A DNA stretch of 64,000 bases, taken from the NCBI GenBank assembly GCA_964406005.1, contig CAYOPZ010000006.1:7408-71407 (forward strand). The letters are read 5' to 3'. This stretch comes from an uncultured Bacteroidaceae bacterium (lineage in GTDB: Bacteria; Bacteroidota; Bacteroidia; Bacteroidales; SM23-62). Under the pieces are notes generated by a model that was given only the letters and a program-made list of their open reading frames with translations, was not told the DNA's origin and made no database searches. Positions 1 through 64,000 of the stretch are shown piece after piece. Made by a program: the position numbers and the translations under genes. How positions within the stretch are numbered: position 1 is the stretch's first letter; each line of letters opens with the position of its first letter.

Positions 1-1456
1 TGTAACGCAGCATGGGAATGACCATTTCGTTGTTTAAAAGGTCGAAATACTGCATGGGGATTGGCGTTTTCATCCGCCTGCGGGTCTTCCGGTAAACGAT
101 GGAGCTGAAGATTTCGCCTGAGGGACCGATGCCTACGACTTTCAAATTTGCCTTGTCGCTGGGATGGAATGCCTTGATGCCTTTTTCCGTCGGCCATTCC
201 CCGTTCTTGTTGTCGTCGTTGAACACCAGGTAGGTATAATCGGAGTTCACAGGTGCATGGACGCTGTAGGATGAATAATTGAACGGGGTGTTCACGTCGA
301 TGTCCTGCCGCTTGCGGATCACCCTTTTCCAGTTCAGGGTTCCACCGGGACTGAAACCGGCGGCAATGATGTTCTGGTAAGTGTCGTAATGCATGTCAAA
401 CTGGTTCTCGGCAAGGAAGACCAATTCCCCGTTGCTGCGGCGGATCAACTGCCGGGGTATGAAACTGAACATTTCCTCCTGCTCCTTTTTCTGTACGCCG
501 GCGATGGCTTCGGCCAGGAACCAGGGCTCCATTTCATACAGCTTCTGGTTGCGGAACTCCGCGTTCCGGTTGTCCACCTCCAGGTAAAAGATCCCGTCCA
601 CCATCCCCCGGAAATGGGTGGGCGAGTAAAATCCCGCACAGCTCAGGTCGAACTCCCCGCCCGGTTCGATCTGCACCCCGCGGATGTAAAGCCCGGGAAG
701 ATTCAGGTAATAGGTGTTGTTGTACTTGCCTTTCCCGGTGACCGCCACCAGGTGGTAGCGGTTCTTGGTCTCGTGCCAGAGGCTGCTCAGTTTCTGGTCG
801 TCCAGCAAGCTCATGATGAATACATCACCCTCCTCGCTCACCTTTACGATCGATTCCCTGGGCCGGCGATCCTCGTATACGATGCGCTGGTCCGCTTCCC
901 ACTCCAGGGAAAAACCATTCCCGAACATCATGAAATGCAGGTCCTGGACGTTTCGGCTAAGAACATCCAGCCTGCTGTATACCAGCAGTTTGCTTTCCTG
1001 CCTGGAGAGCTGGAGCCCGAATTCGGCTTCCCAGCCGGACATGTTATGAACGTCCATCAGGAGCCTTTCATCCCCGTTCTGAAGCAGGGTTTCCTTGTCA
1101 ATGGTTTCGACGTAAAGCAGCATCCGCTTGATGCGCTGTTCGGAAGTAAACATATAGATGGAATCGTGGAAGTGGAACAGGCCCAGCAGGGTGCGCCGGC
1201 GAAATCCCGGGTTCAGGTCCAGATACTTGCGGCGTACCGAACGGAATTTATGATCCAGGCGCTCGACCGCTTCCCTGTAATCGAAGGAGTATGCATAATA
1301 CGCAGACTCGTCATGCCCGAATAGGGCAGGCACCTGTATGTTGTTGGCCATGTTCAACTCGGCCCCGATGTACAGATCGGTGGGATTCCCAATCGGCTGG
1401 GCCGACAGCGGCAACAACAGCAGCAGGATGGCCGTATGGATCAGCAGTGTCTTCAA
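1..1456 (-). CDS. hypothetical exported protein (N-terminal part in window; gene runs off the left edge)
   Basis: Hand translation of the minus strand gives an uninterrupted frame from a TTG at 1454-1456 down to base 1, about 485 codons. It is absent from the ORF track because it has no stop inside the window. The N-terminus KTLLIHTAILLLLLPLSAQ looks like a signal peptide. Composition is protein-like, unlike the + strand shadow ORF 389..1324. No family recognised. Confidence 0.55.
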   Translation of the reverse strand, partial: MKTLLIHTAILLLLLPLSAQPIGNPTDLYIGAELNMANNIQVPALFGHDESAYYAYSFDYREAVERLDHKFRSVRRKYLDLNPGFRRRTLLGLFHFHDSIYMFTSEQRIKRMLLYVETIDKETLLQNGDERLLMDVHNMSGWEAEFGLQLSRQESKLLVYSRLDVLSRNVQDLHFMMFGNGFSLEWEADQRIVYEDRRPRESIVKVSEEGDVFIMSLLDDQKLSSLWHETKNRYHLVAVTGKGKYNNTYYLNLPGLYIRGVQIEPGGEFDLSCAGFYSPTHFRGMVDGIFYLEVDNRNAEFRNQKLYEMEPWFLAEAIAGVQKKEQEEMFSFIPRQLIRRSNGELVFLAENQFDMHYDTYQNIIAAGFSPGGTLNWKRVIRKRQDIDVNTPFNYSSYSVHAPVNSDYTYLVFNDDNKNGEWPTEKGIKAFHPSDKANLKVVGIGPSGEIFSSIVYRKTRRRMKTPIPMQYFDLLNNEMVIPMLRY

Positions 1457-1545
1457 GCCAAAGACATTACAGCAAAAATAATGCCCCGGTTTGATAATTA
1501 CCCCCCAATTCCCTAATTTTGCATGCCTTTGAATTTTCGCATCGC

Positions 1546-1619
1546 GGGCCCATAGCTCAGCAGGTTAGAGCATCTGACTCATAATCAGGGGGTCGCTGGT
1601 TCGAGCCCAGCTGGGCCCA
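1546..1619 (+). tRNA. tRNA with CAT anticodon (elongator Met or Ile2/lysidine type)
   Basis: A cloverleaf can be drawn by hand. Acceptor stem is GGGCCCA/TGGGCCC plus discriminator A. D arm is GCTC..GAGC. Anticodon stem TCTGA/TCAGG carries loop CTCATAA (anticodon CAT). T arm is GCTGG-TTCGAGC-CCAGC. G1:C72 is paired, so it is not an initiator. C4:G69 and C5:G68 resemble tRNA-Ile2. No CCA is encoded. Confidence 0.9.
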
Positions 1620-1620
1620 C
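1575..1620 (+). repeat. attL core: 46-bp direct repeat (3' half of the tRNA)
   Basis: tgactcataatcagggggtcgctggttcgagcccagctgggcccac is identical base for base to 42318..42363. Confidence 0.9.
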
Positions 1621-1627
1621 AGTTGAT

Positions 1628-1670
1628 AACCAACCACTTGGAGTATTTTACAGGTGGTTGGTTTTCTTTT
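1628..1670 (+). terminator. rho-independent terminator after the tRNA (island-borne copy)
   Basis: Stem aaccaaccac (1628-1637) pairs with gtggttggtt (1654-1663) and is followed by ttctttt. The stem arms are shared with the hairpin at 42371-42410. Confidence 0.7.
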
Positions 1671-1672
1671 TG

Positions 1673-1694
1673 GGATAAACATTTGAATAAACAA
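1673..1694 (+). repeat. 22-bp repeat ggataaacatttgaataaacaa (candidate integrase arm-type site, left)
   Basis: Exact copy of 42184..42205 in the same orientation. It lies 53 bp inside attL. Confidence 0.6.
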
Positions 1695-1982
1695 TCTGTA
1701 AGATAGACGCATAATAAATATAACAATTATAAATATCTGAATATTAGGCTGTAAGTGTAAATATATCAAAATGCAATAACAAATTATATAAATTCGAACT
1801 TAAATGCCTTCCTCACAGCATCACATCATTCTTACACCAACAAAAATTAGCTGTAATTCATTATCCATCTATATTCTCACAACCTCACATCTATTTCCAT
1901 AAACATTTAATTTTATAAATTCTTAAAGCCCAGTATTGAAAATTATTTTAACGAATGAGTGCTGAAATGAATGTGATAACTT

Positions 1983-4253
1983 TTAAAATAGCTCACCAGC
2001 ATTATCAGAATTGACTGCCTGAATTGCTTCTTCTTCCGCCTTCTTTTTCCAGGATGCAATTCTCTTTCGATGTTGTCCTTCAAATTGACGAAGATTACCC
2101 ATTAAATCTTCATTCAGTAGGGTTACCTCGTATCCCCTTTTTGATTTGGTGCCATTCCACTTCATGTGATTTTCATAGCCTGCCTTTTTCATATATGTCC
2201 CAAGGATATTTGGAGTGGTCGCATTTGGATTGCCGACACAATCATTAATGAATTCTGAAATCTGGGTAGCGGAATAAAATTCCGTACCGTGATCCACGAA
2301 TCTGGATATATACTCTTCGTAGGCATGGATTTTCCTGTAGGATTCATTGTAATTATAGAGCTCTGCTAGTTCTTCATATGATAACCAGTGTTGCTCACCT
2401 TGCTTCCAGAGCTGATAGGTCTGTGCCCAAAGTTGCTCCATATCAACTTTGTGTAAATAATCGGCCGATTCAATTTCCAGTGGCCAAAACCTTCTTGAGC
2501 CTGTAGGATCAGTAATTATCTCACTGTGGTTGGAGGTGCCAATGATTGATGCTATTTTATAATATTCGGAATTATGTTTGCCGTAAGCTACCCTGATATT
2601 AAATTTCTTCTGACTTAGAAAGCTTTTCAGCTGTTCATTAGATGTTTTATTATTAAGCCATGGAGACATTTCATCCATGGCTAAAATGGCTTTTTCACAG
2701 GAAAGAAGCCTGTCGTCCTTATCACTGAAGTTCATATTCGGCTTTTCTGCGAAAAGAGAATGCCACTGCTCCGGTATTAATTTGCGCATCCACCTGGTTT
2801 TTCCAACCCCCTGGGGACCAATTAAAATTAAAAGATTTTCATTTGGTGATATGGATGGATTATTTTCATTCTCAGGATTATTGTGAAGTCCATTTACTAC
2901 GCCTATGAACCATCTACGAAGCATTTTTTGTGCCATATTCACATCACGCCCATTTTTGAATTTTAAGGTTTTCAAAAGCTCTTTAAATCTATCTTCACCA
3001 TCCCACTGTGGGAGGTCTGCAAGAAATTCTTTTACCGGATTAAATCTTGTTGGTATATATTTTAGGAAGCTTTCAAATTCATCGCGCTTCATTGACATCT
3101 CCAGCACATCTAATCTGATTTTCCCTTCAATACGGTCATTAACAAGTTCCCAGGTTTCCGAATCGGCCGATTCGGAAAAGTAAAGCTGATGAGTTAGTTC
3201 ATTATACTTTAACCTAATCTCACTTGCTTCCATTGCGGTCACATTCTTATTTAAGAGATTTCGATTCCCTTGGTGAAAATTTTTGGGAGGCCTCCATCCA
3301 CTGAGTTTTGCCATATATACAATAGTACCCATTGTAGATTTTTTACTGGCGCTATTGGGAGGATTACCCTGCCATTTTTTAATGCATTCGTCCCTGTTGA
3401 ACTTATTCGAGAATGCACTAAGCTGAAGGAACAGATCCAATCCCTGATTTTCATCCGAAAAGGTATTTTTTAATGCAAACATTACTCTTAGCCAGTCATG
3501 GTAGTGGTCCAGTAACGAAATGTTTTCATTTGCACACCAATGGATAATGTTTTTAACCAGTTTTATATTGGTATTCTCATCATCATTCATGAATCTTGTA
3601 TAATACCCCTCGATCCTTGAATTCAGCAGCGGTTTTAATGTATTACCTTTTCTGGTATAGTCTATCTTCCATCCTACTGCATCCGGATTATAGTACACAT
3701 AAGGATCATGAGCATAATAGCATACTCGCGCAATATCCGATCCGGATTTGTCGATTTGGGTTATCTGATATTTTTTTTGATAATAACTTACCAATGAATT
3801 GAAAGCTTGCTTATGGAAATCTACAGTATCCTCAATAGATGTAAGCTCCGGTAAGTCTAGTCGGTGAATTACTTTAAGCCCATTTCCAGACGGGGAGAGA
3901 AAGGCAAAAATCACCGATGGTTCCATGAAAGAGGCTATTTTTGCACGTAGTTCTTCGGGATTGTTAATCTTATCAATATCAATGACAATCCTTCCGTGAT
4001 ATCTGGTCAAGGATTTATTGTCGCGATATGAGAACTCACCAGCTGGTATAAATGCCGGGAGTTTAGTTTTTAGGCGCTCTTTTTCATTATAATCGGACCT
4101 GTCGCCAGTTTTTTGGTATTGACGGTTTGACATCCTAATGAGTGCACATTGTTGCTGTATATCGATATCCTCCTTAATCATTGGGAGAACATCATCAAGA
4201 GAAAGAATACTGACCTGATCAGGTTTTGTAATGTCTAATAAATTTGTAATCAT
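1983..4253 (-). CDS. VirE/VapE-like primase-helicase (P-loop NTPase) of mobile elements
   Basis: 756-aa ORF. Walker A is ILIGPQGVGKTRW, followed by a DEM Walker B-like segment. The long N-terminal region is of the kind seen in BT4734/VirE_N-type proteins. It sits beside an excisionase-type HTH at the island end. Confidence 0.7.
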   Translation of the reverse strand: MITNLLDITKPDQVSILSLDDVLPMIKEDIDIQQQCALIRMSNRQYQKTGDRSDYNEKERLKTKLPAFIPAGEFSYRDNKSLTRYHGRIVIDIDKINNPEELRAKIASFMEPSVIFAFLSPSGNGLKVIHRLDLPELTSIEDTVDFHKQAFNSLVSYYQKKYQITQIDKSGSDIARVCYYAHDPYVYYNPDAVGWKIDYTRKGNTLKPLLNSRIEGYYTRFMNDDENTNIKLVKNIIHWCANENISLLDHYHDWLRVMFALKNTFSDENQGLDLFLQLSAFSNKFNRDECIKKWQGNPPNSASKKSTMGTIVYMAKLSGWRPPKNFHQGNRNLLNKNVTAMEASEIRLKYNELTHQLYFSESADSETWELVNDRIEGKIRLDVLEMSMKRDEFESFLKYIPTRFNPVKEFLADLPQWDGEDRFKELLKTLKFKNGRDVNMAQKMLRRWFIGVVNGLHNNPENENNPSISPNENLLILIGPQGVGKTRWMRKLIPEQWHSLFAEKPNMNFSDKDDRLLSCEKAILAMDEMSPWLNNKTSNEQLKSFLSQKKFNIRVAYGKHNSEYYKIASIIGTSNHSEIITDPTGSRRFWPLEIESADYLHKVDMEQLWAQTYQLWKQGEQHWLSYEELAELYNYNESYRKIHAYEEYISRFVDHGTEFYSATQISEFINDCVGNPNATTPNILGTYMKKAGYENHMKWNGTKSKRGYEVTLLNEDLMGNLRQFEGQHRKRIASWKKKAEEEAIQAVNSDNAGELF

Positions 4254-4368
4254 GACTTTAATGTTAATGGTTGATAAAAACCTGACCGAGAAAACCTCAG
4301 ATTATGCTTGGCATCCGATAACTACGGTAAGGAGATAATTTTGGCTATAATCTTGTAGCCAGCATAGC

Positions 4369-4656
4369 TTAATTGGAACTTATTTCATAGGGTAAGGGTA
4401 CCACTTTGAGCGTCATAGTTCCCCAATAAAACATAAGTAGGTAATACTCGTGCCTTTTGGATCGGACAAGACGGAGCATGTTTTTATTTCCTGATTCCTC
4501 TAATTCATGAATCAGTCTTTTCCTATTTGTTGCAATGATTTCATTGCAATCAGTTAATTCCGGCGCATGAACATGTGTCATGCACGAAATCTCATGGTGA
4601 ATGCGGGGTTGATCATTCGAAGGAATTCCCCCAACGTGAATAGTAAGTGTTTGCAT
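4369..4656 (-). CDS. hypothetical protein
   Basis: 95-aa ORF in AT-rich DNA, where long stop-free frames are uncommon. Co-oriented with its neighbours. No family recognised. Confidence 0.45.
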   Translation of the reverse strand: MQTLTIHVGGIPSNDQPRIHHEISCMTHVHAPELTDCNEIIATNRKRLIHELEESGNKNMLRLVRSKRHEYYLLMFYWGTMTLKVVPLPYEISSN

Positions 4657-4831
4657 TTCGAGTTATTTATAATTTCCTGGCACAACTCGTTATTGCTTTA
4701 CTATTCACCAGATGATAGAAATTTCGATTATTTCCGAGACAAAAATAATCACACAACTAGTTGAATGCAAGCATTTCTTGTTAAATAAAAATTAAAATTT
4801 AATACAGCACAACTTACAAATTGAAAGCACC

Positions 4832-5281
4832 CTAGTTCACAAATATTTTAAGGGAAGGATTATCTGTAATTTGCTTAGAGAGATAGCAGACCAATCCCGG
4901 AAGATTGTTCACTTCCTTTCGGTGAAAAGACTGAATCAATCCCTCATTCAATTCAATCCAGGATCGTTTAAGGGAAAGAATCATCGGTGAGTTTTTTGCT
5001 ATCATATGGCAGTGGAAAAAAGATTCCGGAATGAACATATCCCGGTAATCCTGGATCTTGTTCTGAAAAATAGACCTTTCAGCTTCAATTACTCCAACGC
5101 AGGCAACCGGAAATTGATTCAGCAAATCCGAAATTTGCTGAATCAACCCATCAACCGATATTGATTTAACCGGTTTAAAAGTCAGGAACTGATCCCCTTC
5201 AGTCAGGTTCTTCTTCCTGCTATGGTAGTTCAACAATTCCTGACCAAGATAAAAATCTGATATGTCATTCAAAACTTTCAT
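4832..5281 (-). CDS. hypothetical protein
   Basis: 149-aa ORF in AT-rich DNA, co-oriented with the xis-like and primase genes. No family recognised. Confidence 0.55.
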   Translation of the reverse strand: MKVLNDISDFYLGQELLNYHSRKKNLTEGDQFLTFKPVKSISVDGLIQQISDLLNQFPVACVGVIEAERSIFQNKIQDYRDMFIPESFFHCHMIAKNSPMILSLKRSWIELNEGLIQSFHRKEVNNLPGLVCYLSKQITDNPSLKIFVN

Positions 5282-5367
5282 GGGGCTCTGGGTATCAGTA
5301 TTCAGTATATTAATACTATATAGTATCTATCCTATTCAAGTAGTAAGGTTTCGATGGGAAACCAGTA

Positions 5368-5437
5368 ATAAAAATCCCGTCACCAGGGCATTCAATTCTT
5401 TCGGAGAAATCTGAGCAAGTACGGTGATGACGGGATT
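5368..5437 (-). terminator. hairpin plus T-tract downstream of the xis-like gene
   Basis: aatcccgtca (5373-5382) pairs with tgacgggatt (5428-5437), perfect 10-bp arms. On the minus strand the hairpin is followed by tttttatta. The loop is long (about 45 nt), so an alternative structured RNA cannot be excluded. Confidence 0.45.
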
Positions 5438-5482
5438 ATAAAATATCTTCATGTGAAAATCCATACTTGCTTATTTATATAT

Positions 5483-5821
5483 TCACCCTCTCCACAGCGA
5501 TTTTGCATGTTGTTGCAATTTTTCATCTACATCTGATTTAAACTCTTCTTTGGTATGTTGCCTGTCCTTTTCCAGCCAGGCATACACTTCTGATTTTTTG
5601 AATAACAAGCGCTTCCCATTTTTAAAATGAGGTATTTTCCGCTGGGATGTCATCTTATAAATTGTGGATGGCGAACGTTTTATCCACCCGGAACATTCTT
5701 CCAGATCACCAATCATGTCCTCGCCAACACTTTTCTTCTCTGCCAACCTGGCAATAAGGTCACTAACCAATATTTCCATACTTGCCAGCTTCCTTTCTAA
5801 TGATTCAATACTATTTTCCAT
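5483..5821 (-). CDS. excisionase-family (HTH_17/MerR-like) DNA-binding protein
   Basis: The C-terminal half, GWIKRSPSTIYKMTSQRKIPHFKNGKRLLFKKSEVYAWLEK, matches the helix-turn-helix excisionase pattern. The ATG at 5819-5821 (MENSIES...) is preferred over the TTG at 5870-5872 given in the track. Confidence 0.7.
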   Translation of the reverse strand: MENSIESLERKLASMEILVSDLIARLAEKKSVGEDMIGDLEECSGWIKRSPSTIYKMTSQRKIPHFKNGKRLLFKKSEVYAWLEKDRQHTKEEFKSDVDEKLQQHAKSLWRG

Positions 5822-5980
5822 AATTAATTTTATTATGGTATGCACAAGATCAGCCCAGGGTCTCAAAATCAAGAAAAAAATTGTTACATCCTTTCATTTT
5901 TCAGCATCAAAGCCTCCATATAACCCTTATATACAGGTTATTATACCCATTTTGGGTAAATTTATTATTTTTACCCTACT

Positions 5981-6778
5981 ATGAAAATTAGAAATATTTT
6001 AAAGCCAAAACCACTATCAGTCATCAGGGAAGAGGTGCCAAACCGCTACCGCTATTCCATGATAGGAGAACAACTGTACGATCTTAATTCCGGAAATATA
6101 TTCCAGTCATTCTCTAACGCAGCGAAAGATATTTCAACCGAAGATCTGTATAATAAGATAATCGAAGCTTTTCGTAAGGGAGATAAAATAATTACATGGA
6201 ATGAACTCTACTTCGGCGGATTTCATTACCGGGATTTTATTATCCTGAATGAATTATTCAGTTCTCTCCAGAAATGGGATGTTAGTTTTTGCAATAGCAT
6301 CTTCAATGGAGAAACCGAACTTTTCCAAATTCAAATTATTAATATCACATCTGAGGAACACTATATGTTTTTCACCAAGGACCTTTCTTACAAAGATCGG
6401 TTGATTTCCGAGGTCAATAAACTGGAACTTGTAAAACTCCATCTTGAATTTGAATCCCTTGGAGGAAAGTATGACAGCCCCAGTCGCTTCCTCGATCTCG
6501 TTGAACGGGCCGGATGGGAAAATGGTATTAAAATGATTACAGCGATTAATAGTGTCATTACTATGCTCCAATCGACAGGGAAACTTGGCAGGGAGGATAT
6601 TATGACTCAGGTAAGCGACCGCCTACAATCAGATGACCATTGTATTGTTTACAGGTTTTTTCCTGGCAATGAAGGTTACCAGCTAATTACTTATCATCTA
6701 TTCGAGGAAAACACTACTAAGGTGCGGATCTTCAAAGGGGATATTGAAGAATATGCTGCAGAAGTGTTTGATTGGTGA
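5981..6778 (+). CDS. hypothetical protein
   Basis: 265-aa ORF, divergent from the xis-like gene. Palindromes tacccattttgggta and gggtaaa-N9-tttaccc lie just upstream. No family recognised. Confidence 0.6.
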   Translation: MKIRNILKPKPLSVIREEVPNRYRYSMIGEQLYDLNSGNIFQSFSNAAKDISTEDLYNKIIEAFRKGDKIITWNELYFGGFHYRDFIILNELFSSLQKWDVSFCNSIFNGETELFQIQIINITSEEHYMFFTKDLSYKDRLISEVNKLELVKLHLEFESLGGKYDSPSRFLDLVERAGWENGIKMITAINSVITMLQSTGKLGREDIMTQVSDRLQSDDHCIVYRFFPGNEGYQLITYHLFEENTTKVRIFKGDIEEYAAEVFDW

Positions 6779-6863
6779 CATTTCCCTCCAATATCTAATT
6801 TGGATTTTTAAGCGCCAATAATTACTTTAGAATTCCTTTAGAATCATACATTCTTTTTGCACT

Positions 6864-7541
6864 ATGAAAGTCTTAATCATAGAGGATGAAGTCGAACTGC
6901 TTATTGCAATAAGCAATTTCCTTACAAGGGAAAAATACATATGCGAATTGGCTGAAAATTTTGAAAAGGCTGAGGATAAGATTGCAACATATGAGTATGA
7001 CATCATTCTTCTGGATATTACCCTGCCAGATGGGAACGGCTTAGAACTGCTAAACAGGATAAAGAAACGTCAGAAATTAGCATGTATCATTATCATATCA
7101 GCTAAAAATTCATTGGATGACAAGATTCAAGGACTGGACCTCGGAGCGGATGATTATATAACCAAACCTTTTTACCTCTCGGAACTCAACGCAAGAATTA
7201 AAGCAGTTCTGAGAAGAAAACAGTTTGATGGAACTAGCACGATAACATTCAATGAGATATCCGTTGATACCGACAGTAAGGCTGTTTCAGTTAAAGGGAA
7301 TAATATAATACTCACGAAAAAGGAGTATGACTTATTACTTTTTTTTATGATCAATAAGAACAGGGTGCTTACAAAAGAAGCAATAGCTGAGCACTTGTGG
7401 GAAGATAATATTGATCTGTCAGATAATTTCGACTTTATCTATACACATCTAAATAACATCCGGAAGAAACTCAAATCTGCCGGTGGTTCTGACTATATAA
7501 AAACACTTTACGGAATGGGCTATAAATTCACTGATCAATGA
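6864..7541 (+). CDS. OmpR/PhoB-family response regulator
   Basis: Receiver domain (ILLDITLPDGNG with the phospho-acceptor Asp context, and K in ITKPF). C-terminal winged-helix output (LTKKEYDLLLFF...GMGYKF). Confidence 0.9.
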   Translation: MKVLIIEDEVELLIAISNFLTREKYICELAENFEKAEDKIATYEYDIILLDITLPDGNGLELLNRIKKRQKLACIIIISAKNSLDDKIQGLDLGADDYITKPFYLSELNARIKAVLRRKQFDGTSTITFNEISVDTDSKAVSVKGNNIILTKKEYDLLLFFMINKNRVLTKEAIAEHLWEDNIDLSDNFDFIYTHLNNIRKKLKSAGGSDYIKTLYGMGYKFTDQ

Positions 7542-8779
7542 AATTCCTGACTAAAATAAACCGCAATTATCTTTTACCTCTAACTGTCGTACTAATAATT
7601 ATGACTGTTGCAGGCTATTTGATCCTACGAATAATAATAACACAGGGGGCAAAGGAAAATCTGCTTTCGAAAATGTACCTGGTTGAACAACAGATTCAAA
7701 ATACTGGGGAAATACCGAATCTTCATCCGGTAATTGAAGTTCAAAAGACTGAACAGGAACCTGATATATGCCCCTCTTTCAAAAAAGCAAAGATCTGGAG
7801 CGATCAAGAAATGGAAGATGAAATTTTTCTTGAGTACTCGGCAAAAATCAATGTTGATGGATCGTGGTACATTGTAAAACTACGTCAGTTCACATTTGAG
7901 AATGAGGATCTTATATTAATCCTGGTATTAACATTGTTCCTGTTGCTTTTGTCAGCATTTACTATCTCTTACTTCTCGACAAGAAAAATGAACAGGACTG
8001 TCTGGGACAACTTTGAACATAATCTTCATGTAATCGAAAATTATAGTCTCAAACAGCAGGATGATATTGCACTCGAAAGATCAGACATTGAAGAGTTCGA
8101 GCGATTAAGCAACATAATTACTGATTTCACCAGGAAGATGAGATCAGATTATGTGTCATTAAAAGAGTTCACGGAAAATGCCTCGCATGAAATACAAACC
8201 CCTGTATCAATTGCCCTGATGAACCTGGAAGAGATATTACAGAATGACATCAAAGAGGATCTCTTTCAAAAAGTAGTGAATGTAATTAATTCCTTGAAAC
8301 GTCTTTCAGCTATAAACCAGAATCTTATCCTTCTGACGAAAATCGAAAACAGGCAGTTTGAGTCATCCAATGAAGTTACTATCAATGAAAAAATTTTACA
8401 AAAAAAGGATGAATATATAGGCCTCTTTGAATCAAAAGAACTGGACGTGAAGATTCAATCTGAAGGAGATTTTGTAGTCCGGATGAATGAATACCTTTCA
8501 GACATACTGGTAGGCAATCTGCTATCCAATGCAGTTAAACATAACATCATGGGCGGGGAAATCAGGATATTGATCAAGCCGGGTTTTTTAAAGATTTGCA
8601 ATACAGCTGAACAAAACATCCTTACCAATAAGAACATTTTTAACCGGTTTGTAAGCGGAAAACCAATGTCTTCCGGACTTGGTCTTGCAATTGTCAGCCA
8701 GATCTGTGAGTTACACAACCTCGATGTACATTATCAAAAAGATGATCTTCATTGTTTTACAGTACAAACCAAATCATAA
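7538..8779 (+). CDS. sensor histidine kinase
   Basis: Two N-terminal TM segments. H-box FTENASHEIQTPVS. N-box LLSNAVKHN. G-box region GLGLAIV. A 4-nt overlap with the response regulator gene. Confidence 0.9.
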   Translation: MKFLTKINRNYLLPLTVVLIIMTVAGYLILRIIITQGAKENLLSKMYLVEQQIQNTGEIPNLHPVIEVQKTEQEPDICPSFKKAKIWSDQEMEDEIFLEYSAKINVDGSWYIVKLRQFTFENEDLILILVLTLFLLLLSAFTISYFSTRKMNRTVWDNFEHNLHVIENYSLKQQDDIALERSDIEEFERLSNIITDFTRKMRSDYVSLKEFTENASHEIQTPVSIALMNLEEILQNDIKEDLFQKVVNVINSLKRLSAINQNLILLTKIENRQFESSNEVTINEKILQKKDEYIGLFESKELDVKIQSEGDFVVRMNEYLSDILVGNLLSNAVKHNIMGGEIRILIKPGFLKICNTAEQNILTNKNIFNRFVSGKPMSSGLGLAIVSQICELHNLDVHYQKDDLHCFTVQTKS

Positions 8780-8788
8780 TACCCGGCA

Positions 8789-10075
8789 GTGAAAAAATTA
8801 GTCATAACAATACTGTTTGCTGTTGCAGGCTCGCAGTTCATGAATGCCCAGGAAAGGGATCTTGATTTCTATATCATTCAGGCAAAAGAAAACAGTCCGC
8901 TTATTCAACAGGCAGACAATGAAAACAAGATCGTGTCCCTTGACCTGGAGCAAATGAACAGGATACTTTATAAACCTGAAATTAACCTGGTTTCAGGATT
9001 TACACTTTCTCCGATTATTTCAAGGGACAATAATAGCAACAGCTTTCATCTGGTATCTGAAGGCGCAACGGATTACATAGGTCATGACCTTGCCCTGACC
9101 GATGGAGGGCAATACCAGGCATTGGTTTCGCTGCGTCAACCATTATTGTCAGGATCAAAATTTGAGGCATATTCGAACAGAGCAGATATTTCAAAACGGA
9201 TCAATGAAAATAACATATCACTGACCATACATGAGTTACAGCAGGTAGTGAGCTACCAATATCTTCTCTGCATCAAAGCCAATAAAGAGGCAGAGAATAC
9301 CCTGTCACTGCTGAGGAAACTCGAAGATGAGTACAATTTGGTTCAAAAACTTGTGAGTAACGGGATATATAAGCAAACAGACCTCATGCTGTTACAAATT
9401 GAACTTGAGAAATATAATCTTGAATATATAACCTACCGCTCTGATTACATTTCAAATCTTTTTGACTTAAACCTTATATGCGGAATATCAGACACCCTTA
9501 TTGTTGATCTAAAGAATATTGATTTCTCGATCAATCCAGAAATTACCGGAAAATCCGGCTTCCTTACCGGATTTGTACTTGATAGCCTCAGTATTCTTTC
9601 AGACCAGGCAATCGATGAATTGAAATACAAGCCCCAATTGGAATTATTTGCTGATGCGGGACTTAATGCTACTTACCTTCCCTATCCGAAGCGGATTGGA
9701 TTGAGTACCGGACTAACATTCAGCTGGAATATCTTTGATGGGCACCAGCGTGACATTCAGAGGGAGAAATCGACCATTAATATGCAGACGATTGAATTCA
9801 ATAAGAAACATTTCATGACTAAGAATGAAATCAGTAAAATCAAGATTCTTAATCAGATCAGTTCTATTAATGAGAGGATTATACTGATGCAAAAGCAGGC
9901 AGATACCTATAAACGGCTTTTTGATGCATATTCAAAAGAGTTAAGTATCGGAGAAGCTTCTGTAATGGATTTTAAAAATCTGCTTCAGGATATTGCTATG
10001 AATAATAATGATTTACTGCAGCTCAAATCAGAAAAGCAATTCCTGATCAATTCATATAATTATCTGAATTATTAA
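8789..10075 (+). CDS. TolC-like outer-membrane efflux protein
   Basis: Signal peptide and a 428-aa coiled-coil-rich repeat architecture. It is first in a TolC-MFP-RND gene order. GTG start. Confidence 0.75.
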   Translation: MKKLVITILFAVAGSQFMNAQERDLDFYIIQAKENSPLIQQADNENKIVSLDLEQMNRILYKPEINLVSGFTLSPIISRDNNSNSFHLVSEGATDYIGHDLALTDGGQYQALVSLRQPLLSGSKFEAYSNRADISKRINENNISLTIHELQQVVSYQYLLCIKANKEAENTLSLLRKLEDEYNLVQKLVSNGIYKQTDLMLLQIELEKYNLEYITYRSDYISNLFDLNLICGISDTLIVDLKNIDFSINPEITGKSGFLTGFVLDSLSILSDQAIDELKYKPQLELFADAGLNATYLPYPKRIGLSTGLTFSWNIFDGHQRDIQREKSTINMQTIEFNKKHFMTKNEISKIKILNQISSINERIILMQKQADTYKRLFDAYSKELSIGEASVMDFKNLLQDIAMNNNDLLQLKSEKQFLINSYNYLNY

Positions 10076-10086
10076 AAATACCCATA

Positions 10087-10995
10087 ATGAAAAGGTTATC
10101 AATATTAATTGTATGCTATAGTCTGATTCATCTTCTACCTTCCTGTAAAACCAAAAATAATATCGATGAAGAACAGATGCCCATTGTTTCGGTTAAGGCA
10201 GAATCCCTTGTCAGGGGTGCGATTGAAAGTGAAGTGAATTTTAACGGGAATACGGTATATCTGGAAAAAAACCAGGTTGTTGCCCCCATTTCCGGGTATG
10301 TGGTCAGGGCGAACGTAAAATTCGGACAGGAGGTGCAAAAAGACATGGTTCTTTTCGAGCTTAAAACCAGGGAGAGTACAGTTTTAGAAACAAGTAACGA
10401 TACCTCAGGAATATCAGGTAAAGTATTGATACATGCAAATTCTGGTGGTTATATTAATGAACTGAATATCTACAAGACGGGAGTTTATGTAGCGGAAGGA
10501 AGTCTCCTGTGCAATATTGTTAACAGCAAAGATCTCCTGATCAAATTGAACATGCCTTATGAATATGTTTCACTTCTCAGCAGTGAACAAAAGTGTAAGA
10601 TAAAGTTGGTGGACAGTACAATAATCAGTGGATCGGTATACAGGATACTGCCTTCTGTAGATGTATCAAATCAGACTCAGACCGTCCTAATAAATGCTGA
10701 AACCGAAAGGTTATTACCTGAAAACCTGAATCTTCTGATATATTTTGTGAAGGAAAAACATAATAATGTATTGCTTATTTCAAAATCATCGTTGATGACC
10801 GATGAGACTCAGCATGAATTCTGGATTATGAAAATTGGGACGGGAAATACGGCGGTTAAGGTTCCAGTGATAAAAGGTCTTGAAAATGACAGTTTAGTTG
10901 AGATCATTTCCCCAGATCTGAATGTGAACGATTTGATCATTAGTCAGGGTGCTTACGGCTTGCCAGACAGCACTTTGGTCAGCATTGTTAATTGA
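10087..10995 (+). CDS. efflux RND periplasmic adaptor (membrane fusion protein)
   Basis: Lipoprotein-like signal (LLPSC). 302 aa, lying between the TolC-like and RND pump genes. HlyD/biotinyl-lipoyl-like segment APISGYVVRANVKFGQEVQKDMVLFEL. Confidence 0.8.
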   Translation: MKRLSILIVCYSLIHLLPSCKTKNNIDEEQMPIVSVKAESLVRGAIESEVNFNGNTVYLEKNQVVAPISGYVVRANVKFGQEVQKDMVLFELKTRESTVLETSNDTSGISGKVLIHANSGGYINELNIYKTGVYVAEGSLLCNIVNSKDLLIKLNMPYEYVSLLSSEQKCKIKLVDSTIISGSVYRILPSVDVSNQTQTVLINAETERLLPENLNLLIYFVKEKHNNVLLISKSSLMTDETQHEFWIMKIGTGNTAVKVPVIKGLENDSLVEIISPDLNVNDLIISQGAYGLPDSTLVSIVN

Positions 10996-10996
10996 T

Positions 10997-13900
10997 ATGA
11001 AAAATATATTTACATCGTTAAAAACACCTTTGGCTGTAATACTGCTACTTATCCTGGCAGGTGGGGTGTATTCCTATAAGAATTTAAAAACGTCATTATT
11101 CCCGAATGTAACCTTCCCAAAGATTAAAATCATTGCGGATAATGGTGAACAGCCTGTTGACAAGATGATGATCGAGGTGACCAAGCCCCTTGAAGATGCA
11201 ATTAAAAGAGTTGAATACATTAGCATGGTTAGGAGTGCAACCACCATGGGGAGCTGCGAGATTTCAGCATATATGCAATGGGGGTCTGATATTGATCTCG
11301 ACAAACAACAGGTTGAGTCACAAATTGCACGTATAAAAAGCAGTTTACCGCCTGAGATTGAAATCACAGTCGAAAAAATGAATCCCTCCATTCTGCCTGT
11401 AATGGGATATTCTGTGATTTCAGATACGAAAAGTCAGGTTGAACTGAAGCTTATTGCTGAATATATCATAAAGCCATATCTCTCAAGAATTCATGGAGTT
11501 TCTTCAGTCCAGGTTATAGGGGGCAAAGTGAAGGAATACCGGATTATTCCTGATGAGGAGAAACTGAAGATGCTGAAGCTCAGTCCCCAGGAAGTCATTC
11601 AGGTGCTGAAACAAACGAACTTCATTAAATCAACTGGCTATACGACAGATTATAACAGACTCTACCTTACTGTGACTGATGCGACAATACGCAATAGGCA
11701 ACAACTTGAAAACCTGGTGTTGTTAAATAACGGTATTCGAAGCATTAAAGTCTCGGATGTGGCAGATGTAGAAATAGCCGAACGCAATGAATATATCAAG
11801 ATCAAAGCTGACGGTAGGGATGTACCGCTGGTTGCTGTCCTTAAACAACCTGAAAGTAACCTCATTGACGTGGCTGATCAGGTTTCGGAAAGCGTAAAAG
11901 AGTTAAACAAGGTACTCCCTCCCGGAGTCATCTTGAAACCATATTACAACCAGTCCGAGTTTGTCCACAACAGTATCAGAAGTATCATCGATGTTCTCTG
12001 GATTGGGCTGCTCCTTGCAATATTTGTGGTCGTGATATTTCTTCGTTCGGTAAAAGCCAGCGGTGTCGTGCTGATCACGATCCCTCTGACACTTTCCCTT
12101 ACTTTTCTTTCACTCAGTGTACTTGGCTTTGATTTTAATATTATGACCATCGGAGCCATTGCAGCTGCTATCGGATTGATCATTGATGATGCAATTATTG
12201 TTGTGGAACAAATCCACCGAACCCATGAAGAATTCCCCGATAGGCTCCCGAAGGAACTGGTCGGTAAGGCCATTAGCTTCCTCTTTCCTGCAATGGTAAG
12301 TTCCTCACTTGCCACGATTGTCATTCTTCTCCCCTTCGTACTTATGACAGGCATTGCAGGGGCATATTTCAAGATCCTTACCATGACAATGATCATCACC
12401 CTGGTATGTTCTTTCCTGGTCACCTGGGTCGGTCTGCCGGTGCTTTACCTGTTGCTTTCCAGAAATAGGCCCCTTTCGAAAAAAGTTGAAATTCATCAGG
12501 TCAGGACACGTAAATGGATCAGGTTCTTCATACTACGGCCCTATCTAAGCATTATATTCATTCTGCTGCTTGTTGTGAGCCTCTTTCTAGTAATCCCGAA
12601 ACTAACTACTGGCTTCCTGCCCGAGATGGATGAAGGTTCAATTGTCCTGGATTATAAATCCCCCCCGGGAACTTCTCTTGAAGAGACAGATAGGTTGCTT
12701 ACGGAAGTGGATAAGATCCTCGAGACTGTTCCCGAAGTAAAAACATACTCACGACGCACAGGTACACAAATGGGATTTTTCATAACTGAACCTAATGATG
12801 GTGATTATCTCATCGAGCTTAAAAACCCCAGAAACAAAAGCACCGAGCAGGTTGCCGATAACATCCGCAAAAAAGTTGAGGCCGCTGTTCCTGCTCTCAC
12901 TGTTGACTTCGGACAGGTGATCACTGACATGCTGGGAGACCTGATGCAGAGCGTCCAACCCATCGAAATCAAGATCTTTGGGGATGATTACAAGAAACTG
13001 GAAGAACTCTCAATACTGGTTGCCGACAGTGTCAGCAAGGTGGAGGGAACGGCAGATGTTTTTGACGGGATGATTGTCTCGGGACCAATCTTAAATATAA
13101 TTCCCAAGGAGGAGGTCCTTAAGCAATACGGACTTACATCTGAGGATATACAGGAACAGGCAGAAGCCTGGATGGGAGGCGTTGTGGTGGGATCAATACC
13201 TGAAAAGGAACAATATACAGATGTAAGAATGATTTACCCCCTGAACAATGTAACTCCATTTGAAAGGATCAAAAACATTAGTATAAGCACACCAATTGGT
13301 GAGTATTTCCCATTGAGTAAATTCGCCACCTTTTCAATCCAGCGAGGAGTATCAGAGATTAAAAGAGAAAATCTTCAATCGATGGGGGCAGTTACTGCAA
13401 GGCTTGCTAATCGCGATCTTGGAAGCGTGATGAAAGACATTCAGAAAAAACTTTCAGGGATTGTACTGCCTGCTTCATACCAGATAGTCTATGGTGGTTC
13501 CTATGCTGAACAGCAACAGTCGTTTGCCGAATTGCTTAAAATACTAATTATCAGCATCCTCCTTGTTTTTCTTGTAGTCCTGTTCATGTTCAGGGATTTG
13601 AGGCTTTCCCTGATCGTAATCCTGATCAGCGCTCTCGGGCTGGCAGGCGGATTCATTGCATTATATCTTACACATATTCCTTTAAACGTTGGAAGCTATA
13701 CAGGATTGATCATGATCGTTGGTATTATCGGGGAGAATTCCATTTTTACGATACAACAGTTCCTGTCAGAGTATAAAAATTCAGATGTTGAAGGAGCATT
13801 AAGCCATGCCATATCTGCTCGTTTGCGTCCCAAGTTAATGACTGCTTCAGGTGCAATAGTCGCGCTTACTCCTCTCGCTCTCGGTATCGGTACGGGAGCC

Positions 13901-14008
13901 CAGATGCATCAGCCACTAGCTATTGCTGTTATAGGTGGGTTGGTTATGGCGTTGCCATTATTGTTAATCGCTTTGCCTGGCTTGTTGAAGCTGGTTTTCA
14001 GGAGATAA
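10997..14008 (+). CDS. RND efflux transporter permease (AcrB/CzcA superfamily)
   Basis: About 1003 aa with 12 TM-like segments in two 6-TM bundles separated by large periplasmic loops. The start is set at the ATG at 10997 (MKNIFTSLK...), immediately after the adaptor stop. The track start at 10949 overlaps the adaptor gene. Confidence 0.9.
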   Translation: MKNIFTSLKTPLAVILLLILAGGVYSYKNLKTSLFPNVTFPKIKIIADNGEQPVDKMMIEVTKPLEDAIKRVEYISMVRSATTMGSCEISAYMQWGSDIDLDKQQVESQIARIKSSLPPEIEITVEKMNPSILPVMGYSVISDTKSQVELKLIAEYIIKPYLSRIHGVSSVQVIGGKVKEYRIIPDEEKLKMLKLSPQEVIQVLKQTNFIKSTGYTTDYNRLYLTVTDATIRNRQQLENLVLLNNGIRSIKVSDVADVEIAERNEYIKIKADGRDVPLVAVLKQPESNLIDVADQVSESVKELNKVLPPGVILKPYYNQSEFVHNSIRSIIDVLWIGLLLAIFVVVIFLRSVKASGVVLITIPLTLSLTFLSLSVLGFDFNIMTIGAIAAAIGLIIDDAIIVVEQIHRTHEEFPDRLPKELVGKAISFLFPAMVSSSLATIVILLPFVLMTGIAGAYFKILTMTMIITLVCSFLVTWVGLPVLYLLLSRNRPLSKKVEIHQVRTRKWIRFFILRPYLSIIFILLLVVSLFLVIPKLTTGFLPEMDEGSIVLDYKSPPGTSLEETDRLLTEVDKILETVPEVKTYSRRTGTQMGFFITEPNDGDYLIELKNPRNKSTEQVADNIRKKVEAAVPALTVDFGQVITDMLGDLMQSVQPIEIKIFGDDYKKLEELSILVADSVSKVEGTADVFDGMIVSGPILNIIPKEEVLKQYGLTSEDIQEQAEAWMGGVVVGSIPEKEQYTDVRMIYPLNNVTPFERIKNISISTPIGEYFPLSKFATFSIQRGVSEIKRENLQSMGAVTARLANRDLGSVMKDIQKKLSGIVLPASYQIVYGGSYAEQQQSFAELLKILIISILLVFLVVLFMFRDLRLSLIVILISALGLAGGFIALYLTHIPLNVGSYTGLIMIVGIIGENSIFTIQQFLSEYKNSDVEGALSHAISARLRPKLMTASGAIVALTPLALGIGTGAQMHQPLAIAVIGGLVMALPLLLIALPGLLKLVFRR

Positions 14009-14020
14009 TTTATCTTTCAA

Positions 14021-15208
14021 ATGCGATTAAATATTATAATCATCCTAATTGTTTCGCTGATTCCAACTTTTATTAAAGCACAATCAGATTCAATTGATTA
14101 TCTGCCTCAAAAAGAACATAAATACCTTTCAATACAATCTGAATTTCAATATGGGTATGTCTTTCCTACCAACGAGTTTATCAGAGGTTTGAATTCTGAG
14201 AATGACAGAATTAATGGTTTTAGGACATTTTCACTGAAGTTCTCTGCTCAGACAACAGGAAAGAAGCTTTGGGAACAGTTGTATGGTTATCCCAATTGGG
14301 GGATAGGAATTTATCTTGCCGATTTCTATGCCCCTGAAGAAATAGGACGTCCATTTGCTATTTTTGGATTTTTCAACGGTCCCTTCAAGAGATGGGAGAA
14401 CCTGAGGTTCAACTATGAACTCGGATTTGGTGTGACCTTTAACTGGAAATCCTTCAATCCGGTGACAAATCAATACAATATTGCCATAGGGGCTGACGAA
14501 TCTTTTATCATTGATGCCGGAATGAATTTGCAGTACAATCTGACCGATCGGATTGAGCTGATTTCTGGATTAAGCCTAACCCATTTTTCCAATGGAGCCC
14601 TAAAAAAACCAAATTTCGGTATTAATACAATTGCCCCTAAAATTGGAGTTAAATATAATTTCTATCATCCGCCATTGTTTAAAACACAGGATGTACCTGA
14701 ATTCACTGGAAAAAATGAATGGTTGTTGTCCGGATTTGGTGGAACGAAAAATGTGATTTTTGATTCAGTAAGTGTGGATGTAATGGAAACATATGAAGGT
14801 GTGTTCTATCCGGTTTTTGGGATTTCGGCGGGCTACAACAGACAAATAAGTTTTAAATCAAAAATAGGATTTGGAATGACTATGTCATATGATGGGTCTG
14901 TAAATGCCCAGGTTGCGATCGAGGAAAATGAACTGGACCCGGTCGATAGTCCTTTCATTGATAAGTTTCAGCTAAGTATTTATCCTTCCTATGAACTGGT
15001 AATTAACAAATTATCCCTGGTCCTGCAGCCGGCATTATATATTTATCGAAAAGAATTTGCGAATCAGTCACCGGCATTTTTTCAACGAATTGGACTAAAG
15101 TACTATTTATCAGATAATCTTTACATGGGAGTAATTCTCAGGGATTATGCTTTCCACGTTTCCGATTACATAGAATGGACCATTGGTTACCGGTTTAGGA
15201 GAAATTGA
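14021..15208 (+). CDS. PagL-like acyloxyacyl hydrolase / lipid A deacylase-family outer membrane protein
   Basis: Signal peptide and beta-strand-rich sequence. The LTHFSNG motif resembles the His-x-Ser-Asn catalytic region of PagL-type proteins. Assigned from the motif only. Confidence 0.5.
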   Translation: MRLNIIIILIVSLIPTFIKAQSDSIDYLPQKEHKYLSIQSEFQYGYVFPTNEFIRGLNSENDRINGFRTFSLKFSAQTTGKKLWEQLYGYPNWGIGIYLADFYAPEEIGRPFAIFGFFNGPFKRWENLRFNYELGFGVTFNWKSFNPVTNQYNIAIGADESFIIDAGMNLQYNLTDRIELISGLSLTHFSNGALKKPNFGINTIAPKIGVKYNFYHPPLFKTQDVPEFTGKNEWLLSGFGGTKNVIFDSVSVDVMETYEGVFYPVFGISAGYNRQISFKSKIGFGMTMSYDGSVNAQVAIEENELDPVDSPFIDKFQLSIYPSYELVINKLSLVLQPALYIYRKEFANQSPAFFQRIGLKYYLSDNLYMGVILRDYAFHVSDYIEWTIGYRFRRN

Positions 15209-15274
15209 TTTATCTTAAAAATTCCTTTAGAATCACCTTTTAGATTTGCTTTTGTAATCAAAAACCAAAAGCAA

Positions 15275-15742
15275 ATGAAAACATCAATTTTAATTTTATC
15301 AGCTGTTGTCCTCATTGGTTTTACTGCCTGCGGCCAATCCGGTAAGGAAGTCCCCCAAGCTGTCAAAACAGCCTTCACACAAAAATTTCCGGATGCAAGT
15401 CAGGTAAAATGGGATAAGGAGAATGACAATGAATGGGAAGCAGAATTTAAGATGAATGGCATGGAGTATTCTGCAAATTTCGACAATGCAGGCACCTGGA
15501 CCGAAACCGAATATGAGATCAGCCTCAAAGAAATTCCTGAAGCAGTTAAAACATCCCTGGATAATGAGTCAGACGGCGCCAAAGTAAAAGCGTCAGAAGT
15601 TAGTGAAACAACCGAAGGAAAAGTCTATGAATTTGTTCTTCGCAAGGGTGAGAATGAAACAGAACTTGTAATCGATGAGACTGGTAAAATTATTAATAAG
15701 GAACAGTCGAAAGAGGAAGAGGAAGAAGAGGATGATGATTAA
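15275..15742 (+). CDS. PepSY-like (DUF2874-type) periplasmic lipoprotein with acidic tail
   Basis: Lipobox FTAC. There are two copies of a repeat of the pattern P..V...F...FP.A....W......EYE (KTAFTQKFPDASQVKWDKE..., IPEAVKTSLDNE...). C-terminal EEEEEEDDD tail. Confidence 0.7.
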   Translation: MKTSILILSAVVLIGFTACGQSGKEVPQAVKTAFTQKFPDASQVKWDKENDNEWEAEFKMNGMEYSANFDNAGTWTETEYEISLKEIPEAVKTSLDNESDGAKVKASEVSETTEGKVYEFVLRKGENETELVIDETGKIINKEQSKEEEEEEDDD

Positions 15743-15785
15743 AAATGAATAGTCACAAGTAGCAGTTTTCGAAGGCCAAAATACC

Positions 15786-15827
15786 GTGCCTGCGGGGTGA
15801 AATAGAAGACCTGCAGGCACTTTCTTC
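15786..15827 (+). terminator. rho-independent terminator after the PepSY-like gene
   Basis: gtgcctgcgg ... cctgcaggcac stem followed by tttcttc. Confidence 0.65.
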
Positions 15828-15880
15828 ACATACACGACCCAACCTTTATTTAACGGTTTAATCTATATAATATAAAAACC

Positions 15881-16441
15881 TTGCAGCCAAATTATCTGGA
15901 TACTAAGGATCTGATTCTTAAATGTATCAGAAATGACTCAGGCGCTCAGAAGGAATTGTATAATCGTTATGCACCAAAAATGCTGAGCATTTGTTATCGC
16001 TATGCTTCGTCAAAAGATGATGCAGAAGATATATTCCAGGATGGTTTTTTAAAAGTATATGAGAATTTATATCAATTGAAAGATTATGATCTTTTAGAAT
16101 GGTGGATGAAGAAAATATTTATAAATGAAGCTTTGAAACTCTATAACAGTAAAAAACGTCTCTACCTGGTCGACAATCTGTCACATTTAATGCCTATTCC
16201 TGAGGCAGAACATGATGTCTTGGATAGTCTAAATACAGAGGAATTGACACGTCTGATACAGAAATTGCCATACAAAATGCGTATGGTATTTAATATGTAT
16301 GCAATTGAGGGATTCAGCCATTCAGAGATTGCAACCATGTTGAAAATTTCGGAAGGGACTTCCAAATCAAATCTCCATGATGCCAGAAAAACACTGCAAA
16401 GAAAAATTTCAGCACACGAAAAAATAAAAAAACTGGGCTGA
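15881..16441 (+). CDS. ECF-type RNA polymerase sigma-70 family factor
   Basis: Region 2 (DAEDIFQDGFLKVYENL) and region 4 HTH (EGFSHSEIATMLKISEGTSKSNLHDARKTL). TTG start. Confidence 0.85.
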   Translation: MQPNYLDTKDLILKCIRNDSGAQKELYNRYAPKMLSICYRYASSKDDAEDIFQDGFLKVYENLYQLKDYDLLEWWMKKIFINEALKLYNSKKRLYLVDNLSHLMPIPEAEHDVLDSLNTEELTRLIQKLPYKMRMVFNMYAIEGFSHSEIATMLKISEGTSKSNLHDARKTLQRKISAHEKIKKLG

Positions 16442-16442
16442 T

Positions 16443-17942
16443 ATGGAAGCCGACAGGACAGATAAGGAATTCGATAAGGTCTTTAGGAAACGATATGAAA
16501 GTCATTCCATCGTGCCGGACAGATCACTTTGGGAAGGCATAAATACGCGTTTATACCAGAAAAAAATTGATGGAAATTTTCATAAAGTCAGACAATTAAA
16601 AATCGCGATATCAGCAGTAGCAGCAATCTTAACCGGTGTTATTGTTTATTCCTTGACCAAGCCATCAGACAACAAACCTGAAATACCAATCATTTCTGAA
16701 GTCCCCAAAACTCAATCCTCCTCTAAAAATGGGGCTGAACAAATACAGAAATTGAAACAAAATAATCTGATAAATGAGGATCAATCATTAGACTCTCAAG
16801 AAGGTTCTGATAGTAATATTTTCGCGGATTCAGTAATTGGAAGATTGGAAGTATATAAGGAAAATCTGGCTATCAATGACCCATCTATAAGACAGGTTCT
16901 CGATTCTATATCTAAGAATTCTGTTGTTAAGGAACCTTCAGAATTTCAAAATTCTCAGGCTTCGAATAATAAAGATCTTCAACCTGTTGTTGATAGCATT
17001 TTACCAGAATATTTTCAGCCCGACAATTTAAAAATCAATGAACATCTTGCAACAGTATTACCCGGATCAATTAGATCAGCTACAAATACATCTGTTGAAG
17101 ATACTATGTTGATAGTGGTAAATGCCATAAAACCTGCTACCAAAATATCCACACAATATGAAATAATAATGCCTGACGTTGATCCTGACCTTGACCAATT
17201 AAGCGAATTAGCCTTATCAGGTAAACAAAGAAGATCCACTCATTTTTTCATAGAAGGATTTGTTTCGCCTGAAATCTCCTACCGGGCTCTTTTTACCAAT
17301 TCAAATTATAGTGTTCCCGACTATAACATAGCGTATTTTAATAAAACAGAAAGTCCGGATATCACATTTTCAGCCGGGATTTTAGGAGGATTTCAAATAA
17401 CAGATAGATTAATACTGAGGACTGGAGCTTTTTTATCCAGATACTCTTTTAAATTCAAGACCGAAGCCTTTTATTTATCAAATACAAGCAGCGGAGGAAA
17501 TTTTGTTTATACTTCTTCCGGTCCAGTGAACATATCACTTTTTTCTTCGGACTCCATATCAAATGAATCCCTTATTAAGTCATCCATTGATTTTTCATAT
17601 ATAAATATCCCGATATCAGCAGAATTACGTTTTAGGTACAATTACTTTTTAACCCTGGGATTGAATTTTAATATGCTGGCATGGCAGAACATGAATTGGC
17701 AAGCTGAGGATTACAATGGAGATTTTACTGAAACAACTGCCGATCCGATCGATGGCCTTGAGTTCGGAGGGTTAAGTATGAATCTGGGACTAGGTAAAGA
17801 AATATATATTGCCCGGCAACTATCACTAATCATTAATCCAAGTTTAAGAATAAATCTGACTGCGCAAAATAAAACATCACCTGTGAAGTCTTATCCCTAT
17901 TCCTGGGGTTTAAATGCAGGTCTGAGATATTATTTTGATTAG
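16443..17942 (+). CDS. putative anti-sigma factor with C-terminal porin-like beta-barrel domain
   Basis: Starts 1 nt after the sigma factor stop. It has a short cytoplasmic N-terminus, a single TM (AISAVAAILTGVIVYSL), a long low-complexity linker, and a C-terminal alternating-hydrophobic beta-strand region of about 230 aa. Confidence 0.6.
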   Translation: MEADRTDKEFDKVFRKRYESHSIVPDRSLWEGINTRLYQKKIDGNFHKVRQLKIAISAVAAILTGVIVYSLTKPSDNKPEIPIISEVPKTQSSSKNGAEQIQKLKQNNLINEDQSLDSQEGSDSNIFADSVIGRLEVYKENLAINDPSIRQVLDSISKNSVVKEPSEFQNSQASNNKDLQPVVDSILPEYFQPDNLKINEHLATVLPGSIRSATNTSVEDTMLIVVNAIKPATKISTQYEIIMPDVDPDLDQLSELALSGKQRRSTHFFIEGFVSPEISYRALFTNSNYSVPDYNIAYFNKTESPDITFSAGILGGFQITDRLILRTGAFLSRYSFKFKTEAFYLSNTSSGGNFVYTSSGPVNISLFSSDSISNESLIKSSIDFSYINIPISAELRFRYNYFLTLGLNFNMLAWQNMNWQAEDYNGDFTETTADPIDGLEFGGLSMNLGLGKEIYIARQLSLIINPSLRINLTAQNKTSPVKSYPYSWGLNAGLRYYFD

Positions 17943-18067
17943 TCATGTTGGTTCTTATGAAAAATATGGAGATTCATACCCAACCATTTCAGCCGCCTTT
18001 GATCATAAGTATTGAATCAATTTTACTCAGAATAACCAAAATCAATTTTAATCTTAAATAAAATAAT

Positions 18068-18841
18068 ATGAAAACACTAAAGAGAATTAGTCCGGTAATG
18101 ATTTTAGTTGCGATGATACTGGTTCTTGCATCCGGATGTGCCAAGGATAGTTCAAGTTTGACCAAATCCTCAATGCTGAACTTATCGCTTTCAACCACCA
18201 AAGGTACTGCATTGAACAATGCCGGGACAAAAGCGGCAACAACTGTTACTGGTGACTTTACATTGAATTCAGCTATGATAAGCATTGCAGACCTGGTAAT
18301 TGAAGAAAACTCCGGAAATGATGTAGAACAGGATGGAAATCACAATGACGGTGGAAAGGATTCTGAAAATGATTCCGGCAATGAGGCCGGAGGGGAACAG
18401 GACGACATAATTCTTCCGGGACCATATACGCTTGATGTTCTTAATGGCACTGTATCAATAGATAAGGTAGCTGTATATCCTGGTACATTCAAGAAAGTGG
18501 ACTTTGCTTTTATAACCAGTATTGAGGCGAATTTTGGAGGCAACTCAATTGTGGTCACAGGTAGTTTCCAGCAATCTGGCGGAACCGTCATACCGGTAGT
18601 TCTCAGGTCAGACTTCAGCGAAACTGTCCAGTTACCCCTTACGGGTAATGGTTTAACAGTAGCTGATAATAGTACTGTGAGTTTAACAATTGTACTGGAC
18701 ATTCCATCCTGGATTAACAATCTTGATCTTTCAGGGGCAGTATTAACCAATAACGAGATTCTTATTGATAATACTGTAAATGAAGACCTCCTGAATTTGT
18801 TCGAGGCAAATCTGGTTTCGTCTATTGAAGTTGAAGATTAG
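18068..18841 (+). CDS. lipoprotein (possibly DUF4382-like)
   Basis: Lipobox LASGC. Contains an acidic/Gly-rich insert. Lies upstream of a TonB-dependent receptor. Family assignment is tentative. Confidence 0.55.
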   Translation: MKTLKRISPVMILVAMILVLASGCAKDSSSLTKSSMLNLSLSTTKGTALNNAGTKAATTVTGDFTLNSAMISIADLVIEENSGNDVEQDGNHNDGGKDSENDSGNEAGGEQDDIILPGPYTLDVLNGTVSIDKVAVYPGTFKKVDFAFITSIEANFGGNSIVVTGSFQQSGGTVIPVVLRSDFSETVQLPLTGNGLTVADNSTVSLTIVLDIPSWINNLDLSGAVLTNNEILIDNTVNEDLLNLFEANLVSSIEVED

Positions 18842-18885
18842 TGACGTATGTAATTAGATTATCATTTGAAGTACCTAGTTGATTT

Positions 18886-18924
18886 ACCCGGGAACTGGGA
18901 GTCATTCAGTTTCCGGGTTTTTAT
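18886..18924 (+). terminator. rho-independent terminator
   Basis: acccgggaact ... agtttccgggt stem (one mismatch) followed by ttttata. Confidence 0.6.
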
Positions 18925-18939
18925 AAGCGTGATATCGAT

Positions 18940-21252
18940 ATGAATCAAATTAATTTCCTGGCGTTTTTCGCAGGTGTGTTAGTACTGGGTGCGGTTTCAA
19001 TATGCTCTGAAGCTCAAAACATTACAGTCAGCGGTTATGTAAAGGATGCTACTACAAAAGAATCTTTGATTGGTGCAAATATATATTCTCCGGGATTTAA
19101 AACAGGAACCTCTACAAACGAATACGGATTTTACTCACTCACTCTTCCAAAAACAGATTCCCTTAGGCTCAACATTTCTTATATCGGTTACCTATCGCTG
19201 ACTGAAATGCTGGCAATAGATGGACCCTCACGACAGGATTTCCTTCTGGAAATGAATTCTTCCAGCCTTGATGAGGTTGTTGTAAGCGCCGAGCGTAATG
19301 ACAATAATGTCAATAAGCCACAGGTGGGAGTAATAAAAATACCGGTCAGCGCTGTAACGCATCTACCTGGGCTTGCCGGGGAAAGAGATATTCTGAAAAC
19401 CATCCAGTTTTTGCCTGGGGTCCAGCAGGGACAGGAGGGAACCACCGGATTTTATGTCAGGGGAGGTAACGCAGACCAGAACCTGGTACAACTTGATGAG
19501 GCGACGATTTATAATCCGAATCATTTATTTGGACTTTTCAGTACGTTCAACGTCAATGCTATAAAAAGCATTTCCCTTACAAAAGGAGGTTTTCCGGCAA
19601 AGTACGGAGGAAGGTTAAGTTCCATACTGGATGTTTCAATGAAGGACGGTAATAAGGAGAATTTAGGGATCGCAGGCGGAATCGGGTTGTTATCATCCAA
19701 CCTGACGATTGAAGGGCCACTAGAAAAGGGGAAATCATCATTTATTCTTTCCGGGCGAAGAAGTTATATCGATTGGCTTATGAAGCCTTTCCTGCCCTCA
19801 GGAATAAACGGGACGACCTATTATCTCTATGATTTTAACGCAAAGTTGAACTATGAGCTTGGAAGAAATGATCATTTATTCATAAGTTATTTTACCGGAA
19901 ATGACCACGCTGTATATACTGGGGCTAATAGTTTGAATTTCAACATAGATTTTGGGAATACAACCGGAACTGTTAGATGGAACCATCTTTACAAAAGCAG
20001 GCTTTTCAGTAATACTTCCGTTGTTTTCAATGACTATCACCTTGGACTTGCAACAGCACAGGGGAACTATTATTCCCTTCTATATACCGGGGTGAAAGAT
20101 GTTTCTGCAAAAACAGATTATACTTTTATTCCCGGGCCCGGTCGCGAGATTAAAGCAGGGATAGCATACACCTATCACACCTTATACCCTGGCGCGGTTT
20201 CCGCAAAAATACCGAAAATAGGTAACAAACTGGAAATTGACCAGGATAGTATCGCTAAAATATATTCCCATGAAATGGCAATATATATCAGCGATGAACT
20301 GAGAATATCAAATATTCTTAGTGCCTCATATGGTCTGCGGGTCCCGGTATTCTTTACAGGAAAAAAAACTTATGCGTTTGCTGAACCGAGGTTGATTTTC
20401 AAAGTCTCCTTGACTCCATCCACTTCCATAAAGGCATCCTATACACAGATGCACCAGTTTATGCATCTTGTGCCGAACAGTACAGCTTCGCTTCCAACAG
20501 ATATCTGGCTAACCAGCAATGAGATAATAAAACCTCAGAACAGTACACAGTATGCCATAGGGGTGTTCAGGAATTTTAGGAATAACGAGATCGAGACGAG
20601 CATTGAGGTATACTATAAAACAATGAATAACCAGGTTTTATTCAAGGAAGGAACCCAAATAACCCTGAATACAAATCTAAATGATGTTCTTACCTTTGGA
20701 GATGGCAAATCCTACGGGCTGGAAATTTTTGTCAAGAAGAATTTCGGCAGACTAACCGGATGGGGAAGTTACACTCTATCAAAGACAACCCAGATTTTCC
20801 CTGATTTGAATTATGGTAAAGAGTTTCCTTTTGCCTATGACAGGCGTCATAATCTTTCTGTTACAGCTGCTTATGAATTTTCCAGAAACTGGACTTTCTC
20901 GGCCGATTTTACCTATTACTCCGGGATGGCCTTTACCCTTCCTGCTGGCAGGGCGGTTGTTGTTGATGACGGCTCATTGTATGATGGAATTTATTATGAT
21001 TATACGACCAGGAATAATTCCCGGCTTCGTTCCTATAACCGTCTTGATATTGGATTCTCAAACTTAAAGCAGGTAAGAATATTCGGTAAATCTTGTCAGC
21101 GTGAATGGGCATTCGGGGTATATAACCTCTACAACCGAAAGAATCCATATTTTGTTTATCTGACTACCGATGCTATTTCCAAACAACCACAAGCAAAGCA
21201 AGTTTCACTTTTACCAATAATACCAAGTGTTTCCTTCAACTTTAAGTTTTAG
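18940..21252 (+). CDS. TonB-dependent receptor (CarboxypepD_reg + plug + barrel)
   Basis: Signal peptide. N-terminal ITVSGYVKDATTKESLIGANI carboxypeptidase-regulatory-like fold. Plug region (PGLAGERDILKTIQFLPGVQ). 770 aa ending in the aromatic terminus FNFKF. Confidence 0.85.
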   Translation: MNQINFLAFFAGVLVLGAVSICSEAQNITVSGYVKDATTKESLIGANIYSPGFKTGTSTNEYGFYSLTLPKTDSLRLNISYIGYLSLTEMLAIDGPSRQDFLLEMNSSSLDEVVVSAERNDNNVNKPQVGVIKIPVSAVTHLPGLAGERDILKTIQFLPGVQQGQEGTTGFYVRGGNADQNLVQLDEATIYNPNHLFGLFSTFNVNAIKSISLTKGGFPAKYGGRLSSILDVSMKDGNKENLGIAGGIGLLSSNLTIEGPLEKGKSSFILSGRRSYIDWLMKPFLPSGINGTTYYLYDFNAKLNYELGRNDHLFISYFTGNDHAVYTGANSLNFNIDFGNTTGTVRWNHLYKSRLFSNTSVVFNDYHLGLATAQGNYYSLLYTGVKDVSAKTDYTFIPGPGREIKAGIAYTYHTLYPGAVSAKIPKIGNKLEIDQDSIAKIYSHEMAIYISDELRISNILSASYGLRVPVFFTGKKTYAFAEPRLIFKVSLTPSTSIKASYTQMHQFMHLVPNSTASLPTDIWLTSNEIIKPQNSTQYAIGVFRNFRNNEIETSIEVYYKTMNNQVLFKEGTQITLNTNLNDVLTFGDGKSYGLEIFVKKNFGRLTGWGSYTLSKTTQIFPDLNYGKEFPFAYDRRHNLSVTAAYEFSRNWTFSADFTYYSGMAFTLPAGRAVVVDDGSLYDGIYYDYTTRNNSRLRSYNRLDIGFSNLKQVRIFGKSCQREWAFGVYNLYNRKNPYFVYLTTDAISKQPQAKQVSLLPIIPSVSFNFKF

Positions 21253-21256
21253 TGCC

Positions 21257-22168
21257 ATGATAGAAACAAAGACCAATTTAATACTGATTACTGTATTCTT
21301 ATCCGTTTTAATATTTACGAGCTGTGAGAAGACCATTAGTATTCCTCAGCCCGCCTATACTCCCAGAGCAACCATTCAGTGCAGCCTCGAACCCGGGACT
21401 GTTCCCAGCCTGTTTTTTTACAGAACTATACCCTATTTTGAACTGACTGGCATGAGTCTACACGATTTGTTTATTAAGGATGCCCAAGTGCAGATAAGCA
21501 GCCAGGATACTGTGGATAACCTGTATATTGACTCAACGTATAGCTACATCAAGTGTGAGTACGAATACTGTTATAAAGGTTCGATAATTACAAGGGAAAA
21601 CCAACAGTATGATTTAGAAATTTTAAGGGATACCAGTATCTATACTGCTTCCACAAATACAAACCTTCCGGCTGTTATCATTGATAGCGTTGGATATACG
21701 ACGGAGTTTAAGGATATATACGGCGAACATGAGGGAGTAATGCCTTATTTTCATGATATTCCAAACCAATCAAATTATTACCGGTATGAAATGACTCTCC
21801 AAATTGATACTACCATGGAGTATCAGGGAAACAAATTGAATAGTACCTGTTTAGGAAGTGGTTCAATAAATGTGGTTGAACTCGGTAGGAGTGTCTATAA
21901 TGATCAGAATTCTTCAGGTGAACAGATGAAGCTGGTTATCGAACCAGCGTATTCACATTACCAAGGGATGACCAGTATGATCAGGATCCAAACCATTGAT
22001 CAGGCCACATATGATTTCTTTTTTCAACTTGACCGGCAGAAGCTTGAACAAATGAACCCATTTGTAGAACCTGTTTTCCTGACTAACGGCCAGTTCGGTA
22101 AAAAGGCTTTAGGTTACTTTGGCAGCATAACGCGCAGTGTTCCTGCAACATTTGTCTTCCCGGAATGA
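21257..22168 (+). CDS. DUF4249-like lipoprotein partner of the TonB-dependent receptor
   Basis: Lipobox IFTSC. About 300 aa, immediately downstream of a plug-type receptor, which is the usual context for this family. The ATG at 21257 is preferred over the track start at 21227. Confidence 0.55.
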   Translation: MIETKTNLILITVFLSVLIFTSCEKTISIPQPAYTPRATIQCSLEPGTVPSLFFYRTIPYFELTGMSLHDLFIKDAQVQISSQDTVDNLYIDSTYSYIKCEYEYCYKGSIITRENQQYDLEILRDTSIYTASTNTNLPAVIIDSVGYTTEFKDIYGEHEGVMPYFHDIPNQSNYYRYEMTLQIDTTMEYQGNKLNSTCLGSGSINVVELGRSVYNDQNSSGEQMKLVIEPAYSHYQGMTSMIRIQTIDQATYDFFFQLDRQKLEQMNPFVEPVFLTNGQFGKKALGYFGSITRSVPATFVFPE

Positions 22169-22226
22169 AAAGTAACATAAAACAGTAGCATTTGAGAAAA
22201 ATATGATAGCCTCTTAATATTATACT

Positions 22227-22952
22227 ATGTTCAATATCAGGTCTTGGTTCCTTTCTATAATATTGATATTACATTCGTTTTCTGCCATTTCACAGGAGAC
22301 AGATACCATACACCAAAGCCGGTTTGTAAGAAGAGCCATAGCCCCTGCTATTTTAATGGGGGGAGGATTGATTATAAACAACAGTCATTTTGAGCAGAAC
22401 CTTCAAAGTCGGATTCAAGACGCAGTAGGGAACGACTTTCATTCTGACGTAGACGATTTTCTTCAATATGTTCCGGTTATACAGCTCTATATCTCGGACC
22501 TGGCAGGAGTCGAAAGCAGAAACCACTGGTTCGATCAAACCAAATACCTGCTGATTTCAAATCTAATCACTTCATCCATCACTCTCGGATTAAAAAAGTT
22601 AACCCCAAAATTAAGACCCAATGGTGCACCAGATACTTTCCCCTCAGGGCACACAAGTTTTGCCTTTAATAATGCTGCTGTATTATACCATGAGTTTAAT
22701 AAAACAGCACCAGTTCTGGCATACAGTGGATTCCTCTTTTCAACTACAACCGGATTATACCGCATGATGAACAACAGGCACTGGCTTTCTGACGTCCTAT
22801 TTGGAGCAGGACTTGGCATACTGACGGTGGAATTGGTATATTGGATTGAACCTTTTAAATCCTTTAATCCGTTTAAAAGATCGGATGCCATTTCATGCCA
22901 ACCGATAATTTCTGACGATTATTATGGAGTATATTTTTCATACATATTTTAA
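22227..22952 (+). CDS. PAP2-family phosphatase (membrane)
   Basis: The three PAP2 motifs are present: KKLTPKLRP, PSGH and NRHWLSDVLFG. Confidence 0.85.
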   Translation: MFNIRSWFLSIILILHSFSAISQETDTIHQSRFVRRAIAPAILMGGGLIINNSHFEQNLQSRIQDAVGNDFHSDVDDFLQYVPVIQLYISDLAGVESRNHWFDQTKYLLISNLITSSITLGLKKLTPKLRPNGAPDTFPSGHTSFAFNNAAVLYHEFNKTAPVLAYSGFLFSTTTGLYRMMNNRHWLSDVLFGAGLGILTVELVYWIEPFKSFNPFKRSDAISCQPIISDDYYGVYFSYIF

Positions 22953-23862
22953 ATCTGGGTTCCTAACCATATTTTTTCTATTCACAGTATCCTGCAGCAA
23001 ACTTGAACTGATAGAACCTGTTGGATTTGAAACTAATGTGACAACTGATTCAATAGTTTTTGCTGTGATTGGAGATTATGGGAAAGCTGGAGATCCGGCA
23101 CTTAAGGTGGCAGAAATGGTAAAGAGCTGGAATCCGGATTTTATTATTACCACAGGAGATAACAATTACGAACATGGAGATTTAAGTACGATCGAAGAGA
23201 ACATTAGTAATTTTTACGGGGGTTTTATTTACAACTTTGATGCACCGGAGAAATACCGTTGCAATGGTACTGCTTTTAAGGACAAAATCAATCGTTTCTT
23301 CCCTTCTCCCGGAAACCATGATGCAAATAATGATCAGGGTTTAATACCTTATCTGAATTTCTTTACTTTGCCGCAAAGGGAGGAATATTATAGCTTTGTT
23401 TGGGGCCCAATTAGTTTCTTTTCATTAAACTCTACGGCTAATGATATTTCTGAGCAACAGGACTGGTTGTTCCAGGAACTGATTGCCTCTGAGACTCCAT
23501 TTAGGATTGTTTATTTTCACCATTCGCCTTATTCACCCGGCCCACATGGGAACAGTGAAAAGATGCAGTGGGATTACTACAATTATGGAGTGGATATTGT
23601 AATGACCGGACATGATCATATTTACTCTCTGATAAAAAAGAAAGATGAAGAGACGCTTCACTATATTGTAAATGGGATCGGCGGGAAGTCATTATATACT
23701 TGCAAGGAATCATCGTTACCCCAGGAAGATTTTGATCTGTATTGCAATGACTCCGATTATGGTGCAATCAAAGCATCCGCAACACCTGATAAATTAGTAC
23801 TTGAGCTATACTTGATTGGTGATCCTGAACAGGTAGTCAATTCACTGGTAATTAAAAAGTAA
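22924..23862 (+). CDS. calcineurin-like metallophosphoesterase (lipoprotein)
   Basis: Metal-binding motifs GDYG, TGDNNY, GNHD, FHHSPY and GHDH. Lipobox-like TVSC. The exact start is uncertain because it overlaps the PAP2 gene by 29 nt. Confidence 0.8.
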   Translation: MEYIFHTYFKSGFLTIFFLFTVSCSKLELIEPVGFETNVTTDSIVFAVIGDYGKAGDPALKVAEMVKSWNPDFIITTGDNNYEHGDLSTIEENISNFYGGFIYNFDAPEKYRCNGTAFKDKINRFFPSPGNHDANNDQGLIPYLNFFTLPQREEYYSFVWGPISFFSLNSTANDISEQQDWLFQELIASETPFRIVYFHHSPYSPGPHGNSEKMQWDYYNYGVDIVMTGHDHIYSLIKKKDEETLHYIVNGIGGKSLYTCKESSLPQEDFDLYCNDSDYGAIKASATPDKLVLELYLIGDPEQVVNSLVIKK

Positions 23863-24063
23863 GATTTTCAAGTTATCTGGAATCCCGACTCTTACGGTTT
23901 CTGAATTCTATCCCTTCCTACCTTGTTATCGGTACCTTAGTAAGCTTACTATCTGATCAGAATAATAATATAACCGGGTCTTAAGAAAATCTTTAGATTT
24001 TAAGTCTAAATTTCACTTTGTTAATTGCTTCAAAGTGAACTATCGAGATAATCCAAATTAACC

Positions 24064-26457
24064 TTGATGTCTGTTTTCAAGAATCATATTAAATTTCCTT
24101 TGATCCTTAATATATTTTTACTATTACCTGTGTTAGGATATTCTCAGGGTATCATAATTTCCGGGAAAGTCATTGAGAAACAGAGCAGTGAACCACTGAT
24201 GGGTGCTACGGTTACCCTGCGGAGCCAGGTGGATTCTGTATTGATAGCTGGAACTGTGACGGACACTGCCGGGATGTTTGAATTCAGATCAATTACACGA
24301 GGTAATTATTTGCTGGAAATCAGTTTTATTGGTTTCTATCCTCGTGAAAGGAATCTCAATATATCTTCAGAAAATATAAGACTGGACAGTCTGTTGCTCG
24401 AACCTTCCGAGATCCTGCTGGGTGAGGTGACCGTCATGGCCCGGAAACCCACTCTTGTGAATGAGCTCGATAAAAAGGTATACAATGTGGAGGAGGACAT
24501 CCTTGCAGAATCGGGATCGGTGAGTGAGATTCTCCAGCACATACCTTCTGTTTCGGTTGATATTGATGGGAATATCACCTTGAGAAACAGCGGGAATATC
24601 ACATTTCTTATCAATGGCAGGCCTTCAGCGATGCTTCGCAGGGATGCAGCGTCGGTACTGCAACAGATGCCGGCAAACAGTATTGAGCACATCGAGATCA
24701 TCACCAACCCTTCAGCAAGATATCGCCCGGATGGAGTCGGCGGCATCATTAACATCGTAATGAAAAAAGAAACAAGGGAAGGATTGACCGGACAGGTTGC
24801 AGCCAATGCAGGATCGGAAAAAAGATACAATGCGCATTTGAACCTTAATTATGGTACCGGGGGTCTGAAACTCTTTGGAAATTATGGGCTCAGGCATAAC
24901 TCCGGGACACGGCTTTTTACGGATGAAAGGTTGTACTATGATCCTGAAGATGGAAATATCAGCAGTGATTACCACGAAACTGGGAGCTCCTCTTCAGATG
25001 GTTTTGCACATAACCTGTTTGCCGGGGGCAGTTATGAGTTTAATGACTTCAACGCCCTTGAACTTACGGGTTCTTTATTTCTTCAGAATACATATCACGA
25101 AAGTGTATCCGAAATTGCGGCCAGAGATTCTGCAGGGAATCCTGCATACAATTTCACTGACCTTTCCACGAATGACGAATTCGAGCAGGAGGGTGAAATG
25201 AGCCTTGCTTTCGAACACAAATTCAGGGACAACGAGGACCATACGCTTTCATTTGAAGCCGCATACTCCGGATATGACGAAAGTGAGGACCAGGTGTATG
25301 AAGAAAAGTATACATATCCCGATGACCGTACGGAAATCACTGGAAACCTTGTTGAAAAAAGCGGCAACCAGCAGGAGATCCTCCTTGATCATGCCCTGCC
25401 TTTTGGTGAGGACGGAGAATTTGAAAGTGGATATGCTGGTGAGTTTGTGCAGGAAGATATACGATATACCGGCGAGGCTTCCACCAGCCGTTTCCAGTTA
25501 AACCAACAGGTACATGCTCTATACGCACTGGCAGGAATGCAGATTGGAGATTTCTCATTTAAGGCTGGAGCAAGGGCCGAACAGGCATTCACCAATTCCA
25601 GGCTCAAATTTCCGGTAGATTCACTGACACAGAATAAATATTTCAAAATCTACCCGACACTCCATCTGGGATATAAACTGATTGAAAATCATGAACTTTC
25701 TCTCAGCTATTCAAAAAGAATCAACCGTCCGGATTCAGATGAACTGAATCCCTACCCCGAATATTCCGATCCCCGGAATGCAGAAGCCGGTAATCCGAAC
25801 CTGAAACCTGAACAAATCCATTCCATTGAACTGGGTTACCAATGGAGTCATCCTGTGGCTGAGATCACGAGCACCCTTTATTATCGTTACGAGTACGATG
25901 CTTTCACCACTATCTATAGTACAATCAGTGACAGTGTGGTACTGAGGACCATCTCCAACCTGAATACACAAAAATCTTTAGGCTACGAGATCGTTTTTGC
26001 AGGTTATTTTGTTAAAAACTGGGAGATGAACCTGACCGGGGATGTTTTCCATACAACACTTGACGCCACTGATCTTGGATACAGCTCAAATAAATCGACA
26101 GTATCCGGGAATATTAAATTATATTCTCAACTAAATCTCTGGAAAAATACTTTCTTTCAGTTAAACGGCTTTTACTATTTTCCAACAATTACGCCCCAGG
26201 GGAAAAGGGAATCATATTATTACATTAACGCGGGAATCAAACAGCAGCTATTCGGGAACAGGGCATCACTGATCCTTACTGCCTCCGATATTTTTCATAC
26301 TTACAGGATCAGGTACAGAATCGAATCAAATGAGCTGGACAGGTTCACAACCAGCAAGAGAAAATACCCTGTAATATACCTCGGTTTCGTCTGGAGATTC
26401 AACAATTATAGGGATCAGCAAAATCTTGAATATGAGGGAGAGGGACTTGTGTATTGA
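24064..26457 (+). CDS. TonB-dependent receptor-like outer membrane beta-barrel protein
   Basis: CarboxypepD_reg-like N-terminus (IISGKVIEKQSSEPLMGATVTL), a plug-like region, and a 797-aa beta-rich sequence. TTG at 24064 or ATG at 24067. Confidence 0.8.
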   Translation: MMSVFKNHIKFPLILNIFLLLPVLGYSQGIIISGKVIEKQSSEPLMGATVTLRSQVDSVLIAGTVTDTAGMFEFRSITRGNYLLEISFIGFYPRERNLNISSENIRLDSLLLEPSEILLGEVTVMARKPTLVNELDKKVYNVEEDILAESGSVSEILQHIPSVSVDIDGNITLRNSGNITFLINGRPSAMLRRDAASVLQQMPANSIEHIEIITNPSARYRPDGVGGIINIVMKKETREGLTGQVAANAGSEKRYNAHLNLNYGTGGLKLFGNYGLRHNSGTRLFTDERLYYDPEDGNISSDYHETGSSSSDGFAHNLFAGGSYEFNDFNALELTGSLFLQNTYHESVSEIAARDSAGNPAYNFTDLSTNDEFEQEGEMSLAFEHKFRDNEDHTLSFEAAYSGYDESEDQVYEEKYTYPDDRTEITGNLVEKSGNQQEILLDHALPFGEDGEFESGYAGEFVQEDIRYTGEASTSRFQLNQQVHALYALAGMQIGDFSFKAGARAEQAFTNSRLKFPVDSLTQNKYFKIYPTLHLGYKLIENHELSLSYSKRINRPDSDELNPYPEYSDPRNAEAGNPNLKPEQIHSIELGYQWSHPVAEITSTLYYRYEYDAFTTIYSTISDSVVLRTISNLNTQKSLGYEIVFAGYFVKNWEMNLTGDVFHTTLDATDLGYSSNKSTVSGNIKLYSQLNLWKNTFFQLNGFYYFPTITPQGKRESYYYINAGIKQQLFGNRASLILTASDIFHTYRIRYRIESNELDRFTTSKRKYPVIYLGFVWRFNNYRDQQNLEYEGEGLVY

Positions 26458-26588
26458 TTAAATGCATATTCCACTTACAGATATTTCATTTTTATAATAT
26501 TTGAGAAATAAATTAAACTAAATAAGTTAAATTCTATTTATTGATTCTCTTAACGTATTGTATGTGTGCTATTTATGGAAATGCTACA

Positions 26589-26621
26589 AGTTTCACTATT
26601 TTCAAAAGTGAAACTATTTTT
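26589..26621 (+). terminator. hairpin between convergent genes
   Basis: agtttcact (26589-26597) pairs with agtgaaact (26607-26615) and is followed by attttta. It sits between the receptor gene end and the end of the defence operon. Confidence 0.5.
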
Positions 26622-26624
26622 ACA

Positions 26625-27065
26625 TCAATTATTCGAAATCATCCCCTTACCAGGTAAACTAGCTCCCTCGTTAAACTTAGACTTTAAAATTCTACCATAT
26701 GAAAGTCTAACACGCACTTTCTTATAAACCATTTCCTTTTCTTTTGCTATTTCTGAGGTCTTAATCCAAGTTTCATAAATATCTGAAGGGCTAATTTTTT
26801 TTGGCAGAGGAGCCTTTTCGTTTATTATTGAAACATTCTTGCCTTGATCCTCAATCCAAACATGGGTAATTGTGAAATCCTTTTTATCAGATCGATTTAT
26901 GATCTTAATAAAATAACAATGTTCATTTGGTCCAAGCAGAACTGCATCGTGTACTAGTACTAATGGGCGCCTTAATTGACTAATAATCCAATAAATCATT
27001 GATACTGCTAAGGCAGAAAATACAGCAGTTGCAATGCTAATTAATGTAACGATATACCATTTCAT
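26625..27065 (-). CDS. small membrane-anchored hypothetical protein (last gene of the R-M/defence operon)
   Basis: 146 aa with an N-terminal TM helix (IVTLISIATAVFSALAVSMIYWII) followed by a soluble domain of about 110 aa. It starts 43 nt after the hsdR stop, with no intervening hairpin. Confidence 0.6.
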   Translation of the reverse strand: MKWYIVTLISIATAVFSALAVSMIYWIISQLRRPLVLVHDAVLLGPNEHCYFIKIINRSDKKDFTITHVWIEDQGKNVSIINEKAPLPKKISPSDIYETWIKTSEIAKEKEMVYKKVRVRLSYGRILKSKFNEGASLPGKGMISNN

Positions 27066-27108
27066 TACATCTCTATTTTTTTGCCGTAATAAATGAATTT
27101 CTTAAACA

Positions 27109-30100
27109 TTAAGTTCCTTGATACCTCTTAAAATTCTCCGCCTGCTCAAATATCTCCTTATACACTTCATCCCGATCCACCGGTGGATAATCATGTTCAG
27201 CTAGCAGGATGATCAGATCAACTTTCAATTCGGCCTTTATATCCTCCCGTTTTGACCAGTCAGTATATTTGGCTTTATCATCGACTACATTCTTTACCGC
27301 CTGGGCAAGGACCAGTAATTTATTTTCAGGATATTCAAAATCATACTTTATAGCCAGCGATTGAAGGATGTCGTAAAAAGCTTTTTCCTCAAAATCGATT
27401 CCAAGGTCCTGGAAGGATTCCTTTTCTTTCTTCAGTGCATGATAAAGGTCAATAATCTCATCTGTAAAGTCTTCCAGGACTTCGCTCCTGAGAACATCTG
27501 ATTCTTTCCTTTCGTTATACTTATCCACTAAGGATTTCATCCTTTTAGAAAAGTCAATCCCTTTCATTCGGTTGACTTTCTTGTAATCCTCGATAGCTTT
27601 GAGTAAAAGTTGCTGCAGGAGCTTGATCTTGGTATTGGGTAATTTTATCTTTTCGATTTTTGCCAGGTAATCTTCTGAGAAAATGTCAACTTCAGTGTTT
27701 TTATCGTCTCCCAGCTTAAATATCTCTTCTACGCCATCAGAGGAAAGTGCATCCTTGATCATCTCCCTGACCTTAGCATTCATCTGGGCAGTATCGGGGG
27801 CTGAACCTTTAGTCAATTTGAACACAATGGAGCGGACAGCAATATAAAAATGGATGTAGTCTTTTTCTATCTGGGATAGCTTTCCACTTCCGGCGCAGAT
27901 ATCATATGCTGCTTTTAGCCGTTTGACCAGGAACATGAATCGCTTCTCCAGGTCATTGGTGACCTGAACAAATTCAGCAGCCTGATTTAGGGTATGAAGT
28001 TGTTTCAATGGTGATCCATGGAAGTAGGGTGAACTATCAAACTTGTGGAAGATCTTAGCCAGCAGATCCAGGTGATCTTTGACCACCACAACGGATTGAT
28101 CGACATCTTCAAAATTCTGACTATCTGTTTTATTGTAATGGGCGAGAGCCAGGTTCATCTGTTTCTTAATACCTATATAATCAACCACCAAACCTTTTTC
28201 TTTCTCCTCGAATTTCCTGTTTACCCTTGAGATGGTCTGTATCAGATTATGACGCTGAATGGGTTTGTCTATATAGATTGTATCAAGGAAAGGAACATCA
28301 AATCCGGTCAACCACATGTCAACCACAATTGCTATTTTGAAATTGGATTTTTCATTCTTGAATTGTCGGTCAAGCTCTTTCCTGTATTCCTTTGTACCTA
28401 ACAAATTATACAATTCCTCCGGATCGTCTTTTCCCCTGGTCATGACCATTTTAATCTTTTCCATGGGTTTGATCTCTCGCTTGTCTTTTTCGGATAATTC
28501 AACTTTAGGGTCGGCAACCATAGACTTATTCCACACAGGTCTGAGAGCTATTACATTTTTATAAAACTCCCATGCTATCGGACGATTACTGCATACCACC
28601 ATTGCCTTCCCCCGGATGGTTGAACCTTCTGAAACCCTTGCTTCATAATGTTGAACAAAGTCATTAGCAACAGCCTTTAGTCGATCCGGATCACCAAGGA
28701 TCACATTCATATTGGTAACTGCTTTCTTGCTCTCTTCAATTTGATATTCATTGGATCCTTCTTCTGCACACTCGTTATAATATACCTCAATTCGCGCCAA
28801 CTCGCTGTTGTTAAGGATTACCTTTGCTGCCCTGCCTTCATAAACAATCCTCACAGTAATCTCATCATGCACGGACTCGGTCATAGTATAGCTATCAACC
28901 ACAGGACCAAATACATCGAGTGTGGCATCTATGGGTGTGCCAGTAAATCCCACATAGGTGGCATTAGGTAGTGAATCATGCAGGTATTTGGCAAATCCAT
29001 AACTTCTCATCACCCCATTTGCTGTCACCCTGACTTTCTGTTCCAGGTTTACCTGGCTTCTGTGTGCCTCGTCTGAAATACAAATTATATTTGTCCTCTC
29101 AGATAAAAGTTCAGTATCCTCTGTGAATTTGTGAATGGTGGTCAGAAATACCCCACCGCTTTGAATTCCCTGTAAACGTTCACGAAGTTCAGTACGACTT
29201 TCAACACTTATAATGTTGTTATCCCCGACAAAGCTTTTCGCATTAGTAAATTGTCCAGATAGTTGGTCATCAAGATCATTCCGGTCGGTGATTAAAATTA
29301 TGGTTGGACTGGACAGTAATTTGCTACGCATCAAAAGCCGGGTGAGAAAAAGCATCGTGAAACTCTTGCCGCTTCCTGTTGCCCCAAAATAGGTGCCTCC
29401 TTTTCCATCACCATCCGGTCTTTTATGTTTGAGGATATTCTCAAACAGCATCTTTGCACCGTAATACTGCGGATAGCGGCAAAGGATCTTCTCATCTCGT
29501 TTTGATGCATCTGGGAGGTATATGAAATTCCTGATGATGTCCCTGAGCCGGTTTTTGTTGAACATGCCCTGAATCAGGCTGTACATGGAATCAATTCCGT
29601 CAACTTCTGTTTCGTTCCCTTCAATTTTACGCCATGCATAAAAGAATTCATAGGGTGCAAAAAACGATCCTGTTTTATTATTGACACCATCGGAAATAAT
29701 GCAAAAAGCATTGTATTTAAACAATTCCGGAATATCTCTTCGATACCTGGTGGTCAGTTGAACATAGGCATCATGAATGGTAGCATTCTCCCGTATGGCT
29801 GACTTAAACTCAAAAACTACCAATGGAAGTCCGTTAATGAATAATATACCATCCGGAATTCGCTTTTCGTACCCAGTAATTTCAAACTGATTGACAAACT
29901 TATAGATGTTCTTGTCATGAGTATAATCCGGACTTTGGCCTTCTGCTGCTATCTGTTCCAAGCCCTCCGGATCCGGATCCCGGAATACGGTTAATCCACT
30001 ATAATCTATTAACTGGATATACAGGTCTTTCTGTGTCCTGTCTTCCCGTTTTAATATGAATCCGCCAGAAACCATCTTCATGATAGTCTTATTGGATTCA

Positions 30101-30327
30101 TACAGGTCTAGTGAAGCATATCCTTTTAATTGACGGATAATCTGGCTTGCTTCATTCTTCGTCAGATTTTCACTCTGATACCGGTTCAGAAGATATTCAA
30201 ACAGGTCATTCTCGATCAGAACATCATCAGTACTACGGACAATCTCAACACCCGGAACATAAGTGTAACCCTGTTGCTCCATCAATCCGATGAATGCTTG
30301 TTCTAATTTGTCTTCTGTGAAACTCAT
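27109..30327 (-). CDS. hsdR: type I restriction enzyme R subunit
   Basis: Helicase motif I GATGSGKSFTM, DEAH box ISDEAHRSQ, and motif VI-like QTISRVNR. The N-terminal MSFTEDKLEQAFIGLMEQQGY is typical of HsdR. The ATG at 30325-30327 is preferred over the track start at 30393, which would translate a repeat array. Confidence 0.9.
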   Translation of the reverse strand: MSFTEDKLEQAFIGLMEQQGYTYVPGVEIVRSTDDVLIENDLFEYLLNRYQSENLTKNEASQIIRQLKGYASLDLYESNKTIMKMVSGGFILKREDRTQKDLYIQLIDYSGLTVFRDPDPEGLEQIAAEGQSPDYTHDKNIYKFVNQFEITGYEKRIPDGILFINGLPLVVFEFKSAIRENATIHDAYVQLTTRYRRDIPELFKYNAFCIISDGVNNKTGSFFAPYEFFYAWRKIEGNETEVDGIDSMYSLIQGMFNKNRLRDIIRNFIYLPDASKRDEKILCRYPQYYGAKMLFENILKHKRPDGDGKGGTYFGATGSGKSFTMLFLTRLLMRSKLLSSPTIILITDRNDLDDQLSGQFTNAKSFVGDNNIISVESRTELRERLQGIQSGGVFLTTIHKFTEDTELLSERTNIICISDEAHRSQVNLEQKVRVTANGVMRSYGFAKYLHDSLPNATYVGFTGTPIDATLDVFGPVVDSYTMTESVHDEITVRIVYEGRAAKVILNNSELARIEVYYNECAEEGSNEYQIEESKKAVTNMNVILGDPDRLKAVANDFVQHYEARVSEGSTIRGKAMVVCSNRPIAWEFYKNVIALRPVWNKSMVADPKVELSEKDKREIKPMEKIKMVMTRGKDDPEELYNLLGTKEYRKELDRQFKNEKSNFKIAIVVDMWLTGFDVPFLDTIYIDKPIQRHNLIQTISRVNRKFEEKEKGLVVDYIGIKKQMNLALAHYNKTDSQNFEDVDQSVVVVKDHLDLLAKIFHKFDSSPYFHGSPLKQLHTLNQAAEFVQVTNDLEKRFMFLVKRLKAAYDICAGSGKLSQIEKDYIHFYIAVRSIVFKLTKGSAPDTAQMNAKVREMIKDALSSDGVEEIFKLGDDKNTEVDIFSEDYLAKIEKIKLPNTKIKLLQQLLLKAIEDYKKVNRMKGIDFSKRMKSLVDKYNERKESDVLRSEVLEDFTDEIIDLYHALKKEKESFQDLGIDFEEKAFYDILQSLAIKYDFEYPENKLLVLAQAVKNVVDDKAKYTDWSKREDIKAELKVDLIILLAEHDYPPVDRDEVYKEIFEQAENFKRYQGT

Positions 30328-30351
30328 TTTCTTTTTGTCATTCGATTTTTT

Positions 30352-30448
30352 AACATAGACAGTGTGTCTATGTTCTTGTCTATGTTGCTCCATAAGGACA
30401 GATTAATCCTCTAAACATAGACAAGCAGTCTATCTATGTGACTATGTT
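30352..30448. promoter_or_regulatory. array of AACATAGAC/GTCTATGTT palindromes (candidate operator) upstream of hsdR
   Basis: IR1 is aacatagac-agtgt-gtctatgtt (30352-30374), followed by an extra gtctatgtt (30378-30386). IR2 is aacatagac-aagca-gtctatcta (30414-30436), followed by gactatgtt (30440-30448). The two units are 62 bp apart. Confidence 0.6.
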
Positions 30449-31938
30449 GTCATATATCTGAGTTTTGGGGATTTTGGATTCTCGCCGTTTGTTTTAATCA
30501 ATTTCAGTTTCAACATTTTGGCTAGGTGTCTGCTGGTTGTTCTGGTTGTAATACCAAACTGTTCAGTATATTCTTTAGCAGAAATTTCCTCATGACTTTT
30601 TATCCATTCATAACCAGCAAGTTCATCATTGCTTAGCTGGCTCAAGGCTTTGTCACCAACCTCCTTAATTGCCTCAATGGTTCTCGGAAATACTACAATT
30701 ACATTAAGTCCATCATAGTCTATAATGGGCAGAGGCAGGTTGTATTTCTCCCTGATGGATTTAAAAGTTTCCATTCCCAATGCCGCTTCCTCCATATAGT
30801 TCATTTCATTGAAAATAAATGTAAGCTTCTTGTTTCGACTATATGAAGTGGCTGTAAAGTTTTTCATAGATTCAATTGTAATAGGAAAAACAGGCTCACC
30901 AGGACTTCTTACCTCAATTCTGTCATTGAATACATCCAACTGTACTTTAGCACCGTCTTTGGCATAATCCCGGTGGGCAATGGCATTGATTACAGCTTCT
31001 CTGATAACCTCAATCGGAAAGGAGGGGACTTGTTTTGCTTTGAATTGCTTTCGGTCAATACTTGCAGGAAGCACTTTATTTAACCAATCTTCAACCTTGT
31101 CTGGGATTAAAACCAACGCATCATCAAAAGTTACAGTACCCGTTTTCCCGTCATAATATTGGACTTTTGCCTTTAGAGCAGCCTGGGGGAATTTATTCCT
31201 TGGATTTTTACCAAAGAGAAGAATGGCATTTCCGGTTGGCAGATATGTTTTAGTCTTTGCATTATACTCCAACAAATCCATTTCTTTGAGCTCCTGTAGA
31301 AATTCTTCGGATTTCGGGGTATAATTTCTTCCGGATTCTGTAATAAATTTCTGAAGGGCTTGCTCTGATAAACTACCCATATTGGTGGCTGTTGCACGTT
31401 CATCCAGATAGTCAGAGGCTTTTTTCTTTGCTTTAGCTTCAAGATTTTTCAAGTTTGCCCATTTCATGAACTCTTTGTTTACATCTTCAATCTCCTTATG
31501 AAATTCCCGGGAAAACTGGTGCACCTTCACTCCGTTTTCAATAAGGTGATCTATTCCGCCATGGTCAACAGTGGGATTTTTATCTTCAATACCAAACCAT
31601 ACATCTGAAATTCTTGCATTGGCAATGCGCTCTGCACAGCTTATTTTAGGCGCATTCCTTGCGCCAGGAGCGCAAGGTTCAAGGGTAGCGAAAAGCCAAC
31701 AATCAGAAAGTTCCTTGTGACGGTTTTTTTTATCAAGCAATGTATATTCAGCATGATCGCCTTCACGTAATTCCCCCCTATAAGCTGTTTCAAATGTTCC
31801 GTCCGGAAATACTAGTACTGCCCCAACATAAGGGCTTGGATCTTTTTTCTTCCGTTCATGAATAGATTTTTTCATGACCTCAATGGCCAGTTTCATGTAC
31901 TCCTTTGGATCTTTCCTTGCGTCCGTTTTTTTTGCCAT
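30442..31938 (-). CDS. fusion protein: CMP/dCMP(RibD)-type zinc deaminase domain + HATPase_c_4-like ATP-binding domain + C-terminal winged HTH
   Basis: Deaminase zinc motifs are H62-A-E64 and P88-C89...C101 (LEPCAPGARNAPKISC). The middle has LPTGNAILLFGKNP and EVIREAVINAIAHRDY...IEVRSPG, as in AlbA_2/HATPase_c_4 'RecG-like' regulators. The C-terminal ISAKEYTEQFGITTRTTSRHLAKMLKLKLI is HTH-like. Confidence 0.7.
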   Translation of the reverse strand: MAKKTDARKDPKEYMKLAIEVMKKSIHERKKKDPSPYVGAVLVFPDGTFETAYRGELREGDHAEYTLLDKKNRHKELSDCWLFATLEPCAPGARNAPKISCAERIANARISDVWFGIEDKNPTVDHGGIDHLIENGVKVHQFSREFHKEIEDVNKEFMKWANLKNLEAKAKKKASDYLDERATATNMGSLSEQALQKFITESGRNYTPKSEEFLQELKEMDLLEYNAKTKTYLPTGNAILLFGKNPRNKFPQAALKAKVQYYDGKTGTVTFDDALVLIPDKVEDWLNKVLPASIDRKQFKAKQVPSFPIEVIREAVINAIAHRDYAKDGAKVQLDVFNDRIEVRSPGEPVFPITIESMKNFTATSYSRNKKLTFIFNEMNYMEEAALGMETFKSIREKYNLPLPIIDYDGLNVIVVFPRTIEAIKEVGDKALSQLSNDELAGYEWIKSHEEISAKEYTEQFGITTRTTSRHLAKMLKLKLIKTNGENPKSPKLRYMTT

Positions 31939-31954
31939 ACTTTACAAGTGAGAT

Positions 31955-33991
31955 TTAATCTGATTTTTCCTGCCACTCATCAGCAATTTTTTTCCAATCT
32001 ACATTCCTTTTAACCTGTTTTCCTTTTTTATCCTTTCCTTGCCAAACATCCCAAAAATCTGGGTCATCGGATTGTGGTCTATTTTCAACCTTTAGAAAAT
32101 TCATATGAACTAAAAGAGGTAACTCTGATGCCCAACCTAAAAGAATTGCTTTTCGTGATGGTAATGATGGCAATTCCCTCAGCATTCCTCTTAGATTGTC
32201 AGGAATTAGTTTGCTTACCAATTCCTGATCTCGATCATTACTTATTCGATGTAGTATAAAACTATTACATTGAGATAAAACAGTTGGAGATAGCTCAGAT
32301 GGTCTTTGAGAAGATAAAACCAGTCCTAATCCAAATTTTCTTCCTTCCCGTGAAATCTTTTCAAATACCTGGCTACAAATTGTACTTGCATAATTATCTG
32401 AATCTTCTTTGTATCTTTTAATAAAGGTATGTGCCTCCTCCATTACTAGAGTTGTGGGCAACGAATTACCCTCTAATTTCCTATATCTTTGAAGGGCTTC
32501 AAAAATCATCCTTGCAATAACTGAAGTTATTATATGTATAATTTCAGAAGGAACTAAAGAAAGGTCTATAATTGTAATACACCCCCGTGGATCATTGTTC
32601 TTACCGATATAGTCTCCTAACCATTTTTCCAATGTTATTTCAACCTCATCACCAATAATAGAAGTCATTCTTGTATCAGCGAGCAATGTTCTAATACGTG
32701 CCAATAGAAATTCAACGTATTGTTCATTTCCTGTTTCTTGGGCTAATGCATCTAACAGATTTAAAAATACCTCTCCTTTAAATGGAATAGGGATATCTTC
32801 GTTTTTTGGAAGTATGGATTTCTCTGATCCACCAAATGCTTTGTAAGTAGTTGTCATTACTGTTGAGATGCCCTCTATCTCTTGAGCGTCTGATTCATAG
32901 GTTGGATATTGTCCTGATCTTTGATTTTCATATACTTGGATTGATTGAATTAATTCGTTTAGTCTATCATCAGAGATTCTTGATCGATAGTATTCTAAGC
33001 TTTCTTTCCATTTGACTAACTTTAATAGGAAATTCTTTGGCCTTGGAAAAGATCCCCAAGGAGAACCAGTACTGCTTTCATGGTTCAAACTTGTTAGAAT
33101 AGTGCCCAAGAATCGTTTGATCTCAATTTCTAAATCACTTTCTTGTTCAAATACTTCATTACGCATTGCTCTGAGTGTTCTCTTTATAAGTGGCACCTGA
33201 GCCTTTGCACTAGCTTGAGCGAAGGATGTCCATTCCATACTATTCCAGAACCATATTGGAACCTCTAATGGATTATCCTCAGAATTTACTTTAAAAACAC
33301 GACCGTTAGTCCCAAAAACCCTTGAATATTCTCCATTTGGGTCCAGTATAATAAACCTGGCATTAGGATTTTTACCATCTAGTTTTACAGCTTCAAGAGA
33401 CCACTGTATAAGACCCGCAACAGTACAAGATTTACCACTTCCAGTATTTCCCAATACTGCCAAATGTCTTCCAAATAATCTGTCAGGATCAATCATTACA
33501 TCAGCATTGGCAGCTAATGGGCTAGTTCCAATTTTTACCCTCCTATTTTCTCCGGATTCTATAACAGCTCTTAATTGCTTATCAGTTGGGATAAGAACTG
33601 GTTCTCCCACGCTAGGGAAGCTTTGAATACCACGAATGAACTCATAGTGATCATCATCTCCCAGAGCTAGGATTCCTAAAGGACTAACTTTCATCTTCCT
33701 CAGGGGGAATGGTAAATCAATAAGTCCATAATCCTGGAAGCCTTTTCTTTTGGGAAAAGGAGATCGTTCTATCGAAATCCATTCCACTTGTCCCACTATA
33801 TAGCCAGCCTCAGTAGTAACTAAAACATAACTATTAATTTTGGGGAAAGATCTTGGAATTCCTGCATTTGCTGCTACTCCATCTGGAGCGTCTAGATCTA
33901 AAGTAACCTTAATTTCACTGGGTGAAACATATTCAACTACTCCAATTCTTAGAGCAGAACTTTGTTCAATAGGACTAAGACTCATCGTCAT
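31955..33991 (-). CDS. herA: HerA-like (DUF87) hexameric ATPase/helicase
   Basis: N-terminal barrel-like region. Walker A LGNTGSGKS. Walker B TLVMEEAH. 678 aa. Overlaps the SIR2 gene stop. Confidence 0.8.
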   Translation of the reverse strand: MTMSLSPIEQSSALRIGVVEYVSPSEIKVTLDLDAPDGVAANAGIPRSFPKINSYVLVTTEAGYIVGQVEWISIERSPFPKRKGFQDYGLIDLPFPLRKMKVSPLGILALGDDDHYEFIRGIQSFPSVGEPVLIPTDKQLRAVIESGENRRVKIGTSPLAANADVMIDPDRLFGRHLAVLGNTGSGKSCTVAGLIQWSLEAVKLDGKNPNARFIILDPNGEYSRVFGTNGRVFKVNSEDNPLEVPIWFWNSMEWTSFAQASAKAQVPLIKRTLRAMRNEVFEQESDLEIEIKRFLGTILTSLNHESSTGSPWGSFPRPKNFLLKLVKWKESLEYYRSRISDDRLNELIQSIQVYENQRSGQYPTYESDAQEIEGISTVMTTTYKAFGGSEKSILPKNEDIPIPFKGEVFLNLLDALAQETGNEQYVEFLLARIRTLLADTRMTSIIGDEVEITLEKWLGDYIGKNNDPRGCITIIDLSLVPSEIIHIITSVIARMIFEALQRYRKLEGNSLPTTLVMEEAHTFIKRYKEDSDNYASTICSQVFEKISREGRKFGLGLVLSSQRPSELSPTVLSQCNSFILHRISNDRDQELVSKLIPDNLRGMLRELPSLPSRKAILLGWASELPLLVHMNFLKVENRPQSDDPDFWDVWQGKDKKGKQVKRNVDWKKIADEWQEKSD

Positions 33992-35297
33992 CCTCCTTTC
34001 CTTCTTTACTAATATGGAATCCTCTTGCTTTGAGCAGTTCAGCCATCCTGAATGTTGCCTTATCTATGGCAGGTTTTGGCAAATAATTATCAACAAGGGA
34101 TTCCAAATTGCCAAAATGGTTTCCGATTAACAATGAAATCTGAACTGGTCTTTTGGCATTATCATAGAATAGTTTTATTCTATCTCCAGGATCATTGTAG
34201 GCAATAATCACGAGATGCGTTGACGGAATTGTAAGCATATCAGCAACTACCCGGTTGATATGCTCATCACCAAACCCATATCCGTATGTTACTATAGTAG
34301 AATTAGGCCTGCAAATTGCACTGGCAAAATCTCTAAATAACTCAACATATGGGTATTCAGCGGTTTCTCTATCCTTAGCTGAATTGGGATAAATCATTAA
34401 TTGATCAGCCTCCTCAATATATGTGGCTATATTTTCAGCGCCATATGGTAACGAATTTCTTTTTACATGACCCCTAGAAGAAGTCCAATCCAAGGATCCA
34501 TGAAGTTTTGTAAAGTTTACTACTCCTTCCAGATACCGGGGTTCTCCTCTAATTCCAGGTGGATTATAATGTAAATCTATTCCTAACCTCGATGAACGGA
34601 ATATTGGACATATTGTCCCAATAAATCGGTCTATTAAATGAAGGCCTGCCAATTCTGCTCCGAATTCAACAATTCTATCATAATTTGTTGTAAAGAAATT
34701 TAACCTTTCTCGAGTTGCTGATCTGCTGGCAAAGCTTAATAGGAAACTCATCAGATACTCAGCAGCTTTGGGATCCATAGCACCCACAATATTCTTTTCA
34801 GAAAATAAGATGGTGTTTGCAAATTCTGTAATACCTGATTCAAGTTCTAGCTTCAATCTATTGAGCTCTTTCCTTATTTTCTTTGAGCCATAAACATCAG
34901 TAGAAATATAAACCTCAAGTCCTTTTATTAATTCATTTATAGTCCTGATTTGGTCCTCAATATTTGGTTCCCCTCTTCCAGTTTTTTTTGCTGAAGTTTC
35001 AGACATTCTTTCAACCTGATCTTTGAATACAGTTAATTCAAATCCTCCCATATCAGCTCCTGTCTTTCCAGTAGCAAGAAGATGAACTGCTGAAGGCAGT
35101 CCTGATCCAGCTAACACAGAAAGATGTTCACTTTGGAAAAGTGCAGTTAACCAGGGTTCAATTTTAGAACGATATTCTTTTGGATCTGGACCATCACTCA
35201 ATATCTCAGGAGCCTTATTATCAGATATTTTTAATACATGCTCATTATTCCAGCTTGTCTTTGTTGATGTTACCATTTTATTTGTTATTTGATTCAT
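33975..35297 (-). CDS. SIR2-like (SIR2_2) NADase-type defence protein
   Basis: Motifs LAGSGLPS, FFTTNYDRIVE and KLHGSLDW match the SIR2_2 family pattern. It lies directly upstream of a HerA-like gene with overlapping stop/start. The start could be 35297 or the ATG at 35274-35276. Confidence 0.75.
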   Translation of the reverse strand: MNQITNKMVTSTKTSWNNEHVLKISDNKAPEILSDGPDPKEYRSKIEPWLTALFQSEHLSVLAGSGLPSAVHLLATGKTGADMGGFELTVFKDQVERMSETSAKKTGRGEPNIEDQIRTINELIKGLEVYISTDVYGSKKIRKELNRLKLELESGITEFANTILFSEKNIVGAMDPKAAEYLMSFLLSFASRSATRERLNFFTTNYDRIVEFGAELAGLHLIDRFIGTICPIFRSSRLGIDLHYNPPGIRGEPRYLEGVVNFTKLHGSLDWTSSRGHVKRNSLPYGAENIATYIEEADQLMIYPNSAKDRETAEYPYVELFRDFASAICRPNSTIVTYGYGFGDEHINRVVADMLTIPSTHLVIIAYNDPGDRIKLFYDNAKRPVQISLLIGNHFGNLESLVDNYLPKPAIDKATFRMAELLKARGFHISKEGKEDDDES

Positions 35298-36576
35298 GAA
35301 CCAGTTCTGATATTACTATCTTCCCACTAACCAGGCGAGGTATAAGAGCATCGCGAATTTCAGCAAGGTGTTTATTTTCAAGGCTTATATTATGAATCTT
35401 GCCTAAATATTCATTTACAATCTGTGAGTACTTTTCAATTATCAAATTTTCTGGATTTATTACCTGAATCTTTTGAACCATTTTAGGTTGAGCTCTTTGT
35501 CTACTGCCAGTAGTCCCAGTGACAGTTGAAAGAAGCTCAGATTGGAAATAATCTGATTTAAAAAAGAAGTAAAAGAATGGTCGGATATTAGCACGTTTTG
35601 GTACAAATTGCATAAATTCAGTTGAGCATATTGAAGATGCTTCATCGACTACATTAGGATACCAAACTCTTTGTGTTTCAGGATTGAGCTTCGATACCAA
35701 AATAGCATCTTTGTTAACCTGATATTTATTACTTTTTATATCACTTCCTTTTTCAGCGATCGCAGTTTCACCATCATCAAAAGCTGGAATCGAAAAATGC
35801 ATCCACATTTTTTCTGGGGATAGCATCGGTTTTATTGAAGTAGTATCGAGTCTACACATTGAAGAAATAGAAGATACTCGCCATTCCTTCGGCACCCAAT
35901 TCTCTAGATCCCTGCTATATTCAAACTCATTCGGAAACAACACCTTAATGTTTTCCGGTAAAGGCTTCCGTTCATCACCCAATTCTGATCTTTGCTTAGC
36001 TCTCTTTTGCATCGGTTCCGGAATATCATTTCCAGCAGCAAGGGCATTGTCAATTACAGGATCAAAATCTACAAACCAGCTTCTATAAAGAGCCTGAGCC
36101 ATTTGTCCCAGGGTATGGCTCATTTGGCGATTGAGTTCGATTTTGTCATCAAGGGAACCAATGATATCCACAATGGCTTTTTGTTCGTCAATGGGAGGAA
36201 CATTTAATTCAATTCCGTAAATAAAGTTTCGATTTAAAGACTGTTGGGCACTACCTGAATTATATAAGGAAAAATCAATCGTTTTTAACAGTAGATACGT
36301 GAAATAAGGTTCATTATTTTTAAAATCAGTGACATATAGAACAGTATTTAATGGCCAATAATTTTCTTTAATATAATTTGTAACCCCCATTGAACCGCCA
36401 CTCCTGCCAATTGTAACTCCAGGACCATTTACTTTTGCCACATTATGAAAACCTGTTATACCAAATGATCCCATGACTGGAATATTTCCGTCTTCTCTAA
36501 TTGAAGTAGGCAAATCATGTCCTCTCTGTATAGATATGAAATCTTTAAGAGTTATTTTATTCCAATCATTTACCAT
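35278..36576 (-). CDS. hsdS: type I restriction-modification specificity subunit
   Basis: Central conserved helix region VPPIDEQKAIVDIIGSLDDKIELN and C-terminal LAEIRDALIPRLVSGKI. The ATG at 36574-36576 overlaps the hsdM stop within ATGGTAAATGA. Confidence 0.85.
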   Translation of the reverse strand: MVNDWNKITLKDFISIQRGHDLPTSIREDGNIPVMGSFGITGFHNVAKVNGPGVTIGRSGGSMGVTNYIKENYWPLNTVLYVTDFKNNEPYFTYLLLKTIDFSLYNSGSAQQSLNRNFIYGIELNVPPIDEQKAIVDIIGSLDDKIELNRQMSHTLGQMAQALYRSWFVDFDPVIDNALAAGNDIPEPMQKRAKQRSELGDERKPLPENIKVLFPNEFEYSRDLENWVPKEWRVSSISSMCRLDTTSIKPMLSPEKMWMHFSIPAFDDGETAIAEKGSDIKSNKYQVNKDAILVSKLNPETQRVWYPNVVDEASSICSTEFMQFVPKRANIRPFFYFFFKSDYFQSELLSTVTGTTGSRQRAQPKMVQKIQVINPENLIIEKYSQIVNEYLGKIHNISLENKHLAEIRDALIPRLVSGKIVISELVHESNNK

Positions 36577-38116
36577 AACCAAGAAATTCAAGGTTTTGCA
36601 ATATTTTCGCATCTAATTTATTTGCTTCATCTAATTGCGATCTTAAGGTTTGAGATAGCGATGTCATCTTCTCTTCAAACAATACCCCGTCATCGTCAAT
36701 TTGAGCTGTACCAACATATCGGCCAGGAGTCAATACAAAATCATTCTTCTCAATTTCATCTCTAGTCGCAGATTTAGAAAATCCTGCAATATCTTCATAG
36801 ACTCCATCTTTCTTTTCTCCACGCCATGAATGGTAGGTTTTGCATATTTCTGTTATGTCGGCATCAGTAAGTTCTTTATGAGTCCGGTCAATCATCTGTC
36901 CCATATTCCGGGCATCAATAAACAATGTTTCTCCCTGGCGCTTCTTGAATTCATGTCTACTATCTTCTTTTTTGCTTTTAGCGATGAACCACAGACATAC
37001 TGGGATTGGGGTCGTATAGAATAGCTGTCCAGGAAGTGCAATCATACAATCCACCAGATCGTTCTCGACAAGTTTCTTCCTGATCTCTCCTTCACCCCTG
37101 GTGTTTGAGCTCATGGAGCCGTTGGCCATTACAAACCCGGCTACTCCATTTTCCGATAGCTTGGAAATCATATGTAGGATCCACCCATAGTTTGCATTCC
37201 CGGTAGGCGGTACTTGATACCCATCCCAACGGGGATCACCGGTCAATTCATCATCAGCCCGCCAATCATCCTGGTTAAATGGAGGATTTGCCATTATAAA
37301 ATCAGCTTTCAGGTCAGGATGCTGATCCTTAAAGAAGGTATCTGCTGGCACTTCTCCCAGGTTTCCGGAAATACCCCTGATAGCCAAATTCATTTTGGCC
37401 AACTTATAAGTAGTGGCTGTGTTCTCCTGTCCGTAAATGCTAATATCCTTTGTATTCCCATTGTGGCTTTCCACGAACTTGATGGACTGAACAAACATGC
37501 CGCCTGATCCGCAACAGGGATCATAGATCTTACCCTTGAATGGTTCCAGCATTTCGGCAATCAGGTTCACCACACATTTGGGGGTATAAAATTCACCTCC
37601 GCCTTTTCCCTCCGCAGCAGCAAATCGTCCCAGGAAATATTCATATACCCGTCCTACAATATCCTCTTGCTTATCGGCTATTGTATCTATGTTATTTATC
37701 GTATCCAGTAATGCTGCCAGCTTGCTTGGATCAAGTCCAAGCCTGGAAAAATAATTATCCGGCAGGGCTCCTTTCAGGGCTTGATTATTCTTTTCAACCG
37801 TATGAAGAGCAGTATCTATTTTAAGTGCGAGATCGCCCTGTTTGGCGTTTGCCATTATATAACTCCACCGGGATATTTCTGGCAGGAAGAAGACATTCTT
37901 CATGGTGTAGAATTCCGTCATTTCCAAAAACTTCTCCTTGCCCTCAGTGATAATCTCCTGTCGCCGCGCCTCAAATTTATCGCTGGCAAACTTCAGGAAG
38001 ATCAATCCCAGTACCACATGTTTGTATTCTGAACTCTCCACTGTACCACGGAGCTTTATCGCCGAGTTCCACAGCGCTTCTTCCATCGAGTTCCCGTTCC
38101 CATTCCTTTTCGCCAT
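36566..38116 (-). CDS. hsdM: type I restriction-modification N6-adenine DNA methyltransferase subunit
   Basis: N-terminal HsdM helical domain (LWNSAIKLRG...YKHVVLGLIFLKF), SAM motif DPCCGSGGMF and catalytic NPPF (MANPPFN). Confidence 0.92.
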   Translation of the reverse strand: MAKRNGNGNSMEEALWNSAIKLRGTVESSEYKHVVLGLIFLKFASDKFEARRQEIITEGKEKFLEMTEFYTMKNVFFLPEISRWSYIMANAKQGDLALKIDTALHTVEKNNQALKGALPDNYFSRLGLDPSKLAALLDTINNIDTIADKQEDIVGRVYEYFLGRFAAAEGKGGGEFYTPKCVVNLIAEMLEPFKGKIYDPCCGSGGMFVQSIKFVESHNGNTKDISIYGQENTATTYKLAKMNLAIRGISGNLGEVPADTFFKDQHPDLKADFIMANPPFNQDDWRADDELTGDPRWDGYQVPPTGNANYGWILHMISKLSENGVAGFVMANGSMSSNTRGEGEIRKKLVENDLVDCMIALPGQLFYTTPIPVCLWFIAKSKKEDSRHEFKKRQGETLFIDARNMGQMIDRTHKELTDADITEICKTYHSWRGEKKDGVYEDIAGFSKSATRDEIEKNDFVLTPGRYVGTAQIDDDGVLFEEKMTSLSQTLRSQLDEANKLDAKILQNLEFLGYGK

Positions 38117-38117
38117 T

Positions 38118-38321
38118 CTATTCTTTAATTAGTTCATCAATCGTTATTTCCAGTCCTGCTGTAATCTTTATCAGGGTATCCATGCGTGGATTCATGACAA
38201 GTCCAGCTTCAATTTTTGCCAGCGTCGTGTATGGTATGTCTGCCTTCTTGGCCAGAGCATCCTGTGTCATACTCTTCTCCTTCCGCCAGTACTTAATTCG
38301 TTCACCAATGTCAACCTTCAT
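38118..38321 (-). CDS. XRE-family helix-turn-helix protein leading the R-M operon
   Basis: 67 aa. MTQDALAKKADIPYTTLAKIEAG matches the XRE HTH pattern. Its stop lies 1 nt before the hsdM ATG. Confidence 0.8.
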   Translation of the reverse strand: MKVDIGERIKYWRKEKSMTQDALAKKADIPYTTLAKIEAGLVMNPRMDTLIKITAGLEITIDELIKE

Positions 38322-38369
38322 TTTCTTCCTTTTATTGATAGTAATATGACGAATTCAATCCATGCCTAC

Positions 38370-38401
38370 CAAATTTAGAGAAATATCTAAGCCGATGCAA
38401 A
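38370..38401 (-). promoter_or_regulatory. Bacteroidota-type promoter (-33 TTTG / -7 TAAATTTG) for the XRE-hsdM operon
   Basis: On the minus strand, TTTG (38398-38401), a 20-nt spacer and TAAATTTG (38370-38377) match TTTG-N19-21-TAnnTTTG. The site is about 50 nt upstream of the XRE ATG. Confidence 0.55.
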
Positions 38402-38428
38402 TCTTTATTGATCATAGCTTTCCACAAT

Positions 38429-38462
38429 AAAAAAGCCGGGAAGAACCAAATCTCCCCGGCCG
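38429..38462 (-). terminator. rho-independent terminator after the ankyrin/micro-ORF cassette
   Basis: On the minus strand, gccgggga...cccggc forms a stem (38435-38440 with 38455-38460) and is followed by ttttt. Confidence 0.65.
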
Positions 38463-38482
38463 CCATATTCAGCGCTGCTGCG

Positions 38483-38629
38483 CTAAATAATACATTCGTA
38501 CGGAATGTATAACTCCTCCGGAATTACGTCTCCATCGGCGTTAAAAATGTAGCCGTTCCAATCGTAGATTGGAGCATAGAGGTCGTAATATCCTGTAGAG
38601 GGATCAATTGTAACCACACTTGTTTTCAT
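38483..38629 (-). CDS. 48-aa micro-ORF (hypothetical)
   Basis: Hand-translated as MKTSVVTIDPSTGYYDLYAPIYDWNGYIFNADGDVIPEELYIPYECII. It is below the track size cut-off. It starts 6 nt after the ankyrin gene stop and ends before the terminator. Confidence 0.35.
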   Translation of the reverse strand: MKTSVVTIDPSTGYYDLYAPIYDWNGYIFNADGDVIPEELYIPYECII

Positions 38630-38634
38630 AAATT

Positions 38635-39081
38635 CTACCATTGATAAATATGTTTCATCTCATTAACTAAACGTGTTTTAATTTTTCTTGCACTTCGGTG
38701 CAGGTATTGCTGTACCGCGATATCAAACAACCTTCGGAGTTCAGCAAAGGTTAAAAGTGATGGGTTGAACGCATCAAGAAGAGTTTCCAATAGATCTGGG
38801 TATAGCAACGCAGATTCAAGGACTTCATAGGAAACATCTGCCCCCGCTTTAACCAGGCAACTGGCCACTTTCGTGTATCCATTTCTTATCGTACTAGCAA
38901 GGGTAGAGGTGCCAAACAATTGCATTGCATTAATATCAGCGCCTTTTTCCAATGCGGCAACTACGCCAGGATAGAATCCGTGTCTTGTTGAGCTTAGTAG
39001 CATCTCATCAGCAGATAGACAGGATAATGATTCCCAAATCTCCTGCTCAGTTTTTGGTTTTAAAATCTCACATATCTCCAT
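38635..39081 (-). CDS. ankyrin-repeat protein
   Basis: Two recognisable ANK-like units: GFYPGVVAALEKGADINA and GTSTLASTIRNGYTKVASCLVKAGADVS. Confidence 0.5.
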   Translation of the reverse strand: MEICEILKPKTEQEIWESLSCLSADEMLLSSTRHGFYPGVVAALEKGADINAMQLFGTSTLASTIRNGYTKVASCLVKAGADVSYEVLESALLYPDLLETLLDAFNPSLLTFAELRRLFDIAVQQYLHRSARKIKTRLVNEMKHIYQW

Positions 39082-39253
39082 ATTTCAACATTTTTGATTT
39101 TTCGAGAAAACATAACTTCCCCCTTTAATTTTAGTTTTATATGATCATACCCCCCTCCAGGTTGTTGATTCCCAGTAATTTTTTTAAAAAAAGATTCTCC
39201 GTTGATGGGATATTAATATTTTTACCTCATAACAACCAATAATACAGAGACAT

Positions 39254-39841
39254 ATGAGCATCGCTAATACCTCCACCGTTTGCTCCGGAATTGAATGGAA
39301 TTCTCTCCTGGGGCTGCTGGTAAGGCTAAAAAAAGCAAGACGAAAAAGGGAATACTTGCTGATTGGAACAGGTGCCTACTTAGGTCTTAGGGCTTCAGAT
39401 CTACTGAATTTGCGCTGGTCCGATTTTATGGATAAGGATGAGATAACAATCACCGAGAAGAAGACAGGAAAGGTCCGGCAGATTACAATAAATCCTTCCT
39501 TGAAAGACATCTTATCTCTTGTTTCAGCTGACCTGGCAAAGCAAGGGAATTTCAATATAAATACGTACCTGTTTGCTAATCGCAAAGGAGACAAAGTGTC
39601 CATCCAGTATATAAACAGGTTGCTTAAGAAGACTTTTGCTGACTTTGGGATCAGGACACAAAATGCATCCACCCATACCTTAAGAAAGACTTTCGGGAAA
39701 CGGGTGTGGGAGATGGATGGAAAAAGTGAACGTAGCCTTATTTATCTGTCACAGATTTTCAATCACTCCAGCATCGGAATTACCCGGAGGTATATTGGGA
39801 TTGTGCAGGAAGATATCCGGGATATTTACATGAAGTTGTAA
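39254..39841 (+). CDS. short tyrosine recombinase (catalytic domain only)
   Basis: 195 aa. Arg in GLRASDLLNLRW, HTLRKTF (H-x-x-R), and a C-terminal HSSIGITRRYIG that supplies the Tyr. It lacks the N-terminal core-binding/SAM-like domain. Confidence 0.7.
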   Translation: MSIANTSTVCSGIEWNSLLGLLVRLKKARRKREYLLIGTGAYLGLRASDLLNLRWSDFMDKDEITITEKKTGKVRQITINPSLKDILSLVSADLAKQGNFNINTYLFANRKGDKVSIQYINRLLKKTFADFGIRTQNASTHTLRKTFGKRVWEMDGKSERSLIYLSQIFNHSSIGITRRYIGIVQEDIRDIYMKL

Positions 39842-39842
39842 T

Positions 39843-40292
39843 CTATTGGTCCAGCATGGACCGGTATTCGTTTCCTGGCGAAATTATCAAATGATCCAGC
39901 AAATGGATCTCCAGTGTCTTACATGCCTTGTCAATCCGTTCTGTAATTTTATTATCAGCCTCGCTGGGATTCAGATTCCCGCTTGGATGGTTATGGGCGA
40001 GGATAATACCATGAGCATTTGCTTTAAGAGCATATTGCATCATTAGCTTGATATCAATAACAGTTCCTGTCGTTCCTCCTTTGGAGAGTGATACAATCCC
40101 CAGAACCCTATTCGAGCGATCCAGGAGCAGCATTTTCATTTCTTCTATATGTTCTATCACCTCATTATCCCAGGCCTCCCAGAACACTCCGAATGCATCC
40201 TGGGCATTCTTTATTTGAATCCTGTCAGCCGCCTTAACCTTATTTTTGTATATGAGCTTTACTTCTGAAACCTTATTATACTTTTCTGTCAT
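39843..40292 (-). CDS. radC: RadC-like JAB/MPN domain protein
   Basis: JAMM motif ILAHNHPSGNLNPSEADNKITERI. 149 aa. Confidence 0.85.
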   Translation of the reverse strand: MTEKYNKVSEVKLIYKNKVKAADRIQIKNAQDAFGVFWEAWDNEVIEHIEEMKMLLLDRSNRVLGIVSLSKGGTTGTVIDIKLMMQYALKANAHGIILAHNHPSGNLNPSEADNKITERIDKACKTLEIHLLDHLIISPGNEYRSMLDQ

Positions 40293-40355
40293 TTACACAG
40301 GTAAAAAAAGGCCTGAAGATCACTCGACAGGCCATTCCAACACAATCGAATACGA

Positions 40356-40628
40356 TTACTTTTCAGGCAGTTGTTTCTCAAGTTCTGTGACCTCATTCCT
40401 GGTATCTGTAATCTTTTTGACAACAGAATTGTCAATGGGAAATCCTACATCTTTCATAGCATTTACCATCTTCTCCATCTTTTTAATTTCGCTGTTCTTC
40501 TCCCGGATACGTTTCTTAATATCGGTAATGACACCCTTGTTTACCATGGTGAGGACCCTGGCAATAGTTTCCTTGTCGGGATTACTTTTCACCCATTCAT
40601 CGATTGTTTTAAAGAATTTAATTTCCAT
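40356..40628 (-). CDS. hypothetical protein (coiled-coil)
   Basis: 90-aa ORF in AT-rich DNA, co-oriented with radC and int. No family recognised. Confidence 0.5.
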   Translation of the reverse strand: MEIKFFKTIDEWVKSNPDKETIARVLTMVNKGVITDIKKRIREKNSEIKKMEKMVNAMKDVGFPIDNSVVKKITDTRNEVTELEKQLPEK

Positions 40629-40870
40629 AGTGCTGTGTTTGAATTAAACAACTGGTTTACTGGGTAATAATAACTATTTACCATGACCGGGGATAATCCT
40701 GATTATGTATTGAATTGCACAAATCGTATTGTAATTCTATGACAGTCTATTACAAACTGCCCGTATGCACCCAGGATGTATACATATTCCAGGAATAGTA
40801 TCTATCATCTTCCCTAATAGAGTGTCCCAGATGGCCTCTGTTGAGCCCTAGGGGTAAATAAAGTGTCTGA

Positions 40871-42106
40871 TTAAAGGTCAAGTAATTTCCTGTTCCATTC
40901 ACGCTTAGTTTCGAGGTCAAATGATGCAAGGTAACTTTCTGTAGTTCGGATATCGGAATGACCAAGGCTTTCTGAAATGAATGTCAAAGGAGCACCTTTC
41001 TGTTTCAGTATTGTTGCATAGCTATGGCGGGCAACATAGGTGGTAACCGGGACCGAAATATTAAGAGAACTAGCAATATTTTTCATTTCTGAATTAACAT
41101 CCTTGTAGAAATCATGCACACGATCATGGACTTGTTCAGGGTTTAGACCTGATTTCAGAATGGGAAACACAAAATTATCAGGAAGTCTGTCAGGATTTCC
41201 CCATTTGTCTATTATTTCCTGTATCTCTGGCTCTAATGGAATTACAATAGGTCTTTGTTTCCTCCGGGAATTTCGGGTCTTCGTCCGAATAAATGCAATC
41301 TGGTCTTTATCAATGTTTTTATATTTCAGGTTAGCCATGTCTTTCGAGTTTATGCCATTACACATAAAAATAAATAACCACATATCCCTTGCCCATTCTT
41401 CCCTTGTCCCTGGTCCAGGCTGGTAATTCTGTATTTTCTTAAGATCGGCTATATGCAGAGCCTTTTTAATATTCTGACTTACGGGTATCTCATATTTCCC
41501 CTTTCCGAATGGATACTGATCAATTGCAGCCACTCCATCCTTAATAGCTTTATTAAAAACCACACGGACAGTTCTCAGGTACATGCCAACGGTTGATGAA
41601 CTGTTGCCATTCTTTTCCATGTTTCGCTGATATGACTTTAGCCATTCAACTGTAATATCATCAAAGGATAAATAACCATTCCTGGAGAAGCCTTTCACGG
41701 AATTTAAGGCGCATTCTGCCATTTTCATGGAGCTAATCCTCCCCTCTGCTTTTGCCTTATTGACTTCCTGTTGTAAATACGTAATGGCATTATTTCGAGT
41801 ACTCCTTGGACGAAAGAATCTAGTTTCGAACTGAGTGAAGGAGAATGGGTCCATTTCCCCAATGATGGCATTCGCCTTCGACTCTATTTCCAGAAGTTCT
41901 ATTTTCAGATCCCGGAGAGAACCACGAACATTCCCGTTGTTCATTCGTTGAAAATCTTCCTCTAACACCGAATACTTAAGTCCGTAATATTTTGGCTTCC
42001 TATTATAGGTTACCCGTAACTGAATTTTCTGTCTTCCATCCGTTTTACTTTTCTTTGACCGATGGGCCAAAACGATCTTCACTGTTGCTTTGCTTCTGCT
42101 AATCAT
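40871..42106 (-). CDS. tyrosine site-specific integrase (Bacteroidota element type, with N-terminal arm-binding and SAM-like domains)
   Basis: 411 aa. The N-terminus (KATVKIVLAHRSKKSKTDGRQKIQLRVTYNRKPKY) is typical of Arm-DNA-binding integrases. Catalytic region is ARHSYATIL ... LGHSDIRTTESYL. It lies 212 bp from attR. Confidence 0.9.
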   Translation of the reverse strand: MISRSKATVKIVLAHRSKKSKTDGRQKIQLRVTYNRKPKYYGLKYSVLEEDFQRMNNGNVRGSLRDLKIELLEIESKANAIIGEMDPFSFTQFETRFFRPRSTRNNAITYLQQEVNKAKAEGRISSMKMAECALNSVKGFSRNGYLSFDDITVEWLKSYQRNMEKNGNSSSTVGMYLRTVRVVFNKAIKDGVAAIDQYPFGKGKYEIPVSQNIKKALHIADLKKIQNYQPGPGTREEWARDMWLFIFMCNGINSKDMANLKYKNIDKDQIAFIRTKTRNSRRKQRPIVIPLEPEIQEIIDKWGNPDRLPDNFVFPILKSGLNPEQVHDRVHDFYKDVNSEMKNIASSLNISVPVTTYVARHSYATILKQKGAPLTFISESLGHSDIRTTESYLASFDLETKREWNRKLLDL

Positions 42107-42183
42107 AATATCACCTTTATAATTTAATAGTGATATGCAGCAACAGGAGCCGCGTTCTCAAAATGGCCAAATAAATTTTCGCA

Positions 42184-42205
42184 GGATAAACATTTGAATA
42201 AACAA
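42184..42205 (+). repeat. 22-bp repeat ggataaacatttgaataaacaa (candidate integrase arm-type site, right)
   Basis: Exact copy of 1673..1694. It lies between the integrase start and attR, 112 bp from the core. Confidence 0.6.
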
Positions 42206-42317
42206 GGATGGGAGATAATGGAAAACAACTGCAAACAGGAGAAAAATAGAAGTATTGGTTATCAATTACTTGGAAGAGAACATCAAAAAATGGAAAACAC
42301 CGGAAACAAAAAATATT

Positions 42318-42363
42318 TGACTCATAATCAGGGGGTCGCTGGTTCGAGCCCAGCTGGGCCCAC
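42318..42363 (+). repeat. attR core: 46-bp direct repeat (orphan tRNA 3' half)
   Basis: Identical to 1575..1620. There is no matching tRNA 5' half upstream, so it is not a functional tRNA. Confidence 0.9.
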
Positions 42364-42370
42364 CATCGAT

Positions 42371-42410
42371 AACCAACCACCCGAAGTAACGTCCGGGTGG
42401 TTGGTTTTTT
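42371..42410 (+). terminator. rho-independent terminator (probable original tRNA terminator)
   Basis: Perfect 13-bp stem, aaccaaccacccg (42371-42383) with cgggtggttggtt (42394-42406), running into tttttt. Confidence 0.75.
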
Positions 42411-42483
42411 GTTGGAAAGTGGATATTGCTTCTGTGGTTTGTATGCACTATTTTTGACTTAATAACTGCAATAGTCAAAACGA

Positions 42484-43071
42484 ATGCCGGAAACAGATGT
42501 AAAAAGCCAGATTGTTGTATCTGCAACAAAATACTTCTCCAAATACGGCTTTCATAAGACCACTATGGAAGAGATTGCAAAGAACATCCATAAGGCAAAA
42601 GGGGTACTATATTACTATTTTAGAAACAAAGAGGAACTGTTTAACGAGGTATTGAAACAGGAACTGGGAACGCTGAAAACCGCATTGCTCAAAATCGTTC
42701 ACAGTAATAAAAATTCCCTGGCCATACTTACCGACTACATGCTTACCCGATTCAAGCTGTTGAATCAGGCGGTCAACTATCACGAGACCCTGAAAGCCGA
42801 TTTTTTTGAAAAATACCATTTTGTAAAGGATGTAATGGATGATTTTGAAAATTTCGAACAGGTCCAGCTAACCGCCATTATTGAAAAAGGCAATGCAGAA
42901 GGATACCTGAATGTAAAAGATATTCGCCCTACCGTTGATGTAGCGATGATGATCATTAAAAGCATAGAAATTCCGCTGTTCCTTCAGGATAAATATGAAG
43001 TATATAAAAATACACTGCATGATTTGATCGATATGATCACCGGCGGTCTTAGCATTAATCATAAGTCATAA
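42484..43071 (+). CDS. TetR/AcrR-family transcriptional regulator
   Basis: N-terminal HTH, FHKTTMEEIAKNIHKAKGVLYYYFRNKEELF. 195 aa. Confidence 0.85.
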   Translation: MPETDVKSQIVVSATKYFSKYGFHKTTMEEIAKNIHKAKGVLYYYFRNKEELFNEVLKQELGTLKTALLKIVHSNKNSLAILTDYMLTRFKLLNQAVNYHETLKADFFEKYHFVKDVMDDFENFEQVQLTAIIEKGNAEGYLNVKDIRPTVDVAMMIIKSIEIPLFLQDKYEVYKNTLHDLIDMITGGLSINHKS

Positions 43072-43090
43072 TGGACTTTTTTTAACAATT

Positions 43091-43162
43091 ATTTGACCAG
43101 AAAACATAATTGGTCAAATATTTTTATTATATTTGCGTTGACTATAAAACAAAAACGGTCAA
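43091..43162 (+). promoter_or_regulatory. promoter/operator region of the MMPL exporter gene
   Basis: Perfect palindrome atttgacca-N11-tggtcaaat (43091-43119). A -7 box TATATTTG at 43128-43135. A second TTGAC-N15-GTCAA at 43138-43162. Confidence 0.55.
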
Positions 43163-43170
43163 TAAGTAAA

Positions 43171-45441
43171 GTGCAGAAATTTGCTGGAAGAATCATTAAG
43201 CTCAGATGGGTAATCGTTTGCAGTGTTTTAGGGCTAACGATTTTCTTTGGTTATCAGATCAGGAATATAACCATCAATTCCGATATACTGAGTACGCTGC
43301 CCGATGATGATCCGGCGGGGCATTTGTATAAGAGCATAGGAGATCAATACGGAGGAAATGATATCGGCATGATTGTCCTGGAAACGGACGATGTGTTCAA
43401 TAAAGAGGTGTTGCAGCACATAAGGCAGATCACGGACAGCCTGAAAATTACCCCGGGTGTTTCAACCGTAACAAGCCTGACCAACATCATTGATATTAAA
43501 AGCTCGGAATGGGGTATCGAAATCGGGAATCTTGTCGATGAGTACGATCTGCCCGACGAACCCTCCGAATTGGACAGCCTCAGGAACTATGTTTACTCCA
43601 ATGACATGTATAGAGGGACAATCGTGTCGGAGGACGGAAAAGCCACAGTCATATTATTTACATTTTTTCCGGATGTTGACAGGCAGGAGATCGCATCGGG
43701 TATAAAGGCCGTGGTCGAAAAACTGGATCTCTACGAGAACGTTTATTATGGAGGATTGCCCTTTATGTTGGACGATATTACAGAATTGCTCCTGTCGGAT
43801 ATGCTTTGGCTCATACCCTTTGTGTTTGTAATCATTGCCCTGATACTGGTATTGGGTTTCAGATCCTTTCGGGGAATGCTGTTACCCCTGCTTACCGCAG
43901 GAATTACGGTTGTATGGACACTGGGTGTCATGGCCCTGGCGGGATTTGAGATTACCATTGTCTCCAACTTCATGCCGGTAATACTGCTCTCTCTCGCAAG
44001 CGCATACACCATCCATGTACTGAACAGTGTAAATCTGAATCCCGAAAGCGACCGGAAACAGGCTTTGGTGAAAGCGATGGTCTTTACCATAATTCCCGTG
44101 ATCCTGGCGGCAGTAACCACAGCCATCGGGTTCGTCTCTTTCGTATTTGGGGCATACCTCACGATGATCAAGGAATTTGGCATTTGCAGTGCCATCGGCA
44201 TATCGATAGCTCTGTTACTGTCGGTATTCTTCGTTCCTGCAGTTATTTCAGCATTTTCGATGCACGGAAGGAAACGCAATGCTGAAAAAGCAGGCAAGAA
44301 CACTCTGTTGACCCGTCTTCTGCTCCGGCCCATGGTAAATCTTCTTCTCAAACATCCAAAACATGTAATTGCGGTCTGGAGCATCATTATGCTGGTAAGC
44401 GTAGGCGGTATTTTCTTAATAAGGACAAGTGTAAACATCACCGAATATTTCAAGAAGGACAATCCCACCAGGGTAGCAGAGAGCGTAATGCAAAAAAAGT
44501 TCGGTGGTTCCTTGGCGGTTTTCGTTGAGTTTGAAGGAGATATACAGGAACCGGATGTGTTGAAGATGATGATCAGAACCGAAGAATTCATGAAGACGGA
44601 CCCGAATATATCCTCAGCACAGTCGGTGGCAGATCTTGTCGAAAGGATGAATGATGCTATGGGAGAAGGGAAAAAAATTCCGGATGAGAAAGCCAAGATT
44701 GAACAATTATGGTTTTTACTGGATGGCCAGGATGTTATGGATCAGATGGTTTCAGATGATCTGGACAGAGGGATTATTCAATCCAAGTTTGCATCCATTG
44801 AAACCAAAGAAATAGAATCCTTTACCCAAAAGATGAACCGGTTTATTGAGGAAAACTCAAACGATGATTACAAAATAAACTTTACAGGAATACCCCCCCT
44901 GTATGTAAAGCTCAACGACAGCCTTGTAAAAAGCCAATACAGCAGCCTGATCATTGCCATCATCATGGTCCTGTTGTTTATAGGAGTCATTATGCGTTCT
45001 TTTATAAACGGCGTACACGCCACCATCCCCATCCTTGCCACCATTCTGCTGTTACTGGGTTTCATGGGCTTTTTCGGAATTGCGCTCGATATAGCAACGG
45101 TTCTTGTGGGAAGCATTGCCCTGGGTATAGGCATTGATTATTCCATCCATGTGATCACCGGATTTAACGTTCATCTGAATAATCATGGGAATGCTGAAAC
45201 GGCTGTTGAAGAAACCATCCTGACAAAGGGTAAAGCGGTTATCATCAATGCAACCTCTGTAGCAGCCGGATTCCTTATGTTGTTATTTGCTCAAATATTA
45301 CCCATACAAAATTTCGGATTGCTTATTGCTATCAGCATGGTAGGCTCCGGACTGGGTGCATTGACGCTTTTACCCGCAATACTATTATTGTCTAACCGTA
45401 AGCGTTCCATATCACAACGAAGTAGTAATGTAACATTTTGA
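43171..45441 (+). CDS. MMPL/RND-superfamily exporter
   Basis: Two 6-TM bundles alternate with two large soluble loops. About 756 aa from the GTG at 43171 (MQKFAGRIIKLRW...). The track start at 43093 would translate the operator/promoter region. Confidence 0.8.
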   Translation: MQKFAGRIIKLRWVIVCSVLGLTIFFGYQIRNITINSDILSTLPDDDPAGHLYKSIGDQYGGNDIGMIVLETDDVFNKEVLQHIRQITDSLKITPGVSTVTSLTNIIDIKSSEWGIEIGNLVDEYDLPDEPSELDSLRNYVYSNDMYRGTIVSEDGKATVILFTFFPDVDRQEIASGIKAVVEKLDLYENVYYGGLPFMLDDITELLLSDMLWLIPFVFVIIALILVLGFRSFRGMLLPLLTAGITVVWTLGVMALAGFEITIVSNFMPVILLSLASAYTIHVLNSVNLNPESDRKQALVKAMVFTIIPVILAAVTTAIGFVSFVFGAYLTMIKEFGICSAIGISIALLLSVFFVPAVISAFSMHGRKRNAEKAGKNTLLTRLLLRPMVNLLLKHPKHVIAVWSIIMLVSVGGIFLIRTSVNITEYFKKDNPTRVAESVMQKKFGGSLAVFVEFEGDIQEPDVLKMMIRTEEFMKTDPNISSAQSVADLVERMNDAMGEGKKIPDEKAKIEQLWFLLDGQDVMDQMVSDDLDRGIIQSKFASIETKEIESFTQKMNRFIEENSNDDYKINFTGIPPLYVKLNDSLVKSQYSSLIIAIIMVLLFIGVIMRSFINGVHATIPILATILLLLGFMGFFGIALDIATVLVGSIALGIGIDYSIHVITGFNVHLNNHGNAETAVEETILTKGKAVIINATSVAAGFLMLLFAQILPIQNFGLLIAISMVGSGLGALTLLPAILLLSNRKRSISQRSSNVTF

Positions 45442-45444
45442 CAT

Positions 45445-46182
45445 ATGAAACGAAGAACACAAACAGCGATTATTTTCCTGATGACACTAGCAGGAAGCGT
45501 ATTATCTGCTCATGCACAGGAAGATGCCAGCTCCATATTAAAGAATATGGACCGGGTATTGTACGGACCCAAAGACATGACGGGAACCAACACGATTATT
45601 TTAATCGACCGGAACGGCAGGCAGGAAATCCGCGAAGCAAGTATAAAGCAAAAAGGGACGGATAAACGCATCATGCGCTTTTCCTCACCTGCATCGCAGG
45701 CAGGGATCGCCGTCCTGGCATTACCGGATGATGTTATGTACATGTATTTACCCGCATACGGAAAAGAAAGGCGCATTTCAGCCAGCGTGAAGAATCAGAA
45801 TTTTGCAGGCACCGATTTCTCCTATGATGATATTGAGCCCAAACCGTACTCGGATAAATACACACCAAAACTGATCCATAATGAAGGGAATGTTTTTGTG
45901 CTGGAACTCATTCCAAAGGGAAGATCGGATTATTCCAAAATTATAGCACACATCCATAAGACGCATTATTACCCGGTTTACATGGAGTACTATGATAAGG
46001 GAAACAAGAAGATTAAAGAGGCTAAATACACCTTTGTAAAAGCAGGAAAATACTGGAATGCAACAGAAATCGAGATGAAGAATTTAAAAAAAGATCACGT
46101 CACAAAAATGCAGACATCGGATGTTGAATACGACAAGGGCCTGTCCGATGATGAATTTACAGTCAGAAAACTGAAACAATGA
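45445..46182 (+). CDS. LolA-like outer membrane lipoprotein-sorting protein
   Basis: Signal peptide. The pattern ...MYMYLPAYGKERRISASVKNQNFAGTDFSYDDI... matches the LolA_like family signature (LP....RRIS....F.GSDFSYEDL). Confidence 0.7.
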   Translation: MKRRTQTAIIFLMTLAGSVLSAHAQEDASSILKNMDRVLYGPKDMTGTNTIILIDRNGRQEIREASIKQKGTDKRIMRFSSPASQAGIAVLALPDDVMYMYLPAYGKERRISASVKNQNFAGTDFSYDDIEPKPYSDKYTPKLIHNEGNVFVLELIPKGRSDYSKIIAHIHKTHYYPVYMEYYDKGNKKIKEAKYTFVKAGKYWNATEIEMKNLKKDHVTKMQTSDVEYDKGLSDDEFTVRKLKQ

Positions 46183-47582
46183 AACCGGAAATCATGTGCC
46201 ACAATAAATTGGCTATGAAAAGAACTGTTATTTTGGTGCTTTTGCCACTGGCCGGCGTTATGCTCGCGTATGCCCAGGAAGAACCTTTGCATCTGTCGGG
46301 AAATCTTATGAGCGATCAACGGTTCCTTCTGCAGGAGAAGAATCCCTGGGCATGGAACGAGAACCGGCTTACGTTCAGTTTGGGGAAAGGCATTACCGGT
46401 AATTCCAGGTTTTACAGCGAAGTGTGGCTCCGTAACCTGGGTTTGCCTGAAATTGCCTCGTCAAGCGACCTGTATAACAAAGGTATCATCGATCCTTATA
46501 ATCTTGAGATCAGGGAGGCATATGTTCAGCTGAACGGTTTCCTAACAAAGAACCTGGACGTAACCATCGGGCGCCAGCGCATTGCATGGGGAACTGCCGA
46601 TGTCATCAATCCGACCGATAACCTGAATCCATATGACATGGAAGACATTCTGGATTTTGGCCGTCATAGAGGATCCGATGCCATAAACCTGCAGTATTAC
46701 CTAAGCGACCATTTTTTGCTCCAAGGTGTTTTCGTTCCTTTTTTTCAACCGGCTAATTTACCGGTTGGCATTTTTGCCGGGGCATTGAATGCTTCCGTGG
46801 AAATGCCGCCCGGTTTGGTGCTGCAGGCATACAACGATACCATGATCATGCCGAAATACAGCCTTGGCGAAAGTTCAACGGCAGGATTCAGATTCAAAGG
46901 ATTTGCGGGCGGGGTTGATTTTTCGTTGAGTTATGTCTGGGGCAGGGATGGTCTGCCGTACAATACCGGAAATACGATTATCCCGGCAGATCTCCCGTGG
47001 GGAGTAAATGTGGATGCTCAATTATCCTATGAAAGAAATCACATCATGGGTGCGGATTTGGCCACAAGCATCGCGGGAATTGGTTTCTGGGCAGAGGCTG
47101 CCGTTTTTATCCCGGAAAAGGATGTTATCATGTCCAACGATCTCTCGGCCCTGTTTCCTCTGTCACCGGATCCCGTTATCATAGATTCAACCATCCTGGA
47201 AGCAAAGCCTTATTTAAAATTTGTTGTCGGCGGCGACTATTTTTTTTCAGAAGGATCCTACCTTAATTTCCAGTACATTCACGGCTTCATTCACGAAAGG
47301 GGGAACGATGCATTGAACGATTATTTCTTTCTGAGGTACGATAAGGGCTTTTTCAATGACGAACTGAAAATATCTCCACTGAGCGGAGCATTCATCGTTA
47401 CAGACTGGAATAAAATCCGGGAAAATTATGCATTTGCTTATATGCCGGAAATAATCTACAGGGCAACGGTCAACGCCGAAATATCATTATCCGCGGTATT
47501 TTTTGAGGGCAAGGGCGATAACCTGTTTGCCAACATGAAGGACTATGATATGCTCATGTTAAAGCTTAAGTATATCTTTTAA
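46179..47582 (+). CDS. putative outer-membrane beta-barrel protein
   Basis: ATGA overlap with the upstream gene. A signal peptide begins at M13 (MKRTVILVLLPLAGVMLAYAQ), so the real start may be 46215. Beta-rich sequence ending in the aromatic terminus KYIF. Confidence 0.6.
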   Translation: MKPEIMCHNKLAMKRTVILVLLPLAGVMLAYAQEEPLHLSGNLMSDQRFLLQEKNPWAWNENRLTFSLGKGITGNSRFYSEVWLRNLGLPEIASSSDLYNKGIIDPYNLEIREAYVQLNGFLTKNLDVTIGRQRIAWGTADVINPTDNLNPYDMEDILDFGRHRGSDAINLQYYLSDHFLLQGVFVPFFQPANLPVGIFAGALNASVEMPPGLVLQAYNDTMIMPKYSLGESSTAGFRFKGFAGGVDFSLSYVWGRDGLPYNTGNTIIPADLPWGVNVDAQLSYERNHIMGADLATSIAGIGFWAEAAVFIPEKDVIMSNDLSALFPLSPDPVIIDSTILEAKPYLKFVVGGDYFFSEGSYLNFQYIHGFIHERGNDALNDYFFLRYDKGFFNDELKISPLSGAFIVTDWNKIRENYAFAYMPEIIYRATVNAEISLSAVFFEGKGDNLFANMKDYDMLMLKLKYIF

Positions 47583-47616
47583 CCAAACCCGGTATTCCCC
47601 CGGTACGATTCGTGTC

Positions 47617-48675
47617 CTACTTTTTGATGATCTTTCCTTTTAGAACATCGTTCCCGGTGATGATCTCAAAGATATACTGCGCCTCCGGCATACCGGAGAA
47701 ATCCAGTTGAATGGTATTGTAACCCGCGCCCAAATAATCCGATTTTGTGGATTCCATCAGCTTTCCTGCAAGATCGTATACATTCAAAGAAACGTTTCCT
47801 GCTGCCGGTAAATTCAATGAGACATTCACGATTCCGGTTGTCGGGTTTGGTCCCACAATCAGGTTGTAATGCTGCGGTGCATTTACACCTTCAGCTACAT
47901 AATCATCCGTTACCCATCTCAGGCATTTTACAATTAATTCATGAAATTCTCCGGTAAATGTATGACCCTGACCGGAGCTTTGAATCACCCCGATGATTAC
48001 CATATTTGGCAATGCATCCGTGCTGTTCAACATGGATCCGTCCGGAATGGCCCACAAGGAAGACAATGTTCCCATATCAAAAAGAAATGCTCCCAGGGGT
48101 CTGGCATCCGGGATGTACGCGCTGAGATCACAAGCGGTTACACCCAGTTTCGTCGGATCTGTCGTCTCCGCCCATACCAGGTTATAATCCGGTTCATAGT
48201 CCTGGGTGATCCAGTGCTCATTATCCGTGATGACCAGGGTCAGTGCATCTGCCGTCAGGTCTGCACTGCTTGCCTGTTTAAAGTAGGTATCCGTATTTTC
48301 CGGAATAAATCCCAGTTTATCGCTCCTGACAGCATAACCTTCGGTTAGAACACACGGAATGGGAAACCCGGCTGCCTTGTAGTTGTTGGCGCTGGAAGAA
48401 CCGATGGATTCAGAAACGAAAAGTGCATCGTATCCCGTGTATCCGTCCGCAGTTTCATATGTGGCTCCTTTAAAATCATCTTCCGAGACAAAGGTCACAG
48501 TATATCCCTCCAGGCCAAGGTATTCCTGTAAAGCAATATCGAGCGGGTTATCAGCCTGGCCCAGATACAGTATATCATACTGGGCGAAAGCAGCGCAGCT
48601 CGTTAACAGGATGAAAAGAAAAGCAGAAGTTTTGTAAAAAATTGTCTTCATAGTCATTCGGATTATAATTTTCAT
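47617..48675 (-). CDS. secreted protein with T9SS C-terminal sorting domain
   Basis: N-terminal signal peptide. The C-terminal 80 aa or so (VGPNPTTGIVNVSL...VYDLAGKLMES...YIFEIITGNDVLKGKIIKK) match the Por/T9SS type A sorting-domain pattern. The start may be an internal ATG (MKTIFYK...). Confidence 0.75.
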   Translation of the reverse strand: MKIIIRMTMKTIFYKTSAFLFILLTSCAAFAQYDILYLGQADNPLDIALQEYLGLEGYTVTFVSEDDFKGATYETADGYTGYDALFVSESIGSSSANNYKAAGFPIPCVLTEGYAVRSDKLGFIPENTDTYFKQASSADLTADALTLVITDNEHWITQDYEPDYNLVWAETTDPTKLGVTACDLSAYIPDARPLGAFLFDMGTLSSLWAIPDGSMLNSTDALPNMVIIGVIQSSGQGHTFTGEFHELIVKCLRWVTDDYVAEGVNAPQHYNLIVGPNPTTGIVNVSLNLPAAGNVSLNVYDLAGKLMESTKSDYLGAGYNTIQLDFSGMPEAQYIFEIITGNDVLKGKIIKK

Positions 48676-48786
48676 ATTGTGGCGAAATTACAGGCCTCAA
48701 GTTATGTTTTTTTTACGACATGGTATGATCTCCCAGAATATGCCCATCAGGACAATGTTATGGCTGGTATGAAACAGGACCCCGGA

Positions 48787-49575
48787 TTATTTATGATCCG
48801 CAAACCTCCACCAGGCCATGGTCCCGAAAAGACCGGCCAGAACGGTAAGGATATAGATCAAAAAGCTGATCAGACCGGGCGGGGGGATGGCTTCCCCGGC
48901 CACCCCGCTGTACAATGCGGGGAAGGCCCAGGGGAAGACAAAGGACCATTCGGGCAGTCCCACGAAAAGCAACTGGCCCAGGATCATGACCAGGATCACA
49001 AAACCGATGGGCAGGATGTATCCCCTCCCGGCGCTTGCCACGAAGGCAACCGGTGTGATGAGCAGGCTGTTGAGCAGGGAACACACCAGGTACGTTTTTA
49101 AAAACGGGAACAGTTCGGCTTCCGGCCGGCCGGGCAGCCTTATGGCCAGGCCCGTCAGGATGGCGGCAACCAAAACGACGATCAAAAGCAGGATGCTCCA
49201 GGCAAACAGGACGATCAGCTTTGATATCACGATGGTGGACCGGGGGACCGGCAGGGCAAGCAGATCCTTAGCTGTCCGGTCGGAGAATTCCCGGCCGAAA
49301 GCCCAGCTGGTCAGGATGCCGGACCCGATCACCCCCAGGGTAAGGACGATCTGGATCATCAGGGAGTAAAACGTGTTCCAGTTGGCCTCTCCCAAGAAGT
49401 CGGTCTTCATGCTTGCCGTGGAGGAACGGCTCGCGATCTCCGGGTGCATGGAAAGGAACATCAGCATACCCATTACGACCCCCATGAAGATGAAAAAATA
49501 TACAGATATGGGGAATATCCGGGTCCGCCTGACTTTCAGGATTTCCATCCATAAGGCCGCATGCAGTTTTTTCAT
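48787..49575 (-). CDS. ABC-2 type transporter permease
   Basis: 262 aa with six hydrophobic segments. A 4-nt overlap with the upstream ATPase gene. Confidence 0.75.
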   Translation of the reverse strand: MKKLHAALWMEILKVRRTRIFPISVYFFIFMGVVMGMLMFLSMHPEIASRSSTASMKTDFLGEANWNTFYSLMIQIVLTLGVIGSGILTSWAFGREFSDRTAKDLLALPVPRSTIVISKLIVLFAWSILLLIVVLVAAILTGLAIRLPGRPEAELFPFLKTYLVCSLLNSLLITPVAFVASAGRGYILPIGFVILVMILGQLLFVGLPEWSFVFPWAFPALYSGVAGEAIPPPGLISFLIYILTVLAGLFGTMAWWRFADHK

Positions 49576-50501
49576 GATGGTTTGCCGTTGGTTTGGATGA
49601 TCCGGAAAAAATAATGCTCAAGGTCCTCTTCTTCCACAGCGATCCGGGTGGGGGGGAGTCCCCCTTCAAAAAGCATGGCAGAAACCTTTTCGGGATGGAG
49701 GATGGCCTCCTTTTCCTGCAGTTCCAGGGAACCGTCCGTCGCATCGGCCGGGAAAAAACCCTTATGCCTGAGCAGTTCCCGGGCCCGAGGGTTATGCAGG
49801 GTAGTCACACGGAGGGCCCTGTGCCTGGCGTTGCGGAGCTGTTCCGCATCGGATTCACGGATCAGACGCCCTTCGTGGATGATCCCGATTCGGGTAGCCA
49901 GCCTGGAGATCTCGCCCAGGATATGGCTGGAGATAAAGATGGTTACGCCGTGGTTCCGGGCCAGCTCGGTCAGCATTTCCCGAACCTGGACGATTCCGGC
50001 GGGGTCAAGGCCGTTGGCGGGTTCATCCAGGATAAGCAGGTCGGGTTTATGGATCATGGCCCTGGCAATTCCCAGTCGTTGGGCATTTCCGAGGGAGAGA
50101 TTTTTAGCCCGGATATCCCTGTACGGTCCCAGGTGAAGCATATCCATCACATCTTCCAGCATTCCGGGATCCTTCAGGAAGCGAAGCCTGCGGAATATTT
50201 CCAGGTTTTCCATCACGGTTAGCTCCGGGTAGGCATAGGGGATTTCAACCAGGTGGCCCACCTTGTTCCAGAGTCCCGTATTTGTGGGATCTGCTTTTTG
50301 TCCGAACAGCCAGGCCTTTCCACGGGTGGGACGGATCATACCCAGGAGCATGCGGATGGTGGTGGTCTTTCCCGCACCGTTCAGTCCCAGGAACCCGTAG
50401 ATTTCCCCCTGCTTGACTTCAAGCGCCATGGATTCCACGGCATGCACGTCCCTGTAATGTTTGGTCAGGTCTTCGGTCCGGATTACATTGCTCATCATCA
50501 A
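49572..50501 (-). CDS. ABC transporter ATP-binding protein
   Basis: Walker A GLNGAGKTT, signature LSLGNAQRL, Walker B LLILDEP. Confidence 0.92.
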   Translation of the reverse strand: MMMSNVIRTEDLTKHYRDVHAVESMALEVKQGEIYGFLGLNGAGKTTTIRMLLGMIRPTRGKAWLFGQKADPTNTGLWNKVGHLVEIPYAYPELTVMENLEIFRRLRFLKDPGMLEDVMDMLHLGPYRDIRAKNLSLGNAQRLGIARAMIHKPDLLILDEPANGLDPAGIVQVREMLTELARNHGVTIFISSHILGEISRLATRIGIIHEGRLIRESDAEQLRNARHRALRVTTLHNPRARELLRHKGFFPADATDGSLELQEKEAILHPEKVSAMLFEGGLPPTRIAVEEEDLEHYFFRIIQTNGKPS

Positions 50502-50507
50502 AGTATA

Positions 50508-51113
50508 TCAGCTTTTAATCGTTGCATAAAAATTATCCCAAAGACAGGCAAGCTTTCTGTCAAGATCGGCCGTATTGCTTTCCATGGTCAGGTTCATGGT
50601 CAGGCCGTCGCTGGTAAACATGAAGATCTGGGCGATCTGTTCGTCGGTCAGGGGAGACCGGATCTCCCCGGAAGCCCTGGCGTTTCTTATGGTCCTGATC
50701 CAGGCGTCCCTTTCTTTGCGGTGATATGCTTCCATCTTTGACCGGAATTGCGGGAACAGCTTGAAGGCATCGAAAAGCAAGGCAAAAAAATTCATGTTGA
50801 TGAAATCTTCACCTTTGCCGTTTTCATTGACCAGAAACTGAAACCTGAGCGCATTCAGCTCATCCGCATAGCTGTGGTAAAAACGATGAAGGGAATCCGA
50901 AGGCAGCTTGTTGAAATCGTATTCCAGGATGGCCGCAAAAAAATAATCGATGATCTCGTAGAACAGTCTTTCCTTGCTTTCAAAATAATGGTAGAAGGCC
51001 CCCTTTGATAAACCTGTTGTTTTGACGATCTCCTTCATGGTGACCTCCTTGAAATTTTTCTGAAGGAAAAGCCGCAGGGAAACCGTTAGAATATGTGCTT
51101 TTGTGTCCCACAT
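50508..51113 (-). CDS. TetR/AcrR-family transcriptional regulator
   Basis: HTH FKEVTMKEIVKTTGLSKGAFYHYFESKERLF. The ATG at 51111-51113 (MWDTKAHIL...) is preferred over the TTG at 51248. Confidence 0.85.
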   Translation of the reverse strand: MWDTKAHILTVSLRLFLQKNFKEVTMKEIVKTTGLSKGAFYHYFESKERLFYEIIDYFFAAILEYDFNKLPSDSLHRFYHSYADELNALRFQFLVNENGKGEDFINMNFFALLFDAFKLFPQFRSKMEAYHRKERDAWIRTIRNARASGEIRSPLTDEQIAQIFMFTSDGLTMNLTMESNTADLDRKLACLWDNFYATIKS

Positions 51114-51234
51114 AAACCGACCGTTCGGTTTGTAAATATAATATTTTATAAACTTTATATAGGTATGAATTCTACATTCTGATATTTTTATAGCAGCATT
51201 AAACCTGTTTAATCGTCTGAAATACCAAATCCAC

Positions 51235-53154
51235 ATGAATTGCTCCAATGGTTTATACCGAAATCAGGTCCGGGGATGGAACACCCCTTTCCCGGCCATC
51301 CCGGTAAAAAAACACGCGACAACGGCTTTCATAGCCCTGGCCCTTTGCATGAGCCTTTATTCCGTCCGGGCACTGACCCAGCCTTCCGGAGGCCCTTACG
51401 GACCGATCCTTCAAACCTGGGAGCTGCCACAGGTGGAGGGAAGGATCTATTATGTGGCCCCGGACGGGGATGCTTCGCAGAAAGGGGAGAAACCGGACCG
51501 GCCAACCACCCTTGAATCTGCCATTGAAAAGGTGGTCACCGGTGATGCGATTATCATGCGGGGGGGCACTTACCGCACGGGCAACCTTGTATTGAACCAG
51601 GGCATTATCATACAGCCCTACCGGGATGAACAACCGGTGTTGAAAGGCACTATGGTCGCCACACAGTGGGAGGACCTCCGGAACGGGCTGTGGAGGACGT
51701 CCTGGGATCGGTTATTCCCTTCTGCCCCCCTGAGCTGGTGGAGGAAAGAAAGACATGGGAAACTGACCCCGCTGCACCGGTTCAACAACGATATGGTATT
51801 CGTGGATGGCCGGTTTTTACAGTCTGCAGGCTGGGAAGGCGAAGTAGATGAAGATACCTATTTTATCGACTACGATGAGGGGAAGGTCTACATCGGCACC
51901 GATCCCACGGACCGGCTGGTTGAGATCACAGCCTTCGACGCCGCCCTTATACGCACCACCGGGGAATGCCACGGTAAAATATCCGATAAAAAGGGACCGG
52001 TGATACGGGGACTTATCATTACCCAGTATGCATACCGGGCCCTTGAGATAGAAGGTACCTTTCCGGAGGGCCTTTCGGATGAATCCGGGCACGGGAAAGA
52101 GGTGACCGGCACCCTGATCGAACACTGTGTCATTTCTTTCTGTTCACGCGTTGCGGGGTACCTGAAGGGAGACGGTTTGGTCATCCGGCACTGTAAAATT
52201 TCCGACACCAGCACGGAGGGCTTGTACATTATGAGCTCCAACGACGTATTGCTGGAAAGGAACATTTTTACGCGCAACAACATTGAAATGATCACGGGTT
52301 ACTACCCGGCCGCTGTAAAGATCTTTAACCAGTGTTACCGCCTTACCTGCAGGGATAACCTGGTCATGGACCTTCCCCATTCAAACGGGATATGGTACGA
52401 TGTGGGCAACGTGGACGGCAGGTTTTTGAACAATTGGGTCCAGAACGTTGGATTTGCCCGGGGACAGATCCGTTACGAAAATGTCTGGCCGAGCCGAAAC
52501 GGTTTCTTTTTTGAGATCTCCAAGGGAGCGGTTTGCGCGGGCAATGTTTTTATAAACTGCGACCAGGGGATCCTGGTGCTGAACAGCTCGGATGTGAAGA
52601 TATACCAGAATACCTTGGTGAACAGCGTGGTATCCATTGGGCGCAACGCACGAAGCGCCCAGGGGGATCACTTCGGGTGGCATCCCAGCACGGGACCGGA
52701 TGTCGATGAGCGCGACGGGCATGTTTTCGTCAACAACTTGCTCACGGCCGACGGGGACTTCCAGCGTCCGCTCTTCCGGGTATGGCAACCTCCTTCCCTT
52801 TGTGAAGTCCTCAAGGACCCTCTTCTTTCGCAAATGGATTATAACGTGTATGTGCGTTCAGGATCTGCCGCAACCCCCCTGATTGTCTGGAGTCCCTCGG
52901 CAAACCAGTTCTGCCGGGAAAATCTGGAGGATCCCGGCGAACTGCATGGGCTCTACCCTGATTTCTCGGCCAGCAGCAGATACTATCAAGGCTATCAGGG
53001 CCCATTGTTCAAGAGTTCAGAACTGGGCAACTACCAGCTGTTGAAGGCATTCCCGGCATCGGGAACCGCGACGAAGCTTCCGGAAGAGATAAGCAGGATG
53101 CTGGAATACAAAGAGGATATGAGTCCGCATGTGGGGGCTTACCCCCCGGAATAA
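51235..53154 (+). CDS. right-handed parallel beta-helix repeat protein (exported)
   Basis: Repeated beta-helix coils, for example IRHCKISDTSTEGLYIMSSNDVLLERNIFTRNN, GIWYDVGNVDGRFLNNWVQN and VCAGNVFINCDQGILVLNSSDVKIYQNTLVNS. There is a hydrophobic signal-like segment, TTAFIALALCMSLYSVRA. The exact start is uncertain. Confidence 0.7.
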   Translation: MNCSNGLYRNQVRGWNTPFPAIPVKKHATTAFIALALCMSLYSVRALTQPSGGPYGPILQTWELPQVEGRIYYVAPDGDASQKGEKPDRPTTLESAIEKVVTGDAIIMRGGTYRTGNLVLNQGIIIQPYRDEQPVLKGTMVATQWEDLRNGLWRTSWDRLFPSAPLSWWRKERHGKLTPLHRFNNDMVFVDGRFLQSAGWEGEVDEDTYFIDYDEGKVYIGTDPTDRLVEITAFDAALIRTTGECHGKISDKKGPVIRGLIITQYAYRALEIEGTFPEGLSDESGHGKEVTGTLIEHCVISFCSRVAGYLKGDGLVIRHCKISDTSTEGLYIMSSNDVLLERNIFTRNNIEMITGYYPAAVKIFNQCYRLTCRDNLVMDLPHSNGIWYDVGNVDGRFLNNWVQNVGFARGQIRYENVWPSRNGFFFEISKGAVCAGNVFINCDQGILVLNSSDVKIYQNTLVNSVVSIGRNARSAQGDHFGWHPSTGPDVDERDGHVFVNNLLTADGDFQRPLFRVWQPPSLCEVLKDPLLSQMDYNVYVRSGSAATPLIVWSPSANQFCRENLEDPGELHGLYPDFSASSRYYQGYQGPLFKSSELGNYQLLKAFPASGTATKLPEEISRMLEYKEDMSPHVGAYPPE

Positions 53155-53221
53155 GCGCTCGTTCACGGATTTTGCCTGTTTACACGAAAATCGTAATTTG
53201 TACGGACCAAATCATAACGAC

Positions 53222-54433
53222 ATGGAGAATCGACGCAAATTCCTGAAAAAAAGCCTGGTTGCTCTGACCGGGGCCGGACTTACCGGCAGGGCGTTCGGGC
53301 GCCGAAACGATCAAACGGGGGATGCCGGCGAAGGCAGCTTCGTGTACCGGACCCTTGGAAAAACCGGGATCCGGATCCCCATCGTAAGCATGGGGACCGG
53401 GAACTGCAACAACCCGAACATCGTCCGGGAAGCGCTCGACAGGGGAGTGAAACTGTTCGCCACCTCGGCATACTACCAGAACGGGAACAATGAAAAAATG
53501 CTGGGTGAGATATTAAGGGAAAGGCCGAGAGACTCATTCATGATCATGACCGGTACTGTCGAAGGACTTGAGATCGATCACCGGAACGGCCTGTTCAAAC
53601 CGGGAACGAATCCTGAGGTATACCTGGAGCATGCAAATGAATGCCTGAAACGCCTCCAGGTAGATCACCTGGATATTCTCTCGATGGGTTTCGGGGCCAA
53701 AAGGGAGATGGTCCTGTATGAACCCGTCCTGAAAGCCCTTGAGACATTCAAAAAACAAGGGAAGACCCGGTACCTGGGACTGGCCACGCACAGTTTTGAA
53801 CCGGAAGCCGTGAGAGCTGCAGCCGATTCCGGAGTCTATGATATCGTTACGGTGGCATACAATTTCCGCAGGCAGAACCGCGAGGAAATCAGGGAGGCCC
53901 TGCAGTATGCCGCCGATGCCGGAATGGGCATCATCGCCATGAAAACCATGGCGGGAGCATACTGGGACAAGGAGAAAACCCGTCCCATCAACACCACGGC
54001 GGCCCTGAAATGGGTACTGCAGGATGAAAACCTGCATACATCCATCCCCGATTGCTCCAGTTACGACCATCTGGTGCAGAACCTGGCAGTTATGCAGAAC
54101 CTCGAGCTGAATGAAGAGGAAATGCAGGACCTTGAGCTTTCACCGGATGACCTCAGTACGGGCATTTACTGCCAGCATTGCGGCCAGTGCCTTTCGCAAT
54201 GCCCGCAAGAGCTGGATATTCCCACTGCGATGAGAAGCTACATGTACGCCTACGGTTACCGGAACCTTGAACAAGCCCGGCAAACCCTGAGCCTTGCCGG
54301 ACTGCCTGAAAAACCCTGCGGGAACTGTTCACTTTGCAGGGTACGGTGCACCATGGGGTTCGATGTCAAAAGGAAGATCCTGGACATCGCAAGGATCCGT
54401 GACGTTCCCGAAGATATTCTGCGTCTCGCCTGA
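53222..54433 (+). CDS. aldo/keto reductase with Tat signal and C-terminal Cys-rich (4Fe-4S-like) region
   Basis: The ATG at 53222 gives MENRRKFLKKSLVALTGAGL, a twin-arginine-like signal. The body is an AKR fold (GVKLFATSAYY..., GIIAMKTMAG). The C-terminus has CQHCGQCLSQCP and CGNCSLCRVRC. Confidence 0.8.
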   Translation: MENRRKFLKKSLVALTGAGLTGRAFGRRNDQTGDAGEGSFVYRTLGKTGIRIPIVSMGTGNCNNPNIVREALDRGVKLFATSAYYQNGNNEKMLGEILRERPRDSFMIMTGTVEGLEIDHRNGLFKPGTNPEVYLEHANECLKRLQVDHLDILSMGFGAKREMVLYEPVLKALETFKKQGKTRYLGLATHSFEPEAVRAAADSGVYDIVTVAYNFRRQNREEIREALQYAADAGMGIIAMKTMAGAYWDKEKTRPINTTAALKWVLQDENLHTSIPDCSSYDHLVQNLAVMQNLELNEEEMQDLELSPDDLSTGIYCQHCGQCLSQCPQELDIPTAMRSYMYAYGYRNLEQARQTLSLAGLPEKPCGNCSLCRVRCTMGFDVKRKILDIARIRDVPEDILRLA

Positions 54434-54443
54434 TGCACTGTAC

Positions 54444-57086
54444 TTAAGCCTTCGCCGCTTCGGGTTTATTTTCTGAGTTGGCCTTTCCGGATGAAGGATG
54501 GAATTGTATGTCCTTCCCCCCGGCCGAGATGGTAACCTGCATGCCGGGCCGGATACGGTCCTCCAGCATGGCCATGGACAGCCCGTCCAGGATCTTTCTA
54601 TGCATCAGGCGTTTCAGGGGCCTGGCGCCGAACTGTAAATCGAATCCCTCCCGTTTCAGGTAATCGATGCATTCCGGGGTCACCTCGATCGAAATATCTT
54701 GCTTCGAGAGCACCCGGCGGAGCATCCCGAACTGCAGTTGAACGATCCCTTCCATATGTTCCATGGTAAGGGGCCTGAACATGACCAGCTCATCGATGCG
54801 GTTCAGGAATTCCGGCCTTACGCTCCGTTTGAGCAATTTAAAAACCTGATTCCCGGTCCGGTCCATCACCTCCTCCAATTTGGATCCATCTATTTTCTCG
54901 AAATTTTCACGTATGATGTCCGATCCCAGGTTTGAGGTCATGATGATGATGGTGTTCTTGAAATTGGCCACCCGACCCTTGTTGTCCGTCAGCCGCCCGT
55001 CTTCCAGGACCTGCAGCAGTATGTTGAAGGTATCCGGGTGGGCCTTCTCGATCTCGTCAAGCAGGATCACCGAATAGGGCTTCCGCCGCACCGCCTCGGT
55101 CAGTTGCCCACCTTCATCGTATCCCACATATCCCGGGGGCGCACCCACCAGGCGGGATACGGCATGGCGCTCCTGGTACTCGCTCATGTCGATGCGGGTC
55201 ATCAGGCTTTCGTCGTTGAACAGGTACTCGGCCAGGGCTTTTGCCAGTTCGGTTTTCCCGACGCCCGTGGTGCCCAGGAAGAGAAAGGACCCCACGGGTC
55301 TTCGCTCATCGGACAAGCCGGTCCGGCTCCTGCGTATCGCAGAAGAAACGGCATGTATGGCCTCGTCCTGTCCCACGACCCGCTTGTGAAGCTGCTCCTC
55401 AATGTGGAGCAGTTTTTGCCGGTCGCTCTGCAGCATCCGCGTGACGGGAATGCCGGTCCACTTCGAAACCACCTCCGCAATGTCCTCCGAGGTAATCTCC
55501 TCGCGCACCAGGCGGTTGCCGTTGGTTTCATACTCCTGAAGCCTGGCCACGTTTTCCTTCAAACTTTCCTCCGCAGCGGGAAGCTGCCCGTAACGGATCT
55601 CGGCGACCTTGCCCAGGTCGCTCTCCCTTTCCGCCTTTTCTGCCTGATACTTCAAATCCTCGATCTGTTGCTTTGATTTCTGGATTTCCGATACCACGGC
55701 CTTTTCATCCTCCCAGAGGGCCGTGAGCTGTTTTCTCTCGTCCTCCAGATCGGCCAGCTGCTTGTTGATCTGTTCCACCCTGGCCTTATCCTTTTCCCTT
55801 TTGAAAGCCTCCCGTTCGATTTCAAGCTGCTGGATCTTCCTGTCCAGGGCATCGATGCTACCGGGCTTCGAATTCATTTCCAGCCTCAGATGGGCCGCTG
55901 CCTCGTCGATCAGGTCTATGGCCTTGTCCGGCAGGAACCGGTCCGTGATGTAGCGCATGGAAAGCTGAACGGCGGAAATGATGGCCTCATCGCGAATGCG
56001 GATCTTATGATAGTTCTCGTACCGCTCCTTGATCCCCCTCAGGATGGATATGGCATCCTCCTCCCCGGGTTCATCGACGAAGACCTTCTGGAATCTCCGT
56101 TCCAGGGCCTTATCCTTTTCGAAATATTTCTGGAACTCGTTCAGGGTGGTTGCCCCGATCGCCCTCAGTTCGCCCCTCGAAAGGGCCGGTTTCAGTATGT
56201 TGGCCGCATCCATGGCCCCCTCGCCCCCGCCGCCGGCACCCACCAGGGTATGGATCTCATCGATGAACAGAATGATCTGTCCTTCGGAAGCGACCACTTC
56301 CCTGACTACCGATTTCAGGCGTTCCTCGAATTCACCCTTGTATTTGGCTCCCGCGATCAGGGCTCCCATGTCCAGGGAATAGATCTCCTTCGAAAGGAGG
56401 TCCTCCGGGACATCCCCTTTCACGATCCTGAAAGCAATTCCTTCTGCAATGGCGGTTTTCCCGACACCGGGCTCACCCACCAGGATGGGATTGTTCTTGG
56501 TACGCCGGGTAAGAATTTGCAATACGCGCCGGATCTCATCATCCCTGCCGATCACCGGGTCCAGTTTTCCTTCCCCGGCCAGCCTGTTCAGGTGAATGGC
56601 ATATTTGTCCAGGGCACGGTAGGTATCTTCAGCCCCCTGGCTCGTGGCACGGGATCCTTTCCTCAGTTCCCGGATAGCGGTTTTGACATCGCTTTCGTTC
56701 ATACCGGCATGCCTGAGCATCTGGCTTACATCGTCCTTCGAACGGATGATGCCCAGCAGGATGTGTTCGAGGGTCACGAATTCGTCCTTGAATTCCTTTG
56801 CGGCGGACTGAGCCCGGTTCAATGCATCCGCAGCCCCGGGGGAAAGATACTTTTCCCCACCGCTGACTTTCGGGTAGGCTGCCACAATCTTTTCAAGGGC
56901 AGCATCAATACTGTCCTGGTTTATGGAAAGCTTCTTGAAGATGAAAGGCAGGACGTTCTCGTCCACCTCCATAACCCCCGTCAAAAGGTGCCCGCACTCA
57001 ATGGCCTGGTGCTCCATTTCCAGTGCAAGCCGCTGGGCGTTCTGTACAGCTTCCTGTGCTTTTATGGTAAATTTTTCAAAGTTCAT
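54444..57086 (-). CDS. clpB: ATP-dependent chaperone ClpB
   Basis: 880 aa. Clp N domain. AAA-1 with [11 protein letters not shown] long coiled-coil middle domain. AAA-2 with [14 protein letters not shown] and [10 protein letters not shown]. Confidence 0.95.
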
Positions 57087-57393
57087 AGTTTATGATCTCC
57101 TTTACTGTATGCTTTTCATGCAGTGCCAATCAAACGACGGACCATCCCGGTAGGGTTCAAATCCCAATTTTATTAAGTGATTGATTTAAAGAGATATAAA
57201 AAGTTATAAATGGGAAGAATGAACGAATGACAGTCGCAAAAATGCCAATATGGCATATCGCATGTTGAAAAGCATGCCAAAGTGTCATATTTCCCGGGGT
57301 TTCATGGCCGTACATGCCGTGGCATGCAAATTGATTTTTACAGGGTGAACGATTCGCAATGTTTAACCAGTCCGCAGTTTGCGGACATAAAAA

Positions 57394-57861
57394 ATGGAGG
57401 GCAAAGCCATGACACCAGCAAGATTTTCAGACAATGTATTTCCATCGTTCCCTTCATTATTCAACCGTTTTTTTGAAGGGGACCTGATGGATTGGTCGAG
57501 CACGAACTTTGCAGGTACAGGCTCCACACTGCCTGCCGTCAACGTAAAGGAAACCAAGGATGAATACCAGATCGAGGTGGCGGCACCGGGCATGCAGAAG
57601 GAGAACTTCAATGTGAACTATGAAAACGGGCGGTTGACGATTTCTTCCGAGTTCAAGGATGAAAAGAGGGAAGAAAAGGATGAAAACTATACGCGCAGGG
57701 AATATCGCTACCAGAGTTTCCAGCGTTCCTTCACCGTTCCGGAAAACATAGTGAACAGCGAGAAGATCCAGGCGAACTACGCCGATGGCATCCTTTACAT
57801 CACTCTGCCAAAACGTGAGGAAGTTAAGCCGAAACCGGCAAGGCAGATCAAGATATCCTAA
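57394..57861 (+). CDS. Hsp20/alpha-crystallin family small heat-shock protein
   Basis: Alpha-crystallin domain (PAVNVKETKDEYQIEVAAPGMQKENFNVNYENGRLTIS...FQRSFTVPENI...GILYITLPK). The start may be the ATG at 57409. Confidence 0.9.
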   Translation: MEGKAMTPARFSDNVFPSFPSLFNRFFEGDLMDWSSTNFAGTGSTLPAVNVKETKDEYQIEVAAPGMQKENFNVNYENGRLTISSEFKDEKREEKDENYTRREYRYQSFQRSFTVPENIVNSEKIQANYADGILYITLPKREEVKPKPARQIKIS

Positions 57862-57983
57862 AAGGTATCTCAGCATCGGACCACAATCAGAGGACAGGGC
57901 ATTCGTCCCTGTCCTTTTAATTTTATCACGGTTTTTACCATATCCCGAGGATTTCCTTAAATTCGTCGGTAAAACGGAACGCC

Positions 57984-59048
57984 ATGCCCAGGTTGTTCAA
58001 ACTTCATATCGGGGCCAAGGGAAGCATGCCGGGTTCCCTGGTATTTGTCGGCGAACAGAAACAGGAGAAAGTCCGGATCCGGGTGATGTGCTACGATTCC
58101 AACACCCTGGAGGAGAAGGAATGTGAATCGATCGACGAGGCCTTCGGATTCATCCAGGAGAAAAAACTGACCTGGATCAACATCGACGGACTGCACGATC
58201 CGGAGATCGTCGAAAGGATTGGTGAACGGTTCAACGTTCACGGACTGCTGCTCGAGGACATCCTGAACACCCAGGATCGTCCGAAATTCTATGCCGGGGA
58301 CCGTTTTATTTTCGTGCTTGCCAAGATGCTCAGCTTTAGCGGCGGAAACGGTCAGATCGAATCCAACCAGCTCAGCATCCTGGCCGAAGAAAATACCGTG
58401 ATCACATTTCAGGAAAAGGTGGGAAGCCAGTTCGATCCCGTCCGGGAGAGGATACGCCATACCCCGAACAAGGTAAGGCTGATCCGGGCGGACTACCTGA
58501 CCTATGCACTGCTGGACAGCCTGGCGGATCATTACATCGAGATCATGGGACAGATCGCCAACCGGATCGATGATCTTGAAAATGAGGTCATGCAAAATCC
58601 CACCAAACATACGGCCGGAAAAATTTACCGCCATCGCAGCGAGATGAATTTCCTGCGCAAAGTCGTACTTCCCACAAAGGAAATAACCCTGGGATTCCTG
58701 AATTCGGACTCGGAGCTCATGGATGAAAAGACCAGGGATTATGTCAGGGACCTGAACGACCACGTAATTGTGCTGTCGGAGACCATCGACGCATACCAGA
58801 CCATCGTCATGGACCAGATGAACATGTACAACGCCCATATCTCCAACCGGGCGAACGAGATCATGAAAACCCTGACCATCTTTGCCAGCTTGTTCATTCC
58901 GATGACCTTCGTGGCGGGCATCTACGGAATGAATTTCAAGTTTATCCCGGAACTTTCATGGCACTGGGGGTATTTGTTCTTCTGGGGACTGATCCTTCTG
59001 CTCGGGGGCGGGCTGCTCATCTATTTCCGCAGGAAGAAATGGCTGTGA
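57984..59048 (+). CDS. corA: magnesium/cobalt transporter CorA
   Basis: YGMNF signature between two C-terminal TM helices. 354 aa. Confidence 0.9.
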   Translation: MPRLFKLHIGAKGSMPGSLVFVGEQKQEKVRIRVMCYDSNTLEEKECESIDEAFGFIQEKKLTWINIDGLHDPEIVERIGERFNVHGLLLEDILNTQDRPKFYAGDRFIFVLAKMLSFSGGNGQIESNQLSILAEENTVITFQEKVGSQFDPVRERIRHTPNKVRLIRADYLTYALLDSLADHYIEIMGQIANRIDDLENEVMQNPTKHTAGKIYRHRSEMNFLRKVVLPTKEITLGFLNSDSELMDEKTRDYVRDLNDHVIVLSETIDAYQTIVMDQMNMYNAHISNRANEIMKTLTIFASLFIPMTFVAGIYGMNFKFIPELSWHWGYLFFWGLILLLGGGLLIYFRRKKWL

Positions 59049-59096
59049 GCTAAAGACCCGTAGTAAACTGCCACACCCGGGGAAGGTAAACATCAC

Positions 59097-61481
59097 TTAC
59101 TCGTACCGGAGGGAATCGGCAGGATTGGTGTTGGCGGCCTTCAGGGTCTGGAAAAGAACGGTAATCCAGGCAATTATAAGCGCCGCCAGGGTTGCTGCGA
59201 TGAAAATCCAGATGCTGAGGTCCATACGGTAGGCGAACTCCTGAAGCCAGTTTTTCGCCCAAAGCCATGCCAGTATCCAGGCAAATACGCTGGCCAGCAG
59301 GATGAGCCAGGTAAATTCCCTGACCATGAGCACGGAAATCCCGGCCATGGAAGCCCCCATGGCTTTCCGGATCCCGATCTCCCGGGTGCGCTGCTCGGCT
59401 ATGAAGGCTGCCAGTCCAAACAGGCCCATGATGGCAATGAAGATCGCCAGGGCGGCAAAATAACGGAAGATCTTTCCCAGTTTCTGGTCGCCACGGTACA
59501 TCCGGTCGAAGTTTTCATCCATAAAGGAATACTCAAAGGGAAACTGGGGACAAACGGCCTTCCATTCCGTTTCGATGGACTTCAGGGCCTGGGCCACGTT
59601 ATCGGGACGGATGCGTATGTTTACATACCCGTACCATCCGTCGTTCCATACCAGCATCAGGGGCTCGATCTCCCGCCGGAGGGATTTGTAATGAAAGTCC
59701 TTCACAATGCCGAGGATCTCGATTTTCTCGGAAGGGATGGCGGTTATGTACCAGGAGGGATGATCGAAATGCTTTCCCACCAGGCTGTCCCTGTCCAGAA
59801 GCCTGGCCAGGGTCTCGTTGATGATGCAGGAACTCGCCTTTTCCGACTTCAGGTCCCACGAAAAATCACGTCCTTCCTTTATCTCCATTCCCATCAGGTC
59901 GATGTAATCCGGGTCGATCTGGTAAACACAGGGCCCCACCTGAACATCCTCCAGACTGAACGTTTCATAGTTGTCACTGCCCCCAGGCACCGTATAGGAA
60001 TAGGAAACCTTTTCAACCTGTGGATATTTAAGCAGATTTTCCCGGAACGCCTCCAGCTTACCCCGCAGATCGTTGTTCAAGCCCACCGTGACAACATGCT
60101 CTTTACGGAAGCCGAGGTCTTTGTGGCGCAGGTACTGGAGCTGGCTGTAAACCACAACGGTCCCGATGATCAGCACAACCGAGATGGTAAACTGGAAAAC
60201 GATCAGGATCTTGCGCAGGGTCCTGGCTGCTCTTCCCCTGGTCTTTTCTCCTTTCAGTACGCTTACCGGTTTGAACGCAGTGAGATAAAAGGCCGGGTAG
60301 AGTCCCGCCATTCCCCCGAGAATAATAATCCCCGCCAGAATGAACAGGAGGTTGACCGGGTTTTCCAGGTAGGCGATCCGAAGATCGTCGCCTACGATGT
60401 TCTCAAATTCCGGGAATACCAGTTCCACAAGCAACAGGCCGAGCAGGGTGGCGAAGAATGTTACCAGCAGGGATTCGGACAGGAACTGCCAGATCAGCTT
60501 TATTCTTCCCGACCCGACTACCTTTTTAATGCCCACCTCCATGGCCCGGCCGGCTGCCTTTGCCGTTGAAATATTGATGAAATTAATGCAGGCGATCAGG
60601 ATGATGAATACGGCTATGAAGATGAAAATGTAAACAAACTGCAGGTTGCCGTGGCGGGTCCCCACATCCCTCACCCCCCGGGCAAAATAGATTTCCTTGA
60701 TGGGTCTCATATAGGCCGACCATTCGTCCCCATCATCATCCTCTCCATAGAGTTCCGCGAACTTGTCGTGAAAAAATTTGTTGATCCTGCTGTCGACGGT
60801 ATCCGGATCAGCCAACTCTTCAATTTCAATGTAGGTGAGATACTGATAGGTCTTGTAGGTATACAGACGTTCCTTGCCGTAAAGCATTCCCAGGGTCACG
60901 AAGGAGATCATCATGTCGAAATCCAGATGGAAATTCGGAGGATCCTTGATCACCCCGGTAACCATCAGGTCCCTTCCGCTGGATGTTTTCAGCACCTTGC
61001 CAAGCGGAGATTCATCCTTGAAGATCTTTTCGGCAAGGCTTTCGATAAGCACCACCGTTGCAGGATCACAAAGTGCCGTGGCCGGATCTCCGGCAATCAT
61101 TTCCAGGTCAAAAAAATCAAACACGTTGCTGTCGGCCCACATGACCGTGGGGACATTGTACCTGCTTTCCCCGTAGTCCAGGAACCAGTCCCCGGAAAAC
61201 CGGATCCGCAGAAAAGCCCGTACCTCCGGCAGGCCCTGCTCCAGGTCAACCCCATGGGCGGACGTGGTCCATGCACCGGCGGAGCTGGCCTGAGCGAACT
61301 CAAGCCTGCCGACCGATTCCTGCTTGCTGATGAACCTGTCATAACTCAGCTCATTGCCCACATAATGCATGATCAGGATAAAGACACAGATGCCGATGGC
61401 AAGTCCCAGAATATTGATGATCGTAAGTCCCTTGTTGCGGAAAAGGTACCGGAAGGCGGTCCTCAGGTAATGATTTAACAT
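59097..61481 (-). CDS. ABC transporter permease (MacB-like periplasmic domain + FtsX-like, duplicated)
   Basis: 794 aa. N-terminal TM followed by a large extracytoplasmic domain, repeated twice, each repeat followed by a 3-TM FtsX-like bundle. This layout is typical of Bacteroidota. Confidence 0.8.
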   Translation of the reverse strand: MLNHYLRTAFRYLFRNKGLTIINILGLAIGICVFILIMHYVGNELSYDRFISKQESVGRLEFAQASSAGAWTTSAHGVDLEQGLPEVRAFLRIRFSGDWFLDYGESRYNVPTVMWADSNVFDFFDLEMIAGDPATALCDPATVVLIESLAEKIFKDESPLGKVLKTSSGRDLMVTGVIKDPPNFHLDFDMMISFVTLGMLYGKERLYTYKTYQYLTYIEIEELADPDTVDSRINKFFHDKFAELYGEDDDGDEWSAYMRPIKEIYFARGVRDVGTRHGNLQFVYIFIFIAVFIILIACINFINISTAKAAGRAMEVGIKKVVGSGRIKLIWQFLSESLLVTFFATLLGLLLVELVFPEFENIVGDDLRIAYLENPVNLLFILAGIIILGGMAGLYPAFYLTAFKPVSVLKGEKTRGRAARTLRKILIVFQFTISVVLIIGTVVVYSQLQYLRHKDLGFRKEHVVTVGLNNDLRGKLEAFRENLLKYPQVEKVSYSYTVPGGSDNYETFSLEDVQVGPCVYQIDPDYIDLMGMEIKEGRDFSWDLKSEKASSCIINETLARLLDRDSLVGKHFDHPSWYITAIPSEKIEILGIVKDFHYKSLRREIEPLMLVWNDGWYGYVNIRIRPDNVAQALKSIETEWKAVCPQFPFEYSFMDENFDRMYRGDQKLGKIFRYFAALAIFIAIMGLFGLAAFIAEQRTREIGIRKAMGASMAGISVLMVREFTWLILLASVFAWILAWLWAKNWLQEFAYRMDLSIWIFIAATLAALIIAWITVLFQTLKAANTNPADSLRYE

Positions 61482-61666
61482 TGTTGCCGGATTTAATCGA
61501 AATTATTAAAAACCCGGCATAGTCCAAACAATTCAAGTGCCATAAATCCTAAGATATTGAAATTCATATAGTTGAATAGTAACATACAAAATGCAATCCG
61601 GGGAATATGTGCGATTCCGTTACAATTTGTGTGTGATTTCGTTACGGTTTTATTAACTTGTGAATC

Positions 61667-63040
61667 ATGCAGGAATTAGGCAAGGCAAGAATCCTGGTCG
61701 TGGATGACGACTACGATGTACTGAAATCGGCAATGGTCCTGTTGAAACGGTTTTATACGGACATTCAGATCGAACAGGTGCCCGAGAACCTTATTAACAG
61801 GATCGAGAAGGAGGCATTCGACCTCATCCTGCTCGACATGAACTTCCAGAAGGGAAAGCGGGACGGGGAGGAGGGATTCAAATGGCTTGAAAGGATACTG
61901 GAGGCGGACCCGGATGCCGTGGTTGTCATGATCACCGCATACGGGGACATCGACCTGGCGGTTCGGACCATCCGTTCGGGCGCGGTTGATTTCGTGCTCA
62001 AGCCCTGGAAAAACGACAAGCTGCTTGCAACCGTTCATGCTGCCGTGGAATTGACACGCGCAAGGAAACAGGTAAGAATATTGCGGAAAAACCAGCGGGA
62101 ACTGATCGGGGACTCATCTGGTTTCCGGGAGATCAAAGGCGAATCCCCTGCCTTCCGGGAATGCCTTGGAATAGCCGAGAAAGTAGCTGCAACGGATGCC
62201 AATGTATTGATCACCGGTGAAAATGGGAGCGGCAAAGAGCTCGTTGCCAGGAATATTCACTGGCTTTCCGCCCGGAGCGACCGGCCCTTTGTGGCTGTTG
62301 ACCTGGGTTCCATCGCTGAAAACCTCTTCGAAAGCGAATTGTTCGGGCATAAGAAAGGGGCGTTTACGGATGCCAGGGAGGACAAGACCGGGCGGTTTGA
62401 ACTGGCCGACGGCGGGAGCATATTCCTGGATGAGATAGGGAACCTTGGTTTGGGACTCCAGGCCAAACTGCTTGCCGTATTGCAGCGAAAGACGGTAATA
62501 AGGGTTGGATCCACCGAGGAAATCCCGGTGGATTTCAGGCTGATATGCGCAACCAACCGCTTGCCTTCCCAGATGGTTGAACGCCGGGAATTCAGGGAGG
62601 ACCTTCTGTACAGGATCAATACCGTCGAAATCCGGGTTCCCCCGCTGAGGAACCGGCCGGAGGACATAAAGCCCCTGTTTGAGCACTTCCTGGGTATCTA
62701 TTCCAGGAAATACCACCGGTCCGGATTCCAAATCGGTTCGAAGACCTATGAGGAGCTGAGAAAATACCGGTGGCCCGGCAACGTAAGGGAATTACAACAT
62801 GCCGTCGAGCGGGCAGTCATCCTGAACGAAGGCAAGACACTGAAATACGGGGACATCATCCCGGACGGCATCATGGAAAAGACCCCTCAGAAAAAGGAGG
62901 TCACCACCCTGGATGAAATGGAGAAAGAGCATATCGTAAGGATCATACAGAAAAACCGGGGAAACATAACACGGGCTTCGAAAGACCTCGGGATCTCCCG
63001 AACGGCGCTTCACCGGAGAATACGTAAATATGGCTTATAG
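61667..63040 (+). CDS. sigma-54-dependent response regulator (NtrC/Fis family)
   Basis: Receiver domain (LILLDMNF). AAA+ domain with GENGSGKE, GAFTDA and ESELFGH. C-terminal Fis-type HTH (NITRASKDLGISRTALHRRI). Confidence 0.92.
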   Translation: MQELGKARILVVDDDYDVLKSAMVLLKRFYTDIQIEQVPENLINRIEKEAFDLILLDMNFQKGKRDGEEGFKWLERILEADPDAVVVMITAYGDIDLAVRTIRSGAVDFVLKPWKNDKLLATVHAAVELTRARKQVRILRKNQRELIGDSSGFREIKGESPAFRECLGIAEKVAATDANVLITGENGSGKELVARNIHWLSARSDRPFVAVDLGSIAENLFESELFGHKKGAFTDAREDKTGRFELADGGSIFLDEIGNLGLGLQAKLLAVLQRKTVIRVGSTEEIPVDFRLICATNRLPSQMVERREFREDLLYRINTVEIRVPPLRNRPEDIKPLFEHFLGIYSRKYHRSGFQIGSKTYEELRKYRWPGNVRELQHAVERAVILNEGKTLKYGDIIPDGIMEKTPQKKEVTTLDEMEKEHIVRIIQKNRGNITRASKDLGISRTALHRRIRKYGL

Positions 63041-64000
63041 ACGCTATCACCTTTGGTTCATTGTACGGATCGTATTCCTGGTCCTGAACGTATTCCTTAC
63101 GGGCAGCAGCTACGTTCTGATAGGGCAGCGAGACCTGTTGTTCCTGCCCATGATTCTGACCATCGTACTCATTGTCCAGGTGATCGAGCTGATCCTTTAC
63201 CTGAACAGGCTCAGCAGGGAAATCGCACGGTTCATCGAAAACCTGAGCCACCAGGACCTCTCCGAGAAATTTGAAGAAAAATCCATGGGAAGGCCCTTCC
63301 GGGACCTTTACCGTTCACTGAACCGCATCGTTGCTGAACTGGAAGGCATAAAACTTGAAAAGGAAGCGCAGTATAACTACATGCAGATCATTCTCGGTCA
63401 CATCTCAACCGGGATCATCTCGGTAAAAGATAAGGATGAGGTGGTACTGATGAACGAATCGGCAAGGGAATTGCTGGACCTTCCGGAACGTATTTCCTGG
63501 AAAGGGATAGCATCACGGAACCCTGAACTGGCCGGGGAAATCAATAAAATCAGGGGGCGGGGGAAAAGGCTTGTGGAAGTCACCGTCAACGGCGTACTCA
63601 GGCACCTGTCCCTGAACGTTAGCTCGGTCAGGATACTGGGTTCACGGTACCGGATCATAACCCTTCAGGACATCCGTACAGAAATCGAGCAAAAGGAGAT
63701 AGAAGCCTGGCACAAGCTGATCCAGATCCTCCGCCACGAGATCCGCAACTCGGTCACCCCCATTGCCTCCATGTCCGAGACCATCCTCATGTTGGTGGAA
63801 GACCAGCTCGGGCGGACGAAAAAACCTTCAGAACTTGCGGAAAGGGATATGGAGGATATTCATTCCAGCATCCGGACCGTGCACGACCGCAGTGAACGGC
63901 TTTACCGGTTCGTGGAAAAATACAGGCAGTTGACCCGGCTTCCGCCGCCTGAAAAAGAAACGCTTAGCGTAAAGGATCTGTTCGGGACGATGCTCAAGTT
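63030..64000 (+). CDS. sensor histidine kinase (partial; runs off the right edge)
   Basis: Hand-translated from the ATG at 63030, which overlaps the regulator stop by 11 nt: MAYRRYHLWFIVRIVFLVLNVFL... It has two TM segments, a PAS-like region and the H-box LRHEIRNSVTPI. It is not in the ORF track because it has no stop in the window. Confidence 0.75.
   Translation, partial: MAYRRYHLWFIVRIVFLVLNVFLTGSSYVLIGQRDLLFLPMILTIVLIVQVIELILYLNRLSREIARFIENLSHQDLSEKFEEKSMGRPFRDLYRSLNRIVAELEGIKLEKEAQYNYMQIILGHISTGIISVKDKDEVVLMNESARELLDLPERISWKGIASRNPELAGEINKIRGRGKRLVEVTVNGVLRHLSLNVSSVRILGSRYRIITLQDIRTEIEQKEIEAWHKLIQILRHEIRNSVTPIASMSETILMLVEDQLGRTKKPSELAERDMEDIHSSIRTVHDRSERLYRFVEKYRQLTRLPPPEKETLSVKDLFGTMLK

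Follow-up and report, generated by a model that had tools for sequence, protein, structure and literature searches.

A putative composite defence unit in Bacteroidota: SIR2-HerA and a deaminase fusion gene between hsdS and hsdR in a restriction-modification system of type I

In the window, i.e. the whole 64-kb stretch of DNA analysed here, a type I restriction-modification (R-M) system is encoded on the minus strand, and hsdR is separated from hsdM and hsdS by three other genes of defence type. This raises the question whether the interposed genes form one unit with the R-M genes, whether they arrived together, and whether hsdR is still expressed with hsdMS. We favour, with good confidence, a composite defence unit that arose from an intact type I R-M system by insertion or exchange of cargo between hsdS and hsdR. 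Defence genes between hsdS and hsdR are a documented arrangement (PrrC, DarTG2/RptR, 'guilt-by-embedding'), and a shared regulation of restriction and embedded abortive-infection modules has already been published, both for type I systems at large (10.1101/2024.01.29.577857) and for one experimentally dissected island (PMC12255303), and is not new. The less ordinary point of the locus is the fusion gene with its matching repeats.

Gene content and boundaries of the cluster

In 5'→3' direction of the minus strand, the cluster comprises an XRE-HTH gene, hsdM, hsdS, SIR2, HerA, a gene for a deaminase/HATPase_c_4/wHTH fusion, hsdR and a small ORF with a transmembrane (TM) helix (Table 1). This content and order, as given in the preliminary description, was matched by the ORF listing, Pfam and PADLOC. 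All genes of the cluster are full length, and in a complete type I R-M system hsdMS and hsdR are indeed set apart by about 5 kb of defence genes in the same orientation. The activities of all proteins of the unit are predicted from family membership.

Table 1. Features of the cluster and its flanks (positions in the window).
Feature	Position	Strand	Description
A/T-rich hairpin, 9 bp	26589..26615	-	after last ORF; z = -2.1, no U-tract
Small TM ORF, 146 aa	26625..27065	-	N-terminal hydrophobic helix; 43 nt past hsdR
hsdR, restriction/translocase subunit	27109..30327	-	Pfam HSDR_N, SWI2_SNF2, T1R_D3-like, T1RH-like_C
Repeat array, fusion-hsdR gap	30352..30449	.	two modules 62 nt apart
Fusion protein, 498 aa	30442..31938	-	RibD/dCMP-deaminase-like domain, HATPase_c_4, C-terminal wHTH (Pfam)
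HerA-family ATPase, SIR2 partner	31955..33991	-	PADLOC HerA PDLC04098 7.4e-253, full length; Pfam DUF87
SIR2-family NADase-type effector	33975..35276	-	PADLOC SIR2 PDLC04079 5.6e-159
hsdS, specificity subunit	35278..36576	-	two target-recognition domains; Pfam Methylase_S, two stretches
hsdM, type I methyltransferase subunit	36566..38116	-	Pfam N6_Mtase 2.2e-109, HsdM_N 2.3e-21
XRE-HTH	38118..38321	-	67 aa; putative controller/repressor; Pfam HTH_3 9.2e-14
Bacteroidetes-type promoter (predicted)	38370..38401	-	full consensus TTTG-N20-TAAATTTG
Strong intrinsic terminator of upstream gene	38434..38461	-	11-bp stem, 7 G-C pairs, then TTTTTTATT

None of the hsd genes is a pseudogene; hsdM (PADLOC MTase_I 1.2e-181, 604 bits), hsdS (Specificity_I 4.9e-91, 304 bits, residues 13-439) and hsdR (REase_I, 1302 bits) showed near full-length matches to the type I models. 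In NCBIfam, hsdR was above its cutoff (450 bits vs 284.55) and hsdM below the equivalog cutoff (174.7 vs 242.75).

The tight junctions reported before were recovered with the same values when read directly from the sequence. The XRE stop codon lies 1 nt before the ATG of hsdM, and hsdM and hsdS overlap within ATGGTAAATGA (11 nt, given the hsdS start 36576; an alternative start at 36612 was read from the sequence). The hsdS stop codon is followed after 1 nt by the ATG of SIR2, or overlapped by 20 nt if the upstream ATG (35297) is used; the start 35276 is used in the public gene call of a 100% identical protein of 433 aa. SIR2 and HerA overlap by 17 nt, and 16 nt separate HerA from the fusion gene. 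The hsdR ORF is open up to 30393, where its start had been placed initially. Most likely, however, hsdR starts at ATG 30327, because relatives align from residue 1 of this shorter form and the gene call of the closest relative begins at the equivalent codon. With this start, the fusion-hsdR junction is a 114-nt gap with a repeat array instead of a short spacer, whereas all remaining junctions between the XRE gene and hsdR are ≤16 nt or overlapping.

Upstream of the XRE gene, the consensus established for Bacteroides promoters was detected with a -33 box TTTG (38401-38398) and a -7 box TAAATTTG (38377-38370) at a spacing of 20 nt. It was the sole match on the minus strand of the region in a pattern search with the full Bacteroidetes consensus, which weaker Bacteroidetes promoters would escape. 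The -7 box and the leader are conserved in two sister loci (L001 and L031), as is the terminator just upstream of the promoter, which was the only strong terminator found in the scan and delimits the unit on its 5' side. Within the cluster, no canonical intrinsic terminator was detected, and the number of weak sites was 13, close to the chance expectation of 10.2 ± 2.9, in agreement with the earlier claim that internal hairpin terminators are absent. The A/T-rich hairpin is a weak candidate for the 3' end; it faces the convergent gene of a TonB-dependent receptor (24064-26457; OMP_b-brl_3 and Plug domains). The 146-aa ORF had no match in Pfam, PADLOC or NCBIfam and is not conserved after hsdR in L001, and its membership in the unit is uncertain. 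A single 11.7-kb transcript is plausible and consistent with junctions this tight, one consensus promoter and no canonical terminator inside the cluster; the repeat-filled gap before hsdR might be a control point or a separate start.

The hsdS-hsdR junction as a site of cargo

Related type I loci were surveyed in a census of 80 metagenomic loci with hsdR genes 69-76% identical to that of the window; in 54 of them hsdS was located upstream. Cargo between hsdS and hsdR was present in 42 of these 54 loci (78%), with 1-9 ORFs and 0.6-8 kb each, and the 114 cargo ORFs, without exception on the hsd strand, fell into 57 of 60 protein clusters (the set of 60 also took in three ORFs of another locus, L036). 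According to Pfam and PADLOC, their content is of defence type: HATPase_c_4 (15 of the 114 ORFs) and SLFN_AlbA_2 (13), representing the commonest, AlbA_2-HATPase_c_4-wHTH type, furthermore RhuM (8), AAA_21 (8), AAA_13 (7), AbiEii (5), GmrSD_N (5), SIR2_2 (4) and RVT_1 (4), and also TIR, Shedu and pAgo. Judged from these sequences, the hsdS-hsdR junction is a cargo hotspot in this hsdR lineage.

The co-orientation of all 114 ORFs and their diverse, defence-type families agree with 'guilt-by-embedding', in which same-orientation defence genes are nested in type I R-M, BREX, DISARM and Hma systems, and with the prr locus (hsdM-hsdS-prrC-hsdR). Of the genes embedded in type I R-M systems, 96.7% share the orientation of the system, which was read as co-regulation; SIR2, HerA and deaminases are not mentioned in the main text of that study (10.1101/2024.01.29.577857).

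The three interposed genes do not represent one insertion but two independent modules: sister loci with the same frame, XRE-hsdM-hsdS ... fusion(-hsdR), exchange the SIR2-HerA slot and keep the fusion gene. L001 shares the frame of the window (RadC, a 195-aa recombinase, XRE 93%, fusion 88% and hsdR 84% identity) and possesses an AAA_13/PDC-S06 protein in place of SIR2-HerA. In L031 (XRE 94%, hsdM 88% identity), a pair of a 261-aa and a QatC-like protein precedes the fusion. Furthermore, DNA homology to L033, L034, L008 and L031 begins exactly at the ATG of the fusion gene (31938). SIR2-HerA itself occurs in the type I locus L036 in the order hsdS-SIR2-HerA-Shedu-hsdR, and in L037 it adjoins Lamassu genes without R-M genes.

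Sequence comparisons showed the first cargo to be a predicted canonical two-gene SIR2-HerA system. Both proteins matched the SIR2-HerA models of PADLOC nearly end to end (SIR2 with residues 39-437 on positions 32-425 of 430). The SIR2 protein is homologous to the SIR2 chains of the solved SIR2-HerA complexes 8yhx and 8j4u, with the motifs FTTNYD and KLHGS aligned, and the Walker A (GNTGSGKS) and Walker B (LVMEEAH) motifs of HerA aligned to the solved chain 9c1m, deposited as 'ATP-binding protein'. These features and the overlapping gene pair are shared with SIR2-HerA (Nezha). However, the pair belongs to a subfamily (PDLC04079/PDLC04098) only distantly related to the solved systems, phmmer matches to these cover about half of SIR2, and the scores are far below the cutoffs of the NCBIfam anti-phage equivalogs. 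In contrast to Nezha, the pair lacks its own promoter and is located inside an R-M unit.

The deaminase fusion gene and its repeats

The fusion protein consists of a deaminase-like domain (residues ~10-165; Pfam dCMP_cyt_deam_1), a poorly modelled middle region, a HATPase_c_4 domain (329-417) and a winged HTH (~430-498); the AF2 model is confident for the deaminase domain and the wHTH only. Matches in PDB by sequence were RibD deaminase domains and 3lmm, and Foldseek returned RibD, dCMP deaminases and TadA, with phage and human dCMP deaminases among the closest folds. The zinc-site residues HAE and PC...C are invariant across 30 fusion homologues. The cytidine-deaminase fold and the intact zinc site are shared with dCTP deaminase systems and nucleic-acid deaminase toxins, whereas the best matches of the fusion, unlike nucleotide-deaminase defences, are RibD deaminase domains. 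No model of PADLOC-DB 2.0 covers the protein, and no described counterpart combining deaminase, HATPase_c_4, wHTH and cognate repeats was found in the literature.

The HATPase_c_4 domain and C-terminal HTH are common to the fusion and the COG2865 proteins of the AlbA_2(Schlafen)-HATPase_c_4-wHTH type ('RecG-like transcriptional regulator'; 3lmm), but the fusion carries the RibD/dCMP-deaminase-like domain in place of Schlafen/AlbA_2. A cargo cluster of 10 members with 24-28% identity to the fusion occupies the last slot before hsdR and most likely represents such AlbA_2-type proteins. The 3' repeat array belongs to the deaminase family, whereas the AlbA_2-type members of the census run up to or into the hsdR start and therefore leave no room for an array.

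The first repeat module begins at the stop codon of the fusion gene, and each module contains two direct and one inverted copy of CATAGACA. In the 64-kb window, four exact copies occur, all within 30354-30423, with two one-mismatch copies beside them; the repeats were found as repeat families D2 and I8. The same architecture is present 3' of fusion homologues elsewhere: repeats follow the stop codon in 27 of 29 loci, in 14 of the 29 with five or more copies. Across the homologues, the repeat word covaries with the recognition helix of the wHTH, and CATAGACA is likely a protein-binding word. The second cargo was shown, as far as sequence comparison can do so, to be a single-gene cassette in which the fusion gene brings its own 3' CATAGACA array. 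The hairpin-forming repeats in the gap could also terminate, pause or gate transcription.

A defence role of the fusion is suggested by genomic context. Homologues are located directly behind type I restriction genes (window, L001, L031) and MmeI/Eco57I-type IIG genes (L007, L027, L032-L034, L120), and behind SNF2-NOV_C and a DUF1156 methylase (L118; in L029 SNF2-NOV_C with a downstream ORF without annotation). Many others sit among housekeeping genes, in L119, L023 and L024 with the fusion alone.

Expression of hsdR and relation of the cargo to restriction

In the composite unit proposed here, XRE and all following genes up to and including the fusion would be co-transcribed and translationally coupled, and transcription would read through the repeat array to reach hsdR. 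The XRE protein would act as controller or repressor of the promoter, like C proteins and RptR elsewhere. Restriction would be the first-line defence at DNA level, and phages escaping it would meet NAD+-depleting abortive infection by SIR2-HerA, an activity known for this family. The wHTH of the fusion might bind the cognate repeats, and the fusion could serve as a further ATP-dependent sensor or effector with nucleotide or nucleic-acid deamination as output.

As in R-M systems with controller (C) proteins, the leading gene codes for a small HTH protein of XRE type and is, with respect to translation, near the methylase gene. However, among the PADLOC models matching the XRE protein (HTH_VI, capH and Control_protein, 1e-7 to 2e-10), Control_protein (1e-7) was weaker than the generic HTH models, no C-box-like operator was identified at this locus, and control by the XRE protein is putative.

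The same layout was dissected experimentally in the RptR-hsdM-hsdS-DarTG2-hsdR-M48 (RRDM) island of enteropathogenic E. coli, where an active upstream promoter is repressed by RptR, which requires at least two sites (PMC12255303). Its authors suggest that the hsdS/hsdR site could be a hotspot of recombination, and other cargo was also seen there (PMC12255303). In both loci, a small HTH regulator is followed by hsdM and hsdS, then by embedded cargo of abortive-infection type, and lastly by hsdR with one additional trailing gene. In contrast to this gammaproteobacterial island, the present locus is from Bacteroidota, carries SIR2-HerA and the deaminase fusion instead of DarTG2, and ends with the small TM ORF instead of an M48 peptidase. 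Its regulator is a 67-aa XRE/SinR-like HTH protein that matched none of the RptR structures in PDB at E ≤ 1e-3, and its promoter is of Bacteroidetes type; inspection of this stretch by eye gave only one RptR-type 6-bp word (TAGATA).

A tentative alternative, which we regard as distinctly less probable than the composite unit, is that hsdR forms a transcription unit under its own control, with the repeat array as terminator, roadblock or operator, which would mean at least two transcripts and restriction uncoupled from hsdMS and the cargo. The exceptional length of the gap, its strong fold as RNA (MFE -34.2 kcal/mol, z = -4.7) and the six copies of the likely protein-binding word point in this direction, as does the gap at the same place in L001, which with 355 nt could hold an hsdR promoter. 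EcoKI of E. coli is also a classical case of hsdR and hsdMS having separate promoters. However, the hairpins of the gap lack a U-tract on the coding strand, and the pattern search revealed no consensus Bacteroidetes promoter there. In many census loci the last cargo ORF ends within a few nt of the hsdR start or overlaps it (e.g. ORF end 10004, hsdR start 10001). Moreover, the repeats accompany the fusion gene where hsdR is absent and were therefore not built for control of hsdR.

It is rather unlikely that the cargo (SIR2-HerA, the fusion protein or both) is wired to the R-M enzyme like PrrC to EcoprrI, staying latent under HsdMSR and firing once a phage anti-restriction protein disables this complex, as one guard system instead of stacked independent systems. 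The cargo slot corresponds to the prrC position, PrrC hardly occurs outside type I systems, in which it is embedded (10.1101/2024.01.29.577857), a PrrC model weakly matches the cargo that L001 carries in this slot (1e-13), and the fusion family recurs right behind methylation-based restriction genes (type I, IIG and SNF2-NOV_C). On the other hand, published experiments show protection by SIR2-HerA systems alone (among others PMC13434337), and the SIR2-HerA pair of L037 and the solitary fusions among housekeeping genes stand apart from R-M genes. The extreme diversity of the junction cargo (about 60 protein clusters) favours a permissive insertion site over specific partnerships.

Within the composite unit, the hsd genes would be functional; that they are remnants of an R-M system split and inactivated by insertion, with the cargo alone functional, is highly improbable, as the distance of about 5 kb between hsdR and hsdS and the low NCBIfam score of hsdM stand against three uninterrupted ORFs near full length in Pfam and PADLOC, an hsdR above its NCBIfam cutoff, a split layout that is the majority state in the 54 related loci, and the functional island of the same layout in enteropathogenic E. 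coli (PMC12255303).

Gene content and integrity of the unit

The minus-strand gene order claimed in the preliminary description was recovered by ORF listing together with Pfam and PADLOC scans (see table), and the junction distances claimed there are correct on direct reading of the sequence. HsdM matched the Pfam models N6_Mtase (366 bits) and HsdM_N (77 bits), both above cutoff, as well as PADLOC MTase_I (604 bits). HsdS possesses two target-recognition domains, detected as two stretches of Pfam Methylase_S, and PADLOC Specificity_I (304 bits) spanned residues 13-439 of the 444-aa ORF translation. In HsdR, the HSDR_N nuclease, the SWI2_SNF2/ResIII motor and T1R_D3-like and T1RH-like_C domains were identified by Pfam in one uninterrupted ORF (NCBIfam hsdR 450 bits, cutoff 284.55; PADLOC REase_I 1302 bits). 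By these domain criteria, hsdM, hsdS and hsdR constitute a type I restriction-modification (R-M) system, for which methylation and restriction activity is predicted. Since the proteins align nearly end to end with the family models, no gene of the unit is a pseudogene, and the hsd genes are not degraded remnants.

Features of the window and of related metagenomic loci (L handles; positions after a handle are locus coordinates)
Feature	Position	Strand	Basis or remark
XRE-HTH	38321-38118	minus	ORF listing, Pfam, PADLOC
hsdM	38116-36566	minus	ORF listing, Pfam, PADLOC
hsdS	36576 or 36612 to 35278	minus	ORF listing, Pfam, PADLOC
SIR2	35276-33975	minus	ORF listing, Pfam, PADLOC
HerA	33991-31955	minus	ORF listing, Pfam, PADLOC
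Fusion (dCMP_cyt_deam_1, HATPase_c_4, C-terminal HTH)	31938-30442	minus	ORF listing, Pfam
hsdR	30327 (likely ATG) to 27109	minus	ORF listing, Pfam, PADLOC
146-aa ORF, one N-terminal hydrophobic helix	27065-26625	minus	ORF listing
Strong terminator	38461-38434		Outside the unit
Candidate promoter	38401-38370	minus	Consensus match
Repeat array just after fusion stop	Window 30352-30449; L001 11493-11590; L119 7500-7600; L008, L019, L023, others		
Extra third repeat module	L034 11506-11650; L010 11473-11620; L028 11485-11660; L009 2694-2860; L019, L021, L022		3' flanks in L019, L021, L022
DprA/Smf-like gene	L033/L034 9542-10000; L007 11667-12203; L009, L021, L027, L028		Just downstream of fusion in L009, L021, L027, L028
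CBASS pair	L033 1993-3563		Versus L034 3570-3575
Fusion homologue with SNF2-NOV_C and DUF1156/DUF499 genes	L118 2570-13509		
Fusion behind type I genes	Window, L001, L031		
Fusion behind PLD-SNF2 and MmeI-type IIG genes	L007, L027, L032-L034		
Fusion behind Eco57I-type IIG gene	L120		
Fusion behind SNF2-NOV_C gene with DUF1156 methylase	L118; L029		L029: SNF2-NOV_C, downstream ORF without annotation
Upstream ORFs, including recombinase and RadC	39254-39841; 39843-40292; 38483-39081	plus; minus; minus	
411-aa integrase	40871-42106	minus	Arm-DNA-bind_5, Phage_int_SAM_5
tRNA-Met	1546-1620		
VapE/BT4734-like primase	1983-4253	opposite to tRNA-Met	

A PADLOC scan of the island, as suggested in the preliminary description, matched SIR2 (527 bits, 5.6e-159) and HerA (839 bits, 7.4e-253) beside MTase_I, Specificity_I and REase_I. 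The motifs FTTNYD and KLHGS of the SIR2 protein, whose start is that of the public gene call of an identical protein, align to the SIR2 of the solved SIR2-HerA complex 8yhx. HerA has Walker A (GNTGSGKS) and Walker B (LVMEEAH) motifs, for which the aligned PDB chain is 9c1m, an entry named 'ATP-binding protein'. The SIR2 and HerA genes overlap by 17 nt. By motif and adjacency criteria, they represent a SIR2-HerA anti-phage system with a predicted protective function.

The hsdR gene most likely begins at ATG 30327 rather than at 30393, where the ORF has its first ATG. Alignments to the 80 hsdR relatives start at residue 1 of the shorter protein, and the gene call of the closest relative begins at the equivalent codon. 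With this start, a gap of 114 nt follows the fusion gene. Its RNA folds strongly (z = -4.7) and has no U-tract; no Rfam family was found in the gap or elsewhere in 26000-39500, where a single 19-bit match was at chance level (gathering score 117). The 146-aa ORF behind hsdR stands where the published EPEC island has its M48 peptidase gene. Pfam, PADLOC and NCBIfam gave no match to it, and the related locus L001 does not share it.

Cargo genes between hsdS and hsdR

The separation of hsdR from hsdMS was confirmed, as the ORF listing placed three non-hsd genes, all on the minus strand, between hsdS and hsdR. The survey of related type I loci that had been called for comprised 80 metagenomic loci with an hsdR 69-76% identical to that of the window, 54 of which possessed an upstream hsdS on the same strand. 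Cargo was present between hsdS and hsdR in 42 of these 54 loci (78%; 1-9 ORFs, 0.6-8 kb); 11 had none, and one showed a 2.4-kb gap devoid of ORFs. All 114 cargo ORFs lay on the hsd strand, and they occupied 57 of 60 protein clusters in a clustering which also took in the three ORFs of locus L036. HATPase_c_4 (15), SLFN_AlbA_2 (13), RhuM (8), AAA_21 (8), AAA_13 (7) and DUF6088 (6) were the most frequent Pfam domains, followed by AbiEii (5), GmrSD_N (5), SIR2_2 (4), reverse transcriptase (4) and TIR (3). HerA and Shedu were counted twice each, and pAgo occurred in one locus. Judged by this diverse family content, the cargo is typical defence material. A split hsdS...hsdR arrangement is the normal state within this hsdR lineage, and because 78% of the 54 related loci carry junction cargo, the lineage offers a rich and cheap mining ground for new defence genes.

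Type I R-M, BREX, DISARM and Hma systems often hold embedded genes, 96.7% of which are oriented like the host system, and the authors considered possible co-regulation (Payne et al., 10.1101/2024.01.29.577857). The same study found PrrC almost exclusively inside type I systems. Zhang et al. (PMC12255303) described an E. coli island consisting of a small regulator, hsdM, hsdS, DarTG2, hsdR and an M48 peptidase gene, with an active RptR-repressed promoter upstream, and termed the hsdS/hsdR junction a potential recombination hotspot. The window shows the same layout. The preliminary description had thus correctly read the outline of a real arrangement, which is not unusual and represents a fresh instance of a documented organisation. 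Defence nesting of this kind has mostly been studied in Proteobacteria, and the window contributes an example from Bacteroidota in which a Bacteroidetes-type promoter is defined.

Three defence genes are present in the window, as had been claimed, but they do not represent a single insertion. They fall into two exchangeable modules, as shown by the loci L001, L031, L036 and L037. L001 shares the frame with the window (RadC 88%, 195-aa recombinase 86%, XRE 93%, fusion 88%, hsdR 84%) and carries a 750-aa AAA_13 protein (PADLOC PDC-S06, weak PrrC match) in the slot of SIR2-HerA. In L031 (XRE 94%, hsdM 88%), a 261-aa ORF and a QatC-like 623-aa ORF precede the fusion gene. The closest SIR2 relative found (66% identity) belongs to L036, with the order hsdM-hsdS-SIR2-HerA-Shedu-hsdR, and in L037 another SIR2 relative adjoins Lamassu genes without R-M. 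DNA homology of the window with five other loci starts exactly at the ATG of the fusion gene, 31938. A three-gene SIR2-HerA-fusion system was rejected, as SIR2-HerA and the fusion are each found without the other. The value of the finding lies in the lineage-wide hotspot and in the deaminase-wHTH cassette, undescribed so far, whose repeats vary in step with it.

The deaminase fusion family and its 3' repeats

The N-terminal domain of the fusion protein has its nearest matches in RibD deaminase domains and dCMP deaminases, and its zinc and catalytic residues (H62, A63, E64, C89, C101) are invariant in 30 homologues. The body consists of HATPase_c_4 and the tail of a winged HTH (wHTH). The AlphaFold model (mean pLDDT 64.7) is confident at the two ends only. 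Because the middle region (240-390) is unusable, the fold search informs on the deaminase domain only. Assignment to COG2865, the AlbA_2-HATPase_c_4-wHTH proteins, was rejected: SLFN_AlbA_2 had no match in the fusion protein, and its N-terminus is dCMP_cyt_deam_1 in Pfam. Since HATPase_c_4 and HTH are shared, the fusion represents a sister architecture of these proteins, the commonest cargo of the census, with a deaminase replacing their Schlafen-like domain.

The family is large. Clustering at 50% identity gives 184 representatives with E<=1e-30, and full-length members account for about 90 of these, with identities as low as 28%. Homologues with 65-90% identity occur across many phyla, and Pedobacter insulae is a cultured host. 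A phage or plasmid origin was rejected, as no full-length homologue was found among 50,697 phage records, 72,556 plasmids or, with two queries, IMG/VR; the phage and plasmid matches showed only about 25% identity and were limited to the HATPase_c_4-HTH part. PADLOC-DB 2.0 contains no model specific to the fusion, and its weak pAgo-associated matches were read as shared-domain noise rather than membership. The literature search returned no paper mentioning the family.

The fusion gene lies directly behind methylation-based restriction genes in about 12 of the roughly 31 distinct loci, a count made without a control set. In other loci, it stands alone amid housekeeping genes. The 261-aa and QatC-like 623-aa ORFs also precede it in L033 and L034, as they do in L031, and may be functional partners; in L032 a 50-aa fusion fragment follows them closely at the end of the contig. 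A DprA/Smf-like protein (152-178 aa, weak PADLOC PsyrA match), which directly flanks the fusion in seven loci, may be a further partner. L033 and L034 carry near-identical PLD-SNF2/MmeI-type IIG operons, and L033 has an extra CBASS pair (CD-NTase and Cap15) between the helicase and methylase-nuclease genes, a second example of defence-in-defence nesting in the data set. In L118, a distant fusion homologue (44% identity) lies between the gene of an SNF2-NOV_C helicase and a DUF1156 methylase/DUF499 pair. An M78 peptidase-DUF4411 pair is nested there as well, and the locus represents an R-M-like system that carries cargo of its own.

The gap behind the fusion gene of the window contains four exact CATAGACA copies and two one-mismatch copies (30354-30446), and no other exact copy occurs in the 64 kb. 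The array consists of two modules 62 nt apart, the first beginning at the fusion stop codon, and each module comprises two direct and one inverted 9-mer copy with 3-5-nt spacers. Repeats follow the fusion stop in 27 of 29 loci (7-mers, at least two direct and an inverted copy) versus 9.5% of the control windows, typically as two modules of 9-mers. Five or more copies were found in 14 of 29 loci versus 2 of 5162 control windows. The loci differ in their repeat word, and at least eight such words were distinguished (CATAGACA, CTTGGACA, CATGGACA, TCGCCA, GCATGGAA, ATCGCGACA, GCATCGACA and CTGGACA), of which GCATCGACA is that of Pedobacter insulae.

Changes of the repeat word go along with changes in the wHTH, in its recognition helix and wing (e.g. 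TSRHL...KSPKLRY, AQRHL...SPNYKY, AERLL...GPSTTY, AQNQL...KSNKYKY). Similarity over residues 1-430 is nearly the same within (78%) and between (74%) repeat classes, versus 67% and 37% for the C-terminal 70 residues. The window and L008 have different repeat words (body 89%, tail 42% identical), and the window and L011 the same (body 75.5%, tail 57%). Because similarity of the tail, not of the body, follows the repeat class, wHTH and repeats appear to be swapped as one block, independently of the protein body. The repeats point to a common reader, since five to six copies agree within a locus and differ between loci. Most simply, this reader would be the adjacent wHTH, whose binding is predicted. 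Physical linkage alone could account for co-inheritance of tail and repeats, but not for this agreement among the copies of a locus. The array is not primarily an operator of the downstream gene, because in Pedobacter insulae the next gene is convergent. A genome-wide REP-like element was rejected, as the word occurs at one spot in the 64 kb and is elsewhere confined to the fusion 3' flank. An integron-type cassette with attC was likewise rejected: the 3' element consists of two directly repeated direct-direct-inverted 9-mer modules, not one palindrome, and the nearby 195-aa recombinase is invertase/Xer-like, not IntI, and absent from most other loci. Some loci possess an extra third module of a different repeat class after the two cognate ones, for example one CATAGACA module after CTTGGACA modules. 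Such modules could be relics of former specificity blocks, or another member of the family may use them as sites.

As a tentative joint reading, held with rather less than even confidence, the fusion gene may be an undescribed, widely transferred single-gene cassette of a protein and its own DNA address. The wHTH would bind the two 3' repeat modules, with which it would form a putative specificity block, and from an address directly in front of hsdR the fusion could gate read-through into the restriction subunit. Alternatively, the protein might be held inactive on its own locus and, once phage attack disturbs the host DNA, be set free to act as a deaminase effector. Recurrence behind type I, type IIG and SNF2/DUF1156 genes would make the fusion a general accessory of methylation-based immunity. 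It is the more useful lead, with a predicted built-in protein-DNA specificity code that is easily testable. If the pairing of wHTH and repeats is real, it would provide a set of orthogonal DNA-binding modules and may point to a novel mode by which a defence effector is regulated or triggered.

Promoter, regulator and flanking DNA

In line with the preliminary description, no internal hairpin terminator is evident: 13 terminator-like sites were found in the region versus 10.2 +/- 2.9 expected by chance, and the sole strong terminator lies directly upstream of the XRE gene. The Bacteroidetes promoter consensus was chosen for the search because the neighbour genes (OMP_b-brl_3/CarboxypepD_reg receptors, BT4734-like primase, Arm-DNA-bind_5 integrase) indicate a Bacteroidota host. 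TTTG-N20-TAAATTTG is the sole full consensus match on the strand in the region, and the operon end at 38401 in the preliminary description coincides with its -33 element. Two related loci retain the terminator together with the -7 box and the leader.

The molecular structure of RptR, the small repressor of the EPEC island, has been reported as determined (PMC12255303). With the XRE protein as query, a PDB sequence search (E<=1e-3) returned SinR and HipB only, and membership in the RptR family was rejected. By eye, the promoter stretch contains one TAGATA word, versus the at least two TAGCTA-type palindromes expected for RptR. Although not a homologue, the XRE protein may work like RptR. Its small size, its first place in the unit and a PADLOC Control_protein match (1e-7) would fit a controller (C) protein, for which a C-box operator is expected upstream; no C-box-like inverted repeat was identified in 38322-38433. 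Its C-protein-like position and the Control_protein matches suggest that it would repress or time expression.

Junction spacing, the one consensus promoter and the lack of a strong internal terminator suggest that XRE through the fusion gene would be co-transcribed, and that hsdR would be reached across the repeat array. Restriction would probably act first. By analogy with the published activity of the family, SIR2-HerA would then serve as an NAD+-depleting abortive-infection backup, and the fusion, tethered to its own repeats, might be a further ATP-dependent sensor/effector.

The DNA upstream of the operon carries two small ORFs and the genes of a RadC-like JAB protein and of a tyrosine recombinase of invertase/Xer type (195 aa). 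These are kept with the operon in L001 (82.7% DNA identity). A search for near-identical DNA in E. coli genomes and in plasmids gave no match. A phase-variable hsdS shufflon operated by this recombinase was rejected: no invertible segment and no second hsdS or fragment of it was found near the operon, inverted repeats of at least 18 nt linking hsdS to nearby DNA gave chance-level pairs only, and the 148-aa and 52-aa upstream ORFs had no Methylase_S match. A 411-aa Bacteroides-type integrase is encoded 2.5 kb upstream of the operon, and the R-M unit may lie in an integrated mobile element. At the left end of the window, tRNA-Met and the primase gene behind it indicate a likely second integrated element. 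The G+C content rises from about 36-45% (2000-48000) to 50-58% after about 48 kb (48000-64000). The low-GC part is not simply one island, because it also contains a two-component system, an RND efflux pump and TonB-dependent receptors.

Follow-up and report, generated by a model that had tools for sequence, protein, structure and literature searches.

A widely transferred gene that joins a RibD-like deaminase to a GHKL-wHTH scaffold, a probable defence module in a type I restriction-modification operon

Schlafen-GHKL-HTH proteins are among the most abundant families of defence islands and were shown only recently to be ATP-switched tRNase effectors. Schlatpase consists of a Schlafen tRNase and a GHKL region, with or without an HTH, and its Schlafen nuclease takes up residues 1-142 and is followed by the GHKL region (bioRxiv 10.64898/2026.05.29.728809). 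Schlafen-HisK-wHTH proteins are described as backup effectors that lie within the BREX loci of at least 1017 taxa (PMC12839542). Schlafen fusions of the HisKinase type gave no protection within the phage panel of Perez Taboada et al. In RzAgo, the N-box residues E314 and N318 (RzAgo numbering) coordinate Mg-ATP, and ATP binding leads to tetramerisation and activation of the effector. Among the deaminases, RibG contacts the 5'-phosphate through Lys79 and the ribose hydroxyls through Asp101 and Asn103 (PMC8256712), and the RibD clade has a conserved histidine in the insert between the zinc cysteines (Iyer et al. 2011). The gene considered here encodes a RibD-like deaminase fused to a GHKL region and a C-terminal wHTH, a fusion for which no published description was found in the open-access literature.

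The gene lies in a 64,000-nucleotide stretch of a contig from an uncultured Bacteroidaceae bacterium, referred to below as the window. An earlier, sequence-only reading had reported an open reading frame of 498 aa at 30442-31938, 16 nt after the HerA stop codon and before hsdR. The frame is present and both neighbours were borne out, on the minus strand. That reading had not mentioned the strand, the repeat array 3' of the gene or the recurrent embedding of such genes in R-M and BREX operons generally. Based on Pfam and PADLOC, the operon reads hsdM, hsdS, SIR2, HerA, the deaminase-GHKL-wHTH gene and hsdR, with 16 nt between the end of HerA and the start codon of the gene. TonB/SusC-type receptors and an Arm-DNA-bind_5 integrase were also detected, which is consistent with Bacteroidota. 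The features are as follows.

27109-30327, minus strand: hsdR, type I restriction subunit (Pfam HSDR_N, SWI2_SNF2, T1RH-like_C; PADLOC REase_I)
30352-30448, minus strand: repeat array 3' of the gene (two units of 36 nt at a distance of 62 nt, each with direct-direct-inverted copies of (A)ACATAGAC(A))
30442-31938, minus strand: deaminase-GHKL-wHTH gene (ORF and translation, 498 aa plus stop codon; Pfam PF00383 and PF13749; AF2 pLDDT 88.7)
30445-30651, minus strand: C-terminal winged helix-turn-helix, aa 430-498 (AF2, three helices and a beta wing; recognition helix RTTSRHLAKM)
30658-31431, minus strand: linker subdomain and PF13749 GHKL ATPase region, aa 170-427 (Pfam; 3lmm match; N-box E314/N318, H322, R323, S345-P346-G347)
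31444-31938, minus strand: RibD-like zinc deaminase domain, aa 1-165 (Pfam E 5e-11; H62, E64, C89, C101; R94, D119, N121)
31955-33991, minus strand: HerA of the SIR2-HerA defence pair (PADLOC HerA E 7e-253)
33975-35297, minus strand: SIR2 of the SIR2-HerA pair (PADLOC SIR2 E 6e-159)
35278-36612, minus strand: hsdS (Pfam Methylase_S)
36566-38116, minus strand: hsdM (Pfam N6_Mtase E 2e-109, HsdM_N)

The ORF caller places the start of hsdR at 30393, within the repeat array; alignment with hsdR of the syntenic locus L026 indicates that the true start is likely the ATG at 30327.

The residues picked out from the sequence are all present, namely H62-A-E64, P88-C89 and C101 together with LLFGKNP (240-246), AINAIAHRDY (316-325) and VRSPG (343-347). 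The deaminase motifs take the form H62-A-E64 and P88-C89-x11-C101, and a deaminase family, expected at about aa 10-140, was found by Pfam as dCMP_cyt_deam_1 (PF00383) at aa 11-116 (E 5e-11, 42.8 bits against a cutoff of 25). The best PDB sequence matches of the domain are the deaminase domains of RibD/RibG. Foldseek aligns the AF2 model, in which the block-mean pLDDT of this domain is mostly about 85-96, with RibG at an rmsd of 2.4 A over 153 columns (E 7e-10). The best matches in sequence and fold are all RibD/RibG, followed by dCMP deaminases, and the nearest relatives beyond the deaminase-GHKL-wHTH family are true RibD proteins. Sequence (Pfam and PDB matches) and fold (Foldseek) thus agree with the initial description of the N-terminus as a RibD/dCMP-deaminase-like zinc deaminase.

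In an alignment of 77 diverse members with 28-90% identity to the window protein (A2), E64, C89 and C101 do not vary and H62 is conserved to at least 90%. The pattern H[ACS]E...PC-x9-13-C is kept in 233 of 240 full-length members, the remainder having mostly HGE or HTE. The catalytic residues are under strong purifying selection, and by these residues the deaminase is catalytically intact. K79, D101 and N103 of RibG align with R94, D119 and N121 of the window protein (by alignment only, at about 29% identity). Within A2, D119 shows no variation and R94 is conserved to at least 90%; a further alignment (A1) has N121 conserved to at least 90%, and the A2 consensus retains a DPNP motif. Since these residues match the phosphate and ribose ligands of RibG, the substrate would be a mononucleotide bearing ribose 5'-phosphate. 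This reading of the substrate leans on three aligned residues at that level of identity, and the histidine conserved in the RibD clade was not found in the Cys-Cys insert of the window protein (APGARNAPKIS).

Pfam places HATPase_c_4 (PF13749) at aa 329-417 (E 8e-17, 61.5 bits against a cutoff of 26), near the interval of about aa 300-400 foreseen for it. Residues E314, N318, H322, R323 and S345-P346-G347 are invariant in A2; the equivalence of E314/N318 in the window protein and in RzAgo is by motif, not alignment. The AF2 model built with 43 close homologues reached a pLDDT of 61.8, and adding relatives with 27-46% identity to a distant member raised this to 88.7. The top structural match in Foldseek is 3lmm (E 1e-13), which is also a sequence match, in keeping with the earlier assignment of the remainder of the protein to an AlbA_2/GHKL/HTH scaffold. 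Only four PADLOC models match the window protein, all of them for Schlafen/GHKL regions of pAgo-associated proteins and for Csa3, and no deaminase-system model is among the four. A Schlafen/AlbA_2 nuclease (PF04326, Ex4(E/D)xK motif) has no Pfam match in the protein. The suggestion that a deaminase stands in place of the Schlafen module is supported by the domain order of Schlatpase, since the Schlafen nuclease precedes the GHKL region in that scaffold. With a RibD-like deaminase filling the Schlafen slot, the predicted chemistry is base deamination and not tRNA cleavage.

The C-terminal HTH that had been recognised from the sequence is modelled by AF2 as a winged HTH with three helices and a beta wing, and its profile matches are weak and of the ArsR/MarR type. 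It is a swappable module, with only 41% identity to the wHTH of L001/L028 versus 89% over aa 1-427. An array of two direct-direct-inverted clusters lies directly 3' of the stop codon at every locus, with a fixed geometry common to 30 loci. In the window, four exact 10-mers of the array fall within 30352-30423, and a repeat search flagged direct (D1) and inverted (I2-I4) repeats; the array fills the gap before hsdR and ends 24 nt from the likely hsdR ATG. In L026 the array and hsdR stand about 240 nt apart. The array motif differs by wHTH class (class motifs include ACATAGAC, CTTGGACA, TTCGCCAA and GCATGGAA), and within one class the repeats are invariant and the spacers variable. A 3' array that tracks the wHTH is new here. 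This co-variation could be plain physical linkage, since the wHTH and the array adjoin and move together.

The class motif of the array was found nowhere else within the loci of about 20 kb, and at the loci examined the 400 nt upstream had no copy of the class 8-mer (there was one chance match of the class D 6-mer). Given that the upstream regions have no copies, there is no sign of classical autoregulation, and autoregulators seldom have their operator 3' of their own gene. A conserved downstream target gene was sought and none was found. A scan for terminators and for promoters of the sigma-70 type, as distinct from the Bacteroidota type, gave no enrichment and no internal terminator. A resemblance to an integron attC array was considered and, for want of the core-site consensus, dropped on inspection.

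The window gene is no chance match, as its two Pfam domains and its length recur in more than 120 clusters at 69-100% identity and in 70-odd further ones at 27-46% identity to the distant member. Members are about 500 aa long throughout this large family, which is found in many phyla at 65-90% identity; the module is horizontally mobile and widely transferred. Among plasmids, phage genomes and viral contigs, no full-length member turned up. The gene lies inside type I R-M operons at three loci, inside operons of a type IIG-like MTase with an HKD-SNF2 helicase at five, between pglX and pglZ of a BREX operon at one and in a type III-like operon at one, and it also adjoins several other defence candidates. 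Homologues were to be checked for recurrence beside R-M, SIR2 or HerA genes; they recur with R-M, among several methylation-based operon types, and not with SIR2 and HerA. Where the operon is of type I or BREX, the restriction or PglZ component always comes directly after the gene. The cargo between hsdS and the gene in syntenic loci is SIR2-HerA in the window, the PrrC-like AAA_13 PDC-S06 in L026 and a QatC-like-REase in L024, and the gene and hsdR keep their place despite these differences. The genes downstream vary among loci (CdaA, Rrf2, a secreted protein, a kinase, a PsyrA-like gene, or nothing on that strand). About a third of the loci have no recognisable defence neighbours, and pooled Pfam assignments for 116 neighbours, taken from 16 genome loci, point for the most part to housekeeping genes. 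Since no family dominates this pool, the enrichment for defence neighbours is moderate, as judged without a background control.

The sequence-only reading offered three roles, a third component of the SIR2-HerA module, an independent effector, or a sensor or regulator. The gap of 16 nt on the same strand would suit a third subunit, but none of about 30 other loci has an adjoining SIR2-HerA pair on the same strand (tblastn, Pfam tables). Only L047 has fragments, of SIR2_2 (a weak match) and of HerA_C, on the opposite strand, and unrelated cargo replaces the pair in syntenic loci. As the same-strand pair is confined to the window, this option is refuted and retains hardly any probability. The chance that the protein is an ordinary riboflavin-biosynthesis RibD, the housekeeping case raised in the same reading, is practically negligible. 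No characterised protein is closer to the deaminase domain than RibD, but the window protein scores far below cutoff on TIGR00326 (49.4 against 156.35 bits) and on NF008052 (32.9 against 500 bits). It has no Pfam match to the RibD_C reductase domain (PF01872), its C-terminus being GHKL and wHTH; rib neighbours are absent, and the gene has crossed phyla at 65-90% identity. Alternatively, the protein could control transcription of the downstream restriction or effector gene (hsdR, or pglZ-brxL in BREX) in the manner of R-M C-proteins, the wHTH binding the array upstream of the target gene and the deaminase and GHKL regions acting as a nucleotide-sensing input instead of an effector. Consistent with such a role are the 24 nt between the array and the likely hsdR ATG, the position directly upstream of the restriction or PglZ component at type I and BREX loci, and wHTH specificity classes that recall the C-box incompatibility groups of R-M C-proteins. 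The downstream gene is not conserved across loci, however, the array stands about 240 nt from hsdR in L026, and strong purifying selection on catalytic residues would be needless for a mere ligand sensor; a dedicated controller is unlikely, although it keeps appreciable weight.

Other alternatives concern the target of the deaminase and the nature of the array. The enzyme could edit nucleic acid (phage DNA, mRNA or tRNA) and not free nucleotides, which would parallel the tRNA-directed action of Schlafen or APOBEC-like restriction. The deaminase fills a tRNase slot in a protein with a DNA-binding type of wHTH, relatives exceed the threshold of the Inv-AAD (AID/APOBEC-like) Pfam model, and TadA and APOBEC are among the weaker Foldseek matches. 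The window protein itself falls below the Inv-AAD cutoff (24 against 26.5 bits), though, its best sequence and fold matches are all RibD/RibG and then dCMP deaminases, and the residues of RibG that contact phosphate and ribose have conserved counterparts, which makes editing of polynucleotides rather improbable. The array could also be a structured 3' UTR RNA that silences the deaminase, as AvcI sRNA does AvcD or ToxI does ToxN, with shut-off of transcription by phage releasing the enzyme. AvcID, in which a deaminase is paired with an RNA antitoxin, is a precedent. The repeated units lie on the same transcript, of which a 123-nt segment has a folding energy of -34.2 kcal/mol (z = -5.2), and at 21 of 30 loci the sense strand folds more stably than the antisense, a weak bias in non-independent samples. 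Against an RNA, mismatches in the stems show no asymmetry between G.U (62) and A.C (52), Rfam 15 has no match in 26000-39500, bar one chance match elsewhere, and the direct-direct-inverted layout with a period of roughly 11-13 nt (mostly 12 nt) suits operator half-sites. As an ArsR/MarR-type wHTH normally binds duplex DNA, this possibility is a slim one. Somewhat less doubtful, yet still improbable, is that the wHTH and the array hold the protein inactive on the DNA of its own locus or on the 3' UTR until phage attack removes the ligand, through degradation of host DNA, shut-off of transcription or titration, whereupon GHKL-driven oligomerisation would be released and the deaminase switched on. 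In such a scheme, nucleotides of the guanine type or phage-modified ones, 7-deazaguanine precursors for instance, would suit an enzyme of RibD ancestry (removal of a guanine-derived 2-amino group). A substrate of this kind fits the recurrent pairing with QatC/QueC-like and PsyrA/SLOG-like genes.

Among the three roles, that of an independent effector is best supported, and we give a probability of about 0.5 to the reading in which the gene encodes an autonomous, single-gene backup effector. The gene would be a self-contained and horizontally mobile module that rides in methylation-based defence operons, the window copy occupying the hsdS-hsdR gap of a type I R-M system beside SIR2-HerA but independent of it. 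By analogy with the N-box tetramerisation of RzAgo, ATP-driven oligomerisation through the GHKL region would switch on the deaminase, whose substrate may be a mononucleotide bearing ribose 5'-phosphate rather than a polynucleotide. Because the substrate would be a mononucleotide, its deamination could corrupt or deplete the nucleotide pool and so stall phage replication, serving behind restriction as a backup or abortive layer. The wHTH would bind its cognate 3' array, which probably sets expression of the module or of the downstream gene (hsdR) or parks the protein at the locus. A partial role as regulator is left open by the wHTH and the 3' repeats. We infer the defence function, the substrate and the binding of the repeats; overall, the gene is probably an uncharacterised, widely transferred defence module.

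As a RibD-type deaminase can replace the nuclease, the Schlafen-GHKL-HTH scaffold appears to be a general chassis for the delivery of effectors, and a new enzyme lineage would join the short list of deaminase-based defences. The matched pairs of wHTH and 3' repeats offer a testable handle on the role of the HTH in Schlafen-GHKL-HTH proteins and may explain how such modules are tolerated within R-M and BREX operons. Were the protein kept inactive by its own array, part of the Schlafen-GHKL-HTH family, with its 60,000 members, would follow that logic too. A new nucleotide substrate for a RibD-like enzyme could also be of value to biochemistry and tool-building.

Comparison with known systems shows how these parts are combined. 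With RibD/RibG the protein shares the HxE motif, an insert between the zinc cysteines, the equivalents of the phosphate and ribose ligands and the closest match in sequence and fold, whereas its Cys-Cys insert is 11 residues long as against 8 and its context is defence-type and mobile. The logic proposed here is that of the nucleotide-depletion defences DCD (dCTP deaminase) and AvcD (of AvcID), in which a single CDA-fold deaminase acts on the nucleotide pool. DCD/AvcD enzymes have a PCxxC dCMP-deaminase-type domain and an N-terminal P-loop kinase-like domain; the window protein has no kinase domain (Pfam), a cysteine spacing of 11 residues, and a GHKL ATPase and wHTH as regulator. Anticodon nucleases of the PrrC/RloC type occupy the same hsdS-hsdR gap of type I R-M operons and follow the same backup-effector logic, but they belong to a different enzyme class; the deaminase-GHKL-wHTH gene occurs outside type I operons too, and its product shows no sign of physical masking by the R-M complex. 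The C-proteins of R-M systems are small HTH proteins with operators upstream of their own gene, in contrast to a protein of 498 aa with its motif in the 3' flank only. Closest in layout is Schlatpase (Nat Microbiol 2026 PMC13056530; COG2865; PDB 3lmm), which is alike in size, in its GHKL region with an E-x3-N N-box and in its C-terminal wHTH. Both are spread horizontally and found in R-M/BREX operons and defence islands, a few canonical Schlatpase members also have direct-repeat arrays directly 3' of the stop codon, and in both the N-terminal domain is the effector slot, which in the window protein holds a RibD-like zinc deaminase instead of a Schlafen/AlbA_2 nuclease.

The best reading of the deaminase-GHKL-wHTH gene is that it belongs to the Schlafen-GHKL-HTH chassis with its effector exchanged, and forms an autonomous backup module inside a restriction-modification (R-M) operon, furnished with a DNA-binding domain and a repeat array that match each other; its role is presumably in defence. 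The 498-aa reading frame, its listed residues, the 16-nt gap after HerA and the position ahead of hsdR, all proposed in the sequence-only reading, are borne out, with the gene on the minus strand. It is the fifth gene of an operon whose type I R-M subunits are also recognised by PADLOC.

Minus-strand operon of the window
38116-36566, minus strand: hsdM, operon gene 1
36612-35278, minus strand: hsdS, operon gene 2
35297-33975, minus strand: SIR2 (PADLOC E 6e-159)
33991-31955, minus strand: HerA (PADLOC E 7e-253)
31938-30442, minus strand: deaminase-GHKL-wHTH gene
from ATG 30327 (likely start), minus strand: hsdR, last gene

The mechanically called hsdR start (30393) falls inside the repeat array, and alignment with hsdR of L026, the closest of the other loci that carry the gene, suggests that the true start is likely ATG 30327, which would leave a 114-nt intergenic gap after the deaminase-gene stop codon (30442). 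The island in the window spans ~26.6 to 42.1 kb, with a tyrosine integrase, RadC and a small recombinase at its edges; its neighbours are TonB-dependent receptor genes at one end and TetR/MMPL genes at the other. Its left end (39210-42106) comprises a tyrosine-recombinase-like gene of 195 aa, RadC and a complete integrase bearing an Arm-DNA-bind_5 domain; the first two share 82.5% nucleotide identity with L026, where they adjoin the type I operon. Small minus-strand ORFs with no family match lie on either side of the operon (26625-27065, 146 aa; 38635-39081, 148 aa), and L026 has a counterpart of the 148-aa one in the corresponding place, at 35% identity. A strong terminator-like hairpin between the 148-aa ORF and hsdM (38434-38461, minus strand, 11 pairs then a T-run) likely marks where the operon transcription unit begins.

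The sequence-only reading held that a deaminase replaces the N-terminal module of an AlbA_2/Schlafen-type scaffold, and this stands. Profile searches recover both expected domains, Pfam dCMP_cyt_deam_1 at aa 11-116 (E 5e-11) and HATPase_c_4 (PF13749) at aa 329-417 (E 8e-17). The closest solved relatives of the N-terminal domain by sequence are RibD/RibG deaminase domains (2b3z, E 4.6e-10; profile search E 1e-10), and the protein is not a housekeeping RibD, scoring 49 bits against the NCBIfam RibD equivalog cutoff of 156. An AlphaFold model (pLDDT 88.7, pTM 0.72), whose input alignment included members 27-46% identical to the distant member P0247, matches best in the PDB by Foldseek to 3lmm, a structural-genomics AlbA_2/GHKL/HTH protein (E 1e-13), followed by RibG/RibD deaminase domains (E ~7e-10, rmsd 2.4 A over ~153 columns, 29% identity) and, at lower rank, by dCMP deaminases, TadA and APOBECs. 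The sequence relatives, model and fold matches together give the following layout.

Domains of the window protein (sequence and fold matches)
aa 1-165: RibD-like deaminase
aa 170-427: linker subdomain and GHKL ATPase
aa 430-498: winged HTH

The family comprises at least 120 90%-identity clusters (69-100% identity), and among those listed every one has both Pfam domains and a length of ~500 aa (471-512). Starting from a 28%-identical member, a second search adds ~70 further members, including some from Planctomycetota, Verrucomicrobiota and a Lokiarchaeon, after which ordinary RibD proteins rank next. Scanned with the deaminase domain alone, HMMER finds 83 representatives at E <= 1e-30, and 81 of the best 150 matches have the scaffold. 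In a few relatives the same deaminase clade is fused instead to AbiTii, to a MazG-like region or to an adenylate/guanylate cyclase domain (P0224, P0235, P0243), and some scaffold members bear an extra N-terminal extension of 135-190 aa (P0142, P0169, P0174). Plasmids, phage genomes and 2.9 million viral contigs yielded no full-length member. Genome loci from at least 10 phyla share 65-90% identity, a sign that the family has spread by horizontal transfer.

E64, C89 and C101 are invariant in an alignment of 77 diverse members (28-90% identical to the window protein), and the motif H[ACS]E...PC-x9-13-C is kept in 233 of 240 full-length members, the exceptions being mostly HGE or HTE; with its catalytic motifs so conserved, the deaminase has evidently been kept active. 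The likely substrate can be approached through B. subtilis RibG, in which Lys79 forms a salt bridge to the substrate 5'-phosphate and the ribose 2'- and 3'-hydroxyls are held by Asp101 and Asn103 (PMC8256712). These residues align by HMMER to R94, D119 and N121. Among the diverse members D119 never varies and R94 is conserved in at least 90%; among close homologues N121 is at least 90% conserved. Because the phosphate and ribose ligands have conserved equivalents, the comparison, made at ~29% identity, favours a free ribose-5'-phosphate-bearing nucleotide rather than a polynucleotide as substrate. The RibD clade has a conserved His in its Cys-Cys insert (Iyer et al. 2011). This His is missing from the window protein and the insert is three residues longer in the family than in RibD, which makes the family a distinct RibD-like lineage.

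The suggestion that the protein is a third component of the SIR2-HerA module is refuted. No adjacent homologue was found by tblastn with the window SIR2 and HerA as queries in the loci so compared, and in the Pfam tables of four further loci SIR2_2 (weak) and HerA_C fragments appear only in L047, on the opposite strand. L026 is syntenic with the window from the integrase to hsdM and again from 4 nt before the deaminase-gene start through hsdR; its hsdS-to-deaminase-gene slot (7704-9956) holds a PrrC-like AAA_13 protein (PDC-S06) instead of SIR2-HerA, and the same slot in L024 (3230-5880) a 261-aa protein and a QatC-like/DpnII-MboI fusion. This interval (window 31955-35297) is therefore a hot-spot for cargo in type I R-M operons that are otherwise syntenic, and the deaminase gene itself is independent of SIR2-HerA. 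The L024 pair is a conserved two-gene cassette, also just upstream of the deaminase gene at L025 2153-4803 and L028 6889-9542, in type I and type IIG-like contexts alike; the 261-aa protein has no family match and its partner is a fusion of a QatC/QueC-like PP-loop protein with a DpnII-MboI nuclease domain. In L026, ThiF (E1-like) and Multi_ubiq genes, a ubiquitin-like conjugation module, directly follow hsdR in the same island (15071-17341).

Other genomic contexts of the deaminase gene
type IIG-like MmeI-family MTase and HKD-SNF2 helicase (five loci)
inside a type 1 BREX operon, pglX and pglZ either side
downstream of a type III-like helicase
adjoining a DUF1156 MTase
beside a canonical Schlatpase
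adjoining PDC-M11A

Recurrence next to R-M, SIR2 or HerA genes thus holds for R-M/BREX-type operons and fails for SIR2 and HerA. As raw shares, methylation-based defence operons accompany ~40-45% of loci and any defence-type gene ~60%; defence neighbours are absent from about a third, and Pfam matches of 116 pooled neighbours are dominated by housekeeping families. Among prokaryotic Schlafen genes, 69.6% have a defence gene within 10 kb (Perez Taboada et al.). A 150-180-aa DprA/SLOG-like gene resembling PsyrA (PADLOC E 4.5e-11) directly adjoins the deaminase gene in seven loci (L002 2947-3375; L011 11655-12188; L014; L015; L020; L021; L028 9542-10000), and none is present in the window. It is possible that this PsyrA-antitoxin-like small protein is a partner or antitoxin of the deaminase.

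The 3' repeat array is a new observation; no description of it or of the fusion turned up in the searchable literature. In the window (30352-30448, minus strand) six copies of (A)ACATAGAC(A), some imperfect, lie in the stop-to-hsdR gap, forming two direct-direct-inverted units of 36 nt, 62 nt apart. The same layout at the same offsets recurs in every locus with sequence past the stop codon (30 distinct, within L001-L047), with some degenerate copies and a less distinct pattern in L044, the most distant locus. Direct copies are mostly spaced 12 nt apart (range ~11-13).

Array layout (offsets)
~+1 to +22: direct copies
~+20 to +33: inverted copy
~+57 to +94: second set

The repeat 8-mer varies between loci, tracking the class of the wHTH recognition helix, and within one class the repeats do not vary but the spacers do.

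Recognition helix and array repeat
RT[TA]SRHL: ACATAGAC
YK[TK]AQRHL: CTTGGACA
RTAERLLKK: TTCGCCAA
DKVAQNQL: GCATGGAA
KKKAERQL: TCGCGACA
DERTAQRQI: AATCCCGACA

The 8-mers occur nowhere else in the ~20-kb loci in all but two cases, and none occurs upstream of the deaminase gene within 400 nt. The wHTH and array (window 30445-30656) form a mosaic 3' module, swapped independently of the protein body. Identity of L001 and L028 to the window protein is 89% over aa 1-427 and 41-42% over the wHTH, that of L036 and L002 78-79% and 68-69%, and nucleotide homology of the window with L028, L001 and L013 ends at aa ~427. Arrays of other classes stacked further downstream in L002, L003, L015, L021 and L028 look like fossils of earlier swaps. 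Since the gene downstream of the array is not conserved between loci, the array is part of the module and not of a particular target gene.

On the simplest view the wHTH, with its weak ArsR/MarR-type matches, would bind the repeats as duplex DNA. The co-variation would also arise from physical linkage alone. An RNA role for the array is conceivable, given its fold z of -5.2 and a sense strand more stable in 21 of 30 loci, but its stems show no excess of G.U over A.C (62 vs 52) and the array has no Rfam match. Arrays are not confined to the deaminase version. Comparable direct repeats lie 3' of the stop codon in 5 of ~20 canonical Schlafen-GHKL-HTH genes inspected and are absent in the rest. 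A canonical SLFN_AlbA_2 + HATPase_c_4 gene directly after the deaminase version in L012 (6455-8146) carries a 3' array of its own, made up of TTAAGATAGAAT repeats (3 + 2 copies), and similar arrays lie behind Schlatpase genes in L060/L062, L076 and L042.

PF13749 was shown in 2026 to be a GHKL ATPase in Schlafen-Argonaute, where ATP binding via that protein's E314/N318 leads to tetramerisation and an active N-terminal Schlafen tRNase (residues 1-142) (bioRxiv 10.64898/2026.05.29.728809). The window protein's own E314 and N318 are invariant family-wide, and activation of its deaminase may likewise be ATP-gated. The SLFN+GHKL pair, termed Schlatpase, occurs in 60,692 prokaryotic proteins, >90% with a C-terminal HTH; 34% of prokaryotic Schlafens are fused to a "HisKinase" and 19% to HisKinase-HTH (Perez Taboada et al.). 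Schlafen-HisK-wHTH proteins have been described as "backup suicidal effectors" that sit inside the BREX loci of at least 1017 taxa (PMC12839542). The domain layout of the window protein matches these published SLFN+GHKL+HTH proteins, and it is on this ground that we regard it as effector-swapped: the chassis is exactly that of a Schlatpase, with a deaminase in place of the nuclease.
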